A stretch of DNA of 64,000 nt, from the NCBI GenBank assembly GCA_000091205.1, contig AP006502.2; one strand, given 5' to 3'. Position 1 is the stretch's first letter, and every line of letters starts with the position of its first letter. This document shows positions 1 through 64,000 of the stretch, piece by piece. The notes under the pieces are model-generated. The model saw only the letters and a program-made list of their open reading frames with translations. It did no database searches and had not been told where the DNA came from. Made by a program: the position numbers and the translations under genes. Source of the DNA: Cyanidioschyzon merolae. Its lineage: Eukaryota.

Positions 1-2
1 GC

Positions 3-3000
3 CTGCCACACTACGGGCATCTTCTTGCCGGGACTATTAAAGATACAGTGACGCGCTATGCTTACCAAACCGGATACCAGGTTCCCCGGCGATTCGGTTG
101 GGATTGTCACGGCCTTCCAGTCGAGTACGAAATCGATCAGAAACTTGGCATTCGCTCACGGGAAGATGTTTTGAAACTCAGTATCGCAGCTTATAACGAA
201 GAATGCCGAAAAATCGTTCTACGATACTCGGGAGAATGGGAGAGGATCGTTTCCAGAATGGGACGGTGGATTGACTTTAAAAACGGATACCGCACCATGG
301 ACACATCGTTCATGGAATCGGTATGGTGGGTGTTCAGCCAGCTTCACAAAAAGGGACTAGTGTATCGCGGCTTCAAAGTCATGCCGTTTTCAACAGCATG
401 CAGCACGCCTTTGAGTAATTTTGAGACGAACTTGAACTATCGGGAAGTTCAGGATCCCGCGATCACGATTTCTTTTCCTGTGTTGAATGATCCTGATCAC
501 GCCTCGTTTCTGGCATGGACCACCACACCTTGGACTGTGCCTAGCAATGTCGCCCTCTGTGTTCATCCGGAATTGATATATGTGCGCGTTCGAGATCATT
601 CCCGTGAGGACCGGGTATGGATCCTCGCAGAGGCCCGCCTAGGTAGCATCTTCAAAATGAATGATGCACGGAAACACTCAAGTGCATGCGAATTTACGAT
701 CATCGCGAGGCATCACGGATATGAGCTTGTTGGTTTACATTACGAGCCTGTGTTTGATTATTACAAGGACTCGCGCTTCCGCGAGCTTCTCCGAGACCCG
801 TTCCGAGTCTTGGGCGATGATTTCGTGACCGCAGATAGCGGGACTGGTGTCGTGCACCTCTCGCCAGCTTTTGGTGAAGACGATTATCGAGTCTGCATGA
901 GAGAAGGAGTGATCGGCTGTGCAGGAGGAAGGCCGGACCGACCTGTCTGGTTACCGTGCCCCGTGGACGAAGATGGCAAGTTCACAGAACCTGTGGATGA
1001 TTTTCGTGGGATGTATATCAAAGAGGCAGACCGGGGTCTCATACGTAAGATGAAGACCCTCAGTCGACTCGTGAAGCACGAGACCTACACCCACTCTTAC
1101 CCTTTCTGCTGGCGCAGTGATACGCCACTGATTTATCGCGCCGTTCCGTCGTGGTTCATAGCTGTTGAGAAATTCAGGGATCGCCTCTTGGATTGCAATG
1201 CGAGAACCTACTGGGTGCCGGAAGTGATTCGGGAACATCGTTTCGCGAACTGGCTTGAGAATACACGCGACTGGAACGTAAGCCGGAACCGTTACTGGGG
1301 CACGCCTCTTCCCGTGTGGACGGATCGTACCGGCGATGAAATCATTGTCGTTGGATCGATTGCTGAGCTCGAAGAGCTTGCGGGTCTGCCCACGGGCTCG
1401 ATAAGTGATTTACACCGCCATAACATAGACTCGATCGAGATACGAAGCCGGCAGAATCCAGGAAATGTGTTACGACGAGTGGAAGAAGTCTTTGACTGTT
1501 GGTTTGAGTCCGGCGCGATGCCGTATGCAAGCGTTCATTACCCATTCGAACATGAAGAAGATTTCTTCCAGAAAGGCATGTTCCCCGCGCAGTTCATCGC
1601 TGAAGGTCTGGACCAAACACGAGGATGGTTCTATACGCTCATGGTGCTCGGAACTGCGCTATTCAACGAACCCCCGTTCAAGAATGTGATCGTGAATGGC
1701 CTCGTTCTTGCTGAAGATGGAAAGAAAATGAGCAAACGTCTGAAAAACTACCCAGATCCGATGGATATGATAGAGAATTTTGGAGCTGACGCCTTGCGCT
1801 TGTACTTGATCAACTCCCCTGTGGTTCGTGGGGAGCCTCTTCGTTTCAAGGAGACTGGAGTCAAGGACATCGTTCGAGACGTGATGTTGCCTTGGTATAA
1901 CGCTTTTAGATTTTTCATCCAGAACTTTGCAGCATTCGCTGAAGCCAACGCGGAAGCGGACACGCTTCTTCGTCAGGCAAAAGGCACGACTGAGCGCAGC
2001 AACCCCATGGATCGCTGGATTTTATCCCTCTTGGCCTCCCTGATCAGTTTTCTTCACAAAGAAATGCGAGCCTATCGCCTGTACACTGTGGTACCCCGGT
2101 TACTCCTTTTCATCGAGTCGCTCACGAACTGGTATGTGCGTCTGAATCGACCGCGGCTGAAAGGCTCAGGCGCTCGCTCAGCTTTGGATCAGGCCGTAGC
2201 GCTTTGTACGCTCGGGGACTTGTTGAGCAGACTTGCGGTTCTTATGGCGCCTTTTGCTCCATTCATGGCTGAATGGACGTATCAGACGCTCCGCAGCCTT
2301 CCTCTGGTAAGCTTATATGAGCAGACCGCAGACTCGGTGCATTTCCTGCCTCTACCTTCAAGTGACGAGGAAGCGGTTGATCTCGTCTTTGAAGAAAAAG
2401 TGCGCCACATGCAGCTTGCAATCACACTGGGAAGAGCCATACGAGAGCGACGCAATGTCGCTCTCAAGCAGCCCTTGCACACGCTGACAGTGATTCATCA
2501 CAACGAGCAGACCTTGCAAAATGTTGCGAGTCTTGAGGAGTACGTCCGGGGGGAATTGAATGTGAAACAAGTTGTGTACAGCACAGACGAAGACCGCTAC
2601 ATCTCCCGGAGGGCGATACCTGATGGCAAACTTCTGGGGCGGAGGCTTGGGTCAGCATTCAAGGAAGCAACTGCGGAGATTCGAAGCTGGACGCCTATGC
2701 AGGTCGCAAAAGTTGAGCGCGAACGCTCTGCAACTGTGTGCCAGGGCCGTTACCAGATTTCGGTTGATGAAATCTTCATTAATCGGGATGTCAACAGGGA
2801 GGCGCTCCGCGAAGGCGAGGACGTTGAATGCGACGTCTTGAATGGCATGATTGTCATCCTGAACCTCGGTATAGATCACGAACTTTTTCTGGATGGCATT
2901 GCACGGGAGATTGTGAACCGGGTGCAGAAGTTACGAAAGAAACTTGGCCTCGTCCCTAGTGATCGCGTCGATGTGTTTATCGAAGGTGGTTCTGTCGTAG

Positions 3001-3428
3001 AGCAAGCACTCAATAGCCGGGCCGATTTGGTCGGCAGTATGCTGGGATGCAAAAGACTGCTGTGCACTGAGGACCTGTCTTTGTTGCGCAAGCGGTTCAT
3101 TCCCCAGATCCCCTTGATCGCGCAAGAGCATGTCGAACCCCTTCAGGGAGACCATGTGTGCATTTCGTTGGTTCGCGCTGGTCTATGGCTACTCCCGAGT
3201 GCATTCACGAAGCGACCAGCTACTTTCCTCCATGCCTTGCAGTCGTTTCTTCTTGGAATTCGCGAGCGCTTCGCCGCTGCGAATGAGAACCCCAATATAC
3301 TGCGCGTCGTTCTGGACGGCGAGCGTTTGGAGCTTCACGAACACATCCATTTCAGTAGGTACGCTGCGGATATCGTTGCTGACTTGAAAGCCACCGCCCA
3401 GCACACAGCATCTATGGAAGCACGCTGA
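3..3428 (+). CDS. Isoleucyl-tRNA synthetase, eukaryotic cytoplasmic type. 5' end truncated by the window edge; the reading frame is open from position 3.
   Basis: The frame-3 translation begins LPHYGHLLAGTIKD, the class-I HYGH motif. It also contains WDCHGLPVE, the editing domain, a KMSKR-like 'KKMSKR' and a long C-terminal anticodon-binding extension. The 1126-aa ORF is continuous, with no introns. Confidence 0.95.
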   Translation: MPHYGHLLAGTIKDTVTRYAYQTGYQVPRRFGWDCHGLPVEYEIDQKLGIRSREDVLKLSIAAYNEECRKIVLRYSGEWERIVSRMGRWIDFKNGYRTMDTSFMESVWWVFSQLHKKGLVYRGFKVMPFSTACSTPLSNFETNLNYREVQDPAITISFPVLNDPDHASFLAWTTTPWTVPSNVALCVHPELIYVRVRDHSREDRVWILAEARLGSIFKMNDARKHSSACEFTIIARHHGYELVGLHYEPVFDYYKDSRFRELLRDPFRVLGDDFVTADSGTGVVHLSPAFGEDDYRVCMREGVIGCAGGRPDRPVWLPCPVDEDGKFTEPVDDFRGMYIKEADRGLIRKMKTLSRLVKHETYTHSYPFCWRSDTPLIYRAVPSWFIAVEKFRDRLLDCNARTYWVPEVIREHRFANWLENTRDWNVSRNRYWGTPLPVWTDRTGDEIIVVGSIAELEELAGLPTGSISDLHRHNIDSIEIRSRQNPGNVLRRVEEVFDCWFESGAMPYASVHYPFEHEEDFFQKGMFPAQFIAEGLDQTRGWFYTLMVLGTALFNEPPFKNVIVNGLVLAEDGKKMSKRLKNYPDPMDMIENFGADALRLYLINSPVVRGEPLRFKETGVKDIVRDVMLPWYNAFRFFIQNFAAFAEANAEADTLLRQAKGTTERSNPMDRWILSLLASLISFLHKEMRAYRLYTVVPRLLLFIESLTNWYVRLNRPRLKGSGARSALDQAVALCTLGDLLSRLAVLMAPFAPFMAEWTYQTLRSLPLVSLYEQTADSVHFLPLPSSDEEAVDLVFEEKVRHMQLAITLGRAIRERRNVALKQPLHTLTVIHHNEQTLQNVASLEEYVRGELNVKQVVYSTDEDRYISRRAIPDGKLLGRRLGSAFKEATAEIRSWTPMQVAKVERERSATVCQGRYQISVDEIFINRDVNREALREGEDVECDVLNGMIVILNLGIDHELFLDGIAREIVNRVQKLRKKLGLVPSDRVDVFIEGGSVVEQALNSRADLVGSMLGCKRLLCTEDLSLLRKRFIPQIPLIAQEHVEPLQGDHVCISLVRAGLWLLPSAFTKRPATFLHALQSFLLGIRERFAAANENPNILRVVLDGERLELHEHIHFSRYAADIVADLKATAQHTASMEAR

Positions 3429-3959
3429 GCGTTTCGCCCCAACGACGACGACGACGCACAGGACGGGCGTGCACGGGCCCTGATCGCGGCGACTCTTCTC
3501 CTTAGACACGTTCGTGCGAAGCTCAGCGGGACTCCGATGGGGATTCGCTTCGTATAGCCTGCCTCGGCGGCGACGATAGCGCTCCTGTATGTATACGTGT
3601 GTGTGCGCGCGCAGGCACCTTTGCAGCAGGCATGAAACCTGCCCCAGCTCTAAACATCCAAGATAAGATAGTGATGCGCCCGCCATTGCAATAACGAAGC
3701 GTATTTTTCCATCCCTAAAATAAATTTGCTAAAATCCGATAGGTAAAGCTCAGCGGAAAGCAATCAACACCGCCGCCTGTCTGTAGGCCACGGGTACCCG
3801 CATCGCCAACCAGCTCGCAAGGCATACGATGTGCTCGCAAGTTCCCGGCACGCTCTGGTTATGAAAATGATGCGTGCAAGGAGCTGAAGCGCTTATTCAA
3901 TCACGAATGATGCCTAGATTCGATTGAATTCTAAAACGCTTCAATGAGTGGCTTCCGGA

Positions 3960-6014
3960 CTAGGTATTTGGCTTCAGCGTCTCAAACAGCGCACTATAGT
4001 TCCGCGTTGGGATCCTGGTTGTGGGTGCGTACGCACTCGAGAACACATTGAATGTAACATTGCACGCACGTGCATCGAGCAGGCTCGCGACACATACATC
4101 CGCAACATCCGCCCGGGATATTTTTTTCGTGAATGGCGTTCGAACGATCTCCGATACAACGACGCCCGATGGGAGGCCTCGGCCCTGTATCTGACTCTGA
4201 TCGAACGTGATGCTGGTTACGCCGCCCGGTTCGTCAGTGAGCACACCAGTTCGTATAATGCAATAGGAGAGACCACCGGCTTTCAGCGCATCCTCGATGG
4301 ATCGCTTGCGGCTGATTTCTTCCATATCCGCGTGGGTGCCCATACAAGAAACGAGCACGAACTCGGGTTCATCTTGAGTACGGAAAGCTTTCATATAGTC
4401 TAGGGTAAGCATGAAAGTGCCCTTGCGGGAGCCAGGGTTACTAAGTGAGCGGATGCTCAAGTTATTTCGAGCCTCATAAAGGAAGCCGATTTGCGTGATC
4501 TCTGAAAAGTCGTAGACACTAGCATCGCGAATTTCTGCTTGCAAGAGGGCACCATCACTCGTGCGCTGAGGGATAAAGTCAGGGAACGAGAAGCGCAGCG
4601 TAATCCACTTTCTGGATGGAGTAGTAGAGAACGTCGAAATGAACTGGATGCCTGCCCTATCGCCGGACTTGGTTCGGATGATCAGCGAGTAGCGTTGGCC
4701 GTCACCGAGACAACGCAGAATCAAACCGGAGAATCCCTGGAAGTTCAGCGGTTTGCGCGCGAAGCTCGTTGTGAAGACCTCTGCTTGACCTCTATAAATG
4801 TCGCGTATTTTTCCATGAAAAACAGCGTTACCAAAGTCGTTCAGTTGGAAGAAAGTTGACGAAAGTGGATCCCGCAGGCGCCCGCTCTCTTCCATTGCGG
4901 CCTGCGGCATTACTGGAGCGCTCTGGTCCTCATTATTATCCTGGAGAAGCTGGTCCACGTTACCCACTTCATTCTGATAAGCCTTGACAACAGCAGTTTG
5001 AAGATTTTCAGGACGCGCCCACAGTGCAAAATGTCTAGGCTTGTTAAACTTGAAAATCGTAATTTTGGCCGAGTCCTTGCGACCAAACTCCAAAAACCTC
5101 GCATCTTGGAATGCTCGAATTAGGTTTGTGATGGCCTCCGTCTCACGCTCCGACTCGTCAGAAACCACACATATTACTTTATCGACACCGTACAGCGCCT
5201 CCAGTACGGAGTCCTTATCGAGTAGGTCCGCTTTTGCATACTCGCACCCGGTACCGAGTTCATCGAGTGTTTCAGGGCGCAGGTCCCGAACGAGTGCACG
5301 CACCCGGAAACCCTGGAGAAGTAGCTTGCGGACGACAAGGCGCCCAGTGCGTCCAGTTGCACCAGCAACGAGCACGAGCGGGACCAGACCCTCCTCCTCT
5401 ATGTTGTAAAGCTCTGGAGTTGGGTCTAACTTGCGCAGTCGCAGCTTAACCGGTGGCGCGCTCGTTGCGTCAGATAGCGGCGCTAGCCTGCGCAAACCCT
5501 CTACCACACTCTGAAACTGCCGAAAAAAACCGTCCAGGAGCATGTAGCCTTCCTGCTGGCGTTGCGGACCCGCAGAACGGAGGCGTCTCAGCCGCCAGCG
5601 TTGCCGAACCCTCAAGTCCGCTGTTCCGAGTTTTAGTTTCGGCTGAACTATTCTGCGGCAAAGCAGAAACCCGTCAGCACTAAAACGAGTCATAGCGTGC
5701 CCTCTAGGCCTAGAAGACGCCCCGGAGCTACTCGCAAACATCTGCACACGGTTGCAAGTTAGCTTCGGACGTGTTGCGGTATCTCTAACTGGGTACAGCT
5801 GAACCGGTGCGCTATGCGCACTCAGACGTAAAAATACCAAGAAAGCATAGCAGGGAACATACTCCAAACTCTGCTCCGCTTTAGACAACATGAACTCGCC
5901 GTAAAGAACTGCGTTCTTCTCACTTGACGTCGTATGGTGAGCAGGGAGCTCGGAACACCAGTGATCAGCATTCTTCGGGACTTTCAATCCAGTTCTGTTC
6001 CAACGGCGCTGCAT
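3960..6014 (-). CDS. Atypical SDR/NmrA-like NAD(P)-binding protein with an inserted CIA30 domain (HCF173-like). The true start is probably an internal Met near 5740 (MFASSSGASS..., transit-peptide-like).
   Basis: Rossmann motif VLVAGATGRTGRLVVRKL. The central block FFQLNDFGNAVFHGKIRD...YSLIIRTKSGD resembles a CIA30 domain. A second NAD-binding half is VLVSCMGTHADMEE...CIIRTGVLTDEPGG. Confidence 0.5.
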   Translation of the reverse strand: MQRRWNRTGLKVPKNADHWCSELPAHHTTSSEKNAVLYGEFMLSKAEQSLEYVPCYAFLVFLRLSAHSAPVQLYPVRDTATRPKLTCNRVQMFASSSGASSRPRGHAMTRFSADGFLLCRRIVQPKLKLGTADLRVRQRWRLRRLRSAGPQRQQEGYMLLDGFFRQFQSVVEGLRRLAPLSDATSAPPVKLRLRKLDPTPELYNIEEEGLVPLVLVAGATGRTGRLVVRKLLLQGFRVRALVRDLRPETLDELGTGCEYAKADLLDKDSVLEALYGVDKVICVVSDESERETEAITNLIRAFQDARFLEFGRKDSAKITIFKFNKPRHFALWARPENLQTAVVKAYQNEVGNVDQLLQDNNEDQSAPVMPQAAMEESGRLRDPLSSTFFQLNDFGNAVFHGKIRDIYRGQAEVFTTSFARKPLNFQGFSGLILRCLGDGQRYSLIIRTKSGDRAGIQFISTFSTTPSRKWITLRFSFPDFIPQRTSDGALLQAEIRDASVYDFSEITQIGFLYEARNNLSIRSLSNPGSRKGTFMLTLDYMKAFRTQDEPEFVLVSCMGTHADMEEISRKRSIEDALKAGGLSYCIIRTGVLTDEPGGVTSITFDQSQIQGRGLPSGVVVSEIVRTPFTKKISRADVADVCVASLLDARACNVTFNVFSSAYAPTTRIPTRNYSALFETLKPNT

Positions 6015-6959
6015 GTGATTGAGTGCTTTTTCGCAGTGTGGAGCAGGAGATCGACATCAGGATGCAATGCACCGTATAGATTGTAGACGACTAGCCTGTA
6101 GGATATATTTGTTACTGAAGCATGCAAAGAGGACAGGATTCCTCTTTCAGATCAGATATACAAAAGCACTCTGATGGATGAGAAACACTGAAATGAAGAA
6201 ACAAGAAGATGCTATCCGCGCCAAATACCGATATTGTGGAAGACTGCTCACGGTCAATGGTTAAGAACGAACTGTTGATCACCGTTCGCGGAAGGCAAAA
6301 GCGATGATCGTAGACGCCACAGGCGTCTCTGTCTCTCAGCACATTGTTCGCGTGGTTCTGAAAACACTGGGATACAGTTGAATTTCACGCATGGCTATTT
6401 TGCATCGAAATCGCAACCACGAGAACTTTCCTGGAAGGTCACGATCTGTATGAAGCACAGCAACGCCGGTTCATTGTTTCATTCGATGAGATTTGCTTCG
6501 GAAGAAACGATCGGAGCGTATATGGGTATTCACGGAAGGGGACCCGTTTTGCGTACGATCGAGCTCGTGGGCAACAAGGATATCATGTTTTGTTCTAGCT
6601 GCAGAGCATTCATTTGGAGGCCTCAGTTTCGCTCGTAGAGAACGCTCATCCAACAGCTCCAATCACATCGTCCAAACATTGAAGACTTTTCACGTGACAT
6701 CTGGCAGTGTCTTTCCACTGGACACCGTGGCATTTCACCATTCCCCTCGTGTTCGAGCTTTTGCCGATTCTATCAGGGTAGATGTGCTTTTCATTCCTCC
6801 GTACTCTTCGTGGTTCAACCTCATCTAAAGAGTTTTTCGTAACGTGAAAAGGAATGATGGATCCCGTGGGTGAATCGCTGAAGCGTTCAGCATGGTGAAG
6901 CTAGGGCACACGTCTCTTTCTTCTCCAAGTCCTTCTAGCTCCGTGGGAGTTCCTCACCT

Positions 6960-8030
6960 AAAGGCAAAAACATGTACGTTCATTCTGAAGAAATGAGAAA
7001 TCCAAGGGAACGTTATGGATATGGGATTCCACGATCCTGGAATCCTTGTGAATATCAGCTGCCAAACAACAATAAAAGTCCACTTCTCATCGACCATTGA
7101 GCGAAAAAGAGCAAGCGACGAAGAAGAAAAAAGGAAATATGGGCGAGTAAGTGTGTGTGCCCGACGGGACGACGACGAGACCGTTGTGGCACAGAGGGCA
7201 CGATTTCGAGGAATTCCTGTATTGATGAGATCGATCGGCCGTGGCGCATTCACGGAGTTCGTGAACCGAGACCTCAACGCCGCCAGCAATATTAGAAGAT
7301 GTACGGTGCTGAAGACGAGACTGGAGAAGCTGCGACGATCCGACTTTGTGGGACAGCCTCTCAGGCTCAAAACGTCCGAGGAAATTCGAAGCCAAGATCA
7401 TCCGGTCGGTGGAAACAGGTTAGGAGGCGTCTGTGAGTGAGTACGCATTTACCCGCCATGCACCTAGAACCCTTTTGGTTTTACTGATCACATGCCGCGG
7501 ACGCTTGGTCGGAGGCCGAACTGGTCTATGATTAGAATCCAGCGCTGAACTGCTCGTTCTGTCTTTCCAATATTTTCCGAACTCTTACGAGGTGTCCAGT
7601 GCCAACATACCAAGCGCACCAATAAGCGCCTACGAATTCAAAAGTCCTGGGAGGACTCCCAGTCGTGTGTGTTCGGAGTGGCCCCTGCGACGCTTCGCCG
7701 CTGACATCCATTACTTCACCGGAATCAAGGTTATTCGCAACGCGCTCAGACAACGATTCCTAAAATAGCCCGTAGCATTGTCCAATGCATACATACAGGC
7801 ATCCAGTCTTCTCCGTTCCGTTTGTGTCGCACGTTCAATTCAGGCATTCGCCAGGTGTTCGGTCTCTCTTTTATTGATGCAACTCGTGGGCGCTGCCATT
7901 TGCGCTGACGGGATTGACGAAGAGAACAAGTCGACGTCGCCCGATGACGATTCCTTTCCGTGCTCGTCCCGAAACGCTGCTGAGCTCGTCACTTGCAATC
8001 ATCGAATCGGTTCAAAGGCGAACCTTCTAT
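6960..8030 (+). mobile_element. RF1 copy A, a Fanzor/TnpB-derived ~1 kb element. It has a conserved 5' leader (GTACGTTCATT...), the TnpB C-terminal RuvC-III remnant ORF at 7015-7440, and a 3' non-coding omega-RNA-like module at ~7560-8030.
   Basis: The ORF fragment ...FTEFVNRDLNAASNIRRCTVL carries the D-x-NAA-x-NI RuvC-III signature of TnpB/Cas12/Fanzor. The same leader, remnant and 3' motifs (for example CAACTCGTGGGCGC at ~7879) recur in the other copies. Confidence 0.6.
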
Positions 8031-8114
8031 GTTTGTTGCAATCGACGAGACGGAGCTCAACAGCAGCGCGATACCTCGCACGGGATATGCTCGCGGGGGC
8101 GCACATCTCTTCTG

Positions 8115-9245
8115 CTAGCACGCCAGCGAGTCCTGGACTTTGTCGAACGTCGTCGCAGCGATCTGTCCGAGCGCAGAGCGCATCAGCGCTTTGTACGAAG
8201 TGCGGCTGGGGAGATCGGAGTTTCGCAACTCCTGCACCAGCCTGGATTTCGTATACGGAACGTGTTTCATAATCGAAATATCGCGTTCCACGGATCCTCG
8301 ATCGAACGGGACAGTATGCGCGTGCGTATGCAGCTGACGGAGTATTCGCTCAGAATAGTCGCGCAGATGAAGCCCTTGACCACAGGGTACGTTACCGGTC
8401 GCGGAAACCGGAGCGAGCATCCAGCGGAACCTTATGTACCCGTCCAGCTCATGTACTGAGCCATGAAGCGAGCGTTCACGTGCTACAGGCCGGCCTTCGA
8501 ACGAGGAGCTGCAGTTGACACATAGGAAAACCTGACCTCGGTCAAGAGTTTCCGTTGGGAAGTGCGCACAGAGGCTATGTTCATGGATTACGACAGTAGC
8601 ACGTAAAATATATATTGCAACTACCGACCATGCACTAGGTGTCTCGAAAACAACCAGAAACTGTGAAATGATGACCTTACCGCTTCCGTCAACTTCCCTC
8701 GACTGCTGAGAACGGAGCTGATGGAACAGAAGAGACCCCCATCTTAAAATATCGAGATAAGAATGAGGCAACGTAGCAGCCGCGGGTAAACACCTCAAAA
8801 GCTGTTGTTGATTACAGCTGGCTGGGACCCACACGTCAGTGTGCATCCCCGTGTAATAGGAATGGGTCTCCTCTATCTTACCCTGACGTTGGTGCAGAGT
8901 GAAGAATGATGTATGCCAAACTTGAAAAGAGCACCATACCCGGAAAACTAATCCACATGCGTCCTTCTCACTCCCGGTCGTAAGCGTGCCAGCGCCAGAC
9001 GGCGAATCGTCTACATTCGGCGTTGCGATGAAGCGCTTCCGTTCCAGCTCTGCAAAGCGTTTTTCCCTTGGAGAATGCTTGCTGCACTTGGGCAGGCACA
9101 GCTGGAGGACCCACCAGTTCGAAGACTGGCCTTCGCTTGGCGAATAGGAAGCTGGAGCTCTCGTAAGGGCGTATTGGCTTGGGCTTCGCTTGCCTGCAGT
9201 TCGCGGAACCTTGGCTGCGACACGCGTTTGCAGGCTAGCCAGCAA
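8115..9245 (-). CDS. Hypothetical protein; no family recognised.
   Basis: 376-aa ORF lying divergently upstream of the EGY-like gene. A C-terminal Cys/His-rich block (IHEHSLCAHF...LCVNC) is present but could not be assigned to a family. Confidence 0.3.
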   Translation of the reverse strand: MLASLQTRVAAKVPRTAGKRSPSQYALTRAPASYSPSEGQSSNWWVLQLCLPKCSKHSPREKRFAELERKRFIATPNVDDSPSGAGTLTTGSEKDACGLVFRVWCSFQVWHTSFFTLHQRQGKIEETHSYYTGMHTDVWVPASCNQQQLLRCLPAAATLPHSYLDILRWGSLLFHQLRSQQSREVDGSGKVIISQFLVVFETPSAWSVVAIYILRATVVIHEHSLCAHFPTETLDRGQVFLCVNCSSSFEGRPVARERSLHGSVHELDGYIRFRWMLAPVSATGNVPCGQGLHLRDYSERILRQLHTHAHTVPFDRGSVERDISIMKHVPYTKSRLVQELRNSDLPSRTSYKALMRSALGQIAATTFDKVQDSLAC

Positions 9246-10709
9246 CGCAAGTGCCAGCGCAGTGCTGTACCATTTCAGTGGTCCTGCTCAAAAGATCCCG
9301 TTGAGCGCTCGAGAGGGGCGAAATCCCCAGAGAGTGATGACAGAGAAGTGTTCAGAAAGCCGCATTCTCCGAGCTCGGAAAGGGACGCTGTTGTTGCAAA
9401 AAGCGCGAAAGAGCAGAGGCCTGTCACTCAGACTACGGCAAACGTTGTGGAAGGAGGCCATAACGAAGAGCGCAACGACCGCGGCGCGCCCGCTGACTCG
9501 CTCGCAGCACTTCAAGAGGATTTGCCGCTCATTCGTCAGATATTCGGGGCAGATACGTTTTTCCCCACAGAGGATGTTGTTGGGAAACGCGGTGTCGTCT
9601 ATCGGGGCAACTTGCGCAATAAGCCGGATGAAGTCTACCGGCGCCTTGCTAAGCGACTGGAATCACTTCTGGGAGATAGATATATATTATCTCTTCTGGA
9701 AGGAGATGAAAACGGAAGAGCATTCGTTCTAATCGAACCAAACGGTACCTTGGCAGGAGACAGTACGGCACGGCCCTTCTCGGTGAAGAAGGAGGATGTG
9801 CTCACGATCATGCTGGCGCTCTTGTTTTGCATCCTAACTGGAATGACCATTTTTCTAAGGGTAGGCACCATTCTTGGTCCCGAATATGGTGAAATTCGCC
9901 GGATAACGTTTCAGAATGGGGTGAAACCTGTTTTCTTCAGCTTTTTTTCAACCTTGATTGCCGCGCAACTCCTCCAGCGACTCCTCGCGTGGAAATATAG
10001 ATGTTCCATTGGGACGCCAATTCTCCTTCCGAGCCCGCAGCTCGGGAGCTTTGGCTCCGTGTACCATCTAGACCAATCGCCTCCCGACCGCAAGGCTCTT
10101 TTCGACATCGCCATGGCAAGTGGTGGCCTCCCATTCATCGTTAGTATTCTGATCTTCACCGTTGGTGTGATCATGACTTCTTTTGCTGTGGGACTGCCAC
10201 TCGCATCTGTCCACGGCTCGTTGATGAACGTGCGGAATTTTGTATACGTACCGGAGCAATGGATTTACCGTGATTCTTTTCTGTTGGGGCTCATTGCGCG
10301 CGCATTGCTAAGCGTGCAGCCAGTGACGCTGAATGCGGCAGTTGCTGCAGACCAGCAACTAGCACCGCTCGTTCTGGTGCATCCGTTAGTTCTCGTCGGT
10401 GCGACACTCATGCAGATATCGGCGCTGTCGTTGCTGCCTCTGCGGCAGCTGGATGGCTGGCGTATCCTAACAGCCATCTTCGGCAGACGAGCGGCGAGTC
10501 TGCTTTCGCGCTTCACCGTGCTCTATCTTCTAATCGGGGCAGCGAGGTATCCTTATCTGCTCTTATTTCTAACCGTGATTCCGTTCGGGCCGTGGAAACT
10601 CGATCGCCAGTGTCGGAATGAAATATCGGAAACAGATCGTATTCGTCAGATTGTAGGCTACATTGTAATCGTGATCATGATCTTTGCAATGTGCCCCTAT
10701 TCGAAGTAG
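9075..10709 (+). CDS. EGY-family (site-2 protease/M50-like) polytopic membrane protein, apparently lacking the HExxH zinc site (EGY3-like pseudo-protease). The start codon is uncertain because the ORF overlaps 8115-9245.
   Basis: The N-terminal region FGADTFFPTEDVVGKRGVVYRGNLRNKPDEVYRRLAKRLESLLGDRYILSLLEGDENGRAFVLIEP matches the conserved EGY1/2/3 luminal domain. Multiple TM helices follow, and LPLRQLDGW resembles the LDG motif. The position of HExxH is occupied by AAQLLQ. Confidence 0.7.
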   Translation: MLAALGQAQLEDPPVRRLAFAWRIGSWSSRKGVLAWASLACSSRNLGCDTRLQASQQRKCQRSAVPFQWSCSKDPVERSRGAKSPESDDREVFRKPHSPSSERDAVVAKSAKEQRPVTQTTANVVEGGHNEERNDRGAPADSLAALQEDLPLIRQIFGADTFFPTEDVVGKRGVVYRGNLRNKPDEVYRRLAKRLESLLGDRYILSLLEGDENGRAFVLIEPNGTLAGDSTARPFSVKKEDVLTIMLALLFCILTGMTIFLRVGTILGPEYGEIRRITFQNGVKPVFFSFFSTLIAAQLLQRLLAWKYRCSIGTPILLPSPQLGSFGSVYHLDQSPPDRKALFDIAMASGGLPFIVSILIFTVGVIMTSFAVGLPLASVHGSLMNVRNFVYVPEQWIYRDSFLLGLIARALLSVQPVTLNAAVAADQQLAPLVLVHPLVLVGATLMQISALSLLPLRQLDGWRILTAIFGRRAASLLSRFTVLYLLIGAARYPYLLLFLTVIPFGPWKLDRQCRNEISETDRIRQIVGYIVIVIMIFAMCPYSK

Positions 10710-13700
10710 AGCCTATATCGGTTCGTCGGTGATACACAGAGTGCCAGTGCATACACAAATTAGCAAAAGATTTATGGAGTATTTGAAGGACAACTGGATT
10801 CAGTTTGATAGCGCTTTGCGACCGAAAGTGATTTTTCTAATGAACACGGGGATGATTCTGAAAAACGATGAAACTTGCAGTGCTTTGTGAGAATCTTTTT
10901 AGATTTCATGGATATGAGCACGGCCGTCGACAGGGTTTCGTATTCACCTGAGCAAAGCCCCGAATACGGTCACACATATGCAAAGGGAATCCATGTTGCT
11001 CCGGAGGCTGGCACTCTGCATGATGCTGGACGATCTACGTAGAGAATATCGTGTGATTGGTGTACATCCAGGCGAGACACTGGTCGAGCCTTGTGCATGA
11101 ATTCCTCTCGGAAGGCACAGGGCGTGAACGGAACTCAATCGACGTGATTGGCTTAACAGTGGCCCCAGACGTAAACGAGCAGCAGTACACCGTCCAAAGG
11201 ATAAACATGGATTGGCATCGTTGGACGTGTTCTCTACACCCGTTTCAGATTAAAATGGAACGGATCCGATCAATTAGCGCAGTAATAAACTCTAACGCTT
11301 CGGTTTCTTCTGATGGTCATCGACATCAGTCTTTACGGGGGGTTCCTGAGACTGGTTCCATTTTCTCTTGCTTATTCCCGAGTTTGAAAACGCTGGTCTC
11401 ACTTGCTTCCCCAGCTCCGTCGTCAGCAGCGAAAGGACGTTGAATGCAGCCTCAAAGTCCCGAGTTCGCAGCCTTCGACTGCTGTCGAAGCATTTCATGT
11501 CAAGGCGGAAGTTGCGATCCCCAGGTCGCGTGCCATTTTCAGCTTCCTTGTAAACAGCCTCTATGCGCTCTTCGCATCGGTTACACGAGGGTACGGTTGA
11601 TCCATATGTGCACTGCATATGCTTCATCGATGGCCGTCATTTGGCGCGTGAAACTTGCTTCGTGGCCTCATTAATGCCCTCGGCGGGAACAGAGGGCTTC
11701 CCTCCATGCCCTCCTCGGTACCCGCGCCCGATTTCGTAACTCACTACCATAGACTGTTTCAGGTCCATCTACTTAGCGAGTACTCTGTTTGCCGCACGTG
11801 CAGGTGCACGCGGCTCTGTTCGATAGAGAATCACTGAAACGTAAACTAATCAACTATGAGACAATTGCCAGAAGCAAAATCCTAGCTAGAGAACTAGCCA
11901 AGAAATTTCGATCTTTTTACGCTGTGTTTATGCAATGCTGTGATACATTCTCCTGTGGAAGTGATCTTTACGAGGAATCAAGTCCGAGCCAAAGATCCTT
12001 ATCCATGGAAACAGAAAAGACGGGAGCCGCAGTGAGCATAGCCCGTGAGAGGTATACTGCTACAAACGATTGCCGTCTCTTCGATGACCACAAACAGATT
12101 GTGATTTGTTTCTAGTACAGGATCAATTATTTGACGTGACATATTTAGCGAACGTTCGGCATAAGCTAGTGAACAAGTCTTCAAGAGGAGAAGTAGTGTA
12201 CGTTTTCTCGTCAATCCAGCAGCGCAACTTGCTGCACCAACGAATTGCCTTGAAATAGAAAGATCTAAGTGTGAATGGCAACGTGCTTTAAGCATGCTGT
12301 ACATAAGGGGAATAGAATAGTGTATCGCTGCACATATGCAGTGGACAATTGTATCAAACGTTTTACGAATTCTAATTCGACGACGTCGGGAATCGTCTTG
12401 ATTCCGGTCACCTGATGAATTCCAGCTGGAAAGTGTCGATAAAACCGCTCCGGAACTACGAGCTAGGATCCTAAAAATACGTATGAATCTCTATGTACTT
12501 ATTGATGCACTTCAAATATCGAGGCAGTACATCTAAATAACGTTCGAAACAAACGGAAAAGAAGGAGCAGACAGAACTGTTCAATGCTCTATATTAGGCT
12601 CACACCGGGACAGAAGCGAATGCAATATGCAGTTTTGATATTTGCGCTGTCTGTGATCAGCGCAAGCGAGTAGGATACACAAGAAGCGGGAGACGTTTAC
12701 GGCACAGTGCCATCATATACGGCAGGTCCTGAAATCGGGGAACAAAACAGGGTCCCTTTGCGCCTTTCGCATCACGCCTGAATAGTTGTCAAAAGCCCAC
12801 TGGTTGTCCGTGGAAAGAGCTCTTGACGAGCAGGGTCTGCGTTATGCAGGGGCAAAGTGGGGTTATAAGGCTCTTCTTCTGTACGGCGTACTACATTAGG
12901 GGCATTCAGTGGTACCCGCACGCTTCAGGTCGGGGTTCAAAATGCTCTAGCAAAAGTCTCATAGACTCGTACGAAGCTGATGTTTCCCAACCGCGTCGAA
13001 GCCCGTTCCCAACGTGATGGACTCACGGCGCAGAGGAGCACAGATTCCGTATTGCTGTATTTTGGGTTTGTTCAAAACGTGTTCGGGCTTCAGTGCACTT
13101 GCCTTTTGTTTATTCACTGTAAATGACAGGAAGCGCTCTTGTCCAGTCTTCATACGCAGCAGGTGTCGACGGTAGTTGTGCTTCCATATGCGGCAGCGTT
13201 CCCTGTTGCTGTGTCCGACGCGCGTTCCCAGCTGACTACGATCATAGTTGGATTCCATCCAGCGTCAAACAACGAGCAGCATACTACCTTACATCGCTTC
13301 GAACTCGCGTCTGACACCCAACACCTGCACAGCCCGCTCTGCGACGGAACTCTACGCGCCCTCATCCGATAGCGTTGCCCAGCTCCAACGCTGACGTTCC
13401 GCAACGAGCCTCTGCAGGTGCCCGCGGCGTTCAAGCCGGCGCAAGTTCAGCACATTGCCATCAATTACTCGATCCAGGTCCCTGCAAGCCCCTGAACATG
13501 GCCTGGAGCTCATGTTCACCTAAATATCGCCCGTTGCCCTCGGAGAATCATAAGAGATACCAACTTGAGCAGTTGCGGAGCTGTGCGCCTCCAGAGCACC
13601 CATCATCGCTGCACGGTGTGCTGAGGCAACGGCGGCGGCCGCTGCGATTCCCGGATCCCAGCGCATGGCGGCGGAATGCACAGGGCGCGCCTGAAAAACG

Positions 13701-13889
13701 GTCACCTTCCAGAGTGGCAACGCCGTGCGCGAGATGCTGATGCATACGATATGCACTGGTACCGAGTTGCTGGAAGACTGAACCGTGAGGCGCTTTGACT
13801 TGCACGAGTCCGAACAGTGCTGCACTGATACGGTTTTAACTGGACACGGTTATGGGAAGTAGCCGCGCTGGAGACGACGAACGAGTGTT

Positions 13890-15104
13890 ATGAATCGGAA
13901 CAGTCGTTTAACAGCACAGAGCACAGTGTTTATAGGGCCCAAGGAGGGCAGCAGCAGCGTCGGGTTGTTTCTCGCTCGCCTCTGGCAACGACGACGACTG
14001 CACAGGCGGGTTCGTGGCGCGAGCCGCAGCCTCCAGGCGACCGCTACACAGCCGCAGTGGTCGCTGGTGCAGGTTGCGCGGCGAGTGCTCTTCCCTCCAC
14101 TATGGGTAGAGCTTGCGCGAGCGCACGTGCTTGCAAAGTTTTCGAGGGCGTTCGAGCAAGTACCGCGCAAGCGACGTGACGGGACGGCGGCACCCGCCGC
14201 AGTGAGCACGGCAGTGGAAGCGGCAGCGGCACCCAGTCCTTCGCGGAACGCAGCTCGTGGAGGACAGGGCGTTAGCCGTACGCAGCTGCTCGGGCGAATT
14301 GTGTACGAGTGGGTAGACTACGACCAACGGCGACTCGTTTGCGCCCGTCAGACAGCAGACGGGGTACCGGTGGTGGACCCGCGCTGCTCCGCCATACCGA
14401 GAACGGAGCGCCTGCGGAACAAGTGGCGGCGCCTGCGGGAGCTTTCGGCAGCATCCAGCGAGCGCGAAGCGGCAGACGGCGCGGGACCGCAGACGGACAA
14501 CGTTGCGCTGGTGGGCGCCCCAGCGGGCCCGCCACCAGTCGAAAGCCCGACGGAACAATACGCAGTCGTTAAGCTTGAATCAGGTCCCGGCACACTGCAC
14601 GAGGATACCGAAGAAGATGCTACTCTAGAACGGTGCGCGGGCCCTGCGCTGGCGCGCTGCTGGAGCGCACCCGAGCTGGGCGACGCCGAAGATGATAGCA
14701 CTCGCTATGAACCAGAGCGCTCGCCGCTGGACTATCTGGGGAACGTTCCGCTGCTATTCACCACGAACACCCCTCAGGGCCGTTTGCTTCAAAGGCGTTT
14801 GCGCGTCGCACGCCTGCAGATGCACCGCCTTGTACGGGAGGGTGTGCGCACGCTCATGCAGAGTGCGCCGCTGCGCCTAGCGCTGGGCGCTCGTCTACGC
14901 TGCTTAGACGGAGCGGCAGCGTACGAATCGCAACGAGAGGCCAGACAAGTCACGAGCGGCCCTGTTAGAGACGCCTCGCCAGCAGCGTGGAAGCGCTTCT
15001 CGGGCGACGGTGTGCTCCGCAGCGTCTCACAAGCGGCGCTCGCAACGCTAGGCACGCTGCGGTGTGAGTGGCCGTTCCACGTTCGTCGTCTGCGGGACCA
15101 GTAG
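13890..15104 (+). CDS. Hypothetical Ala/Arg-rich low-complexity ORF; it may not encode a real protein.
   Basis: Long ORF in a very GC-rich stretch. Other long ORFs overlap it on both strands and no domain was recognised. Confidence 0.2.
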   Translation: MNRNSRLTAQSTVFIGPKEGSSSVGLFLARLWQRRRLHRRVRGASRSLQATATQPQWSLVQVARRVLFPPLWVELARAHVLAKFSRAFEQVPRKRRDGTAAPAAVSTAVEAAAAPSPSRNAARGGQGVSRTQLLGRIVYEWVDYDQRRLVCARQTADGVPVVDPRCSAIPRTERLRNKWRRLRELSAASSEREAADGAGPQTDNVALVGAPAGPPPVESPTEQYAVVKLESGPGTLHEDTEEDATLERCAGPALARCWSAPELGDAEDDSTRYEPERSPLDYLGNVPLLFTTNTPQGRLLQRRLRVARLQMHRLVREGVRTLMQSAPLRLALGARLRCLDGAAAYESQREARQVTSGPVRDASPAAWKRFSGDGVLRSVSQAALATLGTLRCEWPFHVRRLRDQ

Positions 15105-16730
15105 GTGTGCATAGCGAAACTGATTTTTAACATATCTAACAAAATAACACGACGACGGAAAGATAAGTGGATATTCGTGTAGGAATCTCAGTTCGATGGA
15201 CTAACTGCTTCACGATTTAAACGGGGAACTGGAGATGCCCGCAAGTTTTTGGTTTCGCAGAACGTTTTCACCAGGGATGCCCTATGGTGCGATTCATACG
15301 AACGTTTGGGAAAGCGTCCACCTTTCTACCTACCCCTGAATTCCACTGTCGATTCTTATCCTCGGAGAGTTGCGCAGATGCGGTGCGTCGGGACCGCGCA
15401 CGCAGGACACGTGTCGAGAATCCGGGCGCCTGCGGGCGCTCAGACTCGAGCCGCTGGCTGTTTGCGTGCCATAAGCGCGACAGCCTGCACAGACGCGTAA
15501 ATGCATAAGTACATGGGTGCACGGATGCATCCTTGCTCCGTCATGCATCAGCACCGTGCCTGCGGGCTGGTGCGCGGCCTGAGGCGTAACGACGCAGACC
15601 CTTTCTAGTGCTCGACAGGAGTGGAGCGCGATGCGCGCGAAGGCTTCCACCAAGATCGGCACCGCATCAGGATCCAGTCCATGTCCCAGCGACGACGAAA
15701 CACAGCAGAAACAGCCTCAGCATGGGGATACCGCTCACAATATCCAGTTGTATAAGATCCAAGTCGCGAGCGCTCGGGCAAGGGGTGATGGACCGCGGCT
15801 CCTACACGAAGCGTGGCAGCCTTTTAGGGACCTCCTGCAGCGAACTCGTCCAGAAAGAAATATGGACCATGCTGTTGGCGCTTCCGAATCGGCGATACGA
15901 GCTAGTGCGGCATCTTCTGCCGCTGCAAGACATGCTGCAGACGATGAGTCCTGGGGCGGCACCAGAAAAGCGGTTTTACAACAAAGGCGCTGCGATAACC
16001 AGCGAATCCTGGCCAGGTGCGCGGCGGGCTATACCAGAGACAAGGCTGCAAGCTTTGCAGTAATTCAACATACGAGACAGATGGGTGAAGTATAGTACCG
16101 TATTCCAGTGGGCAGCATAAAATTCTCATTGCCAGAGTGGGCTTTATTTGTATGTGCTACAGGTTCTCAGCCGTTCACTTTTCCGTGCCGACGCTGTACG
16201 GGCCTTGACAGGTACTACCCGAACTCGTTCCCCTATTTATGCATTGAAGATGCTTTTTGTTCACTGTTCAAATGAACTATCGTGGTGTTCTGTGGTCTAA
16301 GTTCCGAAAAATAGACTCGTACTCGCAGTGAAAGTTTTCACTTGCACGGTAAGCAACACCAAAAGAACCGCAATTTGTAGAAATAATAAGAATGAATTTA
16401 GGATATTTAGGGACAATTTATGAAAGTGTTGCGCGCGTCGCGACACTGATGTCCAGCGTCGAAATTCCGCTCGTGAATCCATGGCTCTAGAATCACGGCG
16501 TGCTTCGAGTGCCCACGACTTCTCCTCGCCGGGGTCATATTTGAGTAAAATTCATATTACTGCTACGATCTTCGAGCACGGAGATTACTGCAGCTGTAAT
16601 CTCGCTAATAATATCTCGACGACTGTTGCTCCCGGCGACTGCGTTAAGCTGCAACTGCGGCGATTTGCAATAAATATGCTTTTTCAATTGGTGTTTCTAG
16701 CGCCTTTTCTTCGTAGGCTGAAATCGATTC

Positions 16731-18689
16731 ATGGCAGATCCTATCGTGGACATTGCTCCAGACCAAATATTCATTGGTGCAGAGGAGCCCTCAGCGCAAG
16801 TGCACGACGTTGAGTCGAAGGGTGCGGTCGCGGAGGAATCTGACAAGTCCTATATCCGGTACAATGCAATCGGCACTGCACTAGGCTTTCTCGTGAACGG
16901 TTACATGTACCAGGTAGGCACGTTACTTCTAACTCTATATGTGGACGCGTATTATACGGTGTATGCGAGTACGTTTCTACAGTCTGCGCTCTCTACTTCT
17001 GTACTGTACGGCGTTCTCTTTGGGCTCCTTAGCTTTGGATTCATCGCCGATATCATCGGACGCAAGGCCGGTCTCATCGCTTGCTCCTGCATCGTTATAC
17101 TCGGCTCGATCCTGTCCACGGCAGCGAACGGAAAAACAACTGACGGTATGTTCTGGATGATTATCGTCGGACGCGCTGTCGTTGGCCTCGGAATGGGCGG
17201 CGAGTACACTTGTAACGTTCCGAATATCGTTGAGGATAGTGAGGAAGTCAGCACGAAAACGCGCGGACGAAGGGTTTCGCTGCTTGTGATGCTCATGGAG
17301 GTCATCGGGAACAACACACCGACGCTGATCCAGCTGATTCTCATTGCGGCAGCTTGCCGCCACGTCTACATCACTTCATCGTCGTCTACAGGGGTAAGCC
17401 TCCCGAATTGCCGGCCTCAGGTGGTGTGGAGAATCTCCTACGGGCTGGGCCTCATTCCGTGCATCATCGTGCTTTTCTTGCGGGTTCGCATGCGCGATTC
17501 TAAAATGTACCGCAAGGATGAGAATCTAAGACGCAAGTCCTATGATCTACTGGACCTGTTTGTTATTTTCCGACACTTTATCCCACGGATGATCGGCACA
17601 ATCTTCATGTGGTTTCTCATCGACTGGATCAATTACAGCCAAGGCACGTTTGGTGGCGTGATCCTGTCGAGTGTGATCGGGGCATCTCTCTTCAAGACGG
17701 CTTGGATCAGTCTCGCCCAGGGCGTGGTGCTCACTCTCGGGCCAGTTGCGGCTGCTCTGGTCGTGGATCGTCTCGGACGGCGGAAAACGGAGGTCCTCGG
17801 ATGGGCGTGGCTCGCCTCCACGCAGCTGATTACGGCTGGCGTGTACCTCATGCTTGCAAAGCATGCGGTAGGCTACGTTATTTGGACTACTTTCGTATTC
17901 ATTTTCCAGTACTTTGTGTTCATCCCTGTCTATCTGGTCCCGGCTGAAGTGTACCCCACTCGCGTGCGTGCAACGCTCTACGGATGGTCATCGGCGCTCG
18001 GCAAGGTCGGGGGCATTGTCGGAACGACCGTGTTTCCTTACATGTGGAGCGCGCTCTCGCCCGATGGCAACGAGTCCGGCCATAGCGGCCTCCTTGGACT
18101 GCGTAAGATCCAGTGGATCTACGCAGGAATCGAATACTTCGGTTTGATCCTTGCTCTCCTATTTGTCCCGGAGTATAGTAACGTCAGTCTCAGAGGCGAG
18201 GAGAATCGATTCCTGGCCATGCGTGCGCGGTACGCTGCGCGCTTCGCGAAGAGCCTCGGTGCACAGCCCGCACCAGCCGCCTCCTTCGAGAGCATTCAGA
18301 TTGGGCACTACTCCTGGTGGTCCCTGCTCTACCTTCGCCTCTTCCGCAGTCGTGAGGAGTACGCTGCAGCTCTGGAGCAGTACGCTCAGATGCTGCTTGC
18401 GCGCTCCTACATCACCAAGGTGGAGCAGCTCGAGCAGTACGCTGCTGCGCCCGTCTACTACAACGACCGGACGCTGTTCTCGAATCTCATCCGGCGCATC
18501 CGCCTCGGAGCAGAGGGTGCCAGGGAGTACAATCGCCTGTCGGAGCTGATGGGCGAGGAGTCCATGGAGAATCCAGCCTTTGGCGAGCAGCAGGCGAAGA
18601 TCGTGCTGTCTGCGGATGGTGGTTCGAGCGATGAAAAAGTATCGAAGGAAGCAACGGATACCACCACAGACAACAGCATGACCTTTTGA
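16731..18689 (+). CDS. Major-facilitator-superfamily transporter, probably an inorganic phosphate:H+ symporter (Pho84/PHT1-like).
   Basis: About 12 predicted TM segments. GMGGEYTCNVPNIVEDSEE resembles the PHT1/Pho84 signature GIGGDYPLSATIxSE. A central hydrophilic loop and a C-terminal hydrophilic tail are present. Confidence 0.6.
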   Translation: MADPIVDIAPDQIFIGAEEPSAQVHDVESKGAVAEESDKSYIRYNAIGTALGFLVNGYMYQVGTLLLTLYVDAYYTVYASTFLQSALSTSVLYGVLFGLLSFGFIADIIGRKAGLIACSCIVILGSILSTAANGKTTDGMFWMIIVGRAVVGLGMGGEYTCNVPNIVEDSEEVSTKTRGRRVSLLVMLMEVIGNNTPTLIQLILIAAACRHVYITSSSSTGVSLPNCRPQVVWRISYGLGLIPCIIVLFLRVRMRDSKMYRKDENLRRKSYDLLDLFVIFRHFIPRMIGTIFMWFLIDWINYSQGTFGGVILSSVIGASLFKTAWISLAQGVVLTLGPVAAALVVDRLGRRKTEVLGWAWLASTQLITAGVYLMLAKHAVGYVIWTTFVFIFQYFVFIPVYLVPAEVYPTRVRATLYGWSSALGKVGGIVGTTVFPYMWSALSPDGNESGHSGLLGLRKIQWIYAGIEYFGLILALLFVPEYSNVSLRGEENRFLAMRARYAARFAKSLGAQPAPAASFESIQIGHYSWWSLLYLRLFRSREEYAAALEQYAQMLLARSYITKVEQLEQYAAAPVYYNDRTLFSNLIRRIRLGAEGAREYNRLSELMGEESMENPAFGEQQAKIVLSADGGSSDEKVSKEATDTTTDNSMTF

Positions 18690-19844
18690 GGTATGCATGA
18701 TCATGGAAAGTCATGCATTAGCATCATGAACGAGATACGGCTATGTAGAGGCTCCGCATGGAGCGCAGAAACGTCATCGAAAGGAACCGGCGAGCGTTAC
18801 GAAGCGATGTTTCCTGATTGCGTACGCGCTCATGGGGAGACCCATACCAGACGGACGGAAACCCCGCAGGGAAGGACACGCACACCAATAAACTGCAGTT
18901 CAGCTCTCACAACATGTGTCCCAATATCGATACAGCGCTCGCTGGAGTCCGCAGTCATTTCCTGCACCTGCTGCGTTGCCTATACCAGTAGCTGCTGAAT
19001 GGCCACAAGACCGTGGCGCACAGGTCACAATATCGTCTTCTACCTGAGAAAGCAACTTGCTTGATTGCTTGCTTGCTGGTTGCCTGTGCACATAGACGCA
19101 TGGATAGCCGCCTGCTTGCTTTTACGCACACATGCACACATGCATAGTTGGGAAGATGGATGGATAGGTGCGTTTGGTATCTTCTCTGCGCACCATCGCG
19201 GACATCGACGGCTACCAGGTCGCGATTTGCACCCTGAAGTACGAACGTGCGTTTCAGAGCTACTCCACGCTGCCGTATTCGAGAAATGCCTGCACCCTTG
19301 ACGCTGACGATTGCTTCGCAACAGCTGGTAGCGTTCCAGAACGACAGCCGCACCTGGCGCTTGGTGGAAGCACGCTCAAGGATCCTGGACACGAAGCGGG
19401 TGCGCAAGCTATTGAGCGTCTTGGAACTATTATCGAGAACGAAAAAACATAGAGCACAGGGATCGCCTCCGCTCTGGACGCGCTGAAGAAGGTCAGCACC
19501 GATCCCCGGTTGCACGTCGTTCCGAATCGTATCCTGCGTGTCCTGCTATCGGGGTTCTACGTGGCGGGCGGTGGCTGGCTAGCACACAGCACCATACCCT
19601 GTGGCGACTTGTGAGCTCACCGATATCCGCTCAACTGCGCATGATGCACCAGAACGTAGTTTCGCTCATGGGAACACAGATCGCGTTAACGCTAATCAGG
19701 CTCGCGCCTCAGCCTTCTGCCCTAAGCAAAGCAACGAGCATGTTAGACGTGCTGCGGACCTGGCACGTGCAGGATTCTTGTCATAGCACTTCACCTCAAC
19801 TGTGCTCTAGCGCCAAGTGCGTATCATTTAATGTTTTTTTTCGT

Positions 19845-20345
19845 GGTTTAGAGCAAATGCTCTCGAAGTGCGTTCATTTACAAATGTAAAAAGGCTAAGG
19901 TATAGAGATGGAAGTCGCGGATCCTAGAGGGCCTCATTGCCGGCTGTCCGAAAACAAGGAAAAAATCCTCTTTTCGCCGTTCATCGAGCAAGGGAAAGCG
20001 CGCGGCGGCGAAGAAAAAGAGGACAGGTAGACGAGAAAAGGTGCTCGCCTGACGGGACGAGGTCGAGACTGTAGTAGAACAGAGGACACAAGTTCGAGGA
20101 ATCCTTGCAATGGTGAGTTCAACCAGAGGCAGGGTACGCATAGAGTTCGCGAACCGAGAGTTTAACGCTGCTATCAACATCGGGAGATGTGCAGTGCTGG
20201 ACAAGAGACCCCCGGAGCTGATACGAGCCGACTTTGTGGGAGAACCTCTCAGGGTCGAATTGTACGGGATGACGTTGCAACCAGTAGTAGGCGGCCGGTC
20301 CAAAAGACGGGAAGGCGTCTGCACGTGAGTGGGTAGACATCCAGT
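19845..20345 (+). mobile_element. RF1 copy B, 3'-truncated. It has the leader GTGCGTTCATT and the TnpB RuvC-III remnant at 20110-20328, but no 3' module. The RF2 repeat follows ~270 bp downstream.
   Basis: ORF MVSSTRGRVRIEFANREFNAAINIGRCAVLDKRPPELIRADFVGEPLRVE.... The leader DNA is homologous to copies A and C. Confidence 0.6.
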
Positions 20346-20612
20346 CTACGCTTCTAGGCATAAAGTCCAGGGAAGCGGATGCGTACACGGGCACAGTGCG
20401 CTTTCTGCGTCTGCCCATTGGTTGGTGTCAAGCACAAACCCGCATTGCCAACCGACAACAACGCATTCCATGCATGATCACGAAGGAGAGAGGCGGCTCC
20501 CAGAATGTATCCTAACAGCCAAGTTTCTCCAGCGTGTCGTGCAGCGAAGGCAAGCCTGCATCCGCAGACTGTCCAAGCACAAACTGACGACGAGATCCGA
20601 TTCTACTTCGGT

Positions 20613-20900
20613 TGAACCACGCCTCGAGCCGACGCCCTCTGTGGTATAGAAAAACTGTTCTAGCTCGGTGAACTATCTGCTCCAGCATTTAAGGTGCAAA
20701 GGCGGACACGGAAAGGCAGGTAGTAGGCACACACAATAGGACATGTGAAACGACCAGAATATCCGAGAAAAAAGTCTGGGGAATGGAGCTTGGAAGCAGG
20801 GCATTTAATGGATACCTCACCGCGCACTGAAAAAAAACACAAAAAAAGTAAGAAGAAATGCACATAATCGGAGAACGCTGCCCCAAGTAAACGTTTTGTC
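20613..20900 (-). repeat. RF2 repeat, copy 1 (minus orientation), ~285 bp, directly upstream of the PGM gene.
   Basis: Its reverse complement matches the 41387-41670 and 57363-57635 copies: AAACGTTTACTTGGGGCAGCGTTCTCCGATTATGTGCATTTCTTCTTAC, a long T-rich tract ending in ...TTTTTTTTCAGTGCGCGGTGAGGTATCC..., and ...TACCACAGAGGGCGTCGGCTCGAG. Confidence 0.7.
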
Positions 20901-21037
20901 GATGAAAAAATCCAGTCTACGGCCGGCGGCGCGCCGCTCGCGACGAATGCATACCGACCATACAGCGTTTGTCGCTAAGAAGGCATTTGCTGTTGTCTGC
21001 GGCGGGTGCCCTGACGAGCAAACTTTTCTTCTTTTTG

Positions 21038-22804
21038 ATGGAGTTCGACATAAAAACAGTCAGCGTGGAACCTTTTGAAGGACAGAAAACTGGCACGAGC
21101 GGCTTAAGGAAGAAAGTAAGGGTGTTCCAGCAACCCGGGTACCTCGAAGCTTTTGTGCAGTCTGTCTTCTGTGCGTTGCCGGAAATCCCAGGATCCGGGT
21201 TCGATCAGCCCTCTGCTGAAGAGCGAGTGCTGGTTCTGGGTGGCGACGGGAGGTATTTTAATAAGGAGGCAATCCGTAATATTCTTCGCCTGGCTGCAGC
21301 AAACAACGTAAACAGAGTACTAGTTGGACAGAATGGTTTGCTCTGCACGCCCGCAGTAAGTGCGATCATACGAAGGCGCAATCTAGCAGGCGGGATCATA
21401 TTGACAGCGTCACATAACCCGGGTGGACCTGAGGCTGACTTTGGTATCAAGTACAATACGAAGGACGGTGGCCCGGCACCGGAGTCGTACACTGACGTGT
21501 TCTACAAATGGACGCGCCAGATCCGAGAGTACCGTATCGCAGTGGATCCAAGTACCGCTGACGGCGATCCCTTTTCCGAAATATCCCTTGAGCGCCCGCG
21601 GGTCTATGAGTTCCTTTCACGAGATACGAAGAGCCGCTTTGTGATCGAGGTTATCGACTCTATGGATGATTACGTGAGTCTGCTGAAAGAAATTTTTGAC
21701 TTTCAGATGCTAAGGGAACTCTTTCGCCGCAGCGATTTCTCTATGCTCTTTGACGCGCTTCATGGCGTGACGGGTCCATACGGGAAACGTATCTTTGTGG
21801 AGGAGCTTGGTGCGGCGCCGGAGAGCCTCCGCAACTGTCAGCCTCTAGAGGATTTCGGCGGCGGGCACCCCGACCCCAATCTCGTTTACGCAGCAGATTT
21901 GGTGTCACGTTGCGATCCTAAGCAGAATCCCAATGCACCGCAGTTTGGTGCAGCATCCGATGGTGACGGCGACCGTAATATGGTGCTGGGACGGGGTTTC
22001 TTTGTCACACCGAGTGATTCTCTAGCTGTTATCGTGGCGTACGCGAAGGATGCAATTCCATATTTCCGAAAAGGTGGCCTTGTTGGCGCAGCGCGATCGA
22101 TGCCGACTGCCAGTGCAGTGGACAAGGTTACTGCAAAGCTGAAAATCAACGTTTTTGAAACACCTACTGGATGGAAGTACTTTTCGAATCTCCTGTCTTC
22201 CGGTAAGGCTCAGATATGTGGCGAGGAGTCTTTTGGTACATCGAGCGATCACATCAGAGAAAAGGATGGGCTGTGGGCCATTCTATGCTGGCTATCGATT
22301 CTGGCATATCGCAATGTTGGTAAGACGCCCGTCGGCTCATTCATTGGCATTCAGCAAATCGTAGAGGAGCACTGGAAAGAGTATGGTAGGAACTTCTTCA
22401 CGCGTTATGATTACGAGGAATGTGATGCCGTGGCTGCGGAAAGGATGATGGCGCATCTCCGACAATATCAAGAAAACGGCGATTATGCCGTGCTTGAGCG
22501 GGTTGTAGGGCATCCGGTCATCGTTGCCGATGATTTTACGTACACGGATCCAGTCGATCACAGTGTTGCCAAGAACCAGGGGCTACGGTTCGTCTTTGCA
22601 AACGGATCCCGGATAGTTTTTCGCATTAGTGGGACTGGCAGCACGGGCGCTACTATCCGAATGTACATCGAAAAATTTGTCCAGGATCAAGCCAAAATGT
22701 TTGCAGATACTGCTGAAGCTCTTAGCGATCTCATTCACGTTGCGCTACAGGTGAGTCAATTGGAAGCATTCACTGGCCGAACTGCTCCGAGCGTGATTAC
22801 GTAA
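21038..22804 (+). CDS. PGM: Phosphoglucomutase (alpha-D-phosphohexomutase, PGM1-type). The start is placed at MEFDIKTV.
   Basis: Active-site loop GGIILTASHNPGGPEADFGIKYN. Also GTSGLRKK near the N-terminus, the metal-binding DGDGDRNM, and the GEESFG sugar-binding loop. Confidence 0.93.
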   Translation: MEFDIKTVSVEPFEGQKTGTSGLRKKVRVFQQPGYLEAFVQSVFCALPEIPGSGFDQPSAEERVLVLGGDGRYFNKEAIRNILRLAAANNVNRVLVGQNGLLCTPAVSAIIRRRNLAGGIILTASHNPGGPEADFGIKYNTKDGGPAPESYTDVFYKWTRQIREYRIAVDPSTADGDPFSEISLERPRVYEFLSRDTKSRFVIEVIDSMDDYVSLLKEIFDFQMLRELFRRSDFSMLFDALHGVTGPYGKRIFVEELGAAPESLRNCQPLEDFGGGHPDPNLVYAADLVSRCDPKQNPNAPQFGAASDGDGDRNMVLGRGFFVTPSDSLAVIVAYAKDAIPYFRKGGLVGAARSMPTASAVDKVTAKLKINVFETPTGWKYFSNLLSSGKAQICGEESFGTSSDHIREKDGLWAILCWLSILAYRNVGKTPVGSFIGIQQIVEEHWKEYGRNFFTRYDYEECDAVAAERMMAHLRQYQENGDYAVLERVVGHPVIVADDFTYTDPVDHSVAKNQGLRFVFANGSRIVFRISGTGSTGATIRMYIEKFVQDQAKMFADTAEALSDLIHVALQVSQLEAFTGRTAPSVIT

Positions 22805-23379
22805 GTGTAGTGGATCCCAACACACCTTAGTAGAGATTGCGCATGACTGCCAAAAGGCGCTTTATTGCCTATCTATCGGAGAAAGGTTTCCCATAGAACG
22901 TTCAAGCAATATTTTGGTGCTTGTATCAAGTCGACTTTGAACAAGCATCTGCGCTCTGCACAACGGAGACTTGTGAAAAGGGATTGGTCGAAACTAGCCA
23001 GAATTCTGCAGATTTGCTGCAATCTTCAGCTGCCAAGTCAGTATAAAGAGTAAGTTGCATGAGAGTTCCCTGCTTTGTGAAAGTGATGATCTCGTACAGT
23101 GCAAATATATTTCGAGACTGCGATACGCGATTGTCGTTGGTCATCCAGAGACGCAAACTGCCATGAAACGTCAGACCTCGCCGCTGCACCTATGTCAATT
23201 TAAACTGGGACAATGAACCGCTCGCTCTGTTCCTGCCTTTCGAGTTTTTCAGAACATTTTTCTAGATGCACCATATCGACTTTCAAAGAGTAGCAATTAG
23301 GGCTCACGATTGCATATTTAGTTTTATGATGCTATGTTGTCTTTTCGGAGCGGCTCCTTCGATCTTTTTTTTGCACGTG

Positions 23380-23700
23380 GAATTTGTTGCGTTTCTGGAC
23401 TCAAGATGATTCGCGACGCGTTCGAACAGCGGTTCGTAAAATACAGATATTATTATTCAGGGCATATATAAGGGTCTCCACTGCTCGTATTTTCTTCCAT
23501 CTAGCATCCGATGGTCGCGGATTCTTCAAGCGTTCGACCTTTCTGTATCAACGCAACTCGTGGGCGCAGGAATTTGCAATTACTAGATTGACAAGGAAAT
23601 AACACTCGACGCTATCCTTTGACGACTGCTTGGGAAGCTGACGCCGAATGTTCGATGAACTCGTCAAGTCAAATAATTTATTGCGTTCGAAAATCGAATC
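23380..23700 (+). repeat. Solo RF1 3' module (omega-RNA-like non-coding module), lying between PGM and MED6.
   Basis: CTGGACTCAAGATGATTCGCGACGCGTTCGAACAGCGGTTCGTAAAAT...TTCAAGCGTTCGACCTTTCTGTATCAACGCAACTCGTGGGCGCAGG...GTCAAATAATTTATTGCGTTCGAAAATCGAATCC. Confidence 0.6.
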
Positions 23701-24899
23701 CTCCTCGCCTTGCGGTCATCGACGAAAGGGGAGTCCAAATCAACGTGATACTTCTAACGGGATGTGCTCAGAGAGGCTCATGCCTCTTCTGTTTGCGTGG
23801 AAAAGGGGTTCGCGGCTCGGCCGAATCATCGCAGGGATGCTTTCCCGATGAGACTGCGTCACTGCTTCCCAAAATGAGCGCATCGACGGATCGTCATCTG
23901 TCGACATGTTTCCTGATCAGGTTTTTTTCTTTCGTTTACTAGTTCCACCATGGGAAACATCACTTTTCGCAAACCCTCTATCGAATGGAACGGCATGCGC
24001 TTGCATGTGCAGCGGAAAGAGTACTCGCCGAGAGAAGTGCCCAGACGAAGCCTTTGGCCGTACGGTACGGGGCCGGGCACGGCAACAGAAGTGGGCATCG
24101 CGCGGAGCCTCCGGCACCTGTCAAGGGCATGTACTGAAAGATGAAGCAAGCATTCATATGCAACCGAGCGACCATTGGACGGTTGGATTCTGTGGACTTA
24201 TGGGAACACCTGATCATACGCGATCGTAACCGTTGCGAATAGGGCACCGAATCTGCATTCAAAGAAGACAAAAATGGCAAGCGAAGCGTAGATCCCGACT
24301 ACCTCGTGTACATGAAAAGCTCTGCCCACAGTCGGCAGCAGCCAAACCAGGAGTACAATTCTGCCACCAATATCCTTGCATTGCTCAGAACGGAGAGGAA
24401 CTGCCTGGGAACTCCGGCGTATGTAGAGTGTGAGCTAAGAAAGCGATCAAAAGAAGCAGTCTTAGAGATGCCTGCGTAGCCTGGTGTTAATCTCAAAGAA
24501 AGAAGATCCAAAATGCAGTGCGTTCGATTGTATTAAAGGACCTTTCCCATTTTTCTGACATGTGTGCATCAGTAGCGAAAGAAGAGACTTCTAGAAACCA
24601 AGCCGCTTTTGATGGCGATAGCAGGTCTTTCATTTGCCGTCGCAGGCAGCTATACGATAAGTCGGATCGTTGTTCTTATCGGAAACGGCCTGAAACTTTT
24701 TCATGCTGGTGCAAGCGACTGAGTTTTGTCGTTATCGGTCAGAAGCAAGCACCAAAGGAAACTACAGCTGAGACCCGCTCCCCAAGCTACGTCTTGGTTT
24801 CGAGAGAGTTTGTCCGGCGTCATCTCGAGATCGAAACCGCTTAGCCAAGGTGTCCGGGGTGCTCCAAGTTGACCACTCGGCACTATAGGTGATTGACAG

Positions 24900-25478
24900 A
24901 TGGACGAGCTGAACTCGCCCCTCGGGGAGCGAGCACAAGGAGCAAGCCTGGCCCACGTAGTTTGGAGTGATCCGCAATGGCTCGAACGTTACCCGCTGAC
25001 TTTCGAAAACGTTCTGACTTACTTTTCGCGTTCGCCCTTTTATGACCCAACGTGCAATAACGAGCTGGTTCGGATGCAAATGCACCCGGAACTTCAAGGC
25101 GAAATGTTGTACTACACGCAGAGGGAAGAAGAGCTTCTGCTAGGTATGCAGGGGGTAGAGTACGTGCCGTTATGTTCATCGGACGCTCACGAGCTTTTCA
25201 TCATTCGAAAGCAGGTTCGAAGATCCGCGGACGAGGTTCACGTGACGAACCTGTATTACATACTGTACGGGCAAGTCTACGAAGCTCCAGCGTTTTCCAC
25301 AGTTCTTCTTGTTCGTCTCCGACAGAGCGCAGATTTTCTTGTTCGCTCGCTCGGTTTGCTTCGGCAGTGGCTGTCTAAGAAGGAATACGGAGAACCGGGC
25401 GCCACGGGTCATGGGCATGAAGATACCCTTCTTCTGCAACTTCTTCGGAAGGCTCAACAACGCAATCGCCAGCTATAG
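24900..25478 (+). CDS. MED6: Mediator complex subunit MED6.
   Basis: YFSRSPFYDPTCNNELVRMQ and LFIIRKQVRRS closely match the MED6 signature seen in human MED6 (FYDRTCNNEVVKMQ and LFIIRKQQRQS). Confidence 0.85.
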   Translation: MDELNSPLGERAQGASLAHVVWSDPQWLERYPLTFENVLTYFSRSPFYDPTCNNELVRMQMHPELQGEMLYYTQREEELLLGMQGVEYVPLCSSDAHELFIIRKQVRRSADEVHVTNLYYILYGQVYEAPAFSTVLLVRLRQSADFLVRSLGLLRQWLSKKEYGEPGATGHGHEDTLLLQLLRKAQQRNRQL

Positions 25479-27260
25479 CTGTCTTGGTTCGAGGGACTGC
25501 TCAAGAGTCCCCTCCGGGCGCTCGTTTACGTTTCCACTGGGGGTTTTGGAATGCTTTAGCAGCAGCAGATTGTGCAGCGCTGTTCATATTTTGAAAGCCT
25601 TACTTTTTAATGCGTAGACTATTTTTGAGGTTATCTGGGCTGGGCTTCGAAAATTGGACCATATGGGGTCTTGTCACCGTGAGTCATCTGGCTTCGGGAC
25701 TCGTGCATTTTGCTGTTGATTTTTTTCAGTAAATATCAAACAATCGAATGCACAAGCCTCCCCAGTTTGAACTTGATCTGCGACCGGCTGGGTACGACGG
25801 GGTTCGCAACAGGCGTTCAGCGAGATCACCTGTTTTAGAATAGCAAATGCACTGCTTGGTGGATTCGTGACTGGGCGGTCTGAACGGGACACTTTGTCTT
25901 TTGATGAGTGCTCCTTGGAATGGTCGTCGGCTTCGAGTGGAAATTGAAAGCTAGATTTTCTGGAGGATTCTAGTCAGTCCCGGGACGAGCCTAGCGCAAA
26001 AATGGCGCACAAAGTTTGGTGGCTCATCGACGTAGTTCAAGTCTCCCAGAAACGAGATCAAGCTGCTCTAGCGGCAATGTTATGAGCATGCCTATCCCGA
26101 AGGTGGACATGATAAGAATTTGCGTTTCTGAGCGCTTTCTGAGGATTACATCAACATCGCCACAGTAAATGTCCTCTAACCGCATTAAAGTTTCTCTCAG
26201 CAAGTTGTCAGCCAAGAGGGATATCTTTAATAGGCTGAATCTCTGCATTATATGCATAAGTCTTACTCTTAGCGTCGTGTATCCTTTGCGGGGAAAAGAG
26301 TGAAATATGGTTCGAACAGGTCATGTACGGATTCTCGCGTACGTTCCATACCTACACCATCACTTTCTTATCACCGCGGTGTGCAGTCACGACGAATCCA
26401 ATCGGGAAGCAGCACGCGTCACTATTGTGCATTACCGACAAAATCTGCATTCGGAAAAAGCATTTCCATCGACAGGGTAAATGAATAGCCACGGCGGGGC
26501 ACCGCCTCTTGCATGCGCATACACGCACGAGAGTTCTCTACACCAATATTCCAATGCGTGCGCAGTCGATGTGTGTATCCCGGTTCGGCGTTCCGAGGCG
26601 GCAGCGCTCGAGAACGCGAGCGCACCGGATGCGCATCTCCTGGATCCCATCGCACTGCGTGGCGAGACTCGCCACCAGCTGTGAGCCAGCCGTTCTGCAA
26701 GACGCAACGCTAGCAGATCAGGAACGCATCGCGTCCATCGTGCGGTAGCGCGCGCATGCAAGCGCTGCCCTCGAGGGGAGCACGGCGGGAGACGCGACAC
26801 GTACGCGTACGAATTACTGTACCTGTGTGCGGTGAAGTGTATTGGATGTGTGTGGACGTTGGACTGCTAGTCGAGGCGAGTTGTCGGGAGCTGTTCGTCT
26901 TCACACGGAGGTATATTGCGAAGCGCTAGTGTTGACACCGGTATCCGGTGCGAACAATCAGACAGAGCAGCAGCGCGAAGCGCACGTCGGCACCTTGAGG
27001 ACTTGGGCTTCGTGTGCGCGTCTGGCGGCGAGCGCGTTTATCGGACGGCTACGGTAAGGCGCGGGGCAACGCGCTGCAGCGGACCTAGCAGCTGGTGTGC
27101 GGACACAGGGCGGTACAGCTCTGAGGCTGCGTTTTCTCTGGCTCAGTGTGTGTGGCGCGACGTTCTGTGCGGTTTTCTAGGTTGGGGCTACCTCGATGCG
27201 CAGTCGCGAGTGCTCTAGCTCGCTGCAGCAACTGTTGCCTGCACTGTTTGCGTCGCGCTA

Positions 27261-29714
27261 GTGCTGCCCACAGCCATGAAATACGGTCACCGTCTTCGGG
27301 CGTTTTACGAGGTTTTCGGGGCAGCGGATCAGGTGGGCCCGGACGGCACTGCGCCCGACGCTCGGGAGCGCCCTGCACCTGGAACGGCGCCGAAGAGCCG
27401 CACGTCCGACTGGCACCGACAAGTCGAGCCTGAGGTCGTGTGCGACGTAGCCGAGAATGCCGGCCGTGACTCCTCAGCTGGCTACGAGACTTCAGCCTCG
27501 TCAGGGGCCGGTGGTGGCCGCGGCAGCTCGCAGCGCTCGCTTTCACCGGTGCCAGCGGAAGACACCACCTCGGAAGCTGACCCGCTGCCGGATGCTGCTG
27601 TGATGGGACCACGAGCACCGGCGTCGCAGCTCCCGGACCTGCGCTCTGAGCTCGGTGATCGATACCGCGCTTTGTACGCCATGTACAAGGCGGGAAAGGC
27701 CGCTGTCCGGTGCATACGCGCAACCATGGACGAGCACGCACCAAGGGCTCATCATCGGACATCAGTGCCCCCAGAGGCGCTGGGCAGACGCTCCCGCTAT
27801 TTGAAGCTGCTGGGCAATAATCTGCAGCTGAGTCGGATCCCCAGTGACCTCGAGCAGGTGTTTGATGCGGTTTGGGTCTTTTTCGACTCCATTATCCGAG
27901 AAATTGGGGCGTTTCGAAGAGTTTTCGAAGAGCGCACAGCTGACTTGCAGTGCCGCCTGGATGTGCTGCGCCAACAGGGAGCATCTAGCAGCGTGCGTGG
28001 CGCGCTGGAGCTGGGCGCGGAGGCGGAGCAGGTTCTAGTGTGCTTGCAGATTGCCCAGGTTGCCATTGGAAAGATTTTGAAAAAGTTCACCAAGGCGTTG
28101 GCTCTGATCGCATCGGACGAAGCGGCGGCTCGCGGCTGGCATGGTTGGGATGTTGCGGATGTGCGCGAAGACGCGCTCGAAGGCGCAGGCCAGAGTGAGA
28201 GCGAGCAGAGCTCCACGACGACGACGTCAGCGACGCCGGCCGGCAGCGGCGGTAGGAGCGACGCCGATGGCGTTGATAAGCGGCGAGGCGGTACCCGCGG
28301 CGTTGGCAACGCCGCCCCGAACGCTATTCAGGATGCAAAACTCGAGCGTGCTGTACGGTTGGCCATGTGCGGGTCGCTGAGCTCGGCCCTAGCGCTGGAT
28401 CCCTCTGAAGAGGCACCGCCGCTGGTGCTGGTTACGCGCCTTCGCAGATTCCTGGTGCAGCAACCTTTTGTGTGCGACCAAAGACGGTTGGGCTTTCTCG
28501 CCGATCTACGCCACCGTAAGGATTGCGCAGTTCTGGCGCTGCACCGCATCTTAGAAAGCCTAACACCAGCTGCGACCGGGGATGATGCGGCGCTGGGTGG
28601 TGCCCCTACCGGGCAGCTGCATACTGCGGCGGCATGTGCCCCAGGTCGGGGCGTCGATGGCGATCAGCGCACGTTAGGCGCGCTCACGCTGTTGCGGCAC
28701 GTTTTGGACGATGTGCCTCCGCCAGGTGAGTACTCTTTGCATGCTCCCTCAGCGCATCTACCAGCTTTGCCGCCCGGCGGGCGTGTGCGACCTTTCGCAG
28801 AGGAGTGCCGCCTCTTAGCCCGCCAACTCGAGTCGCAGCTGGCGGCCTACAACCCGACTACAGATCCATCGTCGCCATACGAGGTTGCGACACGCTTCTA
28901 TCTGGCGAACGTGGCTGCCTCTGGACCGGCGGTGACGGCCGAAGCTTTTCTCCGAGCTGCGCGATCCGTTCCTATGCACTTTTTGTGCCCAATATGCCTG
29001 GATATGCTTTTTGAGACCGTCGAGCTCCCCTGCAGACATCGTTTCTGCGAGGTCTGCATCCAAGAGGCACGCTTTTCCGCAGAGCTACAAGGCGCTACGC
29101 TCTCGTGCCCGTTGTGTCAGCCGGGTCTGTATCGCCGACACTGCTGCGAAACAGCGGACACGTCAGCGGTGCAGGCCGCGAGGCACGCATCGGCATCGCC
29201 CGAGGAATGCGTGTCGAGCGCCGAGCGCGATGCGCTGTCTCCTGCGGATGCGTGCGCACGGACGGAGCAACGCGAGCGGCGAGCGTCCTCTATTGACGGG
29301 TTACTGCGTGCTGCGTTTCCCGCGCAGTGGCGACTGCGCGAGCGGCAGGCGCGTGCAACCCGTGAGATGCTCGAACGTCGTCGACGCTTCCGCGAACGCG
29401 TCGCGCATCTGGATGCTGCCAAGCTGCGCAGCAGCGGGAATCTCGAGTCTGTGGCGCGGAAGCGGTTTCACTGGGTATGCCAGTGCTTTGGCGATCGTAG
29501 TGGCAGAGCGCGGCCAGTTGCGACACCTCCGCCTTCCGCAGGGGATGCGGTGGCTGATGTGGAACCTGCAGCCGACGGCAGGCGGGCAGGTCTCGTGGAT
29601 GCGCGTGCTGGCGTGCTCGGGGACCCCAAGCCGGATGCCGCTGCGCAGACGCAAGGGAAGCCCGCGACGAGCGTGCCCCAAAATCGAGCGCGCAGTGCCT
29701 GTAGTATCGCATGA
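27261..29714 (+). CDS. SPX-domain / RING-finger E3 ubiquitin ligase (NLA/BAH1-like), with long low-complexity linkers.
   Basis: N-terminus MKYGHRL... and ...IGKILKKFTKAL (SPX KILKKYDK-like subdomain). C-terminal C3HC4 RING CPICLDMLFETVELPCRHRFCEVCIQ...CPLCQ. Confidence 0.6.
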   Translation: MLPTAMKYGHRLRAFYEVFGAADQVGPDGTAPDARERPAPGTAPKSRTSDWHRQVEPEVVCDVAENAGRDSSAGYETSASSGAGGGRGSSQRSLSPVPAEDTTSEADPLPDAAVMGPRAPASQLPDLRSELGDRYRALYAMYKAGKAAVRCIRATMDEHAPRAHHRTSVPPEALGRRSRYLKLLGNNLQLSRIPSDLEQVFDAVWVFFDSIIREIGAFRRVFEERTADLQCRLDVLRQQGASSSVRGALELGAEAEQVLVCLQIAQVAIGKILKKFTKALALIASDEAAARGWHGWDVADVREDALEGAGQSESEQSSTTTTSATPAGSGGRSDADGVDKRRGGTRGVGNAAPNAIQDAKLERAVRLAMCGSLSSALALDPSEEAPPLVLVTRLRRFLVQQPFVCDQRRLGFLADLRHRKDCAVLALHRILESLTPAATGDDAALGGAPTGQLHTAAACAPGRGVDGDQRTLGALTLLRHVLDDVPPPGEYSLHAPSAHLPALPPGGRVRPFAEECRLLARQLESQLAAYNPTTDPSSPYEVATRFYLANVAASGPAVTAEAFLRAARSVPMHFLCPICLDMLFETVELPCRHRFCEVCIQEARFSAELQGATLSCPLCQPGLYRRHCCETADTSAVQAARHASASPEECVSSAERDALSPADACARTEQRERRASSIDGLLRAAFPAQWRLRERQARATREMLERRRRFRERVAHLDAAKLRSSGNLESVARKRFHWVCQCFGDRSGRARPVATPPPSAGDAVADVEPAADGRRAGLVDARAGVLGDPKPDAAAQTQGKPATSVPQNRARSACSIA

Positions 29715-30275
29715 ATGGGGCACGAGCGCTGCGGACGGGTTGCCACGCATCCGCAGTGGGTCCGTGCGAGGCGCGCCTGCGGATGGACCGGTGTTCGATG
29801 CGCTGCTATGCGTGTACGGATGCTTGGGTGATTACGCACATATGAATCGAGGTTTACGCAGTGCAGTGGGCAACGTGGCGATCTCTGCCACTGGCGCAGT
29901 GCAGGCCACGGGGACTCTGCTCGATGGGGCGAGAAGTAGCGATCGCGCGCAGTAACGTGGCCTGTGCGGGTTCATGAGCGCTTCCGGCGATATCCGAGTG
30001 CGGCACGCATGGATGCTGGAGGCCTACCTGTGGCGTCCTCGCCCGCACCACATTGTTCGCTGATAGACGGCCACAGAATGAACAGCCACAGTGGCGGCAC
30101 ACGGCTTGCGCTGGAGAACGTTGGTGCACTCGCTTTGCAATCCTCGTTCAGACCGATACGCACGCTCCGCAGAGATCGCAGCTGCTGGCTGTTATCGTCT
30201 GTTCACCTGGACGTGTGTGTGCTTCACGTCGGACACTGCCAGGTCTGGGCCGGACACCGCGCTGCGAAGGCGCGA

Positions 30276-30311
30276 AGCGGAGGCGGAGGCAGAGGCGGAG
30301 GCAGAGGCAGC
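30276..30311. repeat. Hexanucleotide repeat (GGAGGC/AGAGGC)n.
   Basis: The sequence is gcggaggcggaggcagaggcggaggcagaggcag. Read as an ORF it encodes EAEAEA. Confidence 0.8.
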
Positions 30312-30886
30312 GAGCATCGCAAATCGCTGCTGCTGGCATGCGCAATGGAAAGCGAGTTGTGCGCGTCTCGCCAAAGTGACCCAGCTGTGGGTAGTTACAG
30401 GGTCATGCCCCCGTGGTGAAATACGTGTTACTGCTTGTGCAATAACTGGGAGCGAAGCACTCGATCCCACTAATTTGATGGAATGCGTTCAGTGCATGCA
30501 GCGCTTGCTTCAAATCTTTCCGTGCGTTTGATCGCTACGTGGATGCTGCTTCGGACGACATCTCATGTCATGCAATTTCCTTCCGAGAAATCCCGATGCT
30601 TGACGCCATCGTGGCGCCCAGTGTATCACTTTATTTCATTAGATAGGCACGCCTCCGAACTAGAGCGGAACCTGCTCGTATCCTCAAACTATGCAAACGA
30701 ACATAAAGACCTTGATTTCGAGACGATATTCGTCGTGCAAACGATTTCGAGGTGTAACGCACGAGGCAATGGTGTCCGGCTCGGATGCGGCTGGTGACCC
30801 ACGAAGCGGCGCCCGACGCCGCAGCTGGCCGCATCCGTACGCGATGCTGGGTGTCTCATGGAGGTCCTTCCAATTTTTAGACAAGT

Positions 30887-31990
30887 ATGTACGTCGTCTC
30901 GGGACGTGCCGCGATCTGCGCGCATGCCGCAGCGCGACGTCTTCTCAGAATATCTCAGGTTCTGCGTTCGCCGTCTGTCGCCCTTTCCAGAAAGCGCGAT
31001 ATCATGTTCGTAAGCGCTTGCTGCAACGGAACTCGTAACTTAATTGCGGTTCAGCGTCAACGCCGCGTAAAAACCAGCCGTTCAGGAGGATTCGCGTGTA
31101 CAAGGCGCTTTGGACCGCGGCTGAAGAGGCTTCCACGCCTCGTGGCGGCTGTCGAGAAAGAGACCGAAAAGGTCCAGGGGTCGGTCAACGGGTCAGACGC
31201 TGACGCCGACGGTGGTCTTCAGGGCTACAAGAGCACTGATCCGCGAACAGGCGCGAGTCGCGAACTCAGTTTGGGCGAGAAAGAACGTCTGTACTTGGAG
31301 GCAGTGTATTCGTTTTACAACGGGGAACCGATTCTCAGCAACGAGGAGTTTAACGTTTTAAAGGAGGACCTGCAGTGGAATGGATCACAAGTCATCCTTA
31401 TGAACCGAGACGAACAAAGGTTCCTGAACGCCGCTCAAGCGTTCTACAACGGCAAACCTATAATGAGCGATGAAGATTTCGACGCACTCAAGGATCGTTT
31501 ACGGAAGCAGGGCTCCCAGATTGCCCTACAACAGGGCCCTCGTTGCAACATCGAAACTGGCGTGTGTTACAGTGACTGTCAAGTTGATAAGTTGCGGCAA
31601 GCGGTTATCTACGCACCGGCTGCTGGTATCGGCGCCCTGCTCTGGGCTGGGTTAAGTTTCGAGCTGACCCCGCTGCGACACGTCAACCCGGTCTGGAATC
31701 TGTTCATTGGGGCCCCCGTCATATACGCCTGCGCGCAGCTCCTGACGGGGATCGTGCTTCAAAATGATCCACAGATTGTGGTCGGAGAATGCCCATCTTG
31801 TGGATCGGAACAGCGAGTATTCTTCGGTGACATTCTCGGTGTTGAGGGTTATCGCGATGTAGCCGAAATCAAATGCGAGCGTTGCAAGGCGTCGCTGCGC
31901 CTCGACCGCAAACGCATGCGCCTAGAACAGATCCCGCGTATCCAGGGACCATCCATCAAACAGCGAGAGAACGTAGCACCAGCGTCGTAG
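30887..31990 (+). CDS. PGRL1: PGR5-like protein 1 (PGRL1), a thylakoid cyclic-electron-flow protein, with an N-terminal transit-peptide-like extension.
   Basis: EQRFLNAAQAFYNGKPIMSDEDFDALKDRL matches the PGRL1 repeat. Two TM helices are present. The paired cysteine motifs GECPSCG and KCERCK correspond to the PGRL1 redox/iron-binding cysteines. Confidence 0.8.
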   Translation: MYVVSGRAAICAHAAARRLLRISQVLRSPSVALSRKRDIMFVSACCNGTRNLIAVQRQRRVKTSRSGGFACTRRFGPRLKRLPRLVAAVEKETEKVQGSVNGSDADADGGLQGYKSTDPRTGASRELSLGEKERLYLEAVYSFYNGEPILSNEEFNVLKEDLQWNGSQVILMNRDEQRFLNAAQAFYNGKPIMSDEDFDALKDRLRKQGSQIALQQGPRCNIETGVCYSDCQVDKLRQAVIYAPAAGIGALLWAGLSFELTPLRHVNPVWNLFIGAPVIYACAQLLTGIVLQNDPQIVVGECPSCGSEQRVFFGDILGVEGYRDVAEIKCERCKASLRLDRKRMRLEQIPRIQGPSIKQRENVAPAS

Positions 31991-32349
31991 TTGTGGGCGA
32001 TCGAACTTCACGATTTGGCCCAGATGGAAAGCACTGGGATTCCTCGTGACACCGTTCCGAAAATCGATTTGAAAGGCTTGCGTCGTTCGTTGGTATGCAA
32101 AGCCCAATAGAGGCCAGCAACAGATGCGTCTGTGTCAATGTTAAACGGCTGTAAACCAGCCTTCGCCATATGCTTGCTCCTGCACATAACCAATTGCACC
32201 AATATTCGAAGAATGCGCACTTCACCGCTGTAGCGCCGAAATGCGACTGTACCAGTCATCCGATGTGCGAGTCGAGGCTTTGGGGTAGCTTCGCTCGTGC
32301 GTGCAAAGGCATGCGTCGAGACGATAGAGTGCGTATAACTAGTATGCCC

Positions 32350-33240
32350 CTACTCACAGGCGCTTCCCAGCCTTTTTGATTGGCTCCCTGCTATCGTCTT
32401 CAGTTTTTCCCTGTGCACTTCCAGCCTGAGAGGCTGTCCCACACATTTGGCTCGTGTCAACTCCGGGTGTGTCGTGTTCAGCACCGCACATATCCTTATA
32501 ATGAAGACGGCGTTGGCGTCCCGGTTCTCGAACTCTATGAGTTTCTTGCCGATGCCTGTACGCACCCGTGCGAGGAGTCCTGGAGCTCGCGCCCTGTATA
32601 CCATTTGCTGCTCAGTCAGCGCAATGTACTTTTCCATCTCCGAAGTGCTCCGCCGGATTTCCTCCATCGCGACCTTCTGAAGTGCGCAGCCCAGATCATA
32701 GTGTATACATACGATGTTCGGATCTCATCTATCCGTACCGTTACGAAATGATGTGCGCACTCCTCGTTCAATCGCGTAGATGGAGCGAGCATGCTCCCTT
32801 TTTTGGACGCCCGGCGTCTTGCTCCATCGACGAGAGCATACAAGGAGTGCGCATATCACGTCAACGCGGTACCGATAGACGACTTCCGAACATCGTACGT
32901 ATATACTATGATCTGGGCTGCGCACTTCAGAAGGTCGCGATGGAGGAAATCCGGCGGAGCACTTCGGAGATAGAAAAGTACATTGCGCTGACTGAGCAGC
33001 AAATGAAGAGGAGGGCGAAAACTCGGGGACTGCTTGTATTGGTGAGTACAAGCGGCGGCAAGAAACGCATGGAGTTTGTGAACCGAGACTTTAATGCTGT
33101 TATCAATACCAGAAGATGTGCGGTACTGGAGAAGAGACCCCCAGCGTTGACACGAGCCAAATTTGTGGGAGAACCTCTCAAGGTCGAATTCTACGAGAAG
33201 AAGTTGAAAACAGTCGTAGGTGGCCGGTCCAAATAGAAGC
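32350..33240. mobile_element. RF1 copy D, a ~900 bp near-perfect palindrome made of two head-to-head RF1 remnant arms (left arm 32350-32790 on -, right arm 32800-33240 on +).
   Basis: ORF 32350-32667(-) reads ...IEFENRDANAVFIIRICAVL.... ORF 32568-33236(+) reads ...MEFVNRDFNAVINTRRCAVLEKRPPALTRAKFVGEPLKVE.... The reverse complement of 32641-32720 is almost identical to 32893-32975. Confidence 0.7.
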
Positions 33241-33925
33241 GGAGGCGTCCGCACGTTGGTGTATAGACACGTCGAGTCTACGGCGGACGGACGCGCGCTC
33301 TTCGCGAAGGCCTCCGATCAGCACACGCAATATGCCCTGCGCGTAGGGCTTGCTTGAGGTGCAGACGTCGTTTCGATACGCTCTCGCTTTCGTGAACAGG
33401 CGTTCCTGGTGACGTTCATCTGATAACTAGGGTCTTGCACAATGCACAAACCGGCTTTCCTACACATAGGTTCACTCAGCTTGAACTCGGGCACCAGTGT
33501 GCGCTGGTTAAGGCCGTGTGCGAAAACTCACGCGAGCTGTTGCCGAGTGCTTGTGACGCAGAACCCAGCGTTCCGTGTGGCGCGCACCGGGACGAGCAGC
33601 TCTCACCACTGCAGGCTACGGACTACGAAATCGAGACTTTTCATGGCTTCTGGGCAGGTAGGTATCTTTACGCCGGTCGTCATTGTTGCGCGGGCAATTC
33701 TAGGGAAACAACGCTTCGAGAAAATTCGAGGTAGGGGCATTGCGCTCCACTCGCAGGCTATCACGAACTTTTGTAAGTTTGCAGGTGTCGACAATAAAGT
33801 TCGCCAAGGTCTCATTCGCATGGCGAAAGCGAATGGTAGCAAACTGGGTTTCCTGTCATGAAATGCTCTCTTCATAGCGGGATGAGCGACTCGGCTGCTG
33901 CGCGTGAAGCGCAGCTTGTGGATCC

Positions 33926-34762
33926 CTAGGCGGACTCACGTGCCCACAAAGCGAGGCCGCCGCCGCGACCACGACCAGCAAGAATTCTTGAATCTACGAA
34001 GAAAAAAGTGAAGAACGGCAGACGACGTCGATCTTTCAAGTCAAGCGCTTCTAAAGATGTTGGCCACTTCTTGATGCGTATTCGGGGCAATGTCGCGCCC
34101 ATTAAATGCAAACGGAACTCGCAAAAGTCAAACATTAGGCGCCGCTGCTTCGGTTCGAACATCCATGGTCCAGCAAACTTGATGCCCGCGAGCCTGAACG
34201 GTAAGTGAGCCTCATTCGTAACGGCACGCGCTATGACGGACCCGTGGTTTTCAACGCTAAACTGTATCCTCGCTTCCAGTGGGAAATACAAGCCCGCCCT
34301 TAAGCTCGAAGGGAGTTCGCCTCGTCTCAGCCGCTCAGAGAGCGAGTTCTGTGCAGACTTTTGGATGCTATAGACCAGTCTCCAGCTTCCTTCGAGCTCC
34401 TTCTCTGTCCATAAGCCAGCAGGCTCTCCGCTCTGTCCCGACTTACCCGCTTTCACCCATCTCTCAAGAAAGAGAAGCGCTGTCCCGACTGAGGTGACGT
34501 CTGGAGCGGGCGCTCTGAAAACGGCGGGTGCTGCAGCCGACTCCGTGGTATTGTAGTGCAAGCTGCGAGAAAGCACAGAACCCGCTGCCGCGTGCAGTAC
34601 CTGCACAGCCTCTTTGGGTGCTTCAAAGCCAGCCCTTCTGGGACTTGCACGAACAGCCTTCCACGGCGTTCTTGAACTCGAACTCGCCCGCAGTAGCGCA
34701 ACGCTGAACATAGAGCCTAGCGAGATAGCGCTCGAACACGGGAACACAAGGCACAAACGCAC
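33926..34762 (-). CDS. Hypothetical protein, possibly PAP/fibrillin-like. Its 3' end overlaps the annotated start of the TFIIH p44 ORF.
   Basis: GSWRLVYS and a C-terminal FDFCEFRL resemble fibrillin W-L-Y-S and F-D motifs. The match is weak. Confidence 0.25.
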   Translation of the reverse strand: MRLCLVFPCSSAISLGSMFSVALLRASSSSRTPWKAVRASPRRAGFEAPKEAVQVLHAAAGSVLSRSLHYNTTESAAAPAVFRAPAPDVTSVGTALLFLERWVKAGKSGQSGEPAGLWTEKELEGSWRLVYSIQKSAQNSLSERLRRGELPSSLRAGLYFPLEARIQFSVENHGSVIARAVTNEAHLPFRLAGIKFAGPWMFEPKQRRLMFDFCEFRLHLMGATLPRIRIKKWPTSLEALDLKDRRRLPFFTFFFVDSRILAGRGRGGGLALWARESA

Positions 34763-36425
34763 ACCTGCCGCCTCAATGACGCAGCTGTGCGTCGAGCGTT
34801 CCGGGTCATGCCGCTTGCATCTGCAGCGCCCTGTTCAGCAGAGTGCACTCAGCGGCAGGCCTGAGGGCGTTAGACTCGAATGCACTTCTGCGTCTTTCAT
34901 CGTCAATGCACCGATGCACCTGCCATTTACACAGTTAGAAGAACCTGCACGAGACGCAAGCGAGCGATTACAGTGGGACGCCAGGGCGGCTGGTCTCCAG
35001 CCACGTGAACAAGTTGCACCCACATCGCGGCGAGAAGACGAAGCGAACTATGCCTGGGAGCGACGCTATGAACGTAGCTGGGAGGCCATAGGTGTCAGCG
35101 ATGCTGGCGGGGGTATCTTCCGTCGAGATGCTCTTGATCAACAGCGCCAACGGCACCGTGACTTGGAACGTGTTTTGCAGGACAGCGCTGCTTCCGCTGC
35201 ACGTCGCCGCGTTGGTCGTGCGCTAGGCCTCATTCGCTTTCTGGTGCTGGCGCTGGACCTCTCCGCTGCGGTGCGCTCGCGCTCGCGATCCAGCTTAAGT
35301 AGTAGTAGCCAAGACCTGAAACCTTCCCGCTGGTCGGCAATTCTGTCGGGCGCTCAGTATTTTGTTCAGGACTTTTTCAGCGAGAACGCCGTATCCCAGC
35401 TGGCGATTGTTATCCTCCAGGACGGCATTGCCGCGCAGGTAAGCGAGATGTCGGGTTCTGTGCGTCTGCATATTGATGCGCTGCGCAGTCTTCAGCGAGG
35501 CACAAACAAATTTCTCCACGACGGAGACGGCGGCCAGACCTCTCTCCAGAACTGTCTAGAGCTGGGGCTCCGGATTCATGCATCTGTCCCGAGATTCGGC
35601 ACCAGAGAGATGCTGATTGTCTACGGAGGGTTATCCACATGTGATCCAGGTGATATACATAAGACTATCCAGAACTGTGTCGACGCAAGTATTCGGGTGA
35701 GCGTGATCGGCTTAGGTGCCGAAGTTTACATCTTGCGGGCTACAGCGGAGCGAACACAGGGCACCTATCGTGTACCCATGGATAATGATCACTTCCATCA
35801 GCTGCTGCGACAACAGGTGCCACCACCGCCACCACCGCCTCAGGCTTCACGTTCCACGAAACACCTGGAACCATCCGAGGCACCGTGGACGGCCATGCAG
35901 ATGGTCATGGGCTTCCCCCCGAAACTCGCTAGAGATCGCGTAGTTGTCGCCATCGATACACGAAAGGCGTGCCGCCTCGGATTCGAATGCCCACGATGCC
36001 GGCAATGGCTGTCCGAAGTCCCCGGTAACTGCATCCTTTGCGGGCTCACGCTTACCAGCGTACTCCACCTGGCTCGCTCGTATCATCACATCTTTCCAGC
36101 ACCGCGTTTCGAGGAGCGTGAAGAGCCTTCCTCTTCGCGTGCGAGCGCGCTCATGAGCGATGAGGAAGGTTTCAGCGTATCTCCATCTTCGGTGCCTGAG
36201 CGTATGCCGGATGCGGCCGCACCACCCGTGAAATGGCAATGCAGCGGCTGTTCCCGCACTTTATCGACAAAGGATGATCTGCAGCTGCAGTGCACTGGTA
36301 TATGTCGACAGCTTTTTTGCATTGACTGCGATCAGCTCGTCCACGAGCGATTGCATACGTGCCCGGCCTGTCTGGCGATGAGCCTGAATATGCGGCAGCG
36401 CAGCATCCCGCGAACGATCACCTGA
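34614..36425 (+). CDS. General transcription factor TFIIH subunit p44 (GTF2H2/SSL1). The real start is probably downstream of 34614.
   Basis: vWA-like core LSTCDPGDIHKTIQNCVDASIRVSVIGLGAEVYILRATAERTQGTYRV. Zinc-finger block FECPRCRQWLSEVPGNCILCGLTLTSVLHLARSYHHIFP. C-terminal C4HC3 DCDQLVHERLHTCPAC. Confidence 0.9.
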   Translation: MGASKPALLGLARTAFHGVLELELARSSATLNIEPSEIALEHGNTRHKRTPAASMTQLCVERSGSCRLHLQRPVQQSALSGRPEGVRLECTSASFIVNAPMHLPFTQLEEPARDASERLQWDARAAGLQPREQVAPTSRREDEANYAWERRYERSWEAIGVSDAGGGIFRRDALDQQRQRHRDLERVLQDSAASAARRRVGRALGLIRFLVLALDLSAAVRSRSRSSLSSSSQDLKPSRWSAILSGAQYFVQDFFSENAVSQLAIVILQDGIAAQVSEMSGSVRLHIDALRSLQRGTNKFLHDGDGGQTSLQNCLELGLRIHASVPRFGTREMLIVYGGLSTCDPGDIHKTIQNCVDASIRVSVIGLGAEVYILRATAERTQGTYRVPMDNDHFHQLLRQQVPPPPPPPQASRSTKHLEPSEAPWTAMQMVMGFPPKLARDRVVVAIDTRKACRLGFECPRCRQWLSEVPGNCILCGLTLTSVLHLARSYHHIFPAPRFEEREEPSSSRASALMSDEEGFSVSPSSVPERMPDAAAPPVKWQCSGCSRTLSTKDDLQLQCTGICRQLFCIDCDQLVHERLHTCPACLAMSLNMRQRSIPRTIT

Positions 36426-36453
36426 ATGGCAAAAGGAGCGCGTGCGTCACCGC

Positions 36454-37494
36454 TTATCGGAATTCATGAAAATCTGTATTGCTCTGCTCCGTAAGGATCG
36501 TTTTTCGCTCGAGTTCGCGAAACCTGGCAATCGACTGATCGCGTGCCTCATTTTCCATCATGTTTCCGAGCTCAGGTGGTGCATCATTTGGATCAATCTG
36601 CTGCTCGCGATTGAGCTCCTCCAGCACCGACTGCGCGACGTGTAGATCCCCGTAACCAAAGCACTGACTGCATCGCTCTTTGCGCAGTCCCCCGCAGAGC
36701 GGACATCGGAGCAAGTTCCCGTACGTCAAGCGTATGGGCAAGTAGACCATGATGCGATTGCTCTTAAAGTTCTGCTGGTACTCGCTCTCGTGTATGATGC
36801 CGCGGCCGCCGCAGTATTCACAGGTCTCCCAGCCGGAGCCATTACATGTGGGACAACAAGTTTTCTCCTCGAGCTCCTCTAAAGTTTGTTTCGTTTTCGG
36901 TGTTGACGAGTCCAGCTTGCGACTGAACAAGTTCTGCATGGCAAGCCGGAGCTGCTCTTCTATTTCACCGCTCGGCACCAGCGGGCTATTCTCATACGCC
37001 ACAAGACACCGTAGCACTCGCTCGGGCGCCTTCTTGACAACCGTATCGATTTCATTAATGCGACACTTTTGGCCGTTGAGCTCGCAGGCCGACCAATCCG
37101 GCTCGTCCGAAGGCGACGGGTCCGGCCCCGGCTCTACGATGCTACCGTGACGAAAAAACATGTCCAGCGTCGCCGGTGACAGCTGTTTCGACTGCGAGTT
37201 TCGACGTGCGACCAGGTCGGGGATAGTCTCAGCGTCTTCATACTTCGCCTTGCGGTTGGTCCTTTCGGTCGGTCTCGCATTCGAACGCTTCCGTGGCCGC
37301 GCGGCCTCGGGAGTTACACCTGACTGCGCAGGGTGCCGCGCACGGCGGACGTTTCTCACGTTCGCATCAGCGAGCTTCTTCTTCCCTGTCTGTGGTTTCG
37401 AAGCAGACGGCTCTGCGCAAGCTACCGCAAAGCAGCAAACACGAGTGCTTCCACGCCTGACATGGGGTTGGTATAACGCCAGTTCAGAAAACAT
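36454..37494 (-). CDS. DnaJ-type (CxxCxGxG) zinc-finger domain protein.
   Basis: CPTCNGSGWETCEYCGGRGII and CPLCGGLRKERCSQCFGYGDL repeats. Confidence 0.5.
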   Translation of the reverse strand: MFSELALYQPHVRRGSTRVCCFAVACAEPSASKPQTGKKKLADANVRNVRRARHPAQSGVTPEAARPRKRSNARPTERTNRKAKYEDAETIPDLVARRNSQSKQLSPATLDMFFRHGSIVEPGPDPSPSDEPDWSACELNGQKCRINEIDTVVKKAPERVLRCLVAYENSPLVPSGEIEEQLRLAMQNLFSRKLDSSTPKTKQTLEELEEKTCCPTCNGSGWETCEYCGGRGIIHESEYQQNFKSNRIMVYLPIRLTYGNLLRCPLCGGLRKERCSQCFGYGDLHVAQSVLEELNREQQIDPNDAPPELGNMMENEARDQSIARFRELERKTILTEQSNTDFHEFR

Positions 37495-37749
37495 TGCACC
37501 ACGACCCCGACCACCACCACCACCTCCACCACCAACACCACCAAGAACAGAGACGAGTGATTATGAAAACCGGAATAGGTGGTATGGATTCGGGTACGAA
37601 CGCGCTATGCGCGCTACGCCCGTGCGTAAGCTTGAATCCGAGTCCTGAGCGACTCGGTTTGCTCCGGTCTCCCCATGATTCATCGGTATTTCCATTCGAT
37701 TGTTTTCGATCTCCAAGTGCGTTGAATCAAATGCTTTTTCGTGGGTTGT

Positions 37750-38740
37750 AGCGGACGCGTTCGGAGTGCGTTCATTAGAAGAAATGAAAAATCAAAGGGA
37801 AAGGTACGGGCATGGAGGTCGCGGATGCTAGAGGGCGTTGATCGCCTGGTACCGAAAAGAAGAGGAAAAAATCCTCTGCTCGTCGACTGTCGCGCGATGA
37901 AGACCAAGTGACGAAGGCGAAGAAGAAGAGACAGAGAGGGAATCGTTTAGAAAACAGGTTTGTCTGACGGGATGATGGCGAGACTGTATTGGCACAGAGG
38001 GCACGAGTTCCAGCAATCCGTGCATTGGTGAGTTCCACTGGCGTCCATGCATGCAGGGTTCTCGTGAACGAAGACTTGAACGTCCGCATCCGTATCAGAC
38101 GATATCCGGTGCTGAAGAAAAGACCTGAGGAGACGATGCGATCCGAGTTCGTGGAGCAGCTTGTGACGCTTGTATTATGCAGGGAGAAATTGAAACCGAT
38201 AACAGTCTGCAGGTCGAAAAAGGCCGAGAAGCGCCTGCGAGGGGGTATCTATTTACCAACCACATTCGCACAGCGTTTTCCGTTTTATTCACGATATTCA
38301 TCGAACCTGCTTCACATGTACGGCCTCGAGATTCCAAGTGCACCAAATAGGGTTTACAGCTTCATACCGAGATCCTTGGTTCTCGGTCGTGTTTTTCGAG
38401 TGGCTTCTTCGAATCTCTGCATCTGGAATTCGTTGTGTTACTGGACTCAAGATGATTCGCGAAGCCCGCGAACAACCATTCGTAAAGCAACCGATATCAG
38501 TAAGCCATTGATCCATACAAACCTCCGGTCTGCTAATTTCCAAATGCAGAGCATTCTCGACTCATGCCTGCTTCGAGTTTTCGATGTTTATGGTTCAGGG
38601 CAACTCGTGAGCAAAGCGATTTGCGCCCTGGATTGACGACAAAAGCGGTCGACGTCATCCCGTGATGACTGGTTCACAAACTAGTATAGAGAGGTCACTG
38701 AAATTCTCCCGTCAAATAAACGATTCCGTTCGAAAGATGT
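37750..38740 (+). mobile_element. RF1 copy C, full length. It has the leader, a degenerate TnpB C-terminal remnant (37989-38260) and the 3' omega-RNA-like module (~38330-38740).
   Basis: Leader GTGCGTTCATTAGAAGAAATGAAAAATCAAAGGGAAAGG. The remnant reads ...VNEDLNVRIRIRRYPVLKKRPEETMRSEFVEQLV..., with the NAA degraded. The 3' motifs are CTGGACTCAAGATGATTCGCGA...CAACTCGTGAGC...GTCAAATAAACGATTCCGTTCGAAAG. Confidence 0.6.
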
Positions 38741-39698
38741 ATCCGCCTCTGTTTAGAGTATGGGCGCAACCGTTCTCAGATGCAGTTTGATATCTTTCAC
38801 GATGTATACTTCCCGTCGCACTTGTCTCTTGCGCTAGCAAGGAAACAGGTCCTGGACTCAGAATCGTAGTCGTCAGAGTGATCGCTTCCAGTGCAGACTG
38901 CGTCATTGTTTTGCGAGAAGAGCGCCTGGGCGGATTGAAGTTCCTTGCGTTGCTCTCCAGCCCAGATGCCCTTTCGGTGCTTGTTTCATCGTAAACAACA
39001 ACATGTTCCACGAAAACTCTGTCCTGTGGAACAGCGTGCGCTTGCTTACGCACCGGACAGGGTACTCGTCGAGTCGATGGATCGCAAGGAGTGCCTGGAC
39101 TTCAGGTACGGCACCGGGCCGCCGAAGCCGAGAAGGGCATCGACCGGAGCGTTCTGTCCTTGTTAAGAGTATGTACTCCGCGACGAAGCAAGTGTGCATG
39201 GGCCAAAGGTTTGCCTTCAGAAGAGCAGCAGGTATGGTGTACATTTTGGAATACCGGATCATAGCCGTGTCTCTCCGCTGCGAAGGGCGCATTGAACCTG
39301 CATACGCAGAAGATGAAAACGACAGGTAAAGCGTGGATCTCAAATAGCGGCTGCGGATGAAATGCGCCGACAGCTGCCGAATGCAGCTTGATCGGGACCC
39401 TAATGCTGCCGTCTGTATACCTCGGCTGCTTACAACGGCGCTCTACGAAATAGAGAGACCGGGATACTTCAGGCCGGAGATTAGAGAGAGCACAAAAGGA
39501 AGCAGCCATAGGAAACGCCCGCAATAGCTGGTGTTGATGAGACTGCACTGGGACCTAACCTATACTGTGTACGTCCGAGTTGGCGAACCGATTCCATTTC
39601 CGTCTGACATGGGTGTCGCGCATGCTTCACGCCGGCGATGAACATCTCCGACGTGCAATATCAGTACGTTTCAACAGCAGCTCCGAGTCGAGTACACT

Positions 39699-40994
39699 TT
39701 ACAATACAACGCTTCGAGATATTGAAGAATCTCGGTGGATAGACCAGATCTGTTCGCCCAGCAATGCGTCAATCGTGACGACGCGCAGCTGGGGAAACTG
39801 CTTCTCTCGAGGTACAGGTATGGTATCGGTCACGATGACTTCCTCGAAGAGACCCGGTTCGCTCAGACGCTCAATCGCAGGTCCACTGAAAACCGCATGC
39901 GTGGCCATCGCGAAAACACATGCTGCGCCTTTTTCGCGCAAGAGGCGCGCCGCCGCGCATATCGTGCCGGCGGTGTCGATCATGTCATCAACTAGGACTG
40001 CGATTTTCCCGTCTACCTCTCCGATCAGGTTCATCACTTCAGCGACATTGTGTCCGGATCGTCGCTTGTCGATAATCGCGAGCGGTGCATCACAAAGCGC
40101 CTTGGCAAAGGCCCGCGCGCGGGCAACACCGCCGACGTCAGGTGCGACAACAACAAGATCCGCGAGTTGTCGGGCTGCGCCATGATGATTCGTATCCGCC
40201 GAACTTTGCTCGATTCTCTCCATCAGGTACCTAACGAGTGCCGGTGACGCATACAGATGATCAACCGGAATGTCAAAGTAGCCGCAGGATTGCGGCGAAT
40301 GGATGTCGACCAGAATCATCCGATCCGCCCCGGCACGCGTAATCAAATTCGCCATGAGCTTCGACGAGAGCGCCTCGCGTTTCTCTACCAGCCGATCCGC
40401 TCGAGCATATCCGTAATAGGGTACGACGACGGTAACCTGAGCGGCGTGCGCCCTCTTGACTGCGTCGATTGTGATGAGCAGTTCCATGATAGAATCTGAG
40501 ATGCACGGCCCGCAGGTGCTGCAGATGAGAAACACATCACATCCTCGCACAGACTCGGGGAGTTTCACGTACAGTTCGCCGTCAGAAAAGCGCTTTCGAA
40601 TGATGCGATCGGTGCCTTCCTTGCCTAGATACCGCGCAACTCGGTCGGGCAGTTCTCCGGTGCTACTGCCGCCGAATATCCGCAAGCGCGACGTACCAAA
40701 GTTCAGTCCAGAACGAATAACCGTATCGGATTGCCGCACAAACGGTTCATAGACGGACACGTAAACGCCCTCTCCCCGACGCTCCTGCTTTTTCTCCGGT
40801 GGTTCTGCGATCGCCTCAGGGATACGGACTCGGGAGCAGCTGCCCGGTGCCCAGCTCGCTTCACGTCTTCTACGTCGGAAACCCGTGATCGACGGCCGCC
40901 ACCGCGAGCAGTTCTTCAGTGAAACACTTCTCTGCGGATGGCTCAGTGTCGGACGCAACGCAACGAACTGGGGGCAGGCGTGCATCGCGCGCAA
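39699..40994 (-). CDS. PRS: Ribose-phosphate pyrophosphokinase (PRPP synthetase), with a ~100-aa N-terminal extension that may be an organellar targeting sequence.
   Basis: VVVAPDVGGVARARAFAKAL, the PRPP-binding loop VLVDDMIDTAGTICAAARLL, and the N-terminal Pribosyltran_N region SGLNFGTSRLRIFGGSS...DGELYVKLPESVRGCDVFLI. Confidence 0.9.
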   Translation of the reverse strand: MRAMHACPQFVALRPTLSHPQRSVSLKNCSRWRPSITGFRRRRREASWAPGSCSRVRIPEAIAEPPEKKQERRGEGVYVSVYEPFVRQSDTVIRSGLNFGTSRLRIFGGSSTGELPDRVARYLGKEGTDRIIRKRFSDGELYVKLPESVRGCDVFLICSTCGPCISDSIMELLITIDAVKRAHAAQVTVVVPYYGYARADRLVEKREALSSKLMANLITRAGADRMILVDIHSPQSCGYFDIPVDHLYASPALVRYLMERIEQSSADTNHHGAARQLADLVVVAPDVGGVARARAFAKALCDAPLAIIDKRRSGHNVAEVMNLIGEVDGKIAVLVDDMIDTAGTICAAARLLREKGAACVFAMATHAVFSGPAIERLSEPGLFEEVIVTDTIPVPREKQFPQLRVVTIDALLGEQIWSIHRDSSISRSVVL

Positions 40995-41386
40995 AGAAGC
41001 ACAAAACTACCGAGCTTTCCGCACGCGTTTCGCGTTCTACAAAGCGGCTTCGGAACGAGTGATCCAACACCGCAAAAGTTGCTGTGTTATGCGTTGACGA
41101 AACCGAAGCAGGGTCGCAAGGCAGGGCCCAAAAGGCGCGACTCTATGGACAACGCTTCTAGGGTCCTCGAAAGGCACTAGAGGCGGTACACGCGCTCAAG
41201 CTGTTTCAACGTGTCCGGTACAGCACCGTGTCGTGCGTCAAGCGAGCACAGCACCGGCTACTAGACGGCATCGCGAACGCGGGTGGCGCGCAAAGCTGTT
41301 TCGCGATGCGCGGCGGCGGGACGACGGCGATCGCTGGGCCATTCAGCCGCGCAGGGACACAGGCACCAGCGCATTTTTTCATGGAC

Positions 41387-41670
41387 AAAACGTTAACTGG
41401 GGCCAGCGCTCTCCGATTATGCGCATTTTTCTTTTCTTACTTTTTTTTTGTGTTTATTTTTCAGTGCACGGTAAAGTATTCATCAACTCCTACCTCCAAG
41501 TTACATTACCCAGACTTTTTTCTCGGATACGCTGGTCGTTTCATACGTCCTATCGTGTGAGCCTAGTACCTGCCGAAAGCGACCGCTATGGCGCCTATAG
41601 CGCCGGTGCGGTCGCTGCACGGAGACAGAACGGCGTTGCCGTAGCACACACAGAGGGCGTCGGCTCGAGG
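41387..41670 (+). repeat. RF2 repeat, copy 2, upstream of (and opposite in orientation to) the PRPP synthetase gene.
   Basis: AAAACGTTAACTGGGGCCAGCGCTCTCCGATTATGCGCATTTTTCTTTTCTTACTTTTTTTTTGTGTTTATTTTTCAGTGCACGGTAAAGTATTCATCAACTCCTACCTCCAAGTTACATTACCCAGACTTTTTTCTCGGATACGCTGGTCGTTTCATACGTCCTATCGTGTG...CACGGAGACAGAACGGCGTTGCCGTAGCACACACAGAGGGCGTCGGCTCGAGG. Confidence 0.7.
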
Positions 41671-42439
41671 AGCAGCGCCTGGACGCCGCGCACAAAGGTG
41701 CGCGGATCTCCACCAAATGAGCGCTCGGCATGCAACATGACGCAACTGCCTTGAACGAATGCCTCCACGGATCGATGAAAATCGTGTTATCTCTGCTTGA
41801 CGTGTACCATGGGCGTTGCACTCTGAGCGTTGCGGGATCGATCAAGCGTGTAGCGTTACGGGGAATACGGGTCCAGGGTTCAGATACGCAAAAACGTCTG
41901 GATGAGCGCATCGATTTCATTTCCGATTACCGATGGCAATCTGGTTCAGTACATCGACCATGTACCATAAAAGCAGGGTGCAATCGGGGTAGCGCTTCGT
42001 TGTGTGCGTCACGGCAATTCAATAGCTTTGCCAAGTCTTAGAGAAATATCTTGGGGTTGACGCGTTCGAGTCGCTTCGCCGAAGAGATGCGAGGCACCAC
42101 GGGTGCCGGCGTTAGAGCGCACCGCTTCGCCTGCTCCGAAACGGACCCGCATCGTCGCCTGGCCGTATTGAGGATGCCAATTCCCGGTACTGATGATACG
42201 GTCGAAGATGCTGGGGATTGCGTGACGGGCGCCTGCTACCTGTCGCATGTGCGGCCAAGTCTCTGTTGCACGCGGAGGCACCGCAGGAGCAGAGAGACTT
42301 CTCCAGTTCTGGAACTCGTCGCCCAGAGCGATGAACGCGCCTGCGAGGCTGCCGAATACCCAGTCCAATTTCGACTTGCGGAACGTACGCTGACTCCTCT
42401 TATTGTATGGATGCCGTTTCGTGAACAGCGGTTTATGCC

Positions 42440-42960
42440 AGCCGAGCGTTAGATTGGAATGGGATACTGCACTGCACGCGCTGGCCCTGCCTTTCGATTT
42501 TTTTCCCCGGCATTTTCCTAGATATACGGTCTAGACACTCAAAGTGCAACAATCAGGGCTTGGGAATTCATGCGCAGTTTCCGGATTCCCGGTCCGCGTT
42601 ACTGCGTGCCACTTTCGACGCGTTGCCCCTGTAACTCGATACGTCACCGGGATCGAGATGCTTCTCGACGCCGCCAAACAAAGGTTTGTAAAATAGCCGA
42701 TTTTATGAACCAATTTGTAGGCACAAGCCTCTACCGCTATCGCGTTCCTTGTGTATAGCATGCGCAAATCATGCATGCTTCATGTTTTCGATCTTTCTGT
42801 TTCAAGGCAACCCGTGGGCACAGCAATGCTCGCCACTGGACTGGCGCGGCATGGAGCCCGACGTCGCTCCTTGACGACGTGTTCACACGCTCACGCCCAA
42901 GCCTCATCGTGCTTCTCGTATCAAATGATCGAATCCTTTCGAAAGACAAATCCTTGTGTC
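42440..42960 (+). repeat. Solo RF1 3' module, longer form.
   Basis: GACGCGTTGCCCCTG...GTCACCGGGATCGAG...CAAAGGTTTGTAAAATAGCC...ATGCATGCTTCATGTTTTCGATCTTTCTGTTTCAAGGCAACCCGTGGGCAC...TCAAATGATCGAATCCTTTCGAAAGACAAATCC. Confidence 0.6.
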
Positions 42961-44188
42961 CCTGTGGTCATCCGCGAGACAGGGAATTCGACAGCTGCAT
43001 CGTACGTTACACGGGGATTCGCGCCCAGATGCACTCGCCTCTTCTGGTTGCATGGAATAAAGTCCCTGACTATAGTCGTCGCAGCGATCGCCTCTGGTGC
43101 AGACTGGATCACCGCTTCGCTGTAGAACAGCGTGGACGGATCGAAATCACTCGACTGGTTCTCCTATGGGCGTTATCATTCGCTCGATTGTTCCACCAAG
43201 GCCAATATCGCATTCCACGAATCCCTTCTCAAACGGGACAGCGTATGCTTGCTTTTGCACCATACAGCGCACTCGCAAAGGGAATCGCCCAGAAGAAGCC
43301 CGTCATCGTACGGTACGGCATTGGGCATGCAAACAAAGAATGGATTCGACGAGCGCCTTCTACGTCAGTCGCGGACATGCATCGAGCGCTGAAGTAAGCC
43401 TTCGCATGCCACCGAGCGGCGCTCGGTCCAGGAAGAGCTGCGGCAGACGCATATGCGAGCGTCTGATCAGAGTCCAGTCTCAGCGCTGCGGAAGACACAC
43501 CGAAGCTGTGTACACAGAAGACGAACATGGCGAACGACGTGCGGACCGCAACTTGCCCCTACGCGTGGGACGCGTTACCAAGAGCGGGAAGCGGCGAAGT
43601 CGGAACTTGAACGTTGCCATCGACATCTCTCGACTGCTTACACGGGAGCTTCAAGGACAAGACAGACCGGCATATGTACATTCGGAGCTAAGAGAGCGGC
43701 AAAGGAAGCAGTCGCAGAAAGAGCGTTCAAAAGCGAATGTCCATGACAGAGAGAAAACCGCGATTTTAACCTGTACGTTCGTGTCTGGGGACCTATTCTC
43801 TTCCATTACGACTTGGTTGTAAGCGCAACATGCGAATGCTTGGAATCAGAGTTGACATTTCTCGTTCATAAGCATGGTCTGGCGTACGTGGAGGCCGATT
43901 GCCCGTATGCACAATACGCACATCGTGTGGCATTCATGAAGAATGTGCATGGCCCCTGTGAGCGAGCGGAAACTCCACATGTGCTACGAGCAGCGCGAGT
44001 CCACGGGAAGCAGCGTCGCGAAGCGCTCCATGAATAGCCTACCCTCGTACCCAGAAAAGGTGTTTTCTCCCCCCAGTACCTAATTCAAGGCATAACCAAA
44101 CGTGCTCGGGCACGCTCGCTCTAGACAGCGTTGCGAACAACCGCACCGAGTTTTGGGGGAGAACGCTCCCTGGTACCGCTCCGCGCGC

Positions 44189-44626
44189 TTAAAAACGCCG
44201 ATTATCAAACTCATCTGTGTCGGGCGTGGTGCCTTCCAGAGCTACAACTTCGATGCACTCTGGGATTCGGTCCCTAATAAACTTGTCCAGTCGTTGCAAA
44301 ACGACAACTCTCTGGTGCCAAAACTGGCCCTTTAGGGCTAACACAACGGTTGCACCGTCGATGCCTACCAAGGAAACCTCCCCGGTTATACCGACCTGAC
44401 GGTTTTCCTCACTCCCAAAGACAGTCGAGAACGTCTCCTTCGCCTCATGGAGAACAGCCTGGACGTTCTCTTCAGTGAGGACGCGTTGAAACTCGGCGCG
44501 AACAGCAAGGAGACCTGGTACCGGTCGTCGCATTTGCTTAGCATAACGACGACATTGGCACCGGCCAACTGTGTCTCGCCTTGGTCGTGAGAAATTTCTG
44601 GGCTCGAACACACTGATTAAAAACAT
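44189..44626 (-). CDS. NifU-like (NFU) C-terminal-domain-like small protein lacking the CxxC motif.
   Basis: EENVQAVLHE...VGIDGATVVLALKGQ...ECIEVV resembles an Nfu C-terminal domain in layout, but the scaffold cysteines are absent. Confidence 0.3.
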   Translation of the reverse strand: MFLISVFEPRNFSRPRRDTVGRCQCRRYAKQMRRPVPGLLAVRAEFQRVLTEENVQAVLHEAKETFSTVFGSEENRQVGITGEVSLVGIDGATVVLALKGQFWHQRVVVLQRLDKFIRDRIPECIEVVALEGTTPDTDEFDNRRF

Positions 44627-44671
44627 GCGTGAGGTTTATGCGACCGTGCTTTCGAGCGGAAAACTCCAGTC

Positions 44672-44726
44672 AGCCAGCTAGCCAGCTAGCCAGCTAGCCA
44701 GCTAGCCAGCTAGCCAGCCAGCCAGG
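44672..44726. repeat. Microsatellite (AGCTAGCC)n, about 6 units, degenerating into (CAGC)n.
   Basis: The repeat cagccagctagccagctagccagctagccagctagccagctagccagccagccagg is directly visible in the sequence. Confidence 0.9.
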
Positions 44727-45820
44727 GTTGCTTGTGCGCGCACGTGCACCAAGCCGTGGGGAGCGGCGCCGAAACAAAAACCTGCAGCCCCAGCGCGCTG
44801 CCTCGAGAATAAACCCGCGTACCCTGAAGACAACGCTGAGAACCCTAACGATGCCAATTAGAAAACGTTCAACCAACAAAGTTCACGGCTGTGAGAAACA
44901 GCACCAGGTGACCCAGAAGCCAGCCTACGTACGCACTCTCGAACGATCGGTGCTCCCAGCGGTTCAATTTGGTTCGGTTACGGGCGTTGATCTGCATCCG
45001 TAAACCGACGGTTAACACAGCGCTCCCGATGAGACAAAAAGCAGCCGCTAGTAACGAGTTGAACGGATAGGTGCCTACGACCGCTGCAAAACTCGTGATA
45101 ACACCCAGTACAACTGCTAGGAAAGCAACGTACGAATCAAGAAGTTGCAGCTCCGACGGAACCTTTGACCGATACCCTTCCTTGAGGGACCTCCAAACGC
45201 TGCGTATGGTCAGGTCCGTAGAAGCCATACCTGGATGATGACGTATAGCTGCGGAAGCGTTCGTAGGTGCAGCGTCATCTCCTGTACAGCGATCGTCGAG
45301 GGCGTGCGCGCTCCACCAGAGCGCGCTGTAAGCGGCGCTTCACTCGAGACGGTCGATTCGGGCGATGAGCGGCGCTTGCGCGTTCCACTGGTGCCCGCGA
45401 CAGATCGCAGACGGCTTTCTTTTTCGAGCTTGTGTCGTATCCGGACTACACATTTGAGGTGCTGGCTATGATAAGATTGCTCTTGATGACGCAAGTAATC
45501 GCAGGCATCCTGTTTGTGCTCATGGGTACACTGCAGCTCGTAGGCTGGGTTCGGGCGAAGCATCCGCAGTATCTGAAGGAATTCAGAACGCTATATCCCC
45601 GGGCGAGGAAATGCATGTTTCCTTTCATTTGATGAAAGCACGGAAGGCTCAGGAAATTTGTTTGCACGCCAATGGGCACATCCTGACTTGGATGTGCGAG
45701 GCCGGTGCGCATGTGACTTTTCGTCACTTTTGGATGATGGTGGATTCGATGATCGTTGCAACCGGTGCATCGTGGTCGTGCCGATGCTGCCGCCGCACAT
45801 GCCGTGGAGCGTGCTCAGAG

Positions 45821-46030
45821 TCGTGATGATGCTCGATATTCGAGCTAGAAAAGCGCACTCGGATTGTTTTCCCAGATTACCGTAGCGGCGACTTGTCATC
45901 ATCCTGCATCTGAACGTTTTGGGCATCGTCATGATGCTCGATATTCAATCGACAAAAGTGCTCTCGGATTGTTTTCCCAGAATACCGCAGCGGCGACTTG
46001 TCATCATCCTGAATCTGAATGTTTCGGGTA
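45821..46030. repeat. Tandem duplication of a ~105-bp unit (2 copies, about 85% identical), immediately upstream of RF1 copy E.
   Basis: The sequence TCGTGATGATGCTCGATATTCGAGCTAGAAAAGCGCACTCGGATTGTTTTCCCAGATTACCGTAGCGGCGACTTGTCATCATCCTGCATCTGAACGTTTTGGGCA is followed directly by TCGTCATGATGCTCGATATTCAATCGACAAAAGTGCTCTCGGATTGTTTTCCCAGAATACCGCAGCGGCGACTTGTCATCATCCTGAATCTGAATGTTTCGGGTA. Confidence 0.85.
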
Positions 46031-46099
46031 CGTCTTAAGTTTACGCACTAGGAAACCGTGGCTTCCCGTGCGGCTTTGTCAAGCACTGTTCGCGACCAG

Positions 46100-46500
46100 C
46101 ATGCCATCACCAGAGCACCTGGCGCCGGCCGGAGCCTTCAGCTTCTTTTACCGATCGTTTGATAGCGTCAGTCAAGATGGATCGGTTCTGGACTTCAGCT
46201 CCATCACGAGTGTTTTAGACAAAACGCCATCAGTATCAGATGATGTATGGTGATGGAGGTGCGACCTGCGGAGCTGGTGCGATCCAACTTTGGGCGGCAG
46301 CCTGCGAGGCTAGAGATATGCAAGGAGAGGCTGAAACCGATCGCAGTCGGCAGGTCAAAACAGGCGGGGAGGCGTCTGCAATTGGGTATCCCTTTACCCT
46401 ACATGCGCATAGGACATTTCTCGGTTTCATTGAGTATAAATCCGAACGAGCCCCTCTGTTCTAACTTTGGAGTATGCACTTAATAAAGTGCCTCCTCCAA
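46100..46500 (+). mobile_element. RF1 copy E, a partial copy covering the C-terminal remnant and tail region, with no 3' module.
   Basis: ORF 46247-46483 (...RLEICKERLKPIAVGRSKQAGRRLQLGIPLP) is homologous to copy C (...LCREKLKPITVCRSKKAEKRLRGGIYLP). The flanking DNA aligns with copy C at 38060-38260. Confidence 0.45.
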
Positions 46501-48137
46501 ACCTCATCAACACCAGCCTTCTAAGGCATTTCTTTGACCGCTTCTTTTACGCTTTCGTTTTTGCGGCTTTCAATACGCCAGTCTCTCCTTTTACTCTAGC
46601 TTCTTCTTCAACTGACACAGGATGCGGATCGCCGTACTCAAGTCATGATTTCGCTGCATGGGTTGTTGCCGATGTAGTCCAGGCACAGGCGCAAGTTGCG
46701 ATCTACGCTTCGCTTGCCGTTTTCATCTACTGCATATATGGTATGCGTGCGCTCTTCGCGGCTGTGACGCTTGACTGTGATCAGGTGTTCCCGTGCGCCA
46801 ACAACATCTCCACTTCCGATAACCGCTCTATCGCACGTGAACGCTCGCCTCATCGCTCGGTATATGCTCTTGACGGGTAGAGAGGTTCCCGTCGGTACCC
46901 GCCTCCGTTTCCGCGCTCTTTGTCGTACCCTGCGATCACGGGCTTCTTCGAGACGATTCTTGTGACAAGTACCTTGTACGCGGCACACGCACATACAGGC
47001 TGTTCTATTCGACAGAGAATTCGTGGAATACGAGATTGTCCATAACAAAACAAGAATCGGAAGGAATACCTAGGCTGAAGAACAAGCCGAGAAATCTCGT
47101 TCAGTCAACGTTCCCTGTATACAAAAAAGTAACGGACTCTTTCCTTGAAGCGATCGTTGCGATGACGCGGACCCATGTTCCAGGCTGTATTCCTTGCTGA
47201 CAGAAGAGACGAGAGTATCTCAGAAAATGTCACGTGCGACGCATCGCGCTGCTGTCGAATGAGGTTTCGTCAATGGCCACGAAGGCAAAATAGTGTGTTT
47301 TTCGATTCGAATGTATGATTTGACTTGAGCGATTCAATCAAGTTTCGGGGTTAGCTCGTGAACCAATCGGCAAGAGTCGACGTCATGGCACATCGCTCAT
47401 CGCCATTTCCGTGTCGCGAATTGCTGCGCCCATGAGTCGCAAGGCAAAAAGGTCTAAAACATGAAAAACGCGTGCTTTGTGCACACTACAGCTGAAGAAA
47501 CGAGAAGCGTGGGGCTCGCACGCATGAATTTTCTCATGTTACCGATTTTTTTCCGAACCACAGTTCGATCATTCCGCGAATGACCTCGTTTCCAATGATG
47601 TTTCGAATTCCAGCGGCAAAGCGTCGAAGGAGCTACGCCCAAAACCACGATCGAGTATCCACAACCCACGTCCGACTTGGTACGTACATGTTGCTTGCAA
47701 CAGAAATCTAAAGCCTGCACACCTAAAAATCTCGGATAATATCGCTAGCCCCGAACAGAGTAACCTGTTCAATGCTCTATGCTGATCTGATCCAATTTTT
47801 TCGTAAGCAGCAACGCGCCTCCCAAAATCGCCACCTTGTCACATGGCGCGGGATGCGCTGTACACAGAGGCGCACGACACCGCCTGTCCTCTGTCACGGG
47901 GCGCCGCACGAACAACAGCGCCTGCGCTTCGGCGCCGAAGGCGATGGACCGCCGCCCGCCCGACGCGAGATCGCAGGGCCGTCTACGTACGGGCCAAAAT
48001 GGGGTAACCGGAAAATCGATCGCACCGTGTTTCCTCTACACCATGTTCCTCTCCGTGTATCCAACCTGGCTTTGTGTTATCTCGGAAGAATCAGCAGAAA
48101 AGACACTTGAAACTGAGGATCATTTTTTTAAGAAGGA

Positions 48138-48758
48138 ATGGTAGTGGAGCACGCAACCCAGATCGAGGCCTGGGCCGCGTGTCACTCATCCTTTATGGTG
48201 GGCGTGACTGTTGGCCTCGTGCTTGCGAGCCTGTGCACGCCTTTCGTTGGGTTGACGAACACCCTGCGTATGGTTTTACAGGCGCAGATTGGAAGTTTGG
48301 CAATTGCGTCCGCTGGACAATTTTTTAGCCTGATTTCGGCTTATAACAACGGGGTGTTTCACCTGGACGCTGACGGTGGGTTGTGGGCGCTCGAGTCCGC
48401 GCTCGGCGCGGGGTGCTTCAGTGTTGGCAACCTTTTCGGGGCATCCTGCGGTGGTCTTCTGGGTACTTTTCTCTCGATACGGTTCGGGTTCATAATTGCG
48501 AGTGATATTGAAGAAGAGTGGACGCTGCTGTCTCGGTGTGCTATCGAGGGCATCCAGCGACTGGCGATCATCGGGAATCCGAGTGTACTGAAGCGCATTG
48601 TAGCCATACGGACTTCAGCGCTGGCGGTGAATGCGCAAACAAGAGTTCCAGGGGAGCACGAACAGGAGGTCTTTCTTATCCGTGGCCTCGTTTCGCGTGC
48701 GAACCGAGATGGCTCGTCGACGCTGTCAGTGCGGGGCGACCAACGGACGCTAGCGTGA
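48138..48758 (+). CDS. Hypothetical glycine-zipper membrane protein (Tim17/Tim22/OEP16-family-like?). It overlaps an antisense ORF (48359-49120), so which strand is coding is unresolved.
   Basis: GxxxG-rich hydrophobic stretches such as GAGCFSVGNLFGASCGGLLGTF. Confidence 0.25.
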   Translation: MVVEHATQIEAWAACHSSFMVGVTVGLVLASLCTPFVGLTNTLRMVLQAQIGSLAIASAGQFFSLISAYNNGVFHLDADGGLWALESALGAGCFSVGNLFGASCGGLLGTFLSIRFGFIIASDIEEEWTLLSRCAIEGIQRLAIIGNPSVLKRIVAIRTSALAVNAQTRVPGEHEQEVFLIRGLVSRANRDGSSTLSVRGDQRTLA

Positions 48759-49440
48759 ACGAACGAGGCGCTCTGGTGCCGGCGCATACGCTCTGCACAG
48801 ACCGGTTCCAATATTTTGAAGCACCCAGTTATGACCGTGTTCAGAAGATCCAATTGCATTTTACCTCTATGCACAGAACGAAGTTTGAATAGTGATAGCA
48901 ACTGGAGGCTAATCCGCATCAAAGACTGACTCAGTGCGCATCGCACTGGAGGCACTGCCCAGGAGAACTGTGTGTGTGTGTGTAGTGCTTCGACAGTCAC
49001 CAGGGAGCAACCGGAGAGCTCATTCCGGCGCGCTGCATTGTAGCGCAGCGCGGCAACAGGGTTTCGCAGTAGTTTCGCCGACGAGATACGTCCAACGGTT
49101 CCAGTCGCACCATTGCGCACAATGCGAAACTCGAGTCGCAGAGGCGAACAACTTGCTCTTCACGCCATGGCCTCCGTGACTATGTTACAGAAGGAGACCG
49201 TGTTTCGATCATTGCACCCGAAAACCGCTTAAAAGGCCATGTTTCTGCCACTGCACTGGACACACGCACATACACACACCACGCCCGGCCTGCCGTGATT
49301 CAGACTGCGGATGCAGCGATGGAAGACCAGGTGGGTACGCCGTCGTCGCCCGAAGCGTTTGCGTCCTCAAACGATACGTTGAAATCCAGTTATCGAGCAC
49401 GCGCCCCTCGGAGGATCGCGAGATAATCTTATTTCCGAGT

Positions 49441-49570
49441 AACGCGCTTAGTAGGTCCATCAGGTGAAAGGTCGCTGCATCCATTGAGCTACAGTTGCAC
49501 AGTTGCATACTGGATACAAATTTAGCAGGTACATCACCCGAAAGGTCTCAGCTTGAATCGAGCTACAGCA
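49441..49570 (-). repeat. Two ~47-nt direct repeats carrying a tRNA 5'-half-like motif (CTGTAGCTCAATGG on the minus strand). Possibly a degenerate tRNA-derived SINE or tRNA pseudogene fragments.
   Basis: TTAGTAGGTCCATCAGGTGAAAGGTCGCTGCATCCATTGAGCTACAG and TTAGCAGGTACATCACCCGAAAGGTCTCAGCTTGAATCGAGCTACAG. I could not fold either into a complete cloverleaf by eye. Confidence 0.3.
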
Positions 49571-49869
49571 CTGGAAACGCACACTGGACTCGACGTGGTG
49601 GAATGCGGTAGTGTTCGCGGAAGCATAGCGTGCTGCGCCCTGCGTATCTGGTAGATAGCGAACTCGATTCGTTGAGGCTACGTCCTGAAAAACGTACCCC
49701 CTCGAGAGCTCGTGCTCCGGCGCAGAGGTCAATGCAACAAAGCGATCTACCTCTCCAACGATTCCCGGTTAGTCGTTTTCGATGGCGGTTCATGCGCGCC
49801 AGTGCTCCGTCGGCGTCGCTAATTCAGCAACCACTGAGCGCTGCTACCACATGAACATGCTTCCATCTA

Positions 49870-51666
49870 TTACGGAGCTCGATCGTATTCAGCTCCGTCA
49901 ATGCTGAATATTTCGATGCCCTCCGATACGGCAATGCGTATATCCTCTAGGGCGTCGGCTACCTCACGGGCAGTGGAATCGCTTTCCGTTTCCAGATTGC
50001 GTCCACAGAAACGCGAGCTATCTCGCTCCGAGACAGAAGACGTCGACGAACTCAGTTTCACTTGATGATCGATCGGAAAGCTGCTATCATGGCCTCCTCT
50101 GGTGCGCCAGGCCTGGAGATACTCTCCAAAAGCATGCAGTGCGTGAGGAGCGACATAGGTATACGCTACAAGGTGTGTATCGGGGGCGCCTTCAGCCGGC
50201 ATCCAGTGCGGTGAATGGGGCGACACACTCCAGCTGTCGTCTCGGTGCGCTGTCGATGCGCTGGGGCTACCCATTCTCGAGCCAGAGTCCACAACCGGCG
50301 TGATCGGCGGGCGCTCCAGTCGCTCGCGGATTCGTTTCCAGGAAATTCCGCGGAACCAGCGATGGTGCTGTAAGCAGAGCGCATGACGAAGCCTCTCCTC
50401 CGGAGAGCGGCAGATTAACTGACGCACCAGCGACTGCGCCTCGGTGGAAACGTACGAGGGAAATTTGATTTTCGCTTTCATAATTCGCTTGTACAGAGCC
50501 ACGCGCGAGTGAACATTCTCTGGAGGCGCTTTACCGCCAGTCTTGTTATCGGCGGCTGCCTGGGCTGCAACTTTTGCTCGCCTTCCACGATCGCGTTTTC
50601 CAACCAGGCCTTGTGCTCGGACGGAAAAAGGCGGCTCCCCGGTAAGCATCTCGTATATTAAACATCCAAACGACCAGTAATCCGCTGCGAAAGAATGTCC
50701 CTCACGAGCGAGGAGCTCCGGAGCCATATAGTGCTCTGTACCGCACCAGGAATGGGTGAGAGAGCCGCTATCGACGAGATCAGATGCGTCTATCGACTCG
50801 AGCTGCGTCTGCATCGCACTGTCGTTTGGCGCTGATACGGCGTCTGCGTGGGCGGCCCCTGCGGTTCCACCGTTCCCTGGTGCACGGCGGAGGGATGCGT
50901 CGGCGCTCTGCGCCATGCCTGCACCTGTCTCAGTATCTAGGCGGCCCATGCCGGCTTTGCTGAGTCCAAAGTCGGTTAAGGCTACGTGGCCTTCATGGTC
51001 CAGGAGGACGTTCTCGGGCTTCAGATCCCGATGAACAATGCCGATTGAATGCAGGTGCTGTAAAGCAATGTACATTTCAGCTGCGTAGAAACGAGCAACT
51101 TCTTCACTGAAGAGCGCCTCCTTACGCAAATAATCCATAAGCGGGCCTCCTTGCAGATAATCCATGACCAGAAAAACTCTTGAAGACGTTTGAAATGCGC
51201 AATGCAGCCGTACAATAAATGGATGCACCGCACGCTGTTCGTTCCTCATATTGTTGTTCGTTCTTGGTGATCTACCGAGTCCCGGATTCAGCTCATAGCC
51301 GTGGTCCATTAAAAGCGCAAGGATGTCGCGCTCTACTCGAGCCTGAGCAGTGCCCCCGAAGCGGAGAAGCGCCTCTTTTTTCATCGATTTGATGGCGAAC
51401 AAACCACCCGTGGGTCGATATCGCGCCAGATAGACCTTGCCAAAGGCACCCGTTCCCAAGACGCTTAGGATCTGGAACAGCTCAAGGCGATGATGGTACA
51501 CTGCGGGGCCCGCGGTCCTATTCGATAGATTCGAAACAGCAGCAGCCGGCAGGTCACTCGATGCGGTCGTCGTCATCTGCAGCAGTGCACCTGCTGGGAT
51601 GAAGGCTGGCTCCTCATCTTCGCCAGCCTCGTGACGCTGCAGTGTCGCAATGGTCATGTGTGACAA
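49870..51666 (-). CDS. AGC-family Ser/Thr protein kinase (S6K/RSK-like), with low-complexity inserts in the catalytic domain and an AGC C-terminal tail.
   Basis: GTGAFGKVYLARY...FAIKSMKK (Gly loop/VAIK), HPFIVRLHCAFQT, HRDLKPENVLLD, DFGLS, GTEHYMAPE, and a C-terminal hydrophobic motif. Confidence 0.85.
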   Translation of the reverse strand: MSHMTIATLQRHEAGEDEEPAFIPAGALLQMTTTASSDLPAAAVSNLSNRTAGPAVYHHRLELFQILSVLGTGAFGKVYLARYRPTGGLFAIKSMKKEALLRFGGTAQARVERDILALLMDHGYELNPGLGRSPRTNNNMRNEQRAVHPFIVRLHCAFQTSSRVFLVMDYLQGGPLMDYLRKEALFSEEVARFYAAEMYIALQHLHSIGIVHRDLKPENVLLDHEGHVALTDFGLSKAGMGRLDTETGAGMAQSADASLRRAPGNGGTAGAAHADAVSAPNDSAMQTQLESIDASDLVDSGSLTHSWCGTEHYMAPELLAREGHSFAADYWSFGCLIYEMLTGEPPFSVRAQGLVGKRDRGRRAKVAAQAAADNKTGGKAPPENVHSRVALYKRIMKAKIKFPSYVSTEAQSLVRQLICRSPEERLRHALCLQHHRWFRGISWKRIRERLERPPITPVVDSGSRMGSPSASTAHRDDSWSVSPHSPHWMPAEGAPDTHLVAYTYVAPHALHAFGEYLQAWRTRGGHDSSFPIDHQVKLSSSTSSVSERDSSRFCGRNLETESDSTAREVADALEDIRIAVSEGIEIFSIDGAEYDRAP

Positions 51667-51894
51667 CCTGGGAAGCGCCTTGGTGCGCGAAGCGGCAACA
51701 AATGGTACTCGAAGCCGTCAACAAGTCTCAGAGGATGCTCGGGCACCTCCTCAACAAATAGTGACGAGGTAACGATCAAAAGTCGGGTGTGGCGGGTATG
51801 CAATCGCTATGATGCTGCACAGCACGCGTCAAAGAACCAGCTGTCGAAAAACCGAAACCTACCCGACGACGATACGCGTTACTGCTCTCTTTAT

Positions 51895-52076
51895 GAGCAC
51901 TTGTCACCGGTGAGCGCTGGCACCAAAGTCCTCTGCACAGCGCGCTCCTCACAGCACCAGCTTGTCGCGTTCTATCCTCTAGCACAAGAGCTTCCCGTCC
52001 GAGCACTTGTCACCGGCGAGCGCTGGCACCAAAGTCCTCTGCCCAGCGCGCTCCTCACAGCACCAGCTTACCGCGT
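51895..52076. repeat. Two 76-bp direct repeats (about 93% identical) separated by a 30-bp spacer, in the divergent intergenic region between the AGC kinase (-) and the DUG-fusion gene (+).
   Basis: GAGCACTTGTCACCGGTGAGCGCTGGCACCAAAGTCCTCTGCACAGCGCGCTCCTCACAGCACCAGCTTGTCGCGT is repeated as GAGCACTTGTCACCGGCGAGCGCTGGCACCAAAGTCCTCTGCCCAGCGCGCTCCTCACAGCACCAGCTTACCGCGT. Confidence 0.85.
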
Positions 52077-52528
52077 ACCGTATACCGTAGGTGTCGTGCT
52101 TTGACGTCAGTACGCTCAGCAGCTCCCGATTTTATCAGGTCCGGTCTGATCCAGGAAAACGAAAAGACTCTCCACCGACACGTGAAAAGGACGCTATGTC
52201 CAAAGCACCGGGTAACGCTCGCGGACGTCGAACACAAGAACGCCACCGGCCTGAGAGGGCGAGTTTCGAACCCGCACCACCACCGTTTGGCTTCGCCCCC
52301 TGGAGCGCAGCGCTCAACGGTGACGTCGCACCGCAGTCGGTATGCAGGGGTCGCGTCTTTACGCAGGGGACTTCGTTTAGCGACACTTGGAAAGGTACAC
52401 TGCTACACAGTGAAGAACCGTGCTTGCACTTGTGGCAGCGAGTCTCGTGACTGTGACCAGAAACTCTATCATCGAGCGATTTTGCATTAGCTGCGCACCG
52501 CTGCCTCTCAACCGCACCGTACTTCAAC

Positions 52529-55500
52529 ATGTGTCGCATGGTTGCGTACTTTGGGCCGGCAATTTTAGCAGCGGACGTTGTGACGAGGCCGTCGCGCTCG
52601 ATCATTCGCCAATCGTACGATGCACGGGAGCGTCTTTGTTCCGCAGGCGAGTATGTGCCTGCCTCGCTAAACGGAGACGGCTATGGTATTGGTTGGTATA
52701 GCGACGACGGCGTACCTTGCGTCTACAAGTCCATCAGACCCGCTTGGAACGACGCAAACCTGCACCACCTTGCGGAAAAAGGTATCCGTTCGCACTTGCT
52801 GTTCGCGCACGTTCGCGCTGCCACGGCGGGAACTTCCGTTACCGAGGAATCCTGCCATCCCTTCGCCTATGGACGCTATTTATTCCAGCACAATGGAACT
52901 ATTGCAGGCTGGCATGACGGTCGAGTGCGTCGTGCGCTTCTCAATCAGCTGAATGATGAACTGTACGGTTACGCTGTTCGAAACGGTGCAAGCGATAGCA
53001 TCGTGGCCTTCGCGCTCTTCCTGAACCAGATGGATCGCGGCACATCTGAGCGCTATAGCGCTGCAGAGCTGCAGGAAATGCTGCTTCACACCATTGCACT
53101 GATTGTAGAGACCACGACGACGTGCCTGTTGGGGACAAACTCTCCGTGTTCGGATAGAACGCCCGCAAATCGGAAAAGCATGCCACGTGATGACGTGTTT
53201 CTTTTGAATTTCCTGGTAACGGACGGTGAGACGCTACTGGCAACCAAGTATGTACGTGGACTCCGGGACCTGGATGCTCCGGCAGCTAGTCTGTATTTCG
53301 GAGCAGCGTCGTCGTACGGGCCAGTCACGCATCACGTTGGAACCGGTGCCGAAGACTATGCCTTCTCGTATCGAGCAGCAACCTGGGCGGGGGTCGTTGT
53401 TGTAGCCAGTGAGCCGCTGACGTCGAACCCGTGCGACTGGGTCCCGCTCCCTCGCAACTCGATACTGGTGGCTACCGCAGATCGACATTTGCTTGTGGAA
53501 AAGATGCCCGATCTACTGATGGGCCGCGAATCACCGCGAGCGGGTTCGCGTTTGTCGCCCAAGTTGCTGCCCCAGTCTAGTGCGCTTGTGCAAGCGTTGC
53601 ACGCTTTCGCAGGATCCACAGCGACGCGTTCCATTGCTGATCGCGGGGATCCGTTGCCGCCTATGAGGAGCGCAACTGCTGCGGCTCACGTCAGCTGGAG
53701 CCGACAACAGCAACACCAGGAGCAAGAGCGGCGCAAGAAACCTCTCTTACGGAGCAGTCAACAGGAACTAAGTAGCGCTGGAAGTGGCGCAATATCCACC
53801 GATTTGATTGAAATCGATGAATCAGATCGCTTGTTCACGATCCGTAGCAGCCGAGTGCTTTGCATGACGACAGTGCCTGTGCAGGAGGATGCACTGCCAC
53901 AAATAGCGCAGGAGCTGGAAACGATGCCATTATCTGCAGCGACGGCAACGAGTAATCGGTCTGGATGCACCGGGTCGCAACGTCAAGCCCTGCTCGTATG
54001 CGGTACTGGTGATGGTCATATGTATGCACTGCACCAGATATCGGGTCTGCTGGCGTCGGATAGTTTCGTCTCTGCGGATGGACGTGATATTCTGGGGATC
54101 GCTCGCTGGCAATGCAACAACCTCGCTGCGTACTTTGAGCAGAAGGGCATGCAACCGTCGGCAACGTTCACGGTCTGTGCGGCAGCAGATAACACCGTTC
54201 GCATGCATCGTTGGACTGTGGACGGTATAGAGGAGATTGCGAACTTTTTCTGCGGTACTGCAACGGGACACCCACTCTGTCTGGTCACCGATCAAAGTGC
54301 CGTGTATCTTGGGTTTCAAGACTGTTCGGTTCGTCGCCTCGATATGCAGGGACTCCTCGGCACGGTGAAAGTGGAACCAGAGGCTCGTCCGGAGGGAGCG
54401 GCTCACGTGCCTGTACTATCCGAACAGGCGCTTTTTCGCCGTCTGGGTCAGCGCGGAGAGCATAGCGACTTGGCACGCGCAAGTCAGCACTGTGGACCTG
54501 TTTACTGTTTGGCGCTTCACTCGAAAACTCGCCGACTCTTTTCTGGTTCCGGTGATGGAACCATTGCGGTCTGGAATACTGAAAGTGAAGAGCACGAAGC
54601 AACCCTGCGTGGCCATTGCGGCGCGGTACTTGCACTGAAACTCGACGAAAATGTGGATATCCTCTTCTCTGGGGCCAGGGATCGACGGATTCGTGTTTGG
54701 GATGTCGCTCGGAGTGCGAATTATGTCTGCCGACGAATTCTTCTCAGTTGGGACTATCACTGCGATGATATCTGTGCCCTAGAACTGTCCGAGTCATTCC
54801 TGTTTTCTGCATCCACCGACGGCGTCGTGGTGCTGTGGAGTCGCCCGGACCTCGCGGCGTTGGCACTGTTGCGTCTGCCGTCCGGAACGCTGTTGACGTC
54901 GCTGTGCGTCACACCGGACGCCTCAGCGATGCGTCCTGCAGCTACTTCGGATGCTATGAGCACGTCCGGTATGCTGTTTGCGGCGACCAGCGACGGCAGT
55001 GTCTACGGTTGGCATCTAGGCGCTTCGGGGTCATTGTACGGACGCATTTACGGGACGGATGCCGCTGACCTGGAAGGTACATCGCGGGTGCCTACGAAAA
55101 CGCTGCCCACAACAGCGGCATCATCTTGCGCTGGCTCTCTCGAAGCCGCAACACCGAATTCCATGCTGTTTTCGCTCAGCTCGCCACGTATTCGACTTGG
55201 AGATCCCGAATGGTCGAGTGTTGCGGCATTTGAGAGAGCCCTACGGACAGCGATTCGTTTTCGATCCATCGCTGTGGATACGAAGCAGTCCAACTTCCGT
55301 GAAGAGTCTTTTCATTGTGCGCGCTGGTTCTCGCGTCTTCTGGAGAACCTCGGAGCCGACCTGCGCATCGCACAACCAGTGGATGGAAAGAATCCCGTCA
55401 TACTCGCTCGTTTTGTCGATATCATTGGATGCAAGGGGCACGCGTGTCGCCCCGGGCCTCCCGCTTTCCCGTCGTCGCTGGCTCGAGCGCGTGTCCAGCA

Positions 55501-57103
55501 TCGCCATACCGTAGACGCAGCGCATGACGGTGAGCGTGAACATCAGGCACAGCAAGTGCGACGGCAGCATTTCCGTCAAACCGTTGTATTCTACGGGCAC
55601 TACGATGTCGTTCCCGCCCACCGGGAAGACGGCTGGTCTCACGATCCCTTTGATCTGCAGGTTTCGAATGGCTACTTTTATGGCAGGGGATGCACAGACA
55701 ACAAGGGCCCGATCCTTGCGATGATCTTCGCGATTGTTGATTTGCTCCAGGAGCAGCAACAGTGGCGGCATCAGCAGCGAAACATTCCAGCTGATCACGA
55801 GTTGGCGCCTCGCACAGCAGCAAACACGCTGACGAGTTCGACGAGGACTGTTCCGCCGCCTGCGGAGAGCGTGCATGCGGCAGTCTCGGCAGGTGCCTGC
55901 GACAACATCCATGGAGCATGTGACGATTTCGAACGCTCAACGAACGTGGTCCTCTTACTCGACGGTGAAGGCGAGGCCTCTAGTGCCGGCTTCCGTGAGA
56001 CCATCGCTCTGTTTAGAGACTGGATCGTGGGCAAGGATCTCGATCAGCGGCAAGCGGGCCAGCAGCTCGTTCCGAATGGCGACCCGCGTCCCGCACCGAA
56101 CGAGCCTGTTCCCCAGGTGGTTTGCGTCCTGCACGCGAACAGTCTCTGGGTTGATGATGTGCGTCCCTGTATCACGTACGGAATGCGGGGCCAGATCCTG
56201 CTCTCTGTGGAAATAACCGGTCCTTCGGGGAACTTGCATTCCGGCTTCGATGGTGGTGCTGTTCTGGAGCCAGCCGCTGACCTGTTGGCGATTCTGGCTA
56301 CACTGAGCGATGCCGGAGGCACCGCGCGTGTACCCGGCTTCTACGATGATGTGCGAGAGCTCACGCCCAGCGAGCGCTCCTGGTTGTCCGCAGTCCATTT
56401 CGATCGGCAAGCTTACCTCCAGCACTTGGGTGTTTCCCGTCTCGCAGCGGATAACGACTTGGATTTGCTGCAGAAACGCTGGTGTCAGCCGTGTCTCTCG
56501 ATCACAGAGCTGTCAACGAGCGCGAACGCAGTTGCAAATGGAGCTGCTTCGGCTGCGAGAAGCAGCACTGGTCGACTGGGTGCGATCTCTGCGCTCATAC
56601 CGCAGCGCGCGCAGGCAACGGTGGCGATTCGGACGGTCCCGAATCAGAGCCCGGAAAAGCTCCGAGCTGCAGTGGAGCAGCATCTGCACTTCGAGTTTGC
56701 GAAAAGACGCTCTCCGAACCAGCTGCGGATCACATGCACCAAACAGGGTGACTGGTGGCTCGGCGATATTCACGGGGAACGGTACCCGTCGTCGTCGTCG
56801 TCGTCGTCGAGGCAAGTCGAACAGCGTACCGGCTGTGAACAGCGCGCGCGACAGCGAGTCTTCGCCGTCTCTGAACGTGCCATCGAGCGCGTCTGGGGCG
56901 TGCAGCCGCTCTATGTTCGAGAGGGCGGCAGCATGCCGCTAACAGCGTGGCTAGAGCAGACACTAGAGGCGCCTGCGATCCACTTGCCTCTGGGGCAGTC
57001 CAGTGATGCACCGCACCTGCCGAACGAGCGCATCCGGGTGTTGAACTTGTTCCACGGTCGCATGATTCTCGGTGATATTGTTCGTTCGCTGGCGGTGCAA
57101 TGA
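52529..57103 (+). CDS. Tripartite fusion protein: class-II (Ntn) glutamine amidotransferase (Dug3-like), WD40 repeats, and an M20 metallopeptidase (Dug2-like). It corresponds to the glutathione-degrading DUG pathway.
   Basis: N-terminal MCRMVAYFGPA with the Cys2 nucleophile, plus YGIGWYSDD...HVRAATAG...HPFAYGRYLFQHNG. WD40 blocks HCGPVYCLALHS...SGSGDGTIAVWN and ...GARDRRIRVWDV. M20 motifs VVFYGHYDVVPA and GRGCTDNKGPILAMIFAI, with the metal ligands DGEGEA. Confidence 0.75.
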   Translation: MCRMVAYFGPAILAADVVTRPSRSIIRQSYDARERLCSAGEYVPASLNGDGYGIGWYSDDGVPCVYKSIRPAWNDANLHHLAEKGIRSHLLFAHVRAATAGTSVTEESCHPFAYGRYLFQHNGTIAGWHDGRVRRALLNQLNDELYGYAVRNGASDSIVAFALFLNQMDRGTSERYSAAELQEMLLHTIALIVETTTTCLLGTNSPCSDRTPANRKSMPRDDVFLLNFLVTDGETLLATKYVRGLRDLDAPAASLYFGAASSYGPVTHHVGTGAEDYAFSYRAATWAGVVVVASEPLTSNPCDWVPLPRNSILVATADRHLLVEKMPDLLMGRESPRAGSRLSPKLLPQSSALVQALHAFAGSTATRSIADRGDPLPPMRSATAAAHVSWSRQQQHQEQERRKKPLLRSSQQELSSAGSGAISTDLIEIDESDRLFTIRSSRVLCMTTVPVQEDALPQIAQELETMPLSAATATSNRSGCTGSQRQALLVCGTGDGHMYALHQISGLLASDSFVSADGRDILGIARWQCNNLAAYFEQKGMQPSATFTVCAAADNTVRMHRWTVDGIEEIANFFCGTATGHPLCLVTDQSAVYLGFQDCSVRRLDMQGLLGTVKVEPEARPEGAAHVPVLSEQALFRRLGQRGEHSDLARASQHCGPVYCLALHSKTRRLFSGSGDGTIAVWNTESEEHEATLRGHCGAVLALKLDENVDILFSGARDRRIRVWDVARSANYVCRRILLSWDYHCDDICALELSESFLFSASTDGVVVLWSRPDLAALALLRLPSGTLLTSLCVTPDASAMRPAATSDAMSTSGMLFAATSDGSVYGWHLGASGSLYGRIYGTDAADLEGTSRVPTKTLPTTAASSCAGSLEAATPNSMLFSLSSPRIRLGDPEWSSVAAFERALRTAIRFRSIAVDTKQSNFREESFHCARWFSRLLENLGADLRIAQPVDGKNPVILARFVDIIGCKGHACRPGPPAFPSSLARARVQHRHTVDAAHDGEREHQAQQVRRQHFRQTVVFYGHYDVVPAHREDGWSHDPFDLQVSNGYFYGRGCTDNKGPILAMIFAIVDLLQEQQQWRHQQRNIPADHELAPRTAANTLTSSTRTVPPPAESVHAAVSAGACDNIHGACDDFERSTNVVLLLDGEGEASSAGFRETIALFRDWIVGKDLDQRQAGQQLVPNGDPRPAPNEPVPQVVCVLHANSLWVDDVRPCITYGMRGQILLSVEITGPSGNLHSGFDGGAVLEPAADLLAILATLSDAGGTARVPGFYDDVRELTPSERSWLSAVHFDRQAYLQHLGVSRLAADNDLDLLQKRWCQPCLSITELSTSANAVANGAASAARSSTGRLGAISALIPQRAQATVAIRTVPNQSPEKLRAAVEQHLHFEFAKRRSPNQLRITCTKQGDWWLGDIHGERYPSSSSSSSRQVEQRTGCEQRARQRVFAVSERAIERVWGVQPLYVREGGSMPLTAWLEQTLEAPAIHLPLGQSSDAPHLPNERIRVLNLFHGRMILGDIVRSLAVQ

Positions 57104-57362
57104 TTTGCAGCAGTTGTCGCAGCGAGCCGAAAATCGTTTGCGTTCCCTTGTCCGCGGAAGCCGCAACCACGAGTTGGCGTCACCAGCGTCGCTCTGAACG
57201 AGTCCTGCTTGCGCGTGCGTGCACTGGCCAGGGTAGAGCCCTTCGTGGACGTCACCTGCAATGGCACGAAGACGCTCTGGTCCGTGCGTCACAGAGTCGT
57301 GCATACCGCGGCTGGTGCACCGCGCCAACACAGGTGTCCTCGTTTGGGTTCTCTCATGGATA

Positions 57363-57635
57363 AAACGTTTTCTTAGACCAGCGTTTTCCGATTGTGTGCT
57401 TTTTCTTTTCCTACTTTTTTCGTGTTTTTTCAGTGTGCTTTGAAATATCCATCAAACCCGCTACCTCCGAGTTACATTACCTATACTTCTTCTCGGATAT
57501 TTTCGTCGTTTCATGTGTTCTATCGCACACCTTATGCCTGCCCTAATCATCCGCAATAGCGTCTTTACCTTTGGTCCAGTTGCATCACGGAGACAGAACG
57601 GCGTTGCCGTACCACAGAGGGCGTCGGCTCGAGCT
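57363..57635 (+). repeat. RF2 repeat, copy 3, between the DUG-fusion gene stop codon and the ORC4-like start.
   Basis: AAAACGTTTTCTTAGACCAGCGTTTTCCGATTGTGTGCTTTTTCTTTTCCTACTTTTTTCGTGTTTTTTCAGTGTGCTTTGAAATATCCATCAAACCCGCTACCTCCGAGTTACATTACCTATACTTCTTCTCGGATATTTTCGTCGTTTCATGTGTTCTATCGCACAC...CACGGAGACAGAACGGCGTTGCCGTACCACAGAGGGCGTCGGCTCGAG. Confidence 0.7.
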
Positions 57636-57781
57636 CGGTTGGGTGCAGGTATGCCGCCTGTTGCTGCACTCGGAGGCGTTTCCGCGCGGGATGCAGCACA
57701 GCGCGCCGTATGCCTGTTGCCAGCACGACGGTTATGTCTCATATAATATAACAAAAGACGTAAAAGTATATAATTGTTCTG

Positions 57782-59518
57782 GTGCATGCGACGATGCCGG
57801 CGCTGCACCCTCGCGTCCAGTGGCGGGAACGGAGTTCCTGGCGTGATGCCCCGCCTTGCGCCTATGGCGACGCGCTTACCTGGGAGACTATGCACGGGCC
57901 GCGGCGTCCAGCTTCTGCAACCGCGAAAGCATCTGCCTGTGACGAGCGAAGCGCGGATGTCGGAGCCCACGACGAGAGCGCTGCGCGTCGAGCTCGTACC
58001 CTAATCACCGAGCATCTTACAGGCCCCGTTCTGGGGGAAGGACTCTCGTTTACGCCAGGTTTGGAGGCTGTGTGTGAAAAGTTGGTGGAGTTCCTGGTAG
58101 CAGCGCTGGCTCCGGACTCCGAACAGCGGCGGCGAGCAGTCAAATCGCTTCTCATCGCTGGTCCTCAAGGCAGTGGCAAGTCGAGTGTCGTTGAGACTGC
58201 GCTTGCACGATATCGAAAACGAACGCCGCGTGCCCGCCCTGCTATTTTCTATCTTGACGGAGAGATTTTCGCAGACGGCGATCTCAGCGCGTATCGGAGC
58301 TTTGTGGCGCAGCTACGACGCGAGTTACGATTGTATGACGGGCGTTTTCCATCGCGTTTTGCGGGCTGGGAGTCTCCGTTACCGGAGACGAGCTCGATGC
58401 CCGACGAGGAAGTGCCCGCGAATGACGTTCCGCATCAAGCGAGCGCTTGTATCGAAGCGATTGTGGAACACGTTCAAACGTTGCTGCGATGGACGCTCGA
58501 GAGCGCTGAGCGAAGCATGTCTGATGCCGGTGTACATCGGATTGCGGGTATCGTGCTGGTACTGGATAACATCGACTACTTTGCGCGGCGGATGCAGCAT
58601 GTCAGGCAGCACTTGCTGTATAGCTTGTTCAACATGCTGGGGTTCGATGATGCTTCGCCCTTCGTAATTATAGGACTCACTCGTCGGTATGACGCGATGG
58701 ATCTATTTGAAAAGCGCGTCCGCTCCAGATTTTCACAGACGGTACTTCACGTACCCTTACCGGAAAGCAGTGATGCAGTACGGACGCATCTAGCGTCGAA
58801 GCTTGAGGCGTTTTCGAAACCCGAGGTGGTATCGATTTGCCCGAGACTGGCAGCGAGCGCACGTGCTCTGCAGCAAGTGCTCCTCGAGGACCAGCGCCTA
58901 GCGCGCAGCATTGCGGATCTCTTTCGTCACTGTCGAGTTATGCGATTATACCAGGGGGCCTTGAGCCACGCACTCGTTGCGCTGACGTACGCTGCGATGA
59001 TGAATACGTGCGAGGCGACCGCTTGCCTCGAGCAACATCTGGTGTCGCATGTGGCCCACCGAGACATACGACAGAGATTGCTCGGCCTCACTTCTGCTGA
59101 ACTGGCATTGCTGGTCGCGCACAGCAGAGCAGCTCAACTTAATGAGAACCGGTTTGCTTCATTTCAGCAGGCCTTTGCAGAATATCAGCGGTTCGTCGGC
59201 AAAAGCGCCATGCTCACCACGCATCATTCGCAGCGTGCGACTGGCCTTGTTGCATGCAAAACGTTGTCTCAGGTAGAGGTGGACGGTCAGCGTATCGGAG
59301 GTATCTTTCAGTCCGAGGCTGTAGCGCTGCGCATTTTCGAGCAGCTGCTCGACCTCGAACTTCTTGTTGTTCCTGACGGGGCGCGCTATGCATGTCCAAG
59401 CAAACTGCAAATGCCGCTCGTGCCTACGTTTCCCGAAGTCGTCCTAGTAGACGTCGTCCAGGAACATCCCCACGCGAGCACCAGTCTCAGAATCTGGTGC
59501 AAATCATGGCTCGAATAG
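57782..59518 (+). CDS. ORC4: Origin recognition complex subunit 4-like AAA+ ATPase.
   Basis: Walker A LIAGPQGSGKSSVVETAL, followed by an ORC4-like LDGEIFADGDLSAYRSFVAQLRREL, a Walker B/sensor block VLVLDNIDY, and a C-terminal winged-helix-length tail. Confidence 0.6.
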   Translation: MHATMPALHPRVQWRERSSWRDAPPCAYGDALTWETMHGPRRPASATAKASACDERSADVGAHDESAARRARTLITEHLTGPVLGEGLSFTPGLEAVCEKLVEFLVAALAPDSEQRRRAVKSLLIAGPQGSGKSSVVETALARYRKRTPRARPAIFYLDGEIFADGDLSAYRSFVAQLRRELRLYDGRFPSRFAGWESPLPETSSMPDEEVPANDVPHQASACIEAIVEHVQTLLRWTLESAERSMSDAGVHRIAGIVLVLDNIDYFARRMQHVRQHLLYSLFNMLGFDDASPFVIIGLTRRYDAMDLFEKRVRSRFSQTVLHVPLPESSDAVRTHLASKLEAFSKPEVVSICPRLAASARALQQVLLEDQRLARSIADLFRHCRVMRLYQGALSHALVALTYAAMMNTCEATACLEQHLVSHVAHRDIRQRLLGLTSAELALLVAHSRAAQLNENRFASFQQAFAEYQRFVGKSAMLTTHHSQRATGLVACKTLSQVEVDGQRIGGIFQSEAVALRIFEQLLDLELLVVPDGARYACPSKLQMPLVPTFPEVVLVDVVQEHPHASTSLRIWCKSWLE

Positions 59519-59659
59519 CGCAGGCATCGACCTCAGAATCCTCATCGCAGCACCAGTGCAGCATCAACGCTCGCGAGCGACGACTTGCGCGCATGCTGCG
59601 GCGCGTGCACTCGTGCGATAATCGTGTGAGGTCAACACGAAGCACTTAACAGCGCGCCC

Positions 59660-60140
59660 CGTTGCTGCTTAGAGACTCGTTTCCGAACCCTTTTGTAGAT
59701 GTACAGCGTCCGCATTCAGCGTGATGCAACAAAGGTGTATGGATTCATGTGCAGTTTTAGGGTTCTGGATCTCGTTTTCTGGGTGACGCCTTCGACGCCC
59801 TGCCGCTGGAATTCGTTACGCCACCGGAATCGAGAAATCTGGGACGCTCTTGAACAACGGTTCTTACATTAAGTGATATTTTTTTATCCAATGCATACAT
59901 GGATGCAACCACTCGTCTTCTATGCTTACGCGTAGTGCGCTAACATTACGCATGTTCCAAGTTTACGGTCTCTTTGTTTCAAGGCAACTCGTGGACGCAG
60001 TAATACGAACCGCTGGATTGGCGATAACGCAAAGCCGACATCAACCCGTGACGAATGATTCACGAACTGGTGCCGAAAGTTTGCCGCGCTGCTCACGTCA
60101 AATAATCGGTTCCTTTCGAAAGTCAATTCGCCTCGCTTTG
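59660..60140 (+). repeat. Solo RF1 3' module, starting ~140 bp after the ORC4-like stop codon.
   Basis: GACGCCTTCGACGCCCTGCCGCTGGAATTCGTTACGCCACCGGAATCGAG...GAACAACGGTTCTTAC...ATGCATACATGG...TTTACGGTCTCTTTGTTTCAAGGCAACTCGTGGACGCAG...GTCAAATAATCGGTTCCTTTCGAAAGTCAATTCG. Confidence 0.6.
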
Positions 60141-61394
60141 TAACCGCTGATGAGCTTGCATGCGATACCGGCATGATCGCTGTCGGGTGATGTGCTCCTA
60201 GCGTCTACCGTCTCTGTTGCTTGTATGAAAAGAAGGGTCATGGACACGGTCTTGGTACGCCGCAGCGATCGTTCCCAGTGCAGCGTTTGTCACCGCTTTT
60301 GCGCGAAGGAAGCGACAGCGGATCGACATTTCTCGGCTTGTTCTATGGCCTGGATTTTGCTTTCACCGATTGTTTCATTATGGACAACGTCGCGTGCCGC
60401 AAATCTTTGACCGAATGGAAAAGCGTTCGCTTGCGCGTGCACCGGAGAGCGTGCTTGCTGAAGCCACTGTTCAGAAAGAGCCTGTGATCATAGTGTACGG
60501 TGCCGGACTCGAAAACGGACGGGGACATCAACACTAGCCTTCTGTGCCCGTCAAAGGCATGTAGAGTCCGATGGTGCAAGCGTCCACGAGCCACAGACCG
60601 ACGTTTAGAATTGGCGTTGTGGTGGACGTAGACGAGCGTTTGATCATTGTCAAGTGCCGCTGCTGCGAATCGCGTACTGAGGCAGTACGTGTATGAAATG
60701 AAAAAGGCAAACGGAGCGTAAATCGGATTTCCCGCCTGTGCATCGAATGCGCCAACAACTACCGGAAGTAGCGAAATCGAGCCTTGAACCCTGCCACCAA
60801 CACCCTTCTACTAATGACCACAGAGGCCGGGGGAACAGACGCTACCAGTGCATTGAAAGCGCGAGATAAACAAGAGGAACAAGAATCAATCGCAGAGCAA
60901 GCCCGAAAAGACTCGTGTTGATGATCGTGTGAAGAGCCACAAACTTTAGTGCTTATATCCGAATCAGCTCGGAGTGCTTGTTCTATTCTGGTATCACATG
61001 GGTGCACGGCCGCCGTGGCGAACGCACGCAGCCGGCACTCGACACCCAGAGCGTCTCACGAGCGAACCAGGACTGCCCCCGCCGAACAAAAAAACGGAAG
61101 TATGACTGGTGCTGGCTGGTGGAACCTGCAGCCCAGGCGCCGCATAATGGACGCTCTCCCGAACACTGATAAGCGCCCCGAGATCGGGCATCCCCTGGCT
61201 CGTGGTGTCGGGCTGGCACCTCCATAAAAAAATGGCGCTCATGCACCCAACGCGGTACCGCTGATGCATATGACTCGATCCGCGGAATCGTCTTCATCGA
61301 ACGCATCGCGACCGTATCCTTCAGAAATCGCTGCACGATCATCAACACAGAGCAGCAGACGCGAGCATCAGCAGCGTACGCAATGCACCGGACC

Positions 61395-62501
61395 TCAAGG
61401 TCGACGCCGTTCCGCCCGCTCGCGCTTCTTCGGAGAGCGTTCGCTTTTCTGTTCACGCTTCTGTCCGTTTGACGAGGTGCCAAGCGCTGACAGCCCTGCA
61501 ACGAGCGCCGTTGCTCCAGTGACACGGCCGCCGCGATCAGGCATCTCGCCGATGCGCAGGTGCTTTATGGGGGCTGCCCTAACACCCGGTGCCGATCGTG
61601 GCAAGATGGACCGGTTCTGCTCAGTGTCTGTGCGTATCGCACGCACGTCATAGATATGGAAGTATGGTTGTACGGTCTCGCGAAATCGCTGTGTGATGAG
61701 TTGACACCAAAGGGTCAACGCACTCGATCGCTTCGCGGCGAGAAACACCTCTAGAGTGAGCTCGAATCGTTCTAAAAGCAATGCTCGACGTGCGGTATAC
61801 TCTGTGAATAGGTCATCGAACAGCGTCTGCAGCCGTTCGGCGTCCAACGCCTCTACGGATGCCAGGTGCGCGTGGGATGCGAGCATTCGCTGGGCGGAGA
61901 GAATCGACGGGTGCTGATGACGAAGGAGCCGCAGCCGTCGCACCGCTTCTAGAAAGAGCATTTTTCGAAGGGATGCGCCCTCAAGCTCGTCCTCAGGCAC
62001 AGCAAGCCCCATTTCCCGCAGTGCCGTTGCGTCGGGCACTGCGCTCGGCGCGGGCAGTCCCAGCGCATGGAACAGGCGCCTCTGTGACTGAACCACCTCC
62101 AAGTCTCCAGTGTTGTGCAGCTCTAGTCGCGACGCTTCGGTACTATCGGTCAAAGCATCGTCCAAGGATCGCATCCGGACTCGTTTTCGCTGCAGAAGGT
62201 ATATAGTTTTAACGAGGGTAAGCAGGATGTCGGTTAGCGCTTTCGCAGACGTGTTTGTCAAGTCCCGATTGAGCAGTGCCCCCAGCAGGGTGCGTGTTCT
62301 GTGCAGCGTTACCGTCCACTCGGTTGCTGGCAGCAACCAAGGCCATTCCGAGGCATTCGCAAAAGCAGTTCCGCTGAAGATAACCGGAAAGAACGCCGAA
62401 GTCGAGAGCGCCCACAGCAGAGACTCCAAACCGTATCTCTCTTGTTGTGCTTCCATTCGCGTGGCGTGCTCCGCAAATTCTACCCGCTCCCTGTTGAACA
62501 A
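61395..62501 (-). CDS. Hypothetical protein with a basic C-terminal tail.
   Basis: 368-aa ORF. No recognisable domain. The Lys/Arg-rich C-terminus is KREQKSERSPKKRERAERRRP. Confidence 0.3.
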   Translation of the reverse strand: MFNRERVEFAEHATRMEAQQERYGLESLLWALSTSAFFPVIFSGTAFANASEWPWLLPATEWTVTLHRTRTLLGALLNRDLTNTSAKALTDILLTLVKTIYLLQRKRVRMRSLDDALTDSTEASRLELHNTGDLEVVQSQRRLFHALGLPAPSAVPDATALREMGLAVPEDELEGASLRKMLFLEAVRRLRLLRHQHPSILSAQRMLASHAHLASVEALDAERLQTLFDDLFTEYTARRALLLERFELTLEVFLAAKRSSALTLWCQLITQRFRETVQPYFHIYDVRAIRTDTEQNRSILPRSAPGVRAAPIKHLRIGEMPDRGGRVTGATALVAGLSALGTSSNGQKREQKSERSPKKRERAERRRP

Positions 62502-62699
62502 GTTGCTGGTTCGAAACTATATTCGCGATCGGCCTATGTTTGACAGTAAAGCTGTGCTCGATACGTCGGCACGTTATCGCAAGCACGCAGCAACCGCGAA
62601 AACGTGTCTCGCCCTGCGTCGAGCACTCGTCGGACCCGTGTCGCGTTCGAGCGCTGCAATGCGAGTCCGGTTGCTGCCGAGCGATTTTCTTCTCTAACT

Positions 62700-63170
62700 T
62701 CTTGAAAGGGGTAAAGCCCCAGCATTCCGGGTACAGCACAGAGGGGTTTCCGGACTCATATGTCGTTGTAGGATTCGCGGTTATTCATACAGAGTGGTGC
62801 CTTAGACGCGTTGACACTGGATTCCGGTACGTCACCGAGAGCAAGAGGTTTCACGACGCTCTTGGGCACGGGTTCGTAGGATAATCGGTACCATGGCACA
62901 GTTCATTCGCAGAAAGCACCGCTCTTCTCCTTTCCTACCGTCTATCACGCTCAAATCACGCATGGCCCAAGTTTTCGATCTTTATGTTTCGTGGCAACTC
63001 GTGGGCGCAACAATGCACGCCGCTGCATGGACGACGAAAAAACTCCACATCGTCCGTTGACGACGTTATCACAAGCGTATGTCGAGAGCTTACAGAACTT
63101 GTCGCGTCAAATAATGGATTCATTCGAAAGACGAATCCTCTACTTTCATGGTTATCTCCGATACGACATT
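62700..63170 (+). repeat. Solo RF1 3' module, in the 5'-flank of the 61395-62501(-) gene.
   Basis: GACGCGTTGACACTGGATTCCGGTACGTCACCGAGAGCAAGAGG...CGGGTTCGTAGGATAATCGG...TTTTCGATCTTTATGTTTCGTGGCAACTCGTGGGCGCAAC...GTCAAATAATGGATTCATTCGAAAGACGAATCC. Confidence 0.6.
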
Positions 63171-64000
63171 CGCCGCACCGTGGTATCTCCAACGGGTTGA
63201 AGCTCGCGGAGGCTGGTGCCTCATCTGTTTGCATGGAATCGGATCTTGAATTCGGAATGGAGCCATCGCAACGATCGCTTCCAATGGAGACTGCCGCAGC
63301 GCTTTGCGAGAAGGAACCGAAGAAAGACTGAATTCTCTCGTATTGATCTCTAGCACGGGGGTTAATCCCTGGGCGTGCCTCATCACGAACAGCATTGTAT
63401 TCCAAAACAACCGCTCTCGGTTGGGAAATCGTGGATTGCCTTGCACAGCGAGCAGCGTACTCGCCAAGCGTACTGCCCAGAACAGGCCTGTGATCGTCGG
63501 GAACGGCACCGAGAGCCGGATCCGGAAGAGGATCGTGCGGAGCCCTCAGTACCAGTTATGGGCACGTAATGAGCACCGAAAATGGTGCTCTTGTGCAGGG
63601 CGGCTGCGCTGAGCGCAAGCGGCGAGCTGCGCGTTCGAAAACACCTGACCACAGCGAAGTAGCAGCTCGTCTTACGGGTCACCGAGTCTGTTTCCAGGAG
63701 TGACGAGAATGGCAAGCGAACCGAAAACCGCGACTGCTGTCTGTGCATGAAATCGAGCGACAGCATTCTTGAGCTGCGAAACTGAGACTTTCACGCTGCT
63801 ATGAACAGTGCTCGAATGCGGACAACGGGGCTGGATGGAAAGGAGAGACTGGCGTAGTGTAAGCGAGAGACAAGCGTGTAGAAAAGGAAGCAGCCGCAGA
63901 TAACCCCTGCAAAAAAGCCGATGTTGAAGACAGCAGGAACATGGACCGAATCATTAGTGTCTGCGCCCGAGTTAGAGGACCAGTTCTATTTATTCTGACG

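Follow-up and report, generated by a model that had tools for sequence, protein, structure and literature searches.

Decayed, mostly internally deleted copies of the Fanzor1-encoding transposon family CMe-1A in a 64-kb stretch of the Cyanidioschyzon merolae genome

Several loci within a 64,000-nucleotide stretch of DNA (the window), a portion of Cyanidioschyzon merolae 10D chromosome 20, encode short peptides resembling the C-terminal end of RNA-guided nucleases, which raises the question of what element, if any, they come from and whether any of them still has a role. By our analyses these repeats are copies of the transposon family CMe-1A, which encodes a TnpB-like Fanzor1 protein; they have decayed, most of them carry internal deletions, and what they contain are remnants of a Fanzor gene, not genes. 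It is very probable that all of the loci are dead relics of this Fanzor1-encoding family, which is an already known one, described in 2013 from the same genome. Five ORFs of the window are identical to the C. merolae 10D proteins BAM83254-BAM83257 and BAM83269. CMe-1A has a 734-aa Fanzor1 consensus ORF and ~150 copies in C. merolae, some of them intact (Bao & Jurka 2013, Mob DNA 4:12; PMC3627910), and was reported as having a single ORF, ~80% identity to the consensus, no TIRs and undetermined TSDs (PMC3627910).

A blastn search of the window with positions 6900-8100 returned matches at 19952-20259 (71%) and 37766-38160 (67%), and further matches at 32423-32535(-), 33068-33188(+) and 46225-46433. 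The peptide motif N[RK][DE]xNA[AV] was found in four window copies, and its degenerate DNA pattern matched the window six times vs 1.15 expected, a count reached by none of 100 shuffles. In all, six window loci (copies A to F) have DNA in common. All six are colinear with the 3169-bp CMe-1A consensus, whose sequence was taken from Additional file 2 of PMC3627910, at about 70-84% identity in the best-matching blastn stretches (A, 80%; B, 75-80%; C, 70-79%; D, 79%; E, 73%; F, 84% over 32 nt). Copy coordinates were refined by nhmmer with an HMM built from 21 full-length copies, and the E-values of the window copies reached 1e-107. The first-pass annotation had regarded the loci as copies of one element, and this holds; their DNA homology also reaches beyond the ORF. 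No full-length CMe-1A copy was found in the window. The family as a whole is large and mostly decayed, with at least 407 relatives in hot-spring metagenomes and an intact ORF only in two of them (L005 and L009).

At the protein level, Pfam and NCBIfam searches with the window peptides gave no match at E<=10 beyond noise, and the Pfam OrfB models that had been proposed for identifying the fragments did not match them. The fragments lie mostly downstream of the region covered by the Pfam OrfB/Cas12f1-like_TNB models. A single full-length conceptual protein (L002) also found nothing in Pfam, nor in the PDB by phmmer, and for this reason a profile of 22 full-length relatives was needed. In hmmsearch this Fanzor1-family profile, A1, matched the PDB entries 9cf0 (E 5.8e-25), 8gkh (E 2.3e-18) and 9cer (E 2e-6), and within the window it matched copies D (E 4e-17), B (4e-13), A (5e-9), C (2e-4) and E (4e-4), in each case at C-terminal profile positions ~519-591. 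Two distant members, P0124 and P0125, match Pfam PF07282 at 6e-7 and 1e-6. The RuvC-III motif of the C-terminal peptide is common to the window copies, and in a protein alignment of these copies with ten longer metagenome homologs (A3) D-x-NAA-x-NI is in conserved register; the longer relatives extend N-terminally to RuvC-II and RuvC-I. Neither of the results that the first-pass annotation had named as refuting its reading was obtained. The parent is a member of Fanzor1, and these matches support the earlier proposal that the window fragments derive from a Fanzor/TnpB-type nuclease gene.

The RuvC triad (RuvC-I D, RuvC-II E, RuvC-III D) is not complete in any single ORF of the window copies; in the parent family, the CMe-1 consensus, P0051 and L002 carry GADPG, VDEFRTS and NRDFNAA. 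The first-pass annotation had stated that the copies lack RuvC-I, RuvC-II and the zinc finger. By tblastn, RuvC-I and the N-terminal two thirds of the protein are indeed absent from the window; a weak RuvC-I-like match at 46768-46905(-) (E 0.035), inside a copy of the neighboring repeat RF2/3, was judged to be chance. For RuvC-II the statement is wrong, since D and E, alone among the copies, have it; the sequence in D is IDDFRTS. The zinc finger CxxC...CxxC between RuvC-II and RuvC-III has been lost in the CMe-1 lineage, which reads TSYTHHELGCTLQRVEMEKCQR (TSYTHHELGC...EKC at the zinc-finger site); both the RF2/3 consensus and a distant relative, P0124, do have the cysteine pairs.

Copies A, B and C have an identical in-frame internal deletion, in which CMe-1A ~1072 is joined to ~2832, with identical breakpoints on the HMM (~444 joined to ~2358). 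The resulting mini-element retains the 5' UTR and ~55 codons fused in frame to the last ~92 codons, and has lost ~88% of the Fanzor ORF. The parts of the three copies are as follows.

5980-6049 + 6971-7487, plus strand: copy A, split by a ~920 bp insertion
5980..6049, plus strand: first 5' piece of copy A (CMe-1A ~790-860); 5' sub-HMM 160-228, E 1e-4, alignment A6
6050..6970, plus strand: foreign ~920 bp insertion splitting copy A, not of the Fanzor family; flanking homology resumes at 6971-6974
6971..7188, plus strand: copy A 5' UTR "leader" and first ~55 codons to the deletion junction (...DETVV); nhmmer HMM 240-444
7189..7487, plus strand: copy A last ~92 codons and alternative 3' tail; nhmmer HMM 2359-2612, E 5e-24
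7488..8569, plus strand: RF2/3 copy adjoining copy A; self-blast families, alignment A5
19783-20350 + 20910-20984, plus strand: copy B, split by a 559 bp TE-N2_CMe insertion
19783..20074, plus strand: copy B 5' part, with 5' UTR, ATG at 19908 and first ~55 codons; nhmmer HMM 156-442, E 1e-19
20077..20350, plus strand: copy B last ~92 codons, RuvC-III EFANREFNAAINI and start of the canonical 3' tail; nhmmer HMM 2359-2634, E 5e-54
20351..20909, minus strand: TE-N2_CMe inserted in the copy B tail; CMe-1A 84-265 matches 20800-20613 at 74%
20910..20984, plus strand: remaining 3' end of copy B (...GCTAAGAAGGC); 3' sub-HMM 49-127, E 0.005
37686-38291, plus strand: copy C, by nhmmer
37686..37981, plus strand: copy C 5' part, with 5' UTR, ATG at 37812 and first ~55 codons, frameshifted; nhmmer HMM 159-445, E 1e-20
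37990..38291, plus strand: copy C degenerate last ~92 codons VLVNEDLNVRIRI and alternative tail; nhmmer HMM 2357-2608, E 4e-18

The ORF of copy A starts with an ATG at 7015, crosses the deletion junction at 7183-7199 in frame and, with 141 aa, is still intact; the RuvC-III motif, EFVNRDLNAASNI, occupies about 7255-7293. The 5' part of copy A was also supported by alignment with a CMe-1A deletion construct, and its 3' part is 80% identical to CMe-1A 2903-3012 (A1 profile E 4.6e-9). The alternative 3' tail of copy A, which ends ...GGTTTTACTGA, is common to C, F and the metagenome loci L013 and L080. Within the insertion that splits copy A, the ORF at 6493-6828 is a DDE_3 (Tc1/mariner-type) transposase fragment (Pfam PF13358, E 4.9e-9; 36.6 bits, cut-off 28.6). 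Copy B is 75% identical to CMe-1A 840-969 in its 5' part and 80% identical to CMe-1A 2840-3099 in its 3' part (A1 profile E 4e-13). The TE-N2_CMe element nested in its tail, in which CMe-1A 5-18 also matches 20900-20887, is flanked by a 12-bp direct repeat, a target duplication, ATCCAGTCTACG, at 20339-20350 and 20910-20921. Copy C, 70% identical to CMe-1A 790-969 in its 5' part and matched by A1 in its 3' part (E 2.4e-4), continues directly into an RF2/3 copy. Both B and C have stops and frameshifts. The conserved leader and tail that had been pointed out earlier do exist. The leader corresponds to the 5' UTR directly 5' of the ATG (CMe-1A ~868-905), while what had been taken as its second block is the deletion junction itself and the tail consists of the last ORF codons.

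The same deletion was sought among relatives in the metagenomes. In L013 and L016 both halves are adjacent at the same HMM positions, giving the same junction, and in L080 the 3' half starts at nearly the same point, HMM 2343, and aligns over the junction; nhmmer did not find the 5' half of L080. These three loci thus appear to carry the A/B/C deletion as well, and as their flanks did not match those of A, B and C they are not orthologous to them. Pairwise identity among the mini-elements is 62-68%. Mismatches at the three codon positions are 0.24/0.23/0.32 in the minis vs 0.11/0.07/0.21 in full-length copies, and in A and C the substitutions are spread almost evenly across codon positions. 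The mini-element of A, B and C is an old derivative of CMe-1A, non-autonomous and ~640 bp long, that has undergone neutral decay.

The ends of these elements are less regular. The full-length core has subterminal hairpins at both ends; the mini copies begin ~140 nt inside the full-length 5' end and do not have its hairpins. The 5' boundary of the Fanzor element is blurred by subfamilies and shared upstream repeats. In five of the six aligned mini-elements, and in stub F, the 3' tail differs from that of CMe-1A, and of the window copies B and D alone have kept the 3' end. The canonical 3' terminal 15-mer and 18-mer were absent from the window at up to 3 mismatches. Because neither TIRs nor TSDs were definable in the copies compared, whether for the Fanzor element or for the mini derivative, we infer transposition as a free unit rather than regard it as proven.

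The other three copies are of different types, and the earlier description of the family as miniaturized and non-autonomous is apt only for A, B and C.

32356..32819, minus strand: copy E, 5'-truncated (CMe-1A ~2613-3083), with RuvC-II and RuvC-III regions; nhmmer E 1e-77
32820..33311, plus strand: copy D, 5'-truncated (CMe-1A ~2652-3169); nhmmer E 8e-107
46224..46433, plus strand: copy F, a short 3' stub (HMM 2453-2612) with the alternative tail; nhmmer E 6e-13

Copies D and E form a head-to-head palindrome, with E as the left arm (inverted repeat 32374-32789 / 32818-33233, 78% complementary, 28 nt gap). In both, the Fanzor1 profile finds the RuvC-II segment at its positions 484-521 (E 4.6e-8 in D and 6e-8 in E); in D this segment reads AVPIDDFRTSY and is frameshifted. 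Copy D is 79% identical to CMe-1A (A1 profile E 3.6e-17), has RuvC-III as EFVNRDFNAVINT and retains its own 3' end, ...CTTCGCGAAGGC. Copy F, which is 72% identical to C and 68% to A, is detectable at the DNA level only, being too degenerate at the protein level.

The stretches 7488-8030 and 38292-38740 belong to RF2/3, not to the Fanzor family. The first-pass annotation had merged this second repeat into the first and for that reason overstated both size and abundance: the element measures ~0.6 kb rather than ~1 kb, the interval 6960-8030 takes in the first ~540 bp of RF2/3, and the family occupies ~2.96 kb, or 4.6% of the window, instead of ~8%. RF2/3 itself covers 12% of the window and often adjoins the first Fanzor family directly. 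Its 10-copy consensus has a DDE_3 transposase part and then, on the same strand, a Fanzor C-terminus carrying CxxC..CxxC and NRDFNAAINIL; individual RF2/3 peptides had no Pfam match, and the combination of DDE_3 and Fanzor C-terminus was seen only in this consensus. RF2/3 is a highly decayed deletion derivative, ~1.3 kb long, of a DDE_3 transposase and a Fanzor C-terminus. The 2013 table lists one Fanzor family only for C. merolae (PMC3627910).

Other accounts of these repeats were weighed against descent from a transposing mini-element. It is scarcely conceivable that the shared peptide strings are coincidental or stem from some unrelated family of host genes: the failure of the fragments in Pfam and NCBIfam, and of the single full-length relative against the PDB by phmmer, would fit such an origin, but it is refuted by the profile that ties the family to solved Fanzor1 structures, by DNA homology that reaches beyond the ORF with the nhmmer E-values given above, and by the match of the loci to a published transposon consensus. 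A more serious alternative, although we consider it unlikely, is a segmental or composite duplication, in which the mini-Fanzor and the adjoining RF2/3 were copied as a block and not as a free element. The stretch that runs from 6974 in copy A is colinear, up to position 8391 at least, with 37766-39070 in and beyond copy C (constant offset, ~30720). This colinearity of at least 1.4 kb continues into the adjoining RF2/3, and the pair could have arisen by composite duplication rather than independent insertion. An inverted RF3/RF2 follows F as well as the L016 mini, and four of six alternative-tail copies lie within ~250 nt of an RF2/3 copy. However, B and the L013 mini have the same junction with unrelated flanks and no RF2/3 neighbor, B has the canonical CMe-1A tail, and the identities are star-like, A and C being no closer to each other than other pairs are.

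We also considered whether the minis are functional today, either through a small NLS-plus-RuvC-III protein or as fRNA modules serving an intact CMe-1 Fanzor1 in trans. The region that they retain is where TnpB and Fanzor guide RNAs lie (PMC10530073), and the 3' 299 nt of the CMe-1A consensus fold better than shuffles (z -2.59, 3/200), compared with z +0.94 for an internal coding control. RNAalifold on 15 copies gave a positive covariation term, and explicit pair counting in the 3' region over 50 copies gave no excess of covariation (0.105 vs 0.105 shuffled). To judge from sequence, a guide-RNA module in the family is plausible. The intact 141-aa ORF of copy A would also favor present function. 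Against it stand the stops and frameshifts of B and C, the nearly even substitutions of A and C, the low identity between copies, the replaced or interrupted tails and the absent covariation; in addition, the mini fragment cannot be a nuclease since it has neither RuvC-I nor RuvC-II. Function of this kind is thus very improbable. We found no evidence of a present function for any of the copies, which today most likely do nothing.

The history that we favor is one in which A, B and C would descend from a single ancient ~640 bp internal-deletion derivative. In this derivative CMe-1A ~790-1072 (the 5' UTR and codons 1-55) would have been joined in frame, at a short microhomology (TGG..AAAG), to ~2832-3169 (codons 643-734, including RuvC-III, and the 3' end). 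After that it would have spread non-autonomously and undergone neutral decay, and insertions of other elements later split A and B; D and E are two 5'-truncated copies joined head to head in a palindrome, and F is a 3' stub. CMe-1A is without a transposase gene, and we infer that the mini-element, while active, was mobilized in trans by the machinery, of whatever kind, that works on the ends of CMe-1A. Given that the retained 3' ~340 nt correspond to the site of the TnpB/Fanzor guide RNA, they may have let the mini-element profit from Fanzor-guided cleavage or homing.

Since a 2013 publication already gave the Fanzor1 family of C. merolae with copy number and consensus protein, these results have little discovery value, and the search for a master copy elsewhere in the genome that the first-pass annotation had recommended was in effect already done, with CMe-1A as its outcome (PMC3627910). 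A derivative with both 5' and 3' parts is not mentioned there; the only one described, TE-N2_CMe, is identical with the 5'-most 635 bp of the consensus (PMC3627910). Our comparison suggests that these 635 bp are an element in their own right to which a Fanzor core of ~2.53 kb has been joined, and the published 3169-bp consensus has the look of a composite, made up of a retroposon-like TE-N2_CMe and a Fanzor core of ~2.5 kb. It is possible, if doubtful, that two details have gone unreported: a proliferated ~640 bp 5'+3' derivative of CMe-1A, which may keep only the 5' UTR, the N-terminal basic region and the 3' ~340 nt of a possible guide RNA, and a second Fanzor lineage, RF2/3, which may be more abundant, more decayed and fused to a DDE_3 mariner-type fragment. 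If true, the retained segments would suffice in cis for a Fanzor and a transposase acting in trans to spread or retain the element. The value for curation lies in the composite consensus, the old deletion-derivative sub-family and the second Fanzor-derived family with DDE_3. For Fanzor mining, candidate enzymes could be sought among intact relatives from a thermo-acidophilic alga (e.g., the 752-aa P0051 or the 734-aa CMe-1 consensus), but not among the window copies themselves.

Among known systems, an affiliation with Replitrons or Helitrons was considered and found no support; Replitrons have not been reported from red algae. The Chlamydomonas elements CRe-1/2/3 (Helitron2-type) and bacterial TnpB-only or miniature IS200/IS605 elements likewise lack a transposase of their own and keep their ends, and there too many copies are 5'-truncated with the 3' end retained. 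In contrast to these types, no Helitron-like termini, Rep gene or TSD are assignable in the window family, and the CRe elements keep the whole Fanzor ORF, of which the window minis have lost most. The parent profile matches RuvC-I, RuvC-II and RuvC-III of the Fanzor1 structures from Spizellomyces punctatus (8GKH), Parasitella parasitica (9CF0) and Guillardia theta (9CER), with D(P)G, (v)DEfrTs and nRDxNAA(i)N as the aligned motifs; however, identity is low, the CMe-1 lineage has no zinc finger and the window copies are without RuvC-I altogether. RF2/3, in turn, combines DDE_3 and Fanzor as do Mariner/Tc1 elements with Fanzor1, e.g., PUl-1 of Pythium ultimum (PMC3627910), but is internally deleted and highly decayed. 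The closest counterpart is CMe-1A, from the same genome and with matching reported properties, which in the window is represented only by an internal-deletion derivative (A, B and C), a palindromic truncated pair (D and E) and a stub (F).

A blastn search within the window identified five further loci that matched 6900-8100 at 67-77% identity. The peptide motif N[RK][DE]xNA[AV] was present in four copies, with the strings as quoted in the first-pass annotation, and a degenerate DNA pattern of the motif had six matches against 1.15 expected, a number reached in none of 100 shuffles. In addition, alignment of the window copies with ten longer metagenome homologs (alignment A3) placed D-x-NAA-x-NI and the subsequent RPPE.TR..FVGQPL block in a common register across all copies. 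Together, these data confirmed that the copies, here A to F, form one repeat family bearing the RuvC-III string. In total, the family occupies 2.96 kb (4.6%) of the window, and not the roughly 8% initially estimated.

Five ORFs of the window matched proteins of C. merolae 10D exactly (BAM83254-57 and BAM83269; e.g., CMT283C). Bao & Jurka 2013 reported exactly one Fanzor1 family in C. merolae, CMe-1A, with ~150 copies of ~3 kb at ~80% identity to the consensus, some intact, no TIRs, undetermined TSDs, and a 5' 635 bp that is another repeat, TE-N2_CMe (PMC3627910). The 3169-bp CMe-1A consensus, taken from Additional file 2 of that paper, was colinear with every locus of the original finding, and identity over its last ~260 coding nucleotides was 64-83%.

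Copies of the repeat family in the window (identity to the CMe-1A consensus over best-matching stretches only; consensus positions)
A: 5980-6049 and 6971-7487; 80%; 2903-3012
B: 19783-20350 and 20910-20984; 75-80%; 840-969 and 2840-3099
C: 37686-38291; 70-79%; 790-969 and 2908-2972
D: 32820-33311, plus strand; 79%; 2652-3114
E: 32356-32819, minus strand; 73%; 2613-3083
F: 46224-46433, a 3' stub of 210 bp; 84%, over 32 nt only; 3054-3085

By sequence, the repeat family is CMe-1A, and the finding rediscovers a published family in the type genome, of which the window holds only decayed fragments. What may be new is modest: a sub-family of deletion derivatives, an apparently composite published consensus, and what looks like a second, DDE_3-linked Fanzor lineage.

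Profile searches with Pfam and NCBIfam did not recognise the window fragments. The best-preserved copy, searched against 5.8 billion proteins, had 50 short, unannotated matches, the longer of which reached N-terminally through 'IPIDEFRTSY'. Metagenome contig L002 contained a single ~680-codon reading frame, interrupted by stops, with 'FVVGADPGNTN' (RuvC-I), 'IPIDVFRKSY' (RuvC-II region) and 'FVNRDFNAA' (RuvC-III). Searching with this frame identified intact relatives, namely P0051 (752 aa, 66% identity) and, at greater distance, proteins of 600-700 aa; the distant relatives P0124 and P0125 matched Pfam Cas12f1-like_TNB. A profile built from 22 full-length members (A1) matched the solved Fanzor1 proteins of Parasitella (9cf0, E 5.8e-25), Spizellomyces (8gkh, 2.3e-18) and Guillardia (9cer, 2e-6), with their catalytic motifs aligned. 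When searched against all six translated frames of the window, A1 detected D (3.6e-17), B (4e-13), A (4.6e-9), C (2.4e-4) and E (4.2e-4), in each case at the C-terminal end of the profile. It also detected RuvC-II pieces, one each in D and E (~5e-8 each), which corrects the statement that all copies lack this region. A profile from members of at most ~35% identity alone still detected the window copies, except the weaker RuvC-III segment of E. With Fanzor1 profile matches in the window and the motif in register, the first-pass interpretation was essentially right, its errors being unit size, coverage and the absence of RuvC-II from D and E. Just upstream of RuvC-I lies an acidic tandem repeat of 75 nt (25 aa; e.g., PAMQEVEDNDFVVDEAKHEDEKEAG in L002 and ATQEVEDNDFIVDVTKHGDEKDADP in P0051), seen at 11146-11450 of locus L005 and at the corresponding position in most full-length loci, whose copy number varies among CMe-1A copies.

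At least 407 relatives were found in hot-spring metagenomes, with a core of ~2.7 kb and mutual identity of 75-86%. Relative to an HMM from 21 full-length copies from these metagenomes, A, B and C each comprise positions ~156-445 followed directly by ~2357-2640, and thus share a ~1.9 kb internal deletion. The join (~1072 to ~2832 in consensus coordinates) falls at the microhomology TGG..AAAG and preserves the reading frame, fusing codons 1-55, a basic N-terminus ending ...DEMVV, to codons 643-734, which run from MERRAKVRGL... to the stop. This mini-element retains ~280 nt from the 5' region and, at the 3' end, ~340 nt. The shared leader and tail noted earlier do map to the element, the first leader being its 5' UTR, the second leader block the deletion junction and the tail the ORF end. 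Copy A retains a 141-aa ORF; B and C carry stops or frameshifts. Metagenome loci L013 and L016 had the same junction, with the two halves side by side at matching HMM positions; for L080, nhmmer detected the 3' half only, from HMM 2343, yet this locus still aligned with mini-elements across the junction. The sequences flanking these three loci bore no relation to the flanks of A, B and C, and the deletion derivative was thus a multi-copy element. Mini-elements were pairwise 62-68% identical, with nearly even substitutions by codon position (0.24/0.23/0.32, versus 0.11/0.07/0.21 in full-length copies), which indicates long neutral decay. The window copies are shown to be non-coding relics.

Two copies had been split by later insertions. 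That in A (~920 bp, 6050-6970), single-copy with no match elsewhere in the window, carries an ORF (6493-6828) encoding a fragment of a DDE_3 (Tc1/mariner/IS630-type) transposase ending ...LFIPPYSSWFNLI (PF13358, E 4.9e-9). In copy B, a TE-N2_CMe copy (20351-20909), with the 12-bp duplication ATCCAGTCTACG on either side, interrupts the element close to the 3' end, and the canonical 3' end of B resumes at 20910-20984.

TE-N2_CMe copies in the window (matching the 5' 635 bp of the CMe-1A consensus)
20339-20921
41373-41671
57345-57636
61120-61163

The TE-N2_CMe copy inside B has an A6/T6 run at one end, that at 57.3 kb shows a duplication of 11 bp containing one mismatch, and two copies end at one common internal point. 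Based on these duplications, the A6/T6 run and the common internal stop, we suggest that TE-N2_CMe is a SINE-like retroposon and that the published consensus may be composite, with TE-N2 joined to a Fanzor core of ~2.53 kb. TE-N2 was upstream in only some full-length metagenome copies.

Copies D and E are both 5'-truncated and lie head to head, with arms of 416 nt, 78% complementary, and a 28-nt gap. Such pairs recur in CMe-1A, at 32356-33311 in the window and at eight metagenome loci (L032, L035, L040, L046, L052, L068, L069 and L081). The metagenome loci have a reverse arm at ~q1715-2714 beside a forward copy from ~q1424, and the window breakpoints are at ~2613/2652; these differing breakpoints suggest repeated fold-back or inverted-duplication events. 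Hot-spring metagenome locus L006 (JGI sample 3300009503, Ga0123519_10025948) spans the D/E palindrome and shares 99.46% identity with a 7.4 kb stretch of the window (30435-37837), indicating that the sample contained a near-clonal relative of strain 10D. Between L013 (630-1433) and 45403-46345 of the window, identity was 77-82%. Tandem duplications were observed just upstream of F (45821-46028, 103 bp twice, 88% identity) and at 51895-52076 (76 bp twice, 95% identity).

Because CMe-1A has no transposase gene, we infer that full-length and mini elements alike must have been moved in trans. No TIR or TSD was found for the Fanzor element. In full-length copies (L002, L005, L012, L033, L056, L057 and others) the 3' end was sharp, ...GTTCGACTTTCGAA[A/C]GGC, and usually followed by GTT, in several copies by GTTG[A/T]TGGTG, a bias that may represent a target or guide-adjacent motif. 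The 5' end of the core is a hairpin in which subfamilies differ in a compensatory way (GCGCTCAGTGAGCGC versus GCGCGGTCGATACGCGC), and the 3' end is a small palindrome, TTCGA-CTT-TCGAA (TTCTA/TAGAA in L065). TnpB/Fanzor guide RNAs are encoded at the 3' end, where they overlap the right end and the end of the ORF (PMC10530073). In the CMe-1A consensus, the 3' 299 nt folded better than shuffles (z -2.59; internal coding control +0.94), and no covariation was detected in the 3' region by RNAalifold or by explicit pair counts on 50 copies. A putative guide RNA at this end remains plausible.

The ~1 kb unit of the first-pass annotation arose because A and C run colinear, for at least 1.4 kb, into and through a different repeat family, RF2/3, which begins at 7488 in A and 38292 in C. 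Its eight window copies (63-70% identical) total ~7.8 kb, ~12% of the window, making this old family the more abundant of the two.

RF2/3 copies in the window
7488-8569
11413-12547, minus strand
23206-24400
38292-39442
42460-43568
46638-47102, minus strand
59743-60787
62792-63354

Four of six mini or stub copies with an "alternative" 3' tail directly adjoin an RF2/3 copy, in direct orientation in A and C (7477-7541, 38281-38300) and inverted in F (46423-46440) and L016 (6823-7685). Insertion preference, a composite element and duplication are candidate causes of this adjacency.

A majority consensus from ten RF2/3 copies encodes part of a DDE_3 transposase, its N-terminal two thirds (PF13358, E 6.3e-10), followed on the same strand by a second Fanzor/TnpB C-terminus, '...VIVGYGTG...WEHLITVKCHRCEG...LCMKCV...NRDFNAAINIL'. 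This C-terminus contains CxxC..CxxC, matched PF07282 at E 3.4e-4, which falls short of the Pfam cut-off, and scored 45.6 bits against the Fanzor1 profile (positions 470-593); intact-looking relatives occur in other metagenomes (P0189, P0190 and P0194). On this evidence, RF2/3 appears to be a mariner-type element that once carried a different Fanzor1 and has undergone internal deletion. Only one Fanzor family is given for C. merolae in the 2013 table, and the combination of a mariner-type element with Fanzor1 resembles the architecture of Pythium PUl-1 (PMC3627910).

Follow-up and report, generated by a model that had tools for sequence, protein, structure and literature searches.

A head-to-head inverted duplicate of the 3' end of the Fanzor1 element CMe-1A on chromosome 20 of Cyanidioschyzon merolae

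Described systems resembling the locus

CMe-1A, the published element to which the present locus is most closely related, is a Fanzor1 transposable element (Fanzor1 being a eukaryotic homolog of TnpB) identified in Cyanidioschyzon merolae (Bao and Jurka, 2013; PMC3627910). About 150 copies have been reported, showing roughly 80% identity to a 3169-bp consensus; the element has no terminal inverted repeats, its target-site duplication was not determinable, and its class is given as unknown. The consensus codes for Fanzor1 only, TnpA being absent, and no palindromic forms of the element were described (PMC3627910). A 2024 paper on the dispersed repeats of C. merolae (PMC11050394) mentions neither palindromes nor the CMe-1A family. 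We analyzed a stretch of 64,000 nucleotides from this species (hereafter, the window), which contains a palindrome composed of CMe-1A sequence. The divergence of its arms from the consensus (73–79% identity) is close to that typical of the published copies (~80%), and the feature differs from these copies in being an inverted duplicate of the 3' sixth of the element rather than a copy of the element. The arms resemble IS200/IS605 elements in that their protein remnant is a TnpB-type RuvC nuclease, and differ from them in the absence of TnpA from CMe-1A. The lack of TnpA and of terminal inverted repeats in the consensus, together with its unknown class, does not bear out the original prediction of an IS200/605-like single-stranded DNA transposon, and a non-exhaustive scan of the large ORFs in the 64-kb window turned up no transposase domain.

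Fold-back inversions at short inverted repeats located near breaks are an established outcome of DNA repair in yeast and tumour genomes. The present palindrome is similar to them in that it has a short spacer belonging to one arm, a microhomology at the junction, and arms mirrored outward. Fold-back inversions copy any flanking sequence, however, often over distances ranging from kilobases to chromosome arms, whereas the arms of the CMe-1A palindromes end within the element or at its 3' end. The palindromes of the human Y chromosome show a comparable combination of a near-identical patch and a polymorphic tract in which one arm has been overwritten, but here only about 120 of the 450 nt are homogenized and the rest has drifted to 66–76%, so that conversion at this locus is occasional and not a maintenance mechanism. 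Lastly, the hairpin-RNA loci giving rise to siRNAs in plants, flies, and fungi are likewise inverted transposon duplications, from which double-stranded RNA can be formed if they are transcribed through. Unlike the hosts of these loci, the Cyanidiophyceae, including C. merolae, are reported to have lost Dicer and Argonaute (PMC12770821, PMC9812998), and the proposal that the palindrome may be an siRNA source silencing its own family is therefore hardly viable.

Architecture of the palindrome and identity of its arms

The palindrome is located on chromosome 20 of C. merolae 10D, in the intergenic region that separates PGRL1 from a small, conserved gene. The window has a G+C content of 54% and is compact and intron-poor, with about one gene per 3 kb, including those encoding IleRS, phosphoglucomutase, TFIIH-Ssl1, ORC4, and PRPP synthetase. 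Four proteins encoded in the window are the same, residue for residue, as entries of strain 10D from the 1,621,617-bp chromosome (e.g., CMT283C). The features of the repeat and its neighbors are as follows:

30887–31990: ortholog of PGR5-like protein 1 (PGRL1), left neighbor of the palindrome
32374–32789, unstranded: left arm as detected without gaps in the repeat search (416 nt, 78% complementary)
32602–32722, unstranded: left half of the near-identical core (mismatch map, identity profile)
32790–32817, minus strand: spacer of 28 nt, through which the left-copy alignments (family models and consensus) run; about consensus 2620–2650
32818–33233, unstranded: right arm as detected without gaps (repeat search and blastn match of the region to its own reverse complement)
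32885–33005, unstranded: right half of the core, ending sharply at six consecutive mismatches (33006–33011)
33643–33861: conserved small ORF, used as a marker in the syntenic length comparison

The inverted repeat that had been predicted is indeed present: the repeat search gave two ungapped arms of 416 nt, which are 78% complementary and centred at 32803.5, and when the region was compared with its own reverse complement by blastn, an extended match was obtained (32419–33188, 78.3%). The description of the palindrome as near-perfect applies only to its core, in which positions 32885–33005 on the right and 32602–32722 on the left differ at 3 of 121 nt (~97.5% identity, with a perfect run of 67 nt inside). 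In bins of 50 nt taken from the centre outward, the identity between the arms amounts to 58, 76, 98, 98, 66, 74, 70, 76, and 60%. The near-perfect stretch is thus confined to an internal block of 101–121 nt and does not continue up to the spacer: the inner 75 nt are matched at 58–76% and the outer ~230 nt of each arm at about 66–76%. As the identity drops to the background level beyond ~450 nt, the repeat can be said to extend roughly from 32355 to 33255. The similarity between the arms is lost within the last 100 nt of the element, and the flanks, which are unrelated, are not part of the inverted repeat. Folded as single-stranded DNA, the region reaches -317 kcal/mol, as compared with -134 ± 6 in the case of shuffled sequences (z = -31). 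An assembly artefact was ruled out, the structure having been assembled independently in several metagenomes and the arms differing by 22%.

The arms were compared with the CMe-1A consensus and the CMe-1 protein, which were taken from the supplementary files of PMC3627910 (the consensus being file 2). The resulting features are:

32357–32827, minus strand: left copy, a 3' portion of CMe-1A with its 5' part missing (consensus 2613–3083; blastn, nhmmer, tblastn)
32821–33285, plus strand: right copy, likewise a 3' portion of CMe-1A with its 5' part missing (consensus 2652–3114; blastn, nhmmer)
32350–32667, minus strand: left remnant ORF of 105 aa, covering a C-terminal segment of Fanzor from an internal Met onward
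32940–33236, plus strand: right remnant ORF of 98 aa, with its stop 14 codons ahead of the consensus stop
32712–32732, minus strand: remnant of the RuvC-II region, IDEIRTS, not in the reading frame of the ORF that follows (cf. VDEFRTS in the CMe-1 protein)
32875–32895, plus strand: remnant of the RuvC-II region, IDDFRTS, not in the reading frame of the ORF that follows
32500–32526, minus strand: RuvC-III remnant NRDANAVFI in the left ORF
33081–33107, plus strand: RuvC-III remnant NRDFNAVIN in the right ORF
32896–32901, plus strand: insertion of 2 nt relative to the consensus (frameshift), mirrored at ~32706–32711 and common to both arms

Using blastn, the left copy (window 32825–32357) matched the CMe-1A consensus at 73% over 475 columns (E 1e-72) and the right copy at 79% over 468 columns (E 6e-109); nhmmer searches with two family models built from metagenome copies placed the left copy at 32827–32356 and 32828–32356. 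At the protein level, the right ORF shares 78% identity with the Fanzor1 protein of CMe-1 (E 8e-52); the latter could itself be aligned, over the stretch between RuvC-I and RuvC-II, with a second Fanzor1 described in PMC3627910 (E 3e-6). By these matches, both arms are identified as 3' fragments of the published element, as expected from their designation as TnpB-type remnants in the original prediction, which also correctly gave the two mirror-image ORFs and their head-to-head arrangement. The 5' ends of the copies, which are the truncated ones, face the centre. When the arm ORFs were used in protein searches, the relatives retrieved were all short and originated from hot-spring metagenomes; the near-full-length genes present on the contigs of these relatives carry the motifs GADPGNTN (RuvC-I), VDEFRTS, and NRDFNAAINI. 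The four arm ORFs had no match in Pfam, a near-full-length homolog (locus L010) gave only a sub-threshold match to PF07282 (E 0.036) at the RuvC-III motif, and no match was obtained with phmmer against the PDB.

The sequence F(V/E)NRDxNAV of the ORFs is similar to RuvC motif III of TnpB-type nucleases, and IDE(I/F)RTS, which is located upstream in another frame, is similar to motif II. The position of RuvC-I (GADPGNTN) lies upstream of consensus 2613, and this motif is therefore absent from both arms. The complete RuvC triad does not occur in any single frame, and the ORFs hold only RuvC-III. Since RuvC-I is beyond the truncation and the 2-nt frameshift splits RuvC-II from the ORF, neither arm is able to encode the nuclease.

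The members of the CMe-1A family have a conserved non-coding tail of ~115 nt on the 3' side of the stop codon. The guide RNAs of TnpB and Fanzor are normally encoded at the 3' end of the element, and this tail is a plausible candidate guide-RNA region. RNAalifold predicted no pairs in the family tail; in three hairpins drawn by hand, 75% of cells are paired, with covariation that does not exceed that of shuffled alignments. The arms align only with about the first half of the tail (the left one up to 3083 and the right one up to 3114, of 3169). Their extension to the canonical 3' terminus (~32197 and ~33411), which is apparent by eye, was not supported by nhmmer. In a permutation test, 34 of 2000 shuffles scored as well as the possible continuation of the right arm to ~33411, which is only suggestive, and 205 of 2000 as well as that of the left arm to ~32197, which is not significant. 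The idea of defining the exact ends of the element from the near-identical copies L003, L010, L043, and L047 was dropped, all four being the same locus.

Other pieces of CMe-1A also occur in the window. Those at 19837–20338 and 37686–38126 are internal-deletion derivatives joining consensus 969 to ~2840–2908, and that at 7177–7440 is probably a similar derivative. Three fragments of the window match consensus 84–265, inside the 5' 635 bp that CMe-1A has in common with TE-N2_CMe (PMC3627910).

Origin of the head-to-head arrangement

Two family models and the published consensus agree in showing that the left copy starts 39–41 nt earlier in the element than the right copy, and the alignment of the left copy runs through the spacer to about 32827, thus covering 32790–32827. 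As this copy aligns straight through the 28 nt, the spacer consists of Fanzor coding sequence and not of foreign filler. At the junction, CGGAGCAG and CAGCTCCA occur in the CMe-1A consensus in inverted orientation, separated by about 30 nt, with 5 nt perfectly matched and 6 of 8 matched overall, which may be due to chance. A fold-back microhomology of 5–6 nt is weak evidence when taken alone. Relative to the metagenome-family consensus, the two arms share the 2-nt frameshift and 53 changes. Cyanidiococcus yangmingshanensis and two other Cyanidiales carry no CMe-1A sequence in the syntenic interval between PGRL1 and Ssl1, which makes the insertion specific to the C. merolae lineage, and the intervals up to the conserved small ORF are 640–1080 nt shorter than in C. 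merolae.

A single fold-back (snap-back) duplication fits these data better than two insertions, given that the spacer continues the left copy, that the repeat ends inside the element, and that the sister genera do not carry the element at this site. The shared frameshift and shared changes also speak for one event, as does the fact that the outer half of the left arm is closest to the right arm among the sequences compared. The palindrome is probably a non-functional relic produced by fold-back synthesis, i.e., an inverted duplication of the last ~470–500 nt of one CMe-1A copy. Going by the structure, a single DNA strand would have been copied inward from the 3' end of the element; copying would have halted near consensus position 2613, and the strand would then have folded back on the short inverted microhomology GGAGC ... 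GCTCC, the two parts of which are ~30 nt apart, and primed the synthesis of a complementary strand, which ran outward again until the 3' end was reached. The product predicted in this way would have arms with their 3' ends facing outward, a symmetric 5' truncation, and a loop of 28 nt belonging to one of the arms. The arms later drifted to 78%, and patches were re-homogenized by arm-to-arm gene conversion, as shown for the one tract described below. The original prediction named an inverted-dimer insertion and a hairpin-mediated duplication of an IS200/605-like element: a hairpin or fold-back origin fits best with the presence of the spacer in one arm and with the junction microhomology, and the attribution to an IS200/605-like element was not retained.

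Palindromes of this kind are not restricted to the window. A scan of metagenome contigs yielded 80 loci with CMe-1A-type copies, corresponding to 48 distinct 3' flanks. Symmetric head-to-head palindromes were found at 5 of about 45 related hot-spring metagenome loci, with three different junctions and short spacers:

L048/L061: spacer of 47 nt, arms of about 1 kb, arm identity 73–80%
L037/L039: junction as in L048, arm incomplete (the contig ends in the left arm), arm identity 75–81%
L092: junction as in L048, arm incomplete (the contig ends in the left arm)
L042/L084: spacer of 35 nt, arm cut by the contig end, arm identity 88%
L055: spacer of 40 nt, arms of about 1.2 kb, arm identity 81–84%

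The geometry of L042 is the same as in the window, the longer copy supplying the 35-nt spacer and 11 nt more. In the complete palindromes L048 and L055, both arms reach the 3' terminus of the element, and the flanks differ. Pairs of copies in other orientations consisted of one tail-to-tail (L059) and one tandem arrangement (L076), neither of which has symmetric breakpoints.

Two 5'-truncated copies of CMe-1A might also have been inserted independently, head-to-head by chance, and later have been partly homogenized. The outer halves of the arms do differ in their affinities, the right one being consensus-like (82–84%) and the left one sharing states with the deletion derivatives, and arm-to-arm gene conversion has been demonstrated at this locus. 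However, the two truncation points are no more than 40 nt apart, the spacer comes from the longer copy, and both arms have the frameshift and derived sites of the inner region in common. In addition, the truncation is symmetric at the three further junctions (residues ~429, 530, and 565 of the consensus protein), and the fact that it is so at four different junctions makes an independent double insertion very unlikely.

The same junction could have been formed by the repair of a chromosomal double-strand break inside a resident full or longer CMe-1A copy, where the resected 3' tail would have snapped back on the same microhomology, and repair synthesis would have made the second arm, replacing the 5' part of the element. 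This process predicts the same geometry, with the spacer in one arm and a microhomology at the junction, as the fold-back synthesis favored above. Repair synthesis need not halt at the end of an element, however, yet neither in the window nor at L048 and L055 does the repeat leave the element, whose 3' region is reached by both arms, which makes break repair less likely; and the occurrence of one metagenome junction beside three unrelated flanks is unexpected in the case of in-place repair. Chromosomal fold-back inversion therefore seems unlikely.

The three flanks in question are those of L048/L061, L037/L039, and L092, which have a single junction sequence and unrelated 3' flanks. The corresponding arms are 87–96% identical between these loci, as compared with 75–81% within a locus. 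The shared junction and the fact that the identity between loci exceeds that within a locus point to a single palindrome which later spread as a unit, and this hints at the existence of a mobile palindromic derivative of CMe-1A. The palindrome of the window might likewise have been born elsewhere and have landed here ready-made, as would be in keeping with the metagenome case, in which one junction and one spacer recur beside three different flanks. But no second copy of the window junction or of the arm sequence was found in the set searched, which covered less than the full C. merolae genome, and at the DNA level each arm is closest to its orthologs and to the other arm. We regard the arrival of a ready-made palindrome at this site as distinctly unlikely, and the formation of the palindrome from one CMe-1A copy by fold-back synthesis is still the reading we favor.

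Divergence and gene conversion after the duplication

The same structure is present in two other strains (three further metagenome assemblies), with 99.0–99.7% identity and the spacer in the same orientation. It is covered entirely in two independent metagenome assemblies (contigs L001 and L011); contigs L012 and L098 end inside the repeat, as is usual in short-read assemblies at repeats. L001 differs from the window by 28 substitutions and no indels over 6.8 kb (99.59% identity), and L011 is 98.99% identical, the only length difference being a gap of 3 nt at 33255–33257, just beyond the 416-nt arms. The palindrome accounts for 13% of the aligned region and 10 of the 28 differences from L001, a density similar to that of the neighboring intergenic DNA, which suggests that it is changing at about the neutral rate. 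No structural variants were observed at the palindrome among the strain assemblies compared. Contrary to the view that it would be an unstable break hotspot, the palindrome can be considered stable, since the two other strains carry the same structure with the spacer in the same orientation.

One group of differences between the strains defines an additional feature:

32981–32993, plus strand: minimum left-to-right conversion tract in the 10D lineage (strain comparison with mirror states)

At positions 32981–32984 and 32993, strain 10D has CATT..T, which is the mirror state of the left arm, making five differences within 13 nt, and L001 and L011 have TGGA..A, which gives GGA, the Gly codon present in the family consensus (in KYG). 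The simplest reading of this pattern is a recent left-to-right gene conversion in the 10D lineage, with a tract of 13 nt or more. The 121-nt core would be accounted for by earlier tracts of this type.

The two arms have not diverged to the same extent. When the changes in the outer half were polarized by the family consensus, 51 were assigned to the left arm (evenly distributed, with 16/18/17 at the three codon positions) and 15 to the right arm (3/3/9), a ~3.4-fold difference; the numbers were about equal in the inner part (7 on the left vs. 10 on the right). The asymmetry of the outer half persisted with a second outgroup (38 vs. 11). A deamination-type mutation bias was ruled out as the cause of the left-arm excess, the spectrum being a mixed one (32 transitions and 27 transversions). 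Many of the states of the left arm are those of the deletion-derivative copies located elsewhere in the window. Among the sequences compared, no closer donor was found for the left outer half than the right arm, which is 75% identical. Since arms that were identical at birth should not differ in this way, fold-back synthesis requires ectopic conversion or a hybrid origin as an extra assumption, and patchy ectopic conversion from unsampled family members would be the most economical explanation for the left-arm excess.

With regard to coding capacity, the dN/dS ratio between the arms is 0.44, and both frames of ~100 codons are open; in neutral-decay simulations run at the observed divergences of the arms from the consensus, the frame was kept open in about 16% and 6% of the trials. 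These values hint at some coding constraint, or at the import of "selected" differences. An ortholog of the left ORF (P0007) was predicted to be a protein in metagenomes, and the best non-orthologous protein match to the right ORF is 73% identical. The remnant ORFs are absent from a protein collection which does contain the neighboring 10D (NCBI) proteins.

The long potential hairpin, the open frames with their dN/dS ratio, and the preservation of the structure in all the strains sampled could be taken to mean that the locus is under selection, either as a source of functional hairpin RNA or siRNA or as a pair of small protein genes. This is extremely unlikely in view of the reported absence of Dicer and Argonaute from the host and the fact that no Rfam match was obtained in 31900–33950. 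Likewise, the differences between strains, including non-synonymous ones, have accumulated at the intergenic rate, the ORFs have neither RuvC-I nor RuvC-II in frame and are missing from the protein collection, and the site is empty in the sister genera. A non-functional relic is the more probable interpretation.

Implications for CMe-1A mobility

The feature present in the window is an ordinary decayed and rearranged copy of a published family, with an architecture that is slightly unusual and recurrent. Taken by itself, it is of little importance and shows no sign of present function. As a locus, it provides a compact natural case of patchy gene conversion between arms, which is polymorphic between strains.

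Fanzor1 elements such as CMe-1A encode an RNA-guided nuclease and no recognizable transposase. Copying from the 3' end of the element with snap-back is suggested by the recurrence of symmetric palindromes whose 3' ends point outward and whose loops measure 28–47 nt, by their confinement to the element, and by the occurrence of one junction beside three flanks. Head-to-head dimers with their 3' ends outward might even be a recurrent by-product of CMe-1A mobility which can itself be mobilized, the palindrome of the window being one fossil of this process; this broader proposal is unlikely at present. If it is true, CMe-1A would be copied from its 3' end via a single-stranded intermediate, and the 3' end would be the only sequence required in cis for mobility. 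Should a genome-wide census confirm this picture, the range of possible mobility mechanisms would be narrowed down, and the palindromes would constitute a new class of non-autonomous derivative.

Fragments and deletion derivatives of CMe-1A in the window

Three fragments of CMe-1A, the published Fanzor1 (eukaryotic TnpB) transposon of Cyanidioschyzon merolae, correspond to positions 84-265 of its consensus and show 74-80% identity with it:

20613-20800, minus strand, CMe-1A consensus 84-265 fragment
41489-41671, plus strand, CMe-1A consensus 84-265 fragment
57461-57633, plus strand, CMe-1A consensus 84-265 fragment

The 5' 635 bp of CMe-1A are also present in a separate element, TE-N2_CMe (Bao and Jurka, PMC3627910), and consensus 84-265 falls inside this common part.

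Other copies are internal-deletion derivatives:

19837-20338, CMe-1A internal-deletion derivative (c20k)
37686-38126, reaching to about 38250, CMe-1A internal-deletion derivative (c38k)
7177-7440, probable CMe-1A internal-deletion derivative

In these derivatives, consensus 790/840-969, which consists of the 5' untranslated region and the first ~20 codons, is fused to consensus ~2840/2908-3099. The fact that at least two window copies, c20k and c38k, have a nearly identical deletion suggests the existence of a non-autonomous deletion subfamily of CMe-1A which has itself spread.

Other genes in the window

The proteins encoded at 13890-15104 and 16731-18689 are CMT283C and its neighbor. Since their 90%-identity clusters also hold second entries from the same chromosome (e.g., CMT643C), a segmental duplication inside chromosome 20 is suggested. 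A single plus-strand ORF of 1524 aa (52529-57103) has Pfam matches to a class-II glutamine amidotransferase domain, WD40 repeats, and a peptidase M20 domain; such a combination is unusual and may reflect either a gene fusion or neighboring genes that share one reading frame.

Repeats and 3' tail of the metagenome copies

In CMe-1A copies on hot-spring metagenome contigs, ~75-nt tandem repeats (units of 24-25 aa, '...QEVQDNDFIVD..KHEE...') are located immediately 5' of the RuvC-I motif:

L010, 2415-2718, ~75-nt tandem repeats, with homologous positions in L003, L043, L047, L048, and L061

The repeat number differs by one unit between L048 and L061, which are one locus, and the published C. merolae consensus apparently carries only about one such unit. 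The alignment of metagenome loci L002-L097 includes a conserved non-coding 3' tail extending about 115 nt past the Fanzor stop codon, the CMe-1A counterpart of which is consensus 3075-3169. Within the tail, three segments could form hairpins and a ACTACTGTACAC box looks invariant; the tail's position is right for a candidate Fanzor guide-RNA scaffold. RNAalifold yielded no structure from this alignment, and pair counting in the tail gave covariation not above that of shuffles.

The palindrome in the window and at metagenome loci

The outer left arm of the window palindrome (32357-32601) carries 51 lineage-specific substitutions vs. 15 in the outer right arm (33006-33250), i.e., about 3.4 times as many, whereas the inner parts are balanced (7 left, 10 right). 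Neither a donor copy nor a mutational signature accounting for this excess on the left was found. Just to the right of the palindrome lies a small plus-strand ORF of ~72 aa (33643-33861) with no recorded Pfam domain; in Cyanidiococcus and two other Cyanidiales, the DNA at the corresponding syntenic site shows 70-77% conservation.

L048/L061, L037/L039, and L092 share a single palindromic CMe-1A junction and its spacer sequence, and their 3' flanks are of three unrelated kinds. Corresponding arms show 87-96% identity between loci, as compared with 75-81% between the two arms inside one locus. Since the same junction thus occurs with three different flanks and the arms are closer between than within loci, it looks like a palindromic CMe-1A derivative has multiplied as a unit.

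What the first reader, a model, noticed from the sequence alone, without database searches (positions are those of the whole stretch)
52529..57103. Single 1524-aa gene fusing Dug3-like glutamine amidotransferase, WD40 repeats and a Dug2-like M20 peptidase
In budding yeast the alternative glutathione-degradation (DUG) pathway uses two separate polypeptides that assemble as a (Dug2-Dug3)2 complex: Dug3p, a class-II Ntn glutamine amidotransferase, and Dug2p, which has WD40 repeats followed by an M20 peptidase domain.

Here one uninterrupted ORF encodes all three modules in the order GATase-II, WD40, M20:
- GATase-II: MCRMVAY.. with the Cys2 nucleophile
- WD40: ...SGSGDGTIAVWN..., ...RIRVWDV...
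- M20: HYDVVPA, GRGCTDNKGP

A natural fusion of the two partner proteins is a Rosetta-stone confirmation of the Dug2-Dug3 functional pairing. It suggests this alga has a DUG-type gamma-glutamyl peptide hydrolase, which would be notable outside fungi.
Basis: partly seen in the sequence, partly recalled or inferred. Interest (0 to 1): 0.65.

Follow-up and report, generated by a model that had tools for sequence, protein, structure and literature searches.

The report
Single-chain Dug3–Dug2 glutathione-degrading enzyme
This red-alga gene joins in one protein the two partners that yeast uses as separate subunits to break down glutathione, and the joined form turns out to be common in algae and protists, so the pathway is not confined to fungi as the literature says.

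Summary
Window 52529..57103 (+) is one uninterrupted 1524-codon ORF. It encodes an N-terminal class-II (Ntn) glutamine amidotransferase starting Met-Cys, a seven-bladed WD40 propeller and a C-terminal M20 peptidase-like domain.

The sequence is identical to Cyanidioschyzon merolae 10D BAM83269.1. GenBank already calls it a [quoted passage not shown].

The Dug3/Dug2 reading is supported:
- The amidotransferase domain groups with fungal Dug3-type proteins. It stays below the curated EgtC cut-off.
- The M20 domain scores higher against fungal WD40+M20 (Dug2-type) proteins than against Dug1/CNDP dipeptidases. It shares with the fungal type an Asp-to-Asn change at a metal ligand.

The fusion is not special to this alga. 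The same domain order occurs in red and green algae, diplonemids and coccidian apicomplexans. Partial sequences suggest Nannochloropsis and Guillardia too. 38 of the 150 best cluster representatives carry it.

In C. merolae the M20 general-base Glu is Gly, so that domain is probably a scaffold or dimerisation module, not a peptidase.

The likely function is cytosolic cleavage of glutathione or gamma-glutamyl peptides by a homodimer equivalent to yeast (Dug2-Dug3)2. Activity is inferred, not shown. I rate it a new variant of a known kind, of moderate interest.

The parts
52529..57103 (+). Complete coding sequence, 1524 codons plus stop (TGA at 57101-57103). Identical to C. merolae 10D BAM83269.1 / XP_005539305.1.
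   Evidence: ORF list; exact-sequence look-up; coordinates re-translated.
52529..53518 (+). Class-II (Ntn) glutamine amidotransferase domain, residues 1-330, Dug3-like. Conserved residues: Cys2, Arg96, Asn122-Gly123, Asp156.
   Evidence: Pfam GATase_4 and GATase_6; HMM match 1-326; conserved residues in alignments; confidently folded in the AF2 model.
52532..52534 (+). Codon for Cys2, the predicted N-terminal nucleophile once the initiator Met is removed.
   Evidence: MC(R) start is invariant in the stand-alone relatives aligned and near-invariant (≥90%) across the fused homologues; translation checked.
53519..53806 (+). Linker 1, residues 331-426. Rich in Ser, Ala, Arg and Gln, predicted disordered. 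Sequence is not conserved but the reading frame is kept.
   Evidence: pLDDT <50 for residues 368-423; composition; 13-19% identity to two cyanidiophycean orthologues, both still single ORFs.
53807..55018 (+). WD40 beta-propeller, residues 427-830, about 28 strands, i.e. seven blades.
   Evidence: Pfam WD40 and many propeller families on 641-781; AF2 strands 427-829; Foldseek matches to seven-bladed propellers such as G-beta and beta-TrCP.
55019..55264 (+). Linker 2, residues 831-912, largely disordered.
   Evidence: pLDDT <50 for residues 845-892; 29-37% identity to orthologues.
55265..57100 (+). M20A peptidase-like domain, residues 913-1524, Dug2-like, with three lineage-specific insertions (about 1079-1135, 1160-1197, 1388-1445).
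   Evidence: Pfam Peptidase_M20; NCBIfam dipeptidase models; PDB CNDP1, CNDP2 and Dug1 at E about 1e-46; alignment; insertion sequences.
55961..55975 (+). Degenerate catalytic motif DGEGE (residues 1145-1149). Gly1148 sits where active M20 enzymes have the general-base Glu; Glu1149 is the retained metal ligand.
   Evidence: Alignment with bacterial dipeptidases (EGEEE) and Cyanidium (DGEEE); census; translation.
56138..56140 (+). Asn1204, replacing the metal-ligand Asp of active M20A dipeptidases (the SDN/SDT motif).
   Evidence: Printed PDB alignments show CNDP1 and CNDP2 with D opposite the query's N; never D in 67 fused proteins: Asn in 62, Ser in 5.
56126..56689 (+). M20 lid/dimerisation sub-domain, residues 1200-1387, including His1237 of the HSG motif.
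   Evidence: HMM positions 179-350 matched; 49-68% identity to orthologues; alignment.

Best explanation
This is one gene of the red alga Cyanidioschyzon merolae. It encodes a single-chain counterpart of the fungal Dug3 plus Dug2 pair.

Proposed mechanism:
- After removal of Met1, Cys2 of the N-terminal Ntn amidotransferase domain attacks the gamma-glutamyl amide bond of glutathione or related gamma-glutamyl peptides. This releases Cys-Gly (or the amino acid) and then glutamate.
- Arg96 and Asp156 would hold the glutamyl alpha-carboxylate and alpha-amino groups. Asn122-Gly123 would form the oxyanion hole.
- The seven-bladed WD40 propeller is the platform on which the amidotransferase domain sits. 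In yeast this contact is made between two proteins; here it is made within one chain.
- The C-terminal M20 domain has lost the general-base Glu (Gly1148) and one metal ligand (Asn1204). It most likely serves as the dimerisation and scaffold module, giving a homodimer equivalent to yeast (Dug2-Dug3)2.

The nucleophile must be the first residue. So the amidotransferase has to come first in any fusion, and an N-terminal targeting peptide is hard to fit. The enzyme is therefore probably cytosolic.

Shown: the ORF, the domains, the conserved and degenerate residues, the relationships, and the wide distribution of the fusion. Inferred: the substrate, the activity, dimerisation, localisation, and the residue roles (by analogy to GlmS/PurF-type enzymes).
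For: ORF and domains:
- Single ORF with three domains above Pfam cut-offs.
- Catalytic residues of class-II amidotransferases are conserved: C2, R96, N122, G123, D156.

Relationships:
- The best named non-fused relatives of the N-terminus are fungal Dug3-type proteins. The fused clade is sister to the fungal clade.
- The curated EgtC cut-off is not reached: 157.8 against 218.65 bits. Fungal Dug3-type proteins score 154-177.
- The M20 part scores higher with fungal WD40+M20 proteins than with bacterial dipeptidases or Dug1/CNDP. Eukaryotic Dug2-like M20 domains separate from bacterial dipeptidases at 100%.
- Asn replaces the metal-ligand Asp in fungal Dug2-type proteins and is never Asp in any of 67 fused proteins (62 Asn, 5 Ser). 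The general-base Glu is lost in 41 of those 67, including this protein.

Structure and single-gene status:
- AF2 model of residues 1-910: pTM 0.81, a folded amidotransferase domain and a seven-bladed propeller, with disordered linkers.
- The same uninterrupted ORF sits in the same gene neighbourhood in Cyanidium caldarium and in a 52%-identical relative, although linker 1 is only 13-19% identical.
- Transcriptome-derived ORFs with both end domains exist in Gracilaria, Porphyridium aerugineum, Lacrimia and Namystynia.

Yeast biochemistry:
- (DUG2-DUG3)2 cleaves GSH to Glu + Cys-Gly, and the two proteins must form a complex (PMC9804317).
- The complex also acts on gamma-Glu-Met (PMC7617739) and transfers gamma-glutamyl groups (PMC6508711).
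Against: - No activity, transcript or protein data for C. merolae were available.
- The WD40 region cannot be told apart from generic WD40 proteins by sequence, so its orthology to the Dug2 propeller rests on position only.
- The fused-plus-fungal node has only 69% NJ support. The nearest bacterial relatives are 36-39% identical, almost as close as the fungal ones, so substrate specificity cannot be read from phylogeny.
- No verified S. cerevisiae Dug2 or Dug3 sequence could be brought into the comparison. 'Fungal Dug2/Dug3-type' rests on architecture and on database names.
- Whether C. merolae has a Cys-Gly dipeptidase to finish the pathway was not checked.
- The domain roles in yeast (WD40 binds Dug3; M20 dimerises and has no peptidase activity) are recalled from Kaur et al. 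2012, which could not be read here.
Confidence: 0.7

Rival explanations
1. The architecture is as described, but the physiological substrate is not glutathione. The enzyme would be a gamma-glutamyl amidohydrolase for another compound: an ergothioneine-pathway intermediate as for EgtC, gamma-glutamyl dipeptides, phytochelatin-type peptides or gamma-glutamyl amines.
For: - The only curated NCBIfam model hit by the N-terminus is EgtC (157.8 bits).
- Bacterial class-II amidotransferases of unknown role are nearly as similar as the fungal proteins.
- The yeast complex itself accepts gamma-Glu-Met (PMC7617739).
Against: - The score is below the EgtC equivalog cut-off of 218.65, as it is for fungal Dug3-type proteins.
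- The domain groups with fungal Dug3-type proteins, not with the sequences that reach or approach the EgtC cut-off.
- EgtC enzymes are stand-alone proteins, whereas this one carries the Dug2 modules.
- The bacterial relatives examined are not in egt clusters.
Confidence: 0.2
2. A bifunctional enzyme. The amidotransferase domain releases Cys-Gly, and the fused M20 domain then cleaves it to Cys and Gly, combining the Dug2/3 and Dug1 steps in one protein.
For: - The M20 domain is homologous to Cys-Gly dipeptidases Dug1 and CNDP2 at E about 1e-46.
- It keeps four of five metal ligands (His1024, Asp1057, Glu1149, His1496) and the lid His1237.
Against: - The general-base Glu is Gly1148 and the fifth metal ligand Asp is Asn1204.
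- That Asp is missing in all 67 fused proteins (62 Asn, 5 Ser). The base Glu is missing in 41 of 67, which indicates no selection for peptidase chemistry.
- Yeast Dug2 is reported to lack peptidase activity (recalled from Kaur et al. 2012, not read here).
Confidence: 0.05
3. Not one gene. Two adjacent genes (a Dug3-like and a Dug2-like) merely happen to be in frame, or an internal start yields separate products.
For: - No transcript data for C. merolae were examined.
- Linker 1 is unconserved and disordered.
- JGI's gene caller on a metagenome relative started the protein inside the amidotransferase domain (P0002).
Against: - There is no stop codon for 1524 codons.
- The frame is kept through unconserved linkers in three cyanidiophycean lineages, and through an in-frame Ser/Thr indel among strains.
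- 38 of 150 cluster representatives, and every top full-length hit, have the same order.
- Transcriptome assemblies from other species give one ORF spanning all modules.
Confidence: 0.03

Closest known systems
Saccharomyces cerevisiae (Dug2p-Dug3p)2 complex of the DUG glutathione-degradation pathway
   Same: - The same three modules: a class-II Ntn amidotransferase with N-terminal Cys (Dug3), and a WD40 propeller followed by an M20A domain (Dug2).
- The amidotransferase domain is sister to fungal Dug3-type proteins.
- The M20 domain shares the Asp-to-Asn metal-ligand change with fungal WD40+M20 proteins.
- In yeast the two proteins must form a complex to cleave GSH to Glu + Cys-Gly (PMC9804317).
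   Different: - One polypeptide instead of two, with disordered linkers of about 96 and 82 residues.
- The M20 general-base Glu is Gly here, whereas the fungal sequences examined keep Glu.
- Three lineage-specific insertions in the M20 domain.
- Found in an alga, although the pathway is described as fungus-specific (PMC9012958, PMC6508711).
- Activity is untested.
EgtC (TIGR03442), gamma-glutamyl hercynylcysteine sulfoxide hydrolase of bacterial ergothioneine synthesis
   Same: The same Ntn class-II amidotransferase family. It is the best curated NCBIfam hit, and PDB 4zfj matches residues 1-126. The chemistry is the same: hydrolysis of a gamma-glutamyl amide.
   Different: - Below the equivalog cut-off: 157.8 against 218.65 bits.
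- EgtC is a ~235-285-aa stand-alone protein.
- It lacks the eukaryote-specific loop near residues 36-46.
Dug1p / CNDP2 / CNDP1 (M20A Cys-Gly and carnosine dipeptidases)
   Same: The same M20A fold with a lid domain. These are the best PDB sequence matches to the C-terminus: 3dlj, 4ruh, 4g1p and 2zof at E about 1e-46.
   Different: - Those enzymes keep the full His/Asp/Glu/Asp/His metal site and the Glu-Glu pair. Here Asp is Asn1204 and the base Glu is Gly1148.
- They have no WD40 or amidotransferase modules.
Arabidopsis GGP1/GGP3 gamma-glutamyl peptidases
   Same: Cytosolic cleavage of GSH to Glu + Cys-Gly. GGP1 complements yeast dug2 and dug3 mutants (PMC9804317).
   Different: They belong to an unrelated family, are single-domain, and need no partner. 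The resemblance is functional only.

Membership tests
Dug3-type class-II glutamine amidotransferase | Ntn class-II amidotransferase domain with the nucleophile Cys directly after the initiator Met | tested here: met
   The protein starts MCR. Pfam GATase_4 scores 49.0 bits (cut-off 23) and GATase_6 32.1 bits (cut-off 27). C2, R96, N122, G123 and D156 are conserved.
Dug3-type class-II glutamine amidotransferase | Groups with fungal Dug3 proteins rather than with EgtC or other bacterial class-II amidotransferases | tested here: inconclusive
   The best named non-fused hits are fungal, one labelled DUG3. The NJ tree puts the fused clade sister to the fungal clade, but with 69% support. No verified yeast Dug3 sequence was available.
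Dug3-type class-II glutamine amidotransferase | Works only together with a Dug2 (WD40+M20) partner | tested here: met
   The partner modules are in the same chain, in all 35 top homologues and in 38 of 150 cluster representatives. Functional dependence itself was not testable.
Dug3-type class-II glutamine amidotransferase | Hydrolyses the gamma-glutamyl bond of glutathione | not testable with these tools
   Needs an enzyme assay or yeast complementation.
Dug2-type protein | WD40 propeller directly followed by a C-terminal M20A peptidase domain | tested here: met
   Pfam WD40 scores 59.9 bits (cut-off 27) and Peptidase_M20 52.3 bits (cut-off 24.6). AF2 gives a seven-blade propeller at 427-830. 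The M20 HMM matches 1014-1522.
Dug2-type protein | M20 domain closer to fungal Dug2-type proteins than to Dug1/CNDP or bacterial dipeptidases | tested here: met
   216-239 bits to ascomycete WD40+M20 proteins, against at most 168 for bacterial dipeptidases and about 160 for Dug1/CNDP. They share Asn in place of the metal-ligand Asp. Clade separation from bacterial dipeptidases is 100%. Dug1/CNDP sequences were not in the tree.
Dug2-type protein | WD40 domain orthologous to that of Dug2 | tested here: inconclusive
   BLAST scores to fungal WD40+M20 proteins (43-59 bits) are no better than to unrelated WD40 proteins.
Dug2-type protein | M20 domain without peptidase activity that mediates homodimerisation (as recalled from Kaur et al. 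2012) | not testable with these tools
   The sequence is consistent: Gly1148 for the base Glu, Asn1204 for Asp, and an intact lid sub-domain at 1200-1387. Activity and oligomeric state need experiments.
EgtC (TIGR03442 equivalog) | Score at or above the curated equivalog cut-off of 218.65 bits | tested here: not met
   157.8 bits. Fungal Dug3-type proteins score 154-177. Bacterial relatives annotated as EgtC score 211.6-222.5 bits, one above the cut-off.
Active M20A dipeptidase (Dug1/CNDP2 type) | Complete di-metal site (His, Asp, Glu, Asp, His) plus a general-base Glu | tested here: not met
   The pattern at the nine scored positions (HxD His and Asp, bridging Asp, the three motif residues, metal Asp, lid His, C-terminal His) is HDD-EGE-N-H-H, against HDD-EEE-D-H-H in the bacterial dipeptidases. 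CNDP1 and CNDP2 have D opposite Asn1204.

The most novel reading that the evidence does not exclude
The DUG-type glutathione/gamma-glutamyl-peptide amidase is not a fungal invention. On this reading it is an old eukaryotic enzyme whose original form is the single chain amidotransferase-WD40-M20, and fungi split it into Dug3 and Dug2.

In this family the M20 domain would be a conserved pseudo-peptidase. It has never kept the second metal site, but it keeps one metal site that may help to hold the Cys-Gly end of the substrate or to regulate the amidotransferase.
Probability: 0.3. Interest if true: 0.55.

Novelty: new variant of a known kind. Interest (0 to 1): 0.4.

Why it matters
Papers on glutathione turnover call the DUG pathway fungus-specific (PMC9012958, PMC6508711). 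This gene and its many fused relatives in red and green algae, diplonemids and coccidian parasites show that the Dug3/Dug2 machinery exists well outside fungi.

That bears on how sulphur and glutathione are recycled in algae. Arabidopsis uses unrelated enzymes for this step (PMC9804317).

A natural single-chain version from a thermoacidophile is also a practical gift. No structure of Dug2, Dug3 or their complex turned up in the PDB searches. A fused, heat-adapted protein fixes the 1:1 stoichiometry for structural work.

The repeated loss of the M20 catalytic Glu gives a clean case of a peptidase domain kept as a scaffold.

The finding adds little to the Dug2-Dug3 pairing itself, which is already shown experimentally in yeast. 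The fusion is also already recorded in the gene's GenBank name.

Tried and rejected
- **Kaur et al. 2012 (PMC3308760):** not held. Its statements on domain roles are therefore cited from memory only.
- **Literature on a fused or non-fungal DUG enzyme:** searches found nothing. 'K14262' matched only unrelated papers, and one broad search was uninformative.
- **WD40 orthology by BLAST:** inconclusive, because generic WD40 proteins score alike.
- **Foldseek of the 1-910 model against the PDB:** returned only generic propellers and no Dug2/Dug3 entry.
- **Gene neighbourhoods of three bacterial relatives of the amidotransferase domain:** no M20 gene and no egt cluster. These say nothing about an older functional link.
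- **First bootstrap script:** timed out and was rewritten.
- **Asparagine synthase, GlmS or PurF type N-terminus:** rejected, because no such Pfam or NCBIfam hits appeared.
- **Chance ORF or two in-frame genes:** rejected on frame conservation and ORF statistics.
- **Neighbouring genes:** a protein kinase and ORC4, unrelated in function.

Full report
**Observation.** The window contains a single ORF at 52529..57103 on the + strand. It is 1524 codons long and starts at the first ATG after the upstream stop, with the sequence MCRMVAY. Given the window's composition, a stop-free run of this length has a probability of about 5e-28 per position.

Pfam assigns four families above their gathering scores:
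- GATase_4: 49.0 bits (cut-off 23)
- GATase_6: 32.1 bits (cut-off 27)
- WD40: 59.9 bits (cut-off 27)
- Peptidase_M20: 52.3 bits (cut-off 24.6)

NCBIfam hits only EgtC for the N-terminus and M20 dipeptidase models for the C-terminus. PDB sequence matches are CNDP1, CNDP2 and Dug1 for the C-terminus, many WD40 proteins for the middle, and a class-II amidotransferase (3mdn) and EgtC for the N-terminus. No Dug2 or Dug3 structure appears.

**Identity of the gene.** The protein is identical to Cyanidioschyzon merolae 10D BAM83269.1 / XP_005539305.1 / UniRef100_M1VCM2, on a 1.62-Mb record. The depositors named it a 'large fused protein of putative glutamine amidotransferase and glutamate carboxypeptidase'. 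So the organism is indeed an alga, and the fusion as such was already recorded in the annotation. The flanking genes are a protein kinase (49870..51666, −) and an ORC4 homologue (57782..59518, +), which are unrelated in function.

**One gene or two.** I could not examine C. merolae transcripts. The indirect evidence for one gene is strong:
- Cyanidium caldarium (42% identical) has an uninterrupted 1398-codon ORF.
- A metagenomic relative (52% identical) has a 1484-codon ORF from its MCRMVAY start.
- Both sit in the same neighbourhood of kinase, fusion gene, ORC4 and DUF2465.
- Linker 1 (residues 331-426) is only 13-19% identical between these lineages, yet the frame is kept.
- Near-identical strains differ by an in-frame Ser/Thr insertion at residue 1428.
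- Transcriptome-assembled ORFs from Gracilaria changii, Porphyridium aerugineum, Lacrimia lanifica and Namystynia karyoxenos carry the amidotransferase at the N-terminus and M20 at the C-terminus.

**The N-terminal domain.** Residues 1-330 align end to end with ~285-330-aa stand-alone class-II amidotransferases. M1, C2, R96, N122, G123 and D156 are conserved. By analogy to GlmS/PurF-type enzymes (my knowledge), these are the nucleophile, the glutamyl carboxylate binder, the oxyanion hole and the amino-group binder.

Searched alone, the domain's best hits run in this order:
- Partial Nannochloropsis and Guillardia proteins.
- Fungal ~300-aa proteins at 37-41% identity, including one named 'putative glutamine amidotransferase DUG3'.
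- Bacterial class-II amidotransferases at 36-39% identity.

The EgtC equivalog cut-off (218.65 bits) is not reached by C. merolae (157.8) or by fungal Dug3-type proteins (154-177). Bacterial relatives annotated as EgtC score 211.6-222.5 bits, one above the cut-off. A neighbour-joining tree gives the fused-protein domains as one clade (100%), the fungal proteins as one clade (100%), and the two together at 69%, nested among bacterial sequences.

**The middle.** An AlphaFold2 model of residues 1-910, built on 29 fused homologues, has mean pLDDT 75.7 and pTM 0.81. It shows:
- a folded amidotransferase domain;
- a disordered stretch at 368-423;
- about 28 strands between 427 and 829, i.e. seven blades;
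- a second disordered stretch at 845-892.

Foldseek finds only generic seven-bladed propellers. By BLAST the propeller is no closer to fungal WD40+M20 proteins than to unrelated WD40 proteins. Its equivalence to the Dug2 propeller therefore rests on position.

**The C-terminal domain.** Searched alone, residues 900-1524 first hit algal proteins. They then hit ascomycete proteins of 812-935 aa with WD40 plus M20 (the Dug2 architecture) at 216-239 bits. This is ahead of stand-alone bacterial dipeptidases (at most 168 bits) and of Dug1/CNDP in the PDB (about 160 bits).

Alignment shows which active-site residues survive:
- Retained: His1024/Asp1026, Asp1057, Glu1149, His1237 and His1496.
- Lost: the general-base Glu is Gly1148 (motif DGEGE against EGEEE).
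- Lost: the remaining metal-ligand Asp is Asn1204.

CNDP1 and CNDP2 have Asp opposite Asn1204 in the printed PDB alignments.

A census of 67 fused proteins gives the following:
- None has Asp at that position (62 have Asn, 5 Ser). The same holds for 14 of the 15 eukaryotic proteins in the census that lack the amidotransferase domain (WD40-M20 proteins and M20 fragments).
- The general-base Glu is kept in 26 and lost in 41.
- It is kept in Cyanidium, Volvox, Cyclospora and most of the fungal type.
- It is lost in C. merolae, Gracilaria, both Porphyridium species, Cymbomonas and Namystynia.

Many of the 67 are close relatives, so these counts are not independent events. Eukaryotic Dug2-like M20 domains separate from bacterial dipeptidases with 100% support. 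The domain looks like a peptidase fold kept for something other than peptide hydrolysis.

**Distribution.** All 35 best full-length homologues have the amidotransferase first and M20 last, and almost all start MCR. Named sources are listed below.
- Red algae: Cyanidium, Gracilaria, Agarophyton, Hildenbrandia and two Porphyridium species.
- Green algae: Cymbomonas and Volvox.
- Diplonemids: Diplonema, Rhynchopus, Lacrimia and Namystynia.
- Coccidia: Cyclospora, and Besnoitia at 3500 aa.
- Fragments only: Nannochloropsis and Guillardia.

In an exhaustive search with the N-terminal domain, 38 of the 150 best 50%-identity cluster representatives carry both end domains in this order. Two of these proteins already bear DUG2 labels: Porphyridium purpureum 'putative di- and tripeptidase DUG2' and Rhynchopus 'K14262/DUG2'. 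The split form was seen only in fungi. I did not see land-plant or animal members among the hits listed, but I did not test for their absence.

**Mechanism proposed.** The yeast facts are:
- (DUG2-DUG3)2 cleaves GSH to Glu + Cys-Gly.
- The two proteins need each other (PMC9804317).
- The complex is cytosolic and also degrades gamma-Glu-Met (PMC7617739).
- It can transfer gamma-glutamyl groups (PMC6508711).

From my recollection of Kaur et al. 2012 (not readable here), the WD40 domain binds Dug3, and the M20 domain dimerises Dug2 and has no peptidase activity.

From these I infer that the C. merolae protein is a single-chain (Dug3-Dug2) unit that dimerises through its M20 lid domain. It would cleave the gamma-glutamyl bond of glutathione or related peptides at Cys2. 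The free N-terminal Cys explains why the amidotransferase is always first. It also argues for a cytosolic location.

The rivals are a different gamma-glutamyl substrate, a bifunctional enzyme with an active M20 domain, and two separate products. I rate them at about 0.2, 0.05 and 0.03.

**Comparison and novelty.** The closest known system is the yeast Dug2-Dug3 complex. The modules and the M20 degeneracy agree. The differences are the single chain, the loss of the base Glu, the insertions and the host. It is not an EgtC equivalog and not an active Dug1/CNDP-type dipeptidase; both were tested and not met.

The literature I could search calls the pathway fungus-specific (PMC9012958, PMC6508711) and contains no account of a fused or algal form. 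Database annotations have noticed the fusion and, in places, the DUG2 link. I therefore rate it a new variant of a known kind, of moderate interest.

The Rosetta-stone argument is logically sound but confirms a pairing already proven by experiment. The more useful points are that the system is widespread outside fungi and that a natural single-chain version exists for biochemical and structural work.

Noticed in passing
window 49870-62501; L001 940-10168; L002 55-10104: The gene order protein kinase (−), fusion gene (+), ORC4 (+), DUF2465 (−) is conserved between C. merolae, Cyanidium caldarium and a 52%-identical metagenomic relative. Protein identity across these is only 42-52%.
   Followed up: partly
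window 56789-56815 (residues 1421-1429, SSSSSSSRQ): A serine run in an M20 insertion is polymorphic among near-identical strains. Metagenome variants carry R1428S plus two or three extra Ser/Thr residues, always in frame.
   Followed up: partly
homologues P0003, P0023, P0254, P0262, P0028, P0034, P0248 (M20 motif column): The M20 general-base Glu is replaced by Gly, Gln, Ala, His, Val or Asn in different lineages. The sister species Cyanidium keeps it. This suggests repeated independent loss in a domain that had already lost one metal ligand.
   Followed up: partly
P0315 (Besnoitia besnoiti, 3500 aa), P0340 (3089 aa), P0347 (3013 aa), P0035/P0251 (Cyclospora, 2036-2119 aa): Some versions of the fused protein are two to three times longer, including those of the coccidians Besnoitia and Cyclospora. 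The amidotransferase and M20 domains sit at the extreme ends. What fills the middle was not examined.
   Followed up: no
L006 5001-8824 (Criblamydia sequanensis): A bacterial relative of the amidotransferase domain lies directly upstream of an M1 aminopeptidase (PepN-like) gene on the same strand. This is a possible two-step gamma-glutamyl-peptide breakdown pair. Two other bacterial loci showed nothing comparable.
   Followed up: no
window 52135-57331, − strand and other + frames: About twenty ORFs of 100-223 aa overlap the gene in other frames. I did not search them against any library. I take them to be by-products of a GC-rich coding region, not genes.
   Followed up: no
window 39699-40994 (−) and 48359-49120 (−): A ribose-phosphate pyrophosphokinase (PRPP synthetase) gene lies at 39699-40994. 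A 253-aa ORF with no Pfam match lies at 48359-49120.
   Followed up: no
P0296 (Phalansterium solitarium, Amoebozoa, 573 aa transcript ORF): An amoebozoan transcript encodes the amidotransferase domain plus about 250 further residues without an M20 match. It could be a truncated fused form or a Dug3-like protein with an extension.
   Followed up: no
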